64,000 bases of DNA from Octopus sinensis (taxonomy: Eukaryota): NCBI RefSeq assembly GCF_006345805.1, contig NC_043025.1:11904001-11968000 (forward strand), in the 5' to 3' direction. The notes below the pieces were generated by a model. That model did not search any database. It worked only from the letters and a program-made list of their open reading frames with translations, and had not been told where the DNA came from. Below are positions 1 through 64,000 of the stretch, one piece after another; position 1 is the first letter of the stretch, and each line of letters opens with the position of its first letter. The position numbers and the translations under genes were made by a program.

Positions 1-84
1 TATCGGTTAATTCGAATTATCCATAATAAGATAATTCATTCAACTACCCAAATATATATATATATATCAGTACCAAACACTGAC

Positions 85-38322
<38,238 letters not shown>

Positions 38323-38391
38323 CCTGGGGTCTGAAACATACCAATTACTAATTCTGTTATTCTCTTACCATTTATGTATGAAACTCTAGAA

Positions 38392-38592
38392 CAGTGGTTT
38401 TCAACCAGGGTTCCGCCAGTACAGTCCAGGGGTTCCGCAAGAAGTTACAAAACTGCTAAAATCGGCAGAAATTTTTAATTCTCCTGTGCAGATATGTGTG
38501 CATAAGACTATTAAATTATTGCACAGGGGTTCCTCGAGCCAGTGGAATGTTTCCTTGGGGTTCCGCTCCAGCAAAAAGGTTGAAAAGCACTG
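38392..38592. mobile_element. hAT (Charlie-like) MITE, 201 bp
   Basis: TIRs CAGTGGTTTTCAACC / GGTTGAAAAGCACTG and a perfect 8-bp TSD CTCTAGAA. Confidence 0.88.
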
Positions 38593-38657
38593 CTCTAGAA
38601 CTAGCAAATAAAATCAAAGAACAACAATATAGTCTGTTATACACAAAACATTTATAG

Positions 38658-39092
38658 GATCTTTTCGGTTTGAACAGCAGTTTTTTAAAATAATTTCCAC
38701 GTAACTGAACACTTTTAAACTTCGTATTCTGGTAGAATGTGTTTATAAAACATCTTTTTCTCTTGGCTTTATTGAGAAAATTCTATAGTTTGTAAGATGT
38801 TTGTTTCTTTTTTTTTTTCTTCAATTTCTGCAATTTCAACCAATCAATGACGTCTATTGAGGTAAAAAAAAACAACAAAAACATTCTGTGCCGTATGAAT
38901 ATGTCCCTCGTTTAAGAAACAGATTGGGTTTATTTACATTTGTGAAGAAGAAAAAAAGATACCCTTCCCCCGACCTCTAACCCTAACCCTAAAACAGATT
39001 GAAATGCAATAGATCGATACTAGGGTCATAATTATGAGTGACAATTTCATATGACACCGCTAGAAAAAACTGCCGTTCAAACCGAAAAGATC
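38658..39092. mobile_element. Second full copy of the telomere-repeat MITE
   Basis: Same TIRs, internal CTAACCCTAACCCTAA. Partial copies at about 51768-52005 and 57680-57990. Confidence 0.78.
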
Positions 39093-39963
39093 AAAAAAAA
39101 GTTACGAAGGATTATATGGGGTACTTAAACTAAATATAAGTACACTGTAACAAACCTATTTCTTTATTACCCTCAAGGGGCTAAACACAGAGGGGCAAAC
39201 AAGGACAGACAAAGGGATTAAATCGTTTACATCGACCCCCAGTGCGTAACTGGTACTTAATTCATTGACCCCGATAGGATGAAAGGCAAAGTCAACCTCG
39301 GCGGAATTTGAACTCAGAACGTAAAGACAGACGAAATACCTATTTCTATTTCTTTACTACCCACAAGGGGCTAAACACAGAGGGGACAAACAAGGACAGA
39401 CATAGGTATTAAGTCGATTATATCGACCCCAGTGCGTAACTGGTACTTAATTTATCAAATCACACAATACCGTCTTAAAAGAAACGGAGGACACCTTGAT
39501 TAATGGGTACTACTTGAGAACAGTGGTCCCGGTGCGCGCACTCGCGTAGTCGCGCATCCGTGCTAGCTAGTCGTGACTAGTCGATCCTAAGACTACCTCG
39601 TAAAGTAAATAAAACACAAAATAAATGCTTTTTTATCAAAATTTTTTACACAAAGTAAGGATCGACTAGTCATGACTAGTCATACTCAATTAAGGACCGC
39701 TTCAGGGAAGGGGGGAGGGGTTAAACAACAAACAACCGAAGGGTCCCTACCTTGAAGCAAAGTTTCTAAGAGAGAACTTCCTAATTACTTTTAAATTGCG
39801 CGCATTATTTTAAAAGACGAGAGGACACCTTAATGTAGTCCTTGGTATCTCTAGACAGAAAGGATACGGCTGAAAGGCTTTTGATTATAAAATTTGGGTC
39901 CAAACGGGGCCGACCGGGACCTAAACAACAATATAAACAAGAACAAGGAAGGGGTTGGCTTAC

Positions 39964-40075
39964 CTGAAGTTCTTTAAGCTCTGAAATAATTTGTCCCTGC
40001 TTTCAAAAACGACACTCGACATTTGATTGGCTGAAAACCGACCAATGAAACGTCTTGTTTACACCGGGGCAGACC
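39964..40075 (-). promoter_or_regulatory. Candidate MYO19 promoter and first non-coding exon
   Basis: CAG|GTAAGC donor at 39963, two CCAAT boxes (40026-30, 40042-46), locally CpG-rich non-repeat DNA 1.6 kb upstream of coding exon 1. Confidence 0.45.
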
Positions 40076-41323
40076 AGTTTTAGGTCTGTGAATAATAATG
40101 ATCTGAATAAATTAAATCTTAATTAACTTTGATTACAAAACGAACAATGGATCATGGGTTCGATCCTACCGAGTGACATCCTGAGCCAGTGTATGATCGA
40201 TCCGAGCCTTGTGAAGAAAATTGGAGAGACGGAAATAGCGCAAAAGCTGTACCAGTAACCCAAAGGTCACCTTGTCATACACCTAGGCGGCGAGTTGGGA
40301 GAAACGTTAGCACGCCAGGCGAAATGCTTAGCGGTATTTCGTCTGCCGTTACGTTGTGAGTTCAAATTCCGCCGAGGTCGACTTTACCTTTCATCCTTTC
40401 GGAGTCGATAAATTAAGTACCATTTACGCACTGGGGTCGATGTAATCGACTTAATACCTTTGTCTGTCCTTGTTTGTCCTCTCTATGTTTAGCCCCTTGT
40501 GGCTAATGAAGAAATAGGTATAAGTCCCGGAGTCGATTTGTTTGACTGAAGGAGGTGCTCCAGCATGGCCACAGTCAAATGACTGAAACATGTAAAAGAA
40601 TAAAGAGAGTATAGCCTTTGGCCAACCAAAGCCTTTTGAGTGGATTTGGTAGACGGAAACTGAAAGAAGCCTGTCGTATATATATATATATATGTGTGTG
40701 TATGTGTGTGTGTTTGTGTTTCTCCAACATCGCTTGACAACCAATGTTGGTGTGTTTACGTTCCCGTAACTTAGCAGTTCAGCAAAAGAGAGGCTTACAA
40801 AGAATAAGTATATATATATTTCGTTCGGCGTCAACAGCCCTTCTTATCTTGTTTTTCCCTGTCCTGTCTTTTACTGTTATATTTTTTTACTGTTTATATT
40901 TTTTTACTGTTTATTTTTTTACTGTTTATATTTTTGTACTGTCGCTACTGTCCTGTTTTTTTAACCATTTTTTTACCATTTTTTACCCCTCTGCGAAAAG
41001 ATCTCAGAATTTTAATTGATTGCTTTTCGCAGGAAGGAAAGTTTCTTGTCGAAGATACGTCTCGCTTTTATCCTTCGAAACGTAGAGTAGATGAAACCAT
41101 AGCGACTGAAGAAGGGGTTTTTTCGTTGTGTTAATTGTCCTGTACTCCATTTTTTGTTGCTTTTAAAAAAATGTCCAGTTCCTTTGGTTTGTGTCTATGT
41201 TTTCGTTTCTCTTTGTGTTCGACGTCCCTTTGGTGTCCTGTACTCATATATGCGTGTATATATACATGTAGAGGTAGGTACGTACATATGTGTTATATAT
41301 ATGCATATGTTTTATTTCATTTA

Positions 41324-41388
<65 letters not shown>

Positions 41389-41475
41389 TTAGAGACAAAT
41401 CAAACAAAGAAAGACTTAATCCAATACATAAAAAATTTTATATAAATTAAATATAATTAAGATTAATTAAGATAT

Positions 41476-41521
41476 CCACTACGATTGTTTCTTGTCACTT
41501 CAATGGACATTCATCAGGTGG
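41476..41521 (-). ncRNA. Minimal type I hammerhead motif (family C, left arm)
   Basis: Inverted copy with one substitution in stem III (ACAATCGT). Confidence 0.55.
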
Positions 41522-41565
41522 TTTCAAGACCTTCTAAGTTCAAAATTGCATAGAAGGTCTTGAAA

Positions 41566-41611
41566 CCACCTGATGAATGTCCATTGAAGTGACAAGAAAC
41601 GATCGTAGTGG
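41566..41611 (+). ncRNA. Minimal type I hammerhead motif (family C, right arm)
   Basis: CCAC-CTGATGA-A-TGTC(CATTGAAGT)GACA-A-GAA-ACGATCGT-A-GTGG. Confidence 0.65.
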
Positions 41612-41797
41612 ATATCTTAATTATATTTAATTTATATAAAATTTTTTATGTATTGGTTTAAGTCTTTCTTTGTTTGATTTGCATAATAGTGGTTTTCTCT
41701 CTAATTAATATTATATTATATTTTACTATAAAATTGGATTCAATCCTAAATCTGATTTTTCCCTGTAAATTTAGATCTATTCCCTAATATTTATTAT

Positions 41798-41831
<34 letters not shown>

Positions 41832-42579
41832 TATATATATCATCATCGTTTAACGTCCGCTTTCCATGCTAGCATGGGTTGGACGGTTCAACTGGGGTCT
41901 GGGAAGCCCGAAGGCTGCACCAGGCTCCAGTCAGATCTGGCAGTGTTTCTACAGCTGGATGCCCTTCCTAACGCCAACCACTCCGTGAGTGTAGTGGGTG
42001 CTTTTTATGTGCCACATATATATATACGAAAGGCTTCTTTCAGTTTCTATCCACCAAATCCACTCACAAGGCTTTGGTTGGCCCAAGGCTATACCCTCTT
42101 TGCTCTCTTACTTGTTTCAGTCATTTGACTGTGGCCATGCTGGAGCACTGCCTTTAGTCGATTTGCTCGACCAAGGCGGTGCTCCAGCATGGCTTCAGTC
42201 AAATGACTGAAACAAGTAAAGGAATAAAATAATAACAGAAACTCATAATTAATTTTCAAATTAATAATTTATTACATTTTTCATGTTTAGAATATATAAA
42301 TAAATTTTCTCCCAAAAACTAAATTTGTTTCATAAAATTCTTTTAACAAGAATTAAGACGACAGATTTCCTTTGGGGGTGGTTTCTGCGATTGATAGAAA
42401 ATCCTTTAAGGGGGTACCATGTAAGTATGGCTCTTATGTAAAGCTCGCTTCTCAATCATGGGTTACCAGTTTCCGTTCCACTGGGTGGCACAATGGGCAA
42501 GTGTCTTTTACTGTGGCTCCAAGCTGGTTAAGGTCTTTGTGAGTGAATTTGGTACACGGAACCAGTGTGGAAGCTTGTC

Positions 42580-43846
42580 ATATGTGTGTGTGTGTGTGTG
42601 TGTGTGGTTATATGTGTATGTGTGCATGGTTGTGTATATGTGTCAGTGTGCTTGTCTGTGTGTATATGTGTGTACATATACGTGTAGATGTATGTGTGTG
42701 TATACATATATATTTGTGTGTGTGTGTGTGTATACATATATATTTGTGTGTATATGTGTCAGAGTGTTTGTGTGTATGTGCATGTGCCGATGTGTGTGTG
42801 TGTGTATATATTTGTGCGTGTATATTTGTCAGTGTGTATGTGTGTACATATATGTGTAGATGTATGTGTGTGAGTATATATTTGTGTGTGCATATGTATG
42901 TGTATGCATGTGTATGTGTGTATATATTTGTATGTGTATATATGTATATGTGCACGTGTGTGTGTATATGTATTTATGTGTGTATGTGTGTCAGTGTGTT
43001 TGTGTGTATGTGCATGTACATATATGTGTAGATGTATGTCTGTGTGTGTGTATATATATATATATTTGTGTGTGCATATGTATATGTGTATGTGTGTATA
43101 TATATGTATGTGTATGTATGCATATGTGTGTGTGTGTGTGTATATTTGTCTATGTGCATGTATGTATGTATATGTGTGTATATATATATGTTTGTATGTG
43201 TCTGTATGTGCGTGTATATGTGCATGTATATATTTGTGTTTGCATATGTATATGCATGTGTGTATGCCGGCTTTTTACCAGTAAAGGTTTTAGTTGCCAA
43301 TTCTGTACAAGACATTGTAGATCTTTAGCTGGGCTAAAAAGTCACATTCGATCACAGCACCAGTAACAGTTAAGCTTCGTGCAATAGCCATACTCGATAA
43401 CGAGGGGGCAGCCATCATCATGTATGTATGTATATGGGAAGGGTCTTCCTAGGATGCTGACATGCAGTGTCTGTGCAAGACCCTGCCTCAGTAAAGCTGG
43501 ACTCAAGAGTCATCTTCGTAGTCATAAAGCGAGACAGATGAGTGACAACCTGGCCACTGGTGGTGGTGTAACACACCATACTAATCATATCTGTCGGGCA
43601 TGTGGAAGAGAGTGTAATTCGGCAGGTGGACTTAAACGACATGCAAAGGTACATGAAGCCCAGTTACAACTACAGCCGGCTGTTGGCCGGTAAAGGTTTT
43701 AGTTGCCAATTATGTACAAGACATTGTAGATCTTTGGCTGGGCTAAAAAGTCACATTCGATCACAGCACCAAAAACAGTTAAGCTTCGTGCAATGGCCAT
43801 ACTCGATAACGAGGGGGCAGCCATCAAATGTGTGTGTGTTTATGTA

Positions 43847-43913
<67 letters not shown>

Positions 43914-43931
43914 TGTGTATGTATGTCTGCT

Positions 43932-43969
<38 letters not shown>

Positions 43970-44270
43970 TCTGTGTGTGTGTTTATATATATGCATGTCT
44001 GCTTGTGTGTGTGTGTGCATATGTGTGTGTGTATGTGAGAGAGAGAGAGAGTCTGTGTGTATATGTATGTGTGTGTATATATATATGCATGTGTATGTAG
44101 TCTGCTTGTGTGTATGTCTGCTTGTGTGTGTGTGTGCATATGTGTGTGTGTATGTGAGAGAGAGAGAGAGAGTCTGTGTGTATATGTATGTGTGTGTATA
44201 TATATATATGCATGTGTATGTATGTCTGCTTGTGTGTGTATGTGTGTGTGCACATGTACGTGTATGCATG
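42580..44270. repeat. Degenerate (TG)/(TA) microsatellite field with an embedded LINE end
   Basis: Directly visible. Confidence 0.9.
43266..43826 (+). mobile_element. RTE-type LINE 3' end with CxxC..HxxxH motifs; terminal about 140 bp duplicated
   Basis: CSVCARPCLSKAGLKSHLRSH, CRACGRECNSAGGLKRHAKVH, CQLCTRHCRSLAGLKSHIRSQH, then a short CAT tail, embedded in microsatellite. Confidence 0.6.
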
Positions 44271-44429
44271 TATGATTGTTGATATTCCACAGGTTCCCTT
44301 GTATCTGTCTGAACAAAACAGTTATTTCACGTTTGTATTCCTTGTTGACACAACCACTGCCTCCTCTGCGCTTTCAAAGACCTTTGGAATATAAAGAAAC
44401 ATCCATTATTTCATAAAAAAAAAACAGGT

Positions 44430-45490
44430 AAAGATTAGAGACAGGTAAACCACCAGGCCATGAAATCATACCATATCATTCATTTCATTGTTGGACCGTG
44501 GTCGAGACAATGGAATTTACTATGTTACGCCAGACTTCACGGTCCATCATAGCATTATGGAGGTCCTGTTGCTGGATGCCTGTATCCCTGGAGATTACAT
44601 CAGGGTAGGAGAGTGTGCGCCCTCTGGTATCAAAGAAGCTTGAGAGGCAGTTGGATGGAACTTACACTCGCCTCCTTATGAGAGCTCAAAATCTCTCGTG
44701 GAAGCATCATCCAACCCTCTAGGTAAAGATTAGAGACAGGTAAAGATTAGAGACAGGTAAACCACCAGGCCATGAAATCATACCTCATCATTCATTTCAA
44801 TGTTCGACCGTGGTCGAGACAATGGAATTTACTGTGTTACGCCAGACTTCACGGTCCATCATAGCATTATGGAGGTCCTGTTGCTGGATGCCTGTATCCC
44901 TGGAGATTACATCAGGGTTGGAGAGTGTGCACCCTCTGGTATCAAAGAAGCTTGAGAGGCGGTTGGATGGAACTTACACTCGCCTCCTTATGAGAGCTCA
45001 AAATCTCTCGTGGAAGCGCCATCCAACCAAAGTACAAATATATGGGAAATAACCACCTGTGTCATCTCAGAGCCATAGGTTGCAGGGTTGTTGAGAATTC
45101 AAACTTAAAATCTTCAAAGCCACTGTCGAACCAATTCTACTATATGGCCCAGAAACCTGGACGTTATCAAAGAAGCTTGAGAGGCGGTTGGATGGAACTT
45201 ACACTCGCCTCCTTATGAGAGCTCAAAATCTCTCGTGGAAGTGTCATCCAACCAAAGTACAAATATAAAAAACTGCCGGTCAAACCGAAAAGCTCAAAAT
45301 CACGGTCCATCATAGCATTATCGAGGTCTTGTTGCTGGTGCCTGTATCCCTGGAGATTACATCAGGGTAGGAGAGTGTGCACCCTCTGGTATCAAAGACG
45401 TTATCAAGAAGCTTGAGAGGCAGTTGGATGGAACTTACACTTGCCTCCTTATGAGAGCTCAAAATCTCTCGTGGAAGCATCATCGAACCC
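44430..45490. mobile_element. Rearranged RTE-like LINE fragments in both orientations
   Basis: Plus strand: LLYGPETWTLSKKLERRLDGTYTRLLMRAQNLSWK. Minus strand: YPDVISRDTGIQQQDLHNAMMDREVWR. Repeated 3-4 times. Confidence 0.75.
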
Positions 45491-45811
45491 TCTCAGTCTT
45501 TCGGAGAGGCACTGAGCAGCTACACGCACACATACACACACGGCAGTAACTCCCACCTACCGAATTCAAATACAAAGCTTCGGTCGACTCGGGGTTATAG
45601 TGGAAGACACCTACCCAAAGTGCCATGCAGTGGGACTGAACCCGGAACCATGTAGCTAGGAAGCAAGTTCCCTAACCACACAGCCATGCCCACGCCTACA
45701 AAAAAATGTATGTACATATACGCAGCGCTATGCGTGTGGCAAGTTTTCTACGGCCGGATGCCCTTACTGACGCCAAAAAACTGCCGGTCAAACCGAAAAG
45801 ATCCAAACAAT

Positions 45812-46123
45812 TTGATCCAATAATAGAAATATTAAAATTACTAAGTCTCTATAAAAGAGATTACGACAGCGTTTACTGGAAATTAATTGTTATCGCCATA
45901 TTAATATGGCATTCTTATAGATATAAGAATAATCGCTGCCGCTGGTCAGCTCCATGAGGCCACCGCCTTAAGATAGCTATTGATACACGATCTGTATCCA
46001 TTATAACCTTCGAACACGGGAGGTCAGCCGCTTCACACTGCCAGTCCGACAGCTACAGACGCGTTTCGGGGTATTGCCCCTTGTCAATGTAGCGCAGTCA
46101 GACCCAATAATTGATCCAATAAT
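45812..46123 (-). mobile_element. About 290-bp hairpin-rich insertion with a hammerhead, between 13-bp direct repeats
   Basis: TTGATCCAATAAT at 45812-24 and 46111-23. Internal palindromes ATTCTTATAGATATAAGAAT and GCCATATTAATATGGC. Confidence 0.6.
46052..46093 (-). ncRNA. Minimal type I hammerhead with U3-A8 core variant (family D)
   Basis: GCTACA-TTGACAA-GGGG(CAATA)CCCC-GAA-ACGCGT-C-TGTAGC. Perfect 6-bp stem I, 4-bp stem II, palindromic stem III, GUC triplet. Confidence 0.8.
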
Positions 46124-46304
46124 TCTAAATATAACTCACCTTACACGTTCAACTCCTTTCTTCCATCGTGTCCGTCGGTCTTCCGACTCTCCAAGTCCTT
46201 TTATCTGAGGATTGCCAGGTCCGGATTATCCTCAAACAACGACGACTCGCTTCCCCTCTGTATGGTTTCTCTCTCGGCTTCACGCTCGCTTCGTCCTCTT
46301 GTTG

Positions 46305-47117
46305 TTATCCTTTCGCTGTAGGAATTTCCCAGACAGTTTCCAGCTTCGATGCGAACCAAACGGCTCTGCGTTTCCTGCATCCACGCTTCTTGCATTTGAA
46401 TTTCTTTGGCAAGGGCTTTTTCCTCCAGTAGCAGCACATGCAAACCACATGGAAGCAATGCCAGATCCGATGTTTGGCACTGCGCAGACGGTCCCTCCAT
46501 GTGAATTTATATGATAACCCCATTGAATCCTCCGATTCGGAATCCGACGAGGACAATTCCGATGGTGAGAAGGTCAGTGATTGGGACAATGTATTTAAGG
46601 AGGGAAGGTGTATGTTTGAAGAATGAGCAGGAATATATGCTGGGGAATATGAACGGATCAGGGCGGGGTGTTTCTGCCGGCGTGTATGCGGGGGCGATGT
46701 TGGCTGCTTAGAAGAGAGCGGTGGGGGTGATGGGCGTGAGGGAGGTGACGGGCTTGGGGCACAGAGCCTGTGTGGAGGAGAGCGCCAGCGTGAGCGAGAG
46801 GGCGGCGGGCTCGGCGGAGAGGGAGGGCGCGGGGGAGAGGGATATCGTGTGGGAGAAGGCGGGGATGGGGGAGTGGATGGGCGTGGTGGTGGAGAGAATC
46901 GTCGTTTTGGAGGAGTGGGCGGACGCGGGGGAGGGACCGGACTCGGGGGAGAGGGTGGGCGTGGGGGAGAGCGTGGACGGTGGGGTGTGGGACGGCGTGC
47001 GACATTCGGTGGGCGTCGGTCTGAGGGAGAGGACTGATCCGCAGATGAGGACGGGGGAGATGACGACGGCGACGATGACGATGACGATGACGACGACGAC
47101 GACGGTGGAGTTGGCAT
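46305..47117 (-). CDS. Hypothetical 270-aa Pro/Ser-rich protein with a Cys-rich/basic C-terminus and an RVxF-like motif
   Basis: Long ORF in a GC-rich, non-repetitive island. It lies inside a segment bounded by a T12-CTCCGTTAG acceptor (47152-54) and an AAG|GTGAGT donor (46139), with a YY1-type site about 870 bp upstream. No homologue recognised. Confidence 0.5.
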   Translation of the reverse strand: MPTPPSSSSSSSSSSSPSSSPPSSSADQSSPSDRRPPNVARRPTPHRPRSPPRPPSPPSPVPPPRPPTPPKRRFSPPPRPSTPPSPPSPTRYPSPPRPPSPPSPPPSRSRWRSPPHRLCAPSPSPPSRPSPPPLSSKQPTSPPHTRRQKHPALIRSYSPAYIPAHSSNIHLPSLNTLSQSLTFSPSELSSSDSESEDSMGLSYKFTWRDRLRSAKHRIWHCFHVVCMCCYWRKKPLPKKFKCKKRGCRKRRAVWFASKLETVWEIPTAKG

Positions 47118-47899
47118 TATTTTTTCCGAATAATACGAACAAATACGAAATCTAACGGAGAAAAAAAAAAAAGATGACTTGAAAACCGGGGGAAAAATGT
47201 ATCGGTTAATTTAAATCGATAGGGGTCAACAGGTTATCGATCAGTTGTGCAAATACTGAGATCGAAGGGTGAGAGCTGAAAGTAAAACAAAAAAAAAAGG
47301 AAGGAAAAGAAAAACGCTTGTTAATATAAGTTCATTAAATTATTAAAATAAATGATTGAAATAATTCGAAGAAATGGTTTAATAAGACCGAAATATCAAC
47401 CTGAGATCGATATGCTGTCAATTCTGAAGGGAAATCGAATGCTTTTACCAATTCTATTCCTACGCCATAATCACCTTGTGTCGTAATTTTTATTTGTCTA
47501 ATATATTAACGGTTTTCAGAAAACATTTCTCAATAGATTTCCGAAAGCCGTTAATAATTTTTCGATGGATGAAAATAACGGCCATTTTGAATTTGACTTC
47601 CCACAAGCAGAGACTTTGAAAGTAAAAGTAAATTCAATTTTCTTGAAATACTTTCAATTACTGTGCAATTTCGTTGATTTTGAAAGATGCTTATAACAGA
47701 ACAAAATGCTTAAATTCAAATTATTTCAAATTCGTTTCTAATAACAAAGTTAACAGTTCAATTGAATGTGGATAAGTCTACACGTTGATGTGTGAATAGA
47801 TGTGTATATATATATATATATTATATAAATATGTGTGTGTCTGTAAGCTTGCTTGTGTATATGTGTGCATGTGTAATTGCAATCTGTTTGAAACATAGA

Positions 47900-48050
47900 T
47901 TGTCCACGACAGGAATAAGTCCCGCGACGAGAAATGGTTCTTTCAGTGGACGTCCTTCGATATTTTTCGGAGTGACACCACATCCGCCATCTTGTCGGTC
48001 GAAACTTCGAAATATTCTCAATATGTCTCACCGTAATATATTTCTCAAAA
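47900..48050 (-). promoter_or_regulatory. CpG-rich candidate promoter with a YY1-type motif (AAGATGGCGG on minus, 47984-47993)
   Basis: YY1-type consensus in a CpG-rich patch upstream of the 270-aa ORF exon. Confidence 0.45.
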
Positions 48051-50600
48051 TAAAAAAGGCGCCGAGCTGGCAGACACGTTAGCGCGCCGGACGAAATACT
48101 GAGAAGTATTTCGTCTGCCATTACGTTCTGAGTTCAAATTCCGCCGAGGTCGACCTTTGCCTTTCATCCTTTCGGGGTCGATAAATTAAGTACCAGTTAC
48201 GCACTGGGGTCGATGTAATTGACTTAATACCTATGTCTGTCCTTGTTTGTCCCCTCTATGTTTAGCCCCTTGTGGGTAGTAAAGAAATAGAAATAGGTAT
48301 TTCGTCTGTCGTTACGTTCTGAGTTCAAATTCCGCCGAGGTCGACTTTGCCTTTCATCCTTTCGGGGTCGATAAATTAAGTACCAGTTACGCACTGGGGT
48401 CGATGTAATTTCGGCCGGCTTGCTAACGTTTCTGCCAGCTCGCCGCCGCCTTGATTACATGGCAAATATTGCATCATCATTATGTACAATTAATTCGTCA
48501 GCATATTTGTTGATAAGGTTATCGTGTCTTTCATGCAGTAAGAACTTCTTATTGTTCCCTACCCTCACCCGTATATACTTATATTACCATCATCATCGTC
48601 GTCGTTTAACGTCCGCTTTCCATACTGGCATGGGTTAGACCAGTTGACTGAGGGCTGGCGAACCAGCTCACTGCCTTAAATATTCTTTTCTACTCTAGGT
48701 TCAAGACCCAAAATTTTGTGGGAGGAGGCCAGTCGATTAGAGCCACCCCAGTATGCAACAGGTACTTAATTTATCAATCCCGAAAGGATGAAAGGCAAAG
48801 TCGACCTCGGCAGAATTTGAACTCAGAACATAAAGACAGACAAAATACCACTAAGCATTTCTCCCTGTTTGCTAACATTTCTGATTTCTTTACTACTCAC
48901 AAGGGGCTAAACACAGAGGGGACAAACAAAGGGATTAAGTCGATTAGATCGATCCCAGTGCTTAACTGGTACTTAATTTATCGACTCCGAAAGGATGAAA
49001 AGCAAAGTCGACCTCGGCGGAATTTGAACTCAGAACGTAACGGCAGACGAAATACCGCTAAGCATTTCGCCCGGCGCGCTAACGTTTCTGTCAACTTGCT
49101 GCCTTCCAGTTCATCAATATTGACATCACAAACTACCGTTTTCGGTCACACACATCAGCTGCATACTTTTCCAGCAATTAAAGGTTCACATTAGCTGTTT
49201 GCAACCTATGTGCTGCAGAACTTTCTGAAGTGCACACAGCAATGGATCAACCATTAAGCAAAATAAGCAACATGCTTAGGGCATCAAGGGAAGGAAGGGG
49301 GTACCACAGAAATGGGAAATGGTTTAGGGCATTTTTATCAAAACCTTAATCTGGCCTTGAGTGCACACCTAACAAAAAATTACCATTGATTTTCTTTTTA
49401 GTAGCATGACCTGCCAGATAATAATAAGCTTTGTCTCATACAGCCTGCTTCTTGAAAAAGGTTACTCTGACCTGGTTTACATCAACTGATAAATACTGCA
49501 ATCACATGCATATTATCTATAATGGTAGTTATAGTTGCACTTGTCACTCTAGGTGCAGAGGTCGTCTGTGCAATCACACATATCTTCTGATATCTCTATT
49601 AACAGGCATAAGATTTACAAGAGAGAGTATCATTGGTCGTCCCACAAAAAGCATAGATAGCGTAGGAGTGGCTGTGTGGTAAGTAGCTTGCTTACCAACC
49701 ACATGGTTCCAGGTTCAGTCCCACGGCATGGCACTTTGGGTAAGTGTCTTTTGCTATAGCCTCGGACCGACCAAAGCCCTGTGAGTGGATTTGGTAGGCG
49801 GAAACTGAAAGAAGCCCACCGTATATATGTGTGTATATACTCTTTTATATAGGTCGACTTTGCCTTTCCTCCTTTCGGGGTCGATAAATTAAGTACCAGT
49901 TTCGCACTGGGGTCGATGTAATCGACTTAATCCCTTTGTCTGTCCTTGTTTGTCCCCTCTGTGTTTAGCCCCTTGTGGGTAGTAAAGAAATATATACTCT
50001 TTTACTTGTTTCAGTCATTTGACTGCCGCCATGCTGGAGCACCGCCTGTAGTCGGGCAAATCGACCCCAGGACTTATTCTTTGTAAGCCTAGTACTTATT
50101 CTATCGGTCTCTTTTGCCGAATCGCTAAGTAACGGGGACATAAACACACCAGCATCAGTTGTAAATCGATGTTGTGAGTGGGGGGACAAACATATACACA
50201 TTCACACATACATACATATATATGACGGGCTTCTTTCAGTTTCCATCTACCAAATCCACTCACAAGGCTTTGGTTGGCCCGAGGCTATAGCAAAAGACAC
50301 TTGTCCAAGGTGCCACGCAGTGGGACTGAACCCGAAACCATGTGGTTGGTAAGCAAGCTACTTACCACACAGCCACTCCTGCATATATACATATATACGA
50401 CGGGCTTCTTTCAGTTTCCGTCTGCCAGATCCACTCACAAGGCTTTGGTCGGCCCGAGGCTATAGCAGAAGACACTTGTCCAAGGTGCCACGCAATGGGA
50501 CTGAACCCGAAACCATGTGGTTGGTAAGCAAGCTACTTACCACACAGCCACTCCTACGCCTCGGAGGATTGCCCATCCTAAATATGGTGTTATTAAAAAC

Positions 50601-51023
50601 TGGGCGATCTTTCGTCTCTAGTAGACCTTTCCGTCGATTTCCGTAAAAATTTTTTTTTTTTTACATATGGGCTTGCGGGAACTTTTGAAGTAATATACAT
50701 ACATATACACATACACCGAGTAAAAAATTTCAGTTATCTCTCTCTTTCACACATTACTCTGTCTCTTCGCACACACTAACAGAAGCACTTCACTTACACA
50801 ACATACTGTCTGTCTCCCACACCCCATCAAACACACACACACACATGTACATCAATGCTTGCCATGCACGGTAATTTCAAAAGAACTTCCCTCGTCATAC
50901 AATCGCTTTCTCTTAGTCTCTTTCGCTCTCATTACTTCAAAAGTTCCCGCAAGCCCATATGTAAAAAAAATAATTTTTTACGGATATCGGCGGAAAGGTC
51001 TACTAGAGACGAAAGATTGCCCA
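50601..51023. mobile_element. Foldback element with about 93-bp inverted arms upstream of FN3K
   Basis: 50601-50694 is complementary to 50931-51023. Confidence 0.75.
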
Positions 51024-51099
51024 AAACTGGTAGGCCACTCCTATTTAATGTATTGAGTGCTACTTTCTTTCCATTCCCTCGCGTTTTTTTGTTGATGCG

Positions 51100-51388
51100 T
51101 AAATAAGAAGCAAAATCAGCTGATAAGAGCTAAACTAGGTGGCGGTGCTCTTCGAACGAAGTGTCTCGTGATTATTTCTTCCGCGCAGAGCTACCGACTC
51201 CGTCAGGTCAGACCCCGTCGCCAAATATACTCCCATGTCGTGAATAAGACTGTTGGGACAACTGCATCCCACGACATAATCGTTAACTTATATGCCGTAC
51301 AATAAATAACAACATCATCCACGTACAGTCAGAGACACGTAGACACACATATATACACCCGAGACACGTTCCAGTGAGATTGTCAAAG
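51100..51388 (+). promoter_or_regulatory. Candidate FN3K promoter/5' UTR
   Basis: CpG-rich unique sequence directly upstream of the ATG. Confidence 0.45.
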
Positions 51389-51529
51389 ATGGAAGAAGTC
51401 GTGAAGACAGAGTTGGGTTGCACCATGGTGAAGAAGGTCGGTAGCAGTGCCGGCGGGTATATCTGCGGAGGAAACATCTTTGAGACGGACAAAGGAAAGA
51501 TCTATGTGAAGTTTAGCAACGATTCTACG
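51389..51529 (+). CDS. FN3K: FN3K exon 1 ([10 protein letters not shown]...[11 protein letters not shown])
   Basis: ATG in AAGATGG context, donor GTAAGT, 47 codons. Confidence 0.92.
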
Positions 51530-54178
51530 GTAAGTAATTCAGTTTTGGTACTACCAGCGAACGGGGAGTCCCGGTGCGCGCACTTGCGCATCCGCGCTAG
51601 CTAGACGTAAGTAATCGATCCTACAACGACTTTTTAACCCTAATTTTAAAAATTGTTTATAAAAATAATTTATTTACTTAGTTTAAAAAATTATTTACTT
51701 TGTTCGAAAAATATTATTTAATTTTCTTTGATATGTATTCAGCCTTGGCATCTTTTCGGTTTGATGGCAGTTTTTTCTAGCGGTGTCATATCAAATTGTC
51801 ACCCATAATTATAACCCTCGTATCGATCTATTGCATTTCAATCTGTTTTAGGGTTACGGTTAGGGTTAGGGGTGGAGGGAAGGGTATCTTTTTTCTTCAC
51901 AAATGTAAATAAACCGAATCTGTTTCTTAAACGAGGGACATATTCATACGGCACAGGATGTTTTTACCTCAATAGACGTCACTGATTGGTTGAAATTGCA
52001 TCAAAATTCAAATAGATATGGAGAATTAAGATTTATATTTTTGTATCTATTTCAGGCAATGCATATGTTTGAGGGTGAAATGGCCAGTTTGGAATCAATA
52101 CTTCACACCAAAGCTGTGAGAATTCCAAAACCATACAAGGTATGTTGTTGTTGTTGATGTTGCCACCGCCAGTTGCTGTTGGTGGTGGTGGTGGTTGCTG
52201 TTGTTGTTTGTGGTGGTGGTTGTTATTGCACTAAGTGCTGCTGGCTTAATTACTCACGACTCAAGGTAGAGAAGGTATACGTATTATACACAAGGTTTAG
52301 GTTTTTCAGAGGTACAGCCCCCCTAAAAATCCCCTGCGTATTATACACAAGGTTTAGGTTTTTCAGAGGTACAGCCCCCCTAAAAATCCCCTGCGTATTA
52401 TACACAAGGTTTAGGTTTTTCATAGGTACAGCCCCCCTAAAAATCCCCTGCGTATTATACACAAGGTTTAGGTTTTTCAGGAGGTACAGCCCCTAAAAAT
52501 CCCCTGCGTGTTATACTCAAGGGCAGACTTTACTCGAGGATTTATGGTATGCCTACCTTGTGGAAAGTTGTGGGCGTTGTCACATCGTGCTTATTATGCC
52601 ATCGTAATTCAAGAATGCTTCCACATTTTCTTCTCTGAGTGCCGCCTGGTTTCTCCAGTTTGGGAAACTTTGGCACATTTTCCCTGTTTTACTTGAGAGT
52701 TCCACAAATGTGATTTACATACCATACCTGTCCTCTAGTGGAGGCACATGGCCTAGTGGTTAGAGCAGCGGTCGAGGGATCGCGGGTTCGAATCTCAGAC
52801 CGGGTGATGTGTGTGTTTATGAGCGAAACACCTAAGCTCCACACGGCTCCGGCAGAAGGTAATGGCGAACTTCTGCTGACTCTTTCGCCACAACTTTCTC
52901 TCACTCTTTCCTCCTGCATCTTGCAGCTCAACTGCGACGGACCAGCATCCCGTCCAGGTGGGGAACCTATACGCCAAGGAAACCACGAAACCGGCCCTTA
53001 TAAGCCTGGCATGGCTCAAGAAGGAACATTGTGAAGGCACATGGCTTAGTCGTTAGAGCAGCGGACTCGCGGTCGAGGGATCGTGGGTTCGAATCTCAGA
53101 CCAGGTGATGTGTGTGTTTATGAGCTAAAACACCTAAGCTCCACGCGGCTCCGGCAGAAGGTAATGGCGAACTTCTGCTGACTCTTTCGCCTCAACTTTC
53201 TCTCACTCTTTCCTCCTGCATCTTGCAGCTCACCTGCGACGGACCGGCGTCCCGTCCAGGTGGGGAACCTATACGCCAAGGAAGCCGGGAAACCGGCCCT
53301 TATGAGCCTGGCATGGCTCGAGAATACAAAAAAACTTTCTCTCACTCTTTCCTCCTGCATCTAGCGGCTCACCTGTGATGGACCGGCGTCCCGTCCAGGT
53401 GGGGAACCTATACGCCAAGTAAACTGGGAAACCGGCCCTTATGAGCCAAGCCTGGCTAGAGAAGGAACACACCTGTCCTTTGCAGAAGAAAGCATGCTGT
53501 GTCAATAAACAACACCTGTCCTTAAAAGGTTAACCATACAGCCAAAAACTGCTACTGAATATGGAAAATATTAAACCATGCAATTTCTCTGTCTTTTGTG
53601 ATTTCTAATCCAGGTATTTAAGCTACCTGGAGATGGTGCAGCCTTAGCCATGGAGTATGTCGACCTGAAAAGAGGATTATCTACTTTTGCAGCTCAACTA
53701 GGCCAGCAGATGGCAGCGTAAGTATCATTAAATATGTTCTTCTCTGTGTCTCTCCCATGAAGCTGACAATCACACTAAGTGCAAGAGTGGCTTTTGTGCT
53801 ATGAAGCTTGCTTACTAACCACATGGCTCCGGGGGTTCAATCCCACTGCATGGCACCTTGGGCAAGTGTCTTCTACCATAGCCCTGGGATAACTGATGCC
53901 TTATACTCTTTTACTCTTTTACCTGTTTCAGTCATTTGACTGCGGCCATGCTGGAGCACCGCCTTTAGTCGAGCAACTCGACCCCGGGACTTATTCGTTT
54001 GTAAGCACAGTACTTATTCTGTCGGTCTCTTTTGCTGAACCGCTAAGTAACGGGAACGTAAACACACCAGCATCGGTTGTCAAACGATGTTTGGGGGACA
54101 AACACAGACACACAAACACACACACGCATACATATATATATATATACCATACACTATATATATATAATTATATACATA

Positions 54179-54250
<72 letters not shown>

Positions 54251-54255
54251 CATAC

Positions 54256-54307
<52 letters not shown>

Positions 54308-54345
54308 CACATATATATATATATATATTATATATATATATACAT

Positions 54346-54386
<41 letters not shown>

Positions 54387-54420
54387 CACATATATTATTA
54401 TATATATATATATATATACT

Positions 54421-54459
<39 letters not shown>

Positions 54460-54528
54460 CACATATATATATATATATAATATATATCATACACACACAT
54501 ATAATATATATATTATATATTATACATA

Positions 54529-54559
<31 letters not shown>

Positions 54560-55273
54560 ACACATCATCATCATCATCATCATTTAGCGTCCGTTTTCCA
54601 TGCTAGCATGGGTTGGACGGTTCTACTGGGGTCTGTGAAGCCAGAAGGCTTCATCAGCCCAGTCAAATCTGGCAGTGTTTCTACGGCTGGATGCCCTTCC
54701 TAACGCCAACCACTCCGTGAGTGTAGTGGGTGCTTTTTACGTGCCACCCGCACTGGTGCCAGACAGAGCGGCAAACGGCCACGAACGGATGGTGCTTTTT
54801 ATGTGCCACACCGGCACGAGGGCCAGGCGAGGCTGGCAACGGACACGAAACGGGGCGGTGCTGGCAACGGTCGCGAAACGGAAAGTTCTCTACATGCCAC
54901 CGGCACTGGTAACACATCTGCAATTTCCATTGATCGATTTCCATTGATCGATTTCGATTCTGATCCTCACTTGCCTCAATGGGTCTTCACAAGCAGAGTT
55001 TCGACATGCCACCGGCACTGGTAGCACATCCGCAATTTCCATGGATCGATTTCGATTCTGATCCTCACTTGCCTCAACACGTCTTCACAGTAGAGTTTTG
55101 TGTCCCAAGAAGGGAAGGTATGCATACGTAGGCTGGCTCCATCCCATGTAGAAGGCCACATTATATATATATATATATATACATACACAATATATATATA
55201 TATATATATATATACATAACACATATAATATATATATATATACATACACATATATATATATATATATATACAT

Positions 55274-55310
<37 letters not shown>

Positions 55311-55496
55311 CACATATATATATAATATATATATACATACACATAATATATATATATATATATATATACATACTATATATATATATATATATATACATAC
55401 ACATATATATATATATATACATACACCGATATATATATATATATATATATACATACCCATATATACATTATATATATATATTATATATACATACAC

Positions 55497-55530
<34 letters not shown>

Positions 55531-55532
55531 AT

Positions 55533-55596
<64 letters not shown>

Positions 55597-55709
55597 TATA
55601 TATTATATATACATACACACATATATATATATATTATATATACATACACACAATATATATATATATATATATAACATACACACATATATATATATATATA
55701 TATATACAT

Positions 55710-55784
<75 letters not shown>

Positions 55785-55820
55785 CACATATATAATATAT
55801 ATATATACTCATACACATAT

Positions 55821-55851
<31 letters not shown>

Positions 55852-58800
55852 CTACATACACATATATATATATATACATATATACAACGGGCTTCTTTCA
55901 GTTTCCGTCTACCAAATCCACTCACAAGGCTTTGGTCGACCCGAGGCTATAGTAGAAGACACTTGCCCAAGGTCCCACACAGTGGGACTGAACCCGGAAC
56001 CATGTGGTTGGTAAGCAAGCTACTTACCACACAGCCATTCCTGCGCCTATGTTATGAGTGGGTTTGGTAGACAGAAACTGTACAGAAGCCCCTCACATAC
56101 ACACACACATATATATATATATTCTTTCATTCTTTTACATGTTTCAGTCATTTGACTGTGGCCATGCTGGAGCACCGCCTTAATGGGGTTTTAGTAAAAG
56201 ACATCAACCCCTGGACTTATTCTATCACCTACCTCCATCTCTCCTTCCAGAGGAGGAGGCAGGGCTCTTCTACAACCAGCTGCTTCTTATCACACAGCCA
56301 CGCCTGCACCTACTAATAACACCCCATTACGGTTCTCATAAGGGTCACTTTGTTTATTCTATTAGGGTGCACAAACGCAACAAAGACTTATACACAAAAG
56401 AGAAGAAGGAGAGCAACAGGCTCCATGGTCACAGTGATGGTGGTGATGATGATGATGATGGCAAAGCACAATACCAGCCTCAGTTTGGCTTCCATGTGGA
56501 AACATGTTGTGGTAGAATCCCTCAACCCAATGAATGGAAGGACAGTTGGCCAGTAAGTTCAGTTCTTCTTTGCCACCTTCAACAGATTTTTTACATCTGG
56601 TTCCCAGTTCTTGGGGTACGGCCAGCTGGGGCACTGCTCTTTTTTTATGAGTTGATTTTACTACACCTCCTGCCATAATATACACGCACACACACATGCA
56701 CAAATGCACACACACGCTCACACTGTAGTACATTAATTACATCGTCGTCATCATAATCATCAGTGTCTTGTCATCATCAGCGTGTCATCATCATCATCAC
56801 TATTGTCATCATCATCATCATCATCAACATCTTTTAACATCCGTTTCTCATGCTGGCATGGGTTGGATGTGAATGCGCATGGCTCAGTGGGTAGAGCGTC
56901 AAGCCTACGATCGTGAGGTTGTGAGTTCGAATCCCGGACCGGAGGTTGCATGTTGTGTTCTTGAGCAAGACGCTTTATTTCACGTTTGCTCCATTTCACT
57001 CAGCTGAAGAAATGAGTTGCGACGTCACAGGTGCCAAGCTGTATCGGCCCCTTTGCCTTTCCCTTGGATAACATCAGTGGTGTGGAGAGGAGAGGCCAGT
57101 ATGCACGGGCGACTGCTGGCCTTCCATAAAACAACCTATTTCTTTACCACCCATAAGGGGCTAAATACAGAGGGGACAAACAAGGACAGACACACGGATT
57201 AAGTCGATTACATCGACCCCAGTGCGTAACTGGTACTTATTTAATCGACCCCGAAAGTATGAAAGGCAAAGTCAACCTCGGCGGAATTTGAACTCAGAAC
57301 GTAACGGCATACGAAATACCGCTAAGCATTTCGCCTGGCGTGCTAACGTTTCTGCCAGCTCGCCGCCTTGCTACGACTGCACCTATAATCTATGTTAAGT
57401 ATATGTTAAATGCACCTGTTTTCTTCATTTCTTTGTTCCAGGAACTCTATGCGGCCAAAATTGATAGTCAAGTCACCCACTTGGAAGAAAACGTAAGTCA
57501 GAACTGGTGTTTATATGACTTTCTTTCGTCTTCACATTCAGAGAGAAAATACCTTCTACTGTACACTAATCTGTATAATAATCTGCTTATTCATTCACTC
57601 ACTCGTTATGCTTTAATTGGTTAGAGAGGTGGAGGTGGAGTAAAAGTGAGAGAGAGAGTGTTTAGTTGCAAAGAAATTATTTTAAAAATCTGCCGGTCAA
57701 AGCGAAAAGATCCTAAGTAACATGAACAATTTCATATGACACTGGAAATTATTGTTGTTGACAACGCTCCGGAGAAATTGTATTCACCTCAATAGACGTC
57801 ATTGATTGGTTGAAATTGCAGAAATTGAAGAAAAACAACAACAAATATCTTACAAGCTACAGAATTTTCTCAAGAAAGCCAAGAGAAAAAGATGTTTTAT
57901 TTCGACACATTCTACCAGTATGAAGTTTAAAAGGGTTTAGTTACAAAGAAATTATTTTAAAAATCTGCCAGTCAAAGCGAAAAGATCCTAATATACCAAT
58001 CTATGTTTGTCTTTTCTTCTCTCAAAAGTTGGCAAAAAGTAGCATAGCCTCTTGCTCTTGTCGTTAAGTGGTATTACACTTAATTGCTCCTTGTTTGTCT
58101 GTAATTGCCTCAAGTGGGTCTCTGCATAATACTCCTCTTGTTACATAGATTACATCTCTACACTCCAACTGTCCTCTATATTTTCTCTTGTCTACATATT
58201 ATTCGTTATAATACATACATCGGTGGCGTAACGGTTAGCATGGTTGCCTTCCAAGCAGTCGATCCGGGTTCGACTCCCGACCGACGCAGGCGATAGTTTA
58301 CTACACTCTCAGAGGGGTTGGCGTTAGGAAAGGCATCCAGCTGTAGAAACCCTGGCAGATCAAGATTGGAGCTTGGTGCAGCCATCTGGTTCCCCAGCCC
58401 TCAGTCAAAATCGTCCAACCCATGCTAGCATGGAAAGCGGGCCTTAAACGATGATGATGATATATATATATATATATACACATACATGCCTGTATATATG
58501 TATATAAATATATATACACATACACGCATGTATATATATATATATATATATACACACTACACGCATGTATATATATATATATATGTATGTATATATAAGT
58601 ATATGAAAGAATGGAGTTGAACGACTTGTTAACAAATATCCTTTATTCTCGACATATGTTTCGAAGGCTGCATATTTCTAATTCCGAAGGAATAAGGAGT
58701 ACATTATGCAGATTTCTCATCAGCAAAATCAAGGAACTTATGTCGACATCAAAATGCACAAAAAACTTTTAGCTGACCGCTCTCAAGGAGACACGTAGTC

Positions 58801-59904
58801 TATGCCCTAGGGACGTAGCTTCAACCGTGTTCTTTCTGATGTGAATTTGCTACCCAGGTATCGGTTATCTTTCGAATTATCCTTAATAAGATAATTCACT
58901 CAGCTACTCAAATATATGTATATATATGTATGTATATATATATGTATGTATATACATACATACACTCACACACACATACATATATACACATGCATATACA
59001 CATACACACATAATGGCCAGACTCCTCTCTTGGCCATTAATCTCAAATTAGTCTGTGTCAACATCAACTTTGCTCCCTATCTTGATAAACTTTGTCACCA
59101 GGGGAGGACTTATTTATTTACACACTAAATTTGAGGGGCCGGGATGATACATGATTATTTCTCTTCCAGTTTCGGAATCATGAAGTCCGAGGACTCTGGG
59201 ACCAGTTATTGAGGAAATACTCCACATTCTTTGAGGACCTTCCTGATATTCACCCAGCTCTACTTCATGGGGATCTATGGAGTGGCAATGTATCAGAGAA
59301 TGACGAGGGACCTGGTGAGTATATTTTAGGGTTGTCCGGAAAGTTTGTGCCGATTTTTAAGGGAAAGAAAAAGGTCAATAAGTACTTGCTATTATATTTT
59401 TAATCAACCAAATATGAACCATTTTCTTGCACAATGCGTCTCCATCTTTCCTTTAACTTGAAAAAGTTGCAAGTTCAGTCCCACTACGTGGCACCTTGGG
59501 CAAGTGTCTTCTACTGTAGCCTCGGGCCGACCAATGCCTTGTGAGTGGATCTGGTAGGTGAAAACTGAAAGAAGCCAGTCCTATATATACATACACGTAC
59601 ATATACATACATATATATATACACATACATATATATATATATATATATACACATACATATATATATATATATATACACATACATATATATATATATATAT
59701 ATACATACACATACATATATATATATATATATATACACATACATATATATATATATACATACACATACATATATATATTATATATATAACATACATATAT
59801 ATTATATATATATACCATACATATATATATATATATATATACACATACATATATATATATATATATATACACACATACATATATATATATTATACACATA
59901 CATA

Positions 59905-59936
<32 letters not shown>

Positions 59937-60007
59937 ATATATATATATATATATACACACATACATATATATATATATATACACTACATATATATATATA
60001 TATATAT

Positions 60008-60042
<35 letters not shown>

Positions 60043-60725
60043 CCATACATATATTATATATATATATATATATACACATACATATATATACATATATATA
60101 CACATACATATATATACATATATATATATACACATAATATATATACATTATATATACACATACATATATATACATATATATATACACATACATATATATA
60201 CATAATATATACCACATACATATATATAATACATATATATATACACATACATATATATACATATATATATATACACATACATATATATACATACACATAC
60301 ATAATATACATATAATATACACATACATATATATACATATATATACACATACATATATATATACATCATATATACACATACATATATATATATATATATA
60401 CAACATACATATATATATATATACACATACATATATATATATATACCATACATATATATATATATATACACATACATATATATATATATACACCTACATA
60501 TATATATATATTATACCCATACATATATACACATACATATTATATAATATATACACATACATATATACACATACATATATTATATATATATACACATACA
60601 TATATACACATACATATATATATATATATATATACACATACATATATACACATACATATATATATATATATATACACATACATATATATACACATACATA
60701 TATATATATTAACACATACATATAT

Positions 60726-60768
<43 letters not shown>

Positions 60769-60889
60769 CATATATACACATACATATATATATATACACA
60801 TATATATATACACATACATATATACACATACATATATATATACCATACTATATACACATACATATATATATACACATACATATATACAC

Positions 60890-60956
<67 letters not shown>

Positions 60957-61621
60957 ACATACATATATATATATATATACACATACATATATATATATAT
61001 ACACATACATATATATATATATATACACATACATATATATATATATACACATACATATATATATATATACCATACATATATATATATATATACACATACA
61101 TATATATATATATATACACATACATATATATATATATATACACATACATATATATATATATATATACACATACATATATATATATATATATATACACATA
61201 CATATATATATATATATATACACATACATATATATATATATACACACATACATATATATATATATACACATACATATATATATATATATACACACATACA
61301 TATATATATATATATACACACATACATATATATATATATATACACATACATATATATATATATATACACATACATATATATATATATATACACATACATA
61401 TATATATAATATATATATACACATATATATATATTATATATATATACACATACACATATATTATATACATACATATATATATACACACATACATATATAT
61501 ATATACACATACATATATATATATACACACACATACATATATATATATATACACACATACATATATATATATATATACACATACATATATATATATATAA
61601 CACATACATATATATATATAT

Positions 61622-61654
<33 letters not shown>

Positions 61655-61862
61655 CACATACATATATATACACATACATATATATATATATACACACACA
61701 CATATATATATATACACCATATATATATAATATATACAATACATATATATATATATACACACATATATATATATATATACACATACATATATATATATAA
61801 TATATATACACATACATATATATTATATATATATATACACATACATATATATATATATATAT

Positions 61863-61893
<31 letters not shown>

Positions 61894-62094
61894 CACATAC
61901 ATATATATATATATATATATACACATACATATATATATATATATATATACACATACATATATATATATATATATACACACATATATATAATATATAATAT
62001 ATATATATATACAACATACATATATATATATATATATATACACATACATATATATATATATATATATACACATCATATATATATATACACATAC

Positions 62095-62130
<36 letters not shown>

Positions 62131-62157
62131 CACATACATATATATATATATATATAT

Positions 62158-62189
<32 letters not shown>

Positions 62190-62359
62190 ACATACATACA
62201 TATATATATATATATTATACACATACATACATATATATATATATACACATACATACATATATATATATATACCATACATCATATATATATATATATATAC
62301 ACATACATACATATATATATATATATATACACATACATACATATATATATATAATATAT

Positions 62360-62391
<32 letters not shown>

Positions 62392-63628
62392 CACATACAT
62401 ATATATATATATATACACATACATATATATAATATATACACATACATATATATATATACACATACATATATATTATACACATACATATATATATATATAA
62501 TATACACACACCATATATTATATATATTATATACACACATACATATATATAGATATACACCACATACATATATATATATATATACACACATACTATATAT
62601 ATATATATATACACACATACATATATATATATATACACACATACATATATATATATATATATATCACACATACATATATATATATATACACACATACATA
62701 TATATATAATATATATATATACACACATACATATATATATATATACACATACATATATATACACACACACATACATATATATATACTTATATATACACAT
62801 ACATATATATATACTTATATATATACATACATATATATAACCCATGCTGGCATGGAAAGCGGATGCTAAACGAAGTTGATGATGATGAACATACATACAT
62901 ATATACTTACATATAGACATGCATACATATATATATATACATACATACATACACATATACATACATACATATATATATATACATACATACATACACATAT
63001 ACATACATACATATATATATACATACATACATACACATATACATACATACACACACATATATATATATACACATATATATACATACATATATATATATAT
63101 ATCTATACATACATATATACATATATATATATCTATACATACATATATACATATATATATGTGTGTGTGTTTGTGTGTCTGTGTTTGTCCCCCCAACATC
63201 GCTCGACAACCGATGCTGGTGTGTTTACGTCCCCGTAACTTAGTGGTTCGGCAAAAAGAGACCGATACAAATAAGTACTAGGCTCACAAAGAACAAGTCC
63301 CGGGGGTCAATTTGCTCGACTAAAAGGCGGTGCTACAGCACGGCCGCAGTCCAACGACTGAAACAAGTAAAAAGCACACACACGTGTGATAAATGCAGAT
63401 AGATGGGCTTGAAACCTTGACTCACCTAACAGCCTCTTCTCTGTCCGTTTCAGTTATATTCGATCCAGCTTCATTCTACGGACACTCAGAATTTGAATTC
63501 TCCATCTCAAAGATGTTTGGCGGATTCCCAAGGTCCTTCTTTGACAGTTATCATGAAATAATTCCCAGGTCTTCCAAATTTAAGCTCCGTGAAAGGCTTT
63601 ACCAATTATTTCACTATATCAATCATTG
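51389..63628 (+). CDS. FN3K: Fructosamine/ketosamine-3-kinase family gene, 7 coding exons in window, final exon beyond right edge
   Basis: Exons 51389-51529, 52056-52139, 53614-53717, 56366-56552, 57442-57492, 59170-59314, 63454-63628. All GT-AG and phase-consistent. Motifs FVK-like YVK, MFEGE..SL, FGF....CCG.IPQ.N.W...[39 protein letters not shown]3K versus FN3KRP cannot be resolved from this sequence. Confidence 0.93.
52056..52139 (+). CDS. FN3K: FN3K exon 2 ([28 protein letters not shown])
   Basis: MFEGE motif. Not in the ORF track. Confidence 0.93.
52279..52549. repeat. 57-bp tandem repeat (about 4.3 copies) ending in a pogo/Tigger-like terminus
   Basis: Unit starts at 52281, 52338, 52395 and 52452, and the array ends ...ACTTTACTCGAGGATTTATGGTA. 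Confidence 0.8.
53614..53717 (+). CDS. FN3K: FN3K exon 3 ([34 protein letters not shown])
   Basis: LPG.GA...MEY and LG.QMA motifs. Confidence 0.93.
54125..55880. repeat. (TA)n/(TACA) microsatellite fields in FN3K intron 3 (54125-54565 and 55161-55880)
   Basis: Directly visible. Confidence 0.93.
56366..56552 (+). CDS. FN3K: FN3K exon 4 (VHKRNKDLY...[23 protein letters not shown])
   Basis: FGF/CCG/IPQ.N.W motifs, with a short Asp-rich insert. Confidence 0.93.
57442..57492 (+). CDS. FN3K: FN3K exon 5 ([17 protein letters not shown])
   Basis: ttccag acceptor, GTAAGT donor, 51 bp phase 0/0. Fills the gap between WP and the REL-like helix. Confidence 0.8.
58217..58288 (+). pseudogene. Degenerate tRNA-Gly(UCC)
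   Basis: Anticodon loop CTTCCAA and T loop TTCGACT are present, but there are two A-C mismatches in the acceptor stem (ACATCGG/CCGACGC), one in the T stem, and no T-run terminator. Confidence 0.7.
58646..58728 (-). ncRNA. Type I hammerhead motif with extended stem II (family B, second copy)
   Basis: Reverse complement reads CTGATGA-GAAATC...GCCTTC-GAA-ACATATGT-C-GAGAA, clearly homologous to 32647-32729. Confidence 0.6.
59170..59314 (+). CDS. FN3K: FN3K exon 6 ([10 protein letters not shown]...[20 protein letters not shown])
   Basis: Catalytic HGDLWSGN motif. Confidence 0.95.
59327..59463 (-). mobile_element. Right end of the same mariner family
   Basis: Reverse complement of about 840-978, starting 12 bp after the FN3K exon 6 donor. 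Confidence 0.85.
59582..63165. repeat. 3.6-kb (TA)n/CACATACA complex microsatellite in FN3K intron 6
   Basis: Directly visible. Confidence 0.95.
63454..63628 (+). CDS. FN3K: FN3K exon 7 ([24 protein letters not shown]...YQLFHYINH)
   Basis: [12 protein letters not shown] motif. Confidence 0.95.
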
Positions 63629-64000
63629 GTGAGTATTACCTTCTGGTTTTATACTTATACTTATAGGCGCAGGAGTGGCTGTGTGGTAAGTAGCTTCTAG
63701 TCTTCTTTACCACATTGTTCGGGTACAGTCCCACTGCGTGGCACCTTGGGCAAGTGTCTTCTACCAATAGCCTCGGGCCGACCAAAGCCTTGTGAGTAGA
63801 TTTGGTAGACGGAAACTGAAAGAAGCCCGTCGTATATATGTCTATATATATATATATATATGCGTGTGTTTGTGCGTCTGTGTTTGTACCCCTAGCATTG
63901 CTTGACAACCGATGCCGGTGTGTTTATGTCCCCGTCACTTAGCGGTTCGGCAAAAGAGACCGTTAGAATAAGTACTGGGCTTACAAAAGAATAAGTCCCG

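What the first reader, a model, noticed from the sequence alone, without database searches (positions are those of the whole stretch)
46140..47151. Unrecognised 1-kb exon encoding a 270-aa Pro/Ser-rich protein with a PP1-docking-like tail
Seen: GC-rich unique DNA bounded by a strong acceptor (47152-54) and donor (46139), ATG 34 nt into the exon, and a YY1-type site at 47984-93. The protein has SPPRPPSPP-type repeats, an acidic SSSDSESEDS patch, a hydrophobic Cys cluster (IWHCFHVVCMCCYW) between basic runs, then KRRAVWFASKLETVWEI. Established: [RK]xVx[FW] followed by a hydrophobic pair is the RVxF-PhiPhi PP1-binding signature. Inference: a lineage-restricted, possibly palmitoylated PP1 regulator.
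Basis: partly seen in the sequence, partly recalled or inferred. Interest (0 to 1): 0.7.

Follow-up and report, generated by a model that had tools for sequence, protein, structure and literature searches.

The report
Unannotated conserved octopus protein gene
This stretch of Octopus sinensis DNA holds a real protein-coding gene that current annotations miss; three octopus species have kept it under selection for about 34 million years, and its conserved tail looks like a docking site for protein phosphatase 1, though that function is untested.

Summary
Window 46305-47117 (-) is a 270-codon ORF with the reported motifs, splice-like sites and YY1-type site.

The window is Octopus sinensis CM016887.1:11,904,001-11,968,000. 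The ORF lies 4.3 kb upstream of, and divergent from, a ketosamine-3-kinase (FN3K-like) gene.

It is a real coding gene:
- In the Pro/Ser-rich half, codon positions 1-2 are C-dominated and position 3 is random.
- Against O. vulgaris, 7 of 8 substitutions are synonymous (dN/dS 0.05).
- Against O. bimaculoides (split about 34 Mya), the C-terminal 102 codons give dN/dS 0.29, versus 1.1-1.5 in shifted frames that contain stops. Indels there are multiples of three, and start and stop are conserved.

No gene is called here in any of the three annotations. No homolog appeared in protein databases of 5.8 and 1.84 billion sequences, Pfam or PDB.

The PP1 reading is plausible but unproven. FASKLETVWEIP is invariant, and the RVxF-type site is RAVWF in O. 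sinensis and KVVRF in O. bimaculoides, where it fits the strict consensus. Such motifs arise by chance in 5-8% of composition-matched shuffles, and binding was not testable. Palmitoylation and lineage restriction remain open.

Unexpectedly, the 840 nt upstream is more conserved (90%) than the coding sequence.

The parts
47984..47993 (-). YY1-type motif AAGATGGCGG inside a nearly invariant, CpG-rich block (about 48055-47900). Putative core promoter or start of a 5' non-coding exon.
   Evidence: It is the only match in the window, with 0.07 expected. It is identical in O. sinensis, O. vulgaris and O. bimaculoides. The block is 91% identical between O. sinensis and O. bimaculoides.
47152..47983 (-). 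Conserved non-coding block between the YY1-type site and the acceptor. It may be a putative intron 1, part of a 5' exon, or a regulatory region.
   Evidence: It is 90.0% identical to O. bimaculoides over 839 nt, against 77% for the CDS tail and unalignable FN3K intron 1. There is no conserved ORF and no significant 3-periodicity of substitutions, and it holds 8 upstream ATGs. CpG o/e is 1.45.
47485..47578 (.). Stable palindromic hairpin inside the conserved block.
   Evidence: The + strand folds at -27 kcal/mol (z -5.3) and the - strand at -21.2 kcal/mol (z -4.0). Rfam gives only sub-threshold generic miRNA-hairpin hits, e.g. bantam at 24 bits against a gathering score of 61. The arm sequences were not found in the supplements of the octopus miRNA paper.
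47152..47171 (-). Polypyrimidine tract plus AG: a candidate 3' splice site (acceptor).
   Evidence: Sequence. It is one of 9 such sites in the window. CCGTTAG|ATTT is conserved in O. bimaculoides.
47118..47151 (-). 5' leader, untranslated.
   Evidence: It is 34 nt in O. sinensis and 33 nt in O. bimaculoides, so its reading phase is not conserved and the ATG at 47117 is the start. The context AAAATAATGC is conserved.
46305..47117 (-). Coding sequence: 270 codons plus a TAA stop.
   Evidence: dN/dS is 0.05 against O. vulgaris and 0.29 against O. bimaculoides over the C-terminal 102 codons, with shifted-frame controls at 1.1-1.5.
46701..47117 (-). Pro/Ser/Arg-rich low-complexity half (residues 1-139). 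It holds a poly-Ser run, SPPRPP-type repeats, most of the protein's 23 S/T-P sites, and all 5 [ST]Px[KR] sites.
   Evidence: Codon-position entropies are 1.52, 1.24 and 1.99 bits. Pro uses CCA 20, CCC 21, CCG 17, CCT 8. AlphaFold2 predicts no secondary structure here.
46524..46553 (-). Acidic serine patch SSSDSESEDS (residues 189-198).
   Evidence: The corresponding patch in O. bimaculoides is SLSETDSEIS.
46377..46472 (-). Conserved His/Cys-rich hydrophobic segment followed by a basic run (residues 216-247): HRIWHCFHVVCMCCYWRKKPLPKKFKCKKRGC.
   Evidence: WHCFH, MCCYWRKK and KRGC are invariant between O. sinensis and O. bimaculoides, but C226 is Phe in O. bimaculoides. The only PDB resemblance is the eL40 zinc ribbon at E 0.82, which is not significant.
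46323..46367 (-). RVxF-type motif plus a hydrophobic pair (residues 251-265): RAVWFASKLETVWEI.
   Evidence: Regex matches are. The O. bimaculoides version is KVVRFASKLETVWEI, and FASKLETVWEIP is invariant.
46140..46304 (-). 3' untranslated part of the same exon.
   Evidence: It is 80% identical to O. bimaculoides and 95.8% to O. vulgaris, against 99.0% for the CDS.
46134..46142 (-). Candidate 5' splice site (donor) AAG|GTGAGT.
   Evidence: It is one of only two AAGGTRAGT sites in the window. O. bimaculoides has GTCAGT. Alignability with O. bimaculoides is lost about 35 nt downstream. No AATAAA or ATTAAA occurs on this strand in the 2.3 kb after the stop.

Best explanation
Window 46305-47117 (-) is the single coding exon of a real, unannotated Octopus gene. 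In genome coordinates it is O. sinensis CM016887.1:11,950,305-11,951,117. It sits head-to-head with a ketosamine-3-kinase (FN3K-like) gene 4.3 kb away.

Shown: the reading frame has been kept under purifying selection since before the O. bimaculoides / O. vulgaris-sinensis split, about 34 Mya.

The protein has two parts.
- Residues 1 to about 200 are predicted disordered and rich in Pro, Ser and Arg. The protein has 23 Ser/Thr-Pro sites, five fitting [ST]Px[KR], plus an acidic Ser patch. This region evolves quickly, by substitutions and in-frame indels.
- A 65-residue C-terminal module is well conserved. It runs YKxTWRxRLR, WHCFH, MCCYWRKK, a basic run, C-x4-C, an RVxF-type site, then FASKLETVWEIP.

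Inferred mechanism: the tail docks the protein phosphatase 1 catalytic subunit through the RVxF pocket and the adjacent hydrophobic (PhiPhi) pocket. The preceding basic run helps this binding. Docking brings PP1 next to the heavily phosphorylatable N-terminal region, so the protein would be a PP1-interacting protein, acting as regulator, substrate or both. The conserved Cys pair next to basic residues would anchor the protein to membrane by S-acylation, or bind metal.

Gene model, inferred: a promoter or 5' non-coding exon near the YY1-type site, the ORF-containing exon at 47151-46140, then a 3'-UTR intron starting at 46139.

My confidence by tier: real selected coding gene about 0.93; exon boundaries as proposed about 0.6; PP1 docking about 0.4; S-acylation about 0.25.
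For: Coding status:
- In the Pro-rich half, the third codon position is random (1.99 bits) while positions 1 and 2 are 57% and 72% C. Microsatellite-derived Pro/Ser ORFs elsewhere in the window do not show this.
- 131 further codons of ordinary composition stay open, which happens in 0.2-1.2% of shuffles or simulations.
- O. vulgaris has the same 270-aa ORF. Of 8 differences, 7 are synonymous third-position changes (p 0.0026), dN/dS is 0.05, and the adjacent 3'UTR part diverges four times faster.
- In O. bimaculoides the start MPTPPSSSS and the stop position are conserved. Over the C-terminal 102 codons dN/dS is 0.29, and 0.20 for the last 68. Shifted frames give 1.1-1.5 and contain stops. The four indels in the C-terminal 125 codons are 3, 6, 18 and 3 nt.
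- The locus is syntenic in all three species, upstream of and divergent from FN3K.
- The sequence is single-copy in the window.
- CpG o/e is 1.1-1.5 across 45808-48100, against 0.61 for the window.

PP1 docking:
- RAVWF and KVVRF fit the RVxF patterns. RKVVRF in O. bimaculoides also fits the strict [KR][KR][ACHKMNQRSTV]V[CHKNQRST][FW] consensus quoted in PMC4794898.
- A hydrophobic pair (VW) follows six residues later, in line with the extra PhiPhi(xF) motif listed for PP1 regulators in PMC11536154.
- FASKLETVWEIP is the longest invariant block of the protein.
- Basic residues precede the motif, and the last 66 residues carry a net charge of +17.

Exon model.
Against: - No transcript, ribosome-profiling or peptide evidence could be consulted.
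- The gene is absent from three annotations, one of which was built with long-read RNA data.
- The stop codon lies 166 nt upstream of the proposed donor. In many animals that would expose the mRNA to nonsense-mediated decay.
- The putative upstream intron is 90% conserved, which is unlike the other introns seen here. The 5' structure may therefore differ from the proposed model.
- The RVxF pattern is degenerate. It appears in 11-34% of composition-matched shuffles with the loose pattern, and RVxF plus PhiPhi appears in 5-8% of shuffles of the C-terminal part.
- O. sinensis and O. vulgaris have Trp at the x position, which the strict consensus excludes.
- AlphaFold2 without an alignment draws a helix over the motif rather than an extended strand, but at pLDDT below 50.
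- The middle of the O. bimaculoides ORF lies in an assembly gap. One apparent 1-nt offset sits at the gap edge.
- No counterpart of the tail was found in the 39 kb around the Argonauta hians FN3K gene.
Confidence: 0.4

Rival explanations
1. It is a real, selected protein, but the conserved tail has nothing to do with PP1. On this reading the His/Cys cluster plus basic run is a small metal-binding or nucleic-acid-binding module, or a nuclear or nucleolar targeting signal. It is attached to an SR-like, proline-directed phospho-region, and the RVxF resemblance is a coincidence.
For: - The only structural-database resemblance is to the eL40 zinc ribbon. Its C-x2-C-Y-x-R...C-x4-C spacing is similar, at E 0.82.
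- The last 66 residues have a net charge of +17, and KKPLPKKFKCKKRGCRKRR looks like a nuclear localisation signal.
- The N-terminal SPPRPP/RRxSP composition resembles SR-related nuclear proteins (my knowledge, not tested).
- RVxF-like strings arise by chance at 5-34% in this composition.
Against: - The eL40 match is not significant, and it disappears with a two-species profile. There is no Pfam hit.
- One of the four would-be zinc ligands (C226) is Phe in O. bimaculoides.
- The most strictly conserved block is the RVxF-PhiPhi-like stretch itself, not the Cys spacing.
Confidence: 0.42
2. It is a membrane-associated adaptor. The hydrophobic segment with the conserved CC pair flanked by basic residues is S-acylated and holds the protein on a membrane. 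The proline-rich region recruits SH3 or WW domain proteins. PP1 may or may not be a partner.
For: - MCCYWRKK is invariant.
- The hydrophobic stretch is only about 15 residues, too short for a transmembrane helix but suited to a peripheral anchor (sequence).
- The protein has many RxxPxxP / PxxPx[KR]-type strings (sequence).
- AlphaFold2 proposes a helix at 207-233, at low confidence.
Against: Nothing here tests acylation or localisation. The hydrophobic stretch contains two His residues. This explanation does not account for the invariance of FASKLETVWEIP.
Confidence: 0.12
3. It is not a gene. On this reading it is a chance ORF in a C-rich, CpG-island-like promoter or lncRNA exon, kept open because GC-rich DNA has few stop codons.
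For: - All three forward frames and one reverse frame are open across 46708-47117.
- No protein homolog exists anywhere.
- It is not annotated in three genomes.
- The neighbouring non-coding DNA is also conserved.
Against: - Third-position randomisation occurs only in this frame.
- 7 of 8 substitutions against O. vulgaris, and 36 of 71 against O. bimaculoides, fall on third positions (p 0.003 and 0.002).
- dN/dS is 0.05-0.29 here against more than 1 in the shifted frames, which also carry stops.
- Indels are in frame.
- The frame stays open through 131 codons of 49% GC DNA.
Confidence: 0.04
4. It is a fragment of a multicopy transposon or a processed pseudogene.
For: The window is 68% repeats, and SINE-like elements abut the locus at 45553-45807 and 48056-48447.
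Against: - 45808-47785 has no second copy in the window.
- The locus is at the same syntenic position in three species.
- There is no match to Pfam or to any protein, including transposon proteins.
- It is under purifying selection.
Confidence: 0.02

Closest known systems
PP1-interacting proteins defined by an RVxF docking motif followed by a PhiPhi motif (e.g. PNUTS, spinophilin, NIPP1, GADD34/PPP1R15A)
   Same: - It has a basic run, then [RK]-x-V-x-F, then a hydrophobic pair six residues later.
- The protein is otherwise predicted to be disordered.
- The motif block is the best-conserved part of the protein.
- RVxF as the primary PP1 recruitment motif, and PhiPhi(xF) as an added motif, are described in PMC11536154.
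   Different: - It has no sequence homology to any of these proteins.
- The protein ends 15 residues after the Phe of the motif, so there is no room for the Arg motif or the helices that those regulators add.
- Trp at the x position in O. sinensis and O. vulgaris is atypical.
- Binding is untested.
Inhibitor-3 / PPP1R11 (Ypi1 family)
   Same: It has the same ingredients in a small disordered protein. These are an RVxF site, basic patches, a cluster of adjacent cysteines followed by an aromatic or aliphatic residue, an acidic Ser/Glu patch and a Pro-rich region. In I3, the RVxF site (KVEW), the basic residues and a CCC motif together bind PP1, and the cysteines engage the active-site metals (PMC10066265).
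   Different: - The order along the chain is inverted. Here it is Pro-rich, acidic, CC, basic, RVxF. In I3 it is RVxF, basic, CCC, with the acidic and Pro-rich parts after that by my recollection of the sequence.
- There is no match to the Pfam family.
- Only two adjacent Cys are conserved.
- A reversed chain direction may not reach the active site in the same way.
eL40 (ribosomal protein L40e) zinc ribbon
   Same: The spacing is similar: C-x2-C-Y-x-R, then 10-12 residues, then C-[KR]-K-[KR]-x-C, embedded in basic residues.
   Different: - E 0.82 is not significant.
- The match is lost in a profile search.
- The first Cys of the C-x2-C is Phe in O. bimaculoides.
Taxonomically restricted ('orphan') genes that encode disordered proteins
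   Same: - No detectable homolog outside a narrow clade.
- Low complexity and a single coding exon.
- Missed by annotation pipelines.
   Different: - Third codon positions in the Pro-rich half are randomised, and the gene is under clear purifying selection over at least 34 My. It is therefore not a very young de novo ORF (dates from doi 10.1101/2023.05.16.540928).
- Its true phylogenetic range is unknown.

Membership tests
Bona fide protein-coding gene | The reading frame, start and stop are conserved in orthologous loci of related species | tested here: met
   O. vulgaris has an identical-length 270-aa ORF. O. bimaculoides has the same start and the same stop position, but its middle lies in an assembly gap.
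Bona fide protein-coding gene | Purifying selection specific to this frame (dN/dS below 1, third-position excess, in-frame indels) | tested here: met
   dN/dS is 0.05 (O. sinensis vs O. vulgaris) and 0.29 (O. sinensis vs O. bimaculoides), against 1.1-1.5 in shifted frames. The third-position excess has p 0.003 and 0.002. Indels are 3, 6, 18 and 3 nt.
Bona fide protein-coding gene | Transcribed and translated | not testable with these tools
   No cephalopod RNA-seq or proteomics data could be reached. The protein databases hold no Logan-derived octopus copy even of the neighbouring FN3K, so absence there says nothing about expression.
RVxF-type PP1-interacting proteins | The sequence fits the RVxF consensus | tested here: met
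   RAVWF and KVVRF fit [RK]x0-1[VI]{P}[FW] and the Hendrickx-type pattern. Only the O. bimaculoides form fits the strict pattern (strict pattern as quoted in PMC4794898).
RVxF-type PP1-interacting proteins | A second hydrophobic (PhiPhi) motif lies 5-8 residues after RVxF | tested here: met
   VW follows six residues after the Phe and is invariant. The chance rate is 5-8% in shuffles of the C-terminal part.
RVxF-type PP1-interacting proteins | The motif lies in an accessible, disordered region | tested here: inconclusive
   The AlphaFold2 single-sequence model has pLDDT below 50 over residues 226-270 and draws a helix at 249-262.
RVxF-type PP1-interacting proteins | The motif is conserved in orthologs | tested here: met
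   V, F and the following 11 residues are invariant across about 34 My.
RVxF-type PP1-interacting proteins | Physical binding to PP1c that is lost on V/F-to-A mutation | not testable with these tools
   This needs a bench assay or a complex prediction.
Inhibitor-3 / PPP1R11 (Pfam PPI_Ypi1) | Sequence match to the family profile | tested here: not met
   No Pfam family matches at E up to 10, for the whole protein or for the tail.
Inhibitor-3 / PPP1R11 (Pfam PPI_Ypi1) | Order along the chain is RVxF, then basic residues, then the Cys cluster | tested here: not met
   Here the Cys cluster (226-229) precedes the basic run and the RVxF site (251-255). The I3 order is given in PMC10066265.
PPP1R15 (GADD34) and PPP1R3 (glycogen-targeting) PP1 regulators | Family domains are present (PP1c-binding domain of PPP1R15; CBM21 of PPP1R3) | tested here: not met
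   No Pfam hit. The protein ends 15 residues after the Phe of the motif.
eL40-type zinc ribbon | Significant sequence similarity and four conserved Cys ligands | tested here: not met
   E is 0.82 with a single sequence and there are no hits with a profile. C226 is Phe in O. bimaculoides.
S-acylated (palmitoylated) peripheral membrane proteins | Cysteines carry thioester-linked acyl chains | not testable with these tools
   Only the context can be read. The conserved CC is flanked by hydrophobic and basic residues.
Transposon fragment / multicopy repeat | Many dispersed copies; similarity to transposon proteins | tested here: not met
   It is unique within the window, syntenic and single in three species' loci, and has no protein or Pfam match. 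Genome-wide copy number was not testable.

The most novel reading that the evidence does not exclude
The protein is a cephalopod-restricted PP1 inhibitor built from the same parts as the ancient Inhibitor-3, but in reverse order along the chain. Those parts are RVxF docking, a basic stretch for the acidic groove, and adjacent cysteines that touch the active-site metals. That would show this inhibitory mechanism can evolve independently and work with opposite chain polarity. Separately, the 840-nt non-coding block upstream, which is more conserved than the coding sequence and holds a very stable hairpin, may be a regulatory RNA or a small-RNA precursor.
Probability: 0.07. Interest if true: 0.7.

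Novelty: new member of a known kind. Interest (0 to 1): 0.42.

Why it matters
- It adds a selected protein-coding gene that three octopus genome annotations miss. It also shows how low-complexity, single-exon genes escape the pipelines.
- If the tail does dock PP1, it would be a clade-specific phosphatase regulator or substrate in animals whose nervous-system signalling is of wide interest.
- Its Inhibitor-3-like parts list in inverted order would make a useful natural experiment on how disordered proteins engage PP1.
- The conserved non-coding block next to it is a candidate regulatory element worth a look in its own right.

Tried and rejected
- Whole-protein and C-terminal searches of the 5.8-billion-protein database found nothing.
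- The exhaustive HMMER search of 1.84 billion representatives gave two hits. Both are artefacts of repetitive proteins: a translated tandem repeat and a bacterial repeat protein.
- Pfam was negative on the whole protein and on both species' tails.
- PDB was negative by sequence and by profile, apart from an insignificant eL40 match.
- The metagenome contig scan with the conserved tail found no relative.
- An exact look-up of the ORF product in public assemblies found it is not on record.
- AlphaFold2 without an alignment gave pLDDT 50. That is too low for a fold search, so none was run.
- Argonauta hians: the 39-kb locus around its FN3K gene has no counterpart of the tail. A GC-rich Pro-rich open frame upstream runs off the fetched DNA, so orthology could not be judged.
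- I looked for a coding extension upstream of the ATG and rejected it. The leader length differs by 1 nt between species.
- I looked for a hidden ORF in the conserved upstream block and found none conserved.
- Rfam has no family at gathering score in the window other than two tRNAs, and only weak generic hairpin hits at 47495-47560.
- The bacterial promoter/terminator scan is irrelevant for this eukaryote.
- Loci L003 and L004 were not available to scripts, so I imported them through alignments.
Full report
**What is at the coordinates**

- The ATG lies 34 nt after a polypyrimidine tract and AG (47171-47152).
- The stop is followed by 166 nt and then AAG|GTGAGT (46134-46142).
- AAGATGGCGG sits at 47984-47993.
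- The donor 9-mer occurs twice in the window, acceptor-like tracts nine times, and the YY1-type 10-mer once against 0.07 expected.
- The segment has 56% GC in a 41% GC window.
- 45808-47785 is the longest stretch with no second copy in a window that is 68% self-repetitive.
- This unique stretch has CpG observed/expected of 1.1-1.5, against 0.61 for the window and 0.2-0.6 for most other unique pieces.

**Where the window comes from**

Scanning the plus strand for coding pieces turned up six exons of a fructosamine/ketosamine-3-kinase-like gene between 51389 and 63629. A search with the joined pieces found ketosamine-3-kinase of Octopus sinensis (XP_029653025.1) as the best hit. The DNA around that gene is 100% identical to window 41389-64000. 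The window is therefore O. sinensis GCA_006345805.1, CM016887.1:11,904,001-11,968,000. The ORF lies 4.3 kb upstream of the kinase gene, on the opposite strand. No gene is called in the 10 kb upstream of the kinase in O. sinensis. None is called in the corresponding loci of O. vulgaris or O. bimaculoides either.

**Is it coding? Evidence from the sequence alone**

All frames are open across the C-rich part (46708-47117), so ORF length there proves nothing. Two other signals do carry weight.
- In the Pro/Ser-rich half, codon positions 1 and 2 are 57% and 72% C, but position 3 is evenly A/C/G/T (entropy 1.99 bits). All four Pro codons and six Ser codons are used. Pro/Ser ORFs derived from microsatellites elsewhere in the window do not show this.
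- The same frame then stays open through 131 codons of ordinary 49% GC sequence. That happens in 0.2% of mononucleotide shuffles and 1.2% of first-order Markov simulations.

**Is it coding? Evidence from comparison**

I fetched the orthologous loci through the kinase gene.

O. vulgaris (split about 2.5 Mya):
- It has an ORF of the same 270 codons.
- Of 8 nucleotide differences, 7 are synonymous third-position changes and 1 changes Ser113 to Tyr. dN/dS is 0.05, and the probability of 7 or more of 8 on one codon position is 0.0026.
- The 166-nt 3' untranslated part has 7 differences.

O. bimaculoides (split about 34 Mya):
- The start MPTPPSSSS and the stop position are conserved. The Pro-rich middle falls in an assembly gap.
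- The last 102 codons align without gaps, with 36 of 71 differences on third positions (p 0.002).
- dN/dS is 0.29 overall and 0.20 for the last 68 codons. The two shifted frames give 1.1-1.5 and contain stops.
- The indels in the C-terminal 125 codons are 3, 6, 18 and 3 nt.
- The 5' leader is 34 nt in one species and 33 nt in the other, so the ATG at 47117 is the start and there is no upstream coding extension.

Together these results show a protein-coding gene kept by purifying selection. The chance-ORF, lncRNA and transposon-fragment readings are rejected.

**Gene structure**

- Both splice-like motifs are conserved (GTGAGT, GTGAGT, GTCAGT at the donor).
- Alignability with O. bimaculoides ends about 35 nt past the donor. 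The same happens just after the donor of the kinase gene's exon 1.
- No AATAAA or ATTAAA occurs on this strand in the 2.3 kb after the stop.
- The upstream side is unusual. The 839 nt from the YY1-type site to the acceptor are 90% identical between O. sinensis and O. bimaculoides. That is more than the coding tail (77%), the 3' UTR part (80%) or the kinase promoter (79%). The kinase intron and the DNA beyond the donor cannot be aligned at all.
- The block has no conserved ORF, no significant codon periodicity and 8 upstream ATGs. It is therefore non-coding and probably not a scanned 5' UTR.
- It contains a very stable hairpin at 47485-47578 (z -5.3). The hairpin gives only weak, generic matches to miRNA hairpin models. 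Its arms do not appear in the supplements of the octopus miRNA survey.
- Whether the block is a conserved first intron, part of a 5' exon or an independent regulatory element needs transcript data.

**What the protein looks like**

- Residues 1 to about 200 are 24% Pro, 21% Ser and 11% Arg over the whole protein.
- The protein has 23 Ser/Thr-Pro sites, five of them [ST]Px[KR], and an acidic patch SSSDSESEDS.
- AlphaFold2 without an alignment predicts no structure there. It predicts only low-confidence helices at 207-233 and 249-262 (mean pLDDT 50).
- The last 73 residues are 68% identical between O. sinensis and O. bimaculoides. The invariant blocks are WHCFH, MCCYWRKK, LPKK, KRGC and FASKLETVWEIP.
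- No relative was found in any search:
  - the 5.8-billion-protein database;
  - the exhaustive search of 1.84 billion representatives, which gave two repeat artefacts;
  - Pfam;
  - PDB, where the eL40 zinc ribbon scored E 0.82 with a single sequence and a profile found nothing;
  - metagenome contigs.
- The gene is unannotated even in Octopus, and the databases hold no octopus transcript-derived proteins for the neighbouring kinase either. These negatives therefore do not show that the gene is restricted to octopuses.

**How it most likely works**

- The tail reads KRRAVWFASKLETVWEI in O. sinensis and O. vulgaris, and NRKVVRFASKLETVWEI in O. bimaculoides.
- Both fit the general RVxF patterns. 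The O. bimaculoides form also fits the strict [KR][KR][ACHKMNQRSTV]V[CHKNQRST][FW] consensus.
- A hydrophobic pair follows six residues later, at the spacing seen for the PhiPhi motif. RVxF is the primary PP1 recruitment motif, and PhiPhi(xF) is one of the additional motifs (PMC11536154).
- Basic residues precede the site, and this stretch is the longest invariant block of the protein.
- I therefore take PP1 docking as the best single hypothesis, with the phosphorylatable N-terminal region as a likely substrate or regulatory arm.
- The case is motif-level only. The loose pattern appears in 11-34% of composition-matched shuffles, and RVxF plus PhiPhi in 5-8% of shuffles of the C-terminal part. 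Trp at the x position is atypical. Binding could not be tested.
- I put PP1 docking at about 0.4. A non-PP1 role for the Cys/His-basic module (metal or nucleic-acid binding, nuclear targeting) is about equally likely. A membrane anchor by S-acylation of the conserved CC pair is possible, either alone or in combination.

**Comparison with known systems**

- The protein is not a member of any known PP1 regulator family by sequence.
- It works like, at most, the RVxF-PhiPhi class of disordered PP1 interactors.
- It shares a parts list with Inhibitor-3: an RVxF site, basic residues and adjacent cysteines. In I3 the cysteines engage the PP1 active-site metals (PMC10066265). Here the order along the chain is inverted, so it is not a member of that family, and the analogy is only a lead.
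- It also fits the general picture of taxon-restricted genes that encode disordered proteins. However, its randomised synonymous sites and at least 34 My of constraint show it is not a newborn ORF.

**Verdict**

- 'Unrecognised coding exon' is well supported.
- 'PP1 regulator' is plausible but untested.
- 'Palmitoylated' and 'lineage-restricted' remain open.
- Interest is moderate. This is a solid missing-gene call with a testable function, plus an unexplained, highly conserved non-coding neighbour.

Noticed in passing
window 47152-48055: The non-coding block upstream of the ORF is 90% identical between O. sinensis and O. bimaculoides over about 840 nt. That is more conserved than the coding sequence next to it, while ordinary introns and intergenic DNA of these species cannot be aligned. 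I found no conserved ORF in it.
   Followed up: partly
window 47485-47578: A very stable palindromic hairpin sits inside that block (-27 kcal/mol, z -5.3). Rfam gives only weak sub-threshold hits to miRNA hairpin models (bantam 24 bits against a gathering score of 61). Its arm sequences do not occur in the supplements of the octopus miRNA paper. In O. bimaculoides one G.U pair becomes A-U, and a 13-nt deletion trims the outer stem.
   Followed up: partly
window 44270-44471: A unique 200-nt block 1.7 kb downstream of the donor is 89% identical to O. bimaculoides (L004:1-206, at the edge of the fetched DNA). It could be the next exon of this gene. It could instead be the 3' end of a plus-strand unit, since on the + strand it ends in a poly(A)-like run.
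   Followed up: partly
window 43270-43366 (+): An ORF ends in a C2H2 zinc-finger-like peptide, KGFSCQFCTRHCRSLAGLKSHIRSQHQ. The peptide is also present in O. vulgaris. It emerges from a TG/TA microsatellite and may be a transposon or gene remnant.
   Followed up: no
window 51389-63629 (+): A ketosamine-3-kinase (FN3K-like) gene. I recognised six coding pieces, at about 51389-51526, 52070-52150, 53602-53718, 56500-56580, 59200-59290 and 63440-63629. It is annotated as XP_029653025.1 (296 aa). The O. vulgaris model is 319 aa and the O. bimaculoides model 251 aa, so the models disagree.
   Followed up: partly
window 6576-15880: A satellite array of about 9 kb with an 89-bp unit (higher-order periods 178 and 267), 90-95% identity between copies and a strong G-over-C skew.
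   Followed up: no
window 59582-63160: A 3.6-kb (TA)n microsatellite lies inside an intron of the kinase gene. Further long TA, TG, GA and ATAG tracts occur at 1614-2151, 32942-33352, 42583-44250, 54128-54560 and 55162-55884.
   Followed up: no
window 1417-1498 and 58216-58289: tRNA-Ser(TGA), at 63.9 bits, and a weaker tRNA-Gly(TCC), at 37.4 bits. The second lies in a kinase intron and may be a tRNA-derived repeat head.
   Followed up: no
L002 1-2700 (Argonauta hians BAAFZT010000009.1): Upstream of the Argonauta FN3K gene, and on the opposite strand as in Octopus, there is a region of 66-76% GC. It carries an open Pro/Ser/Thr/Ala-rich frame of more than 900 codons that runs off the fetched DNA. 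It is not called as a gene. Whether it is related to the octopus ORF is unknown.
   Followed up: partly
window 16786-17208, 27914-28886, 48180-48399, 39237-39456, 57129-57373: Several families of dispersed and tandem SINE-like repeats with a unit of about 184 bp occur in both orientations. They make up much of the 68% of the window that is self-similar.
   Followed up: no
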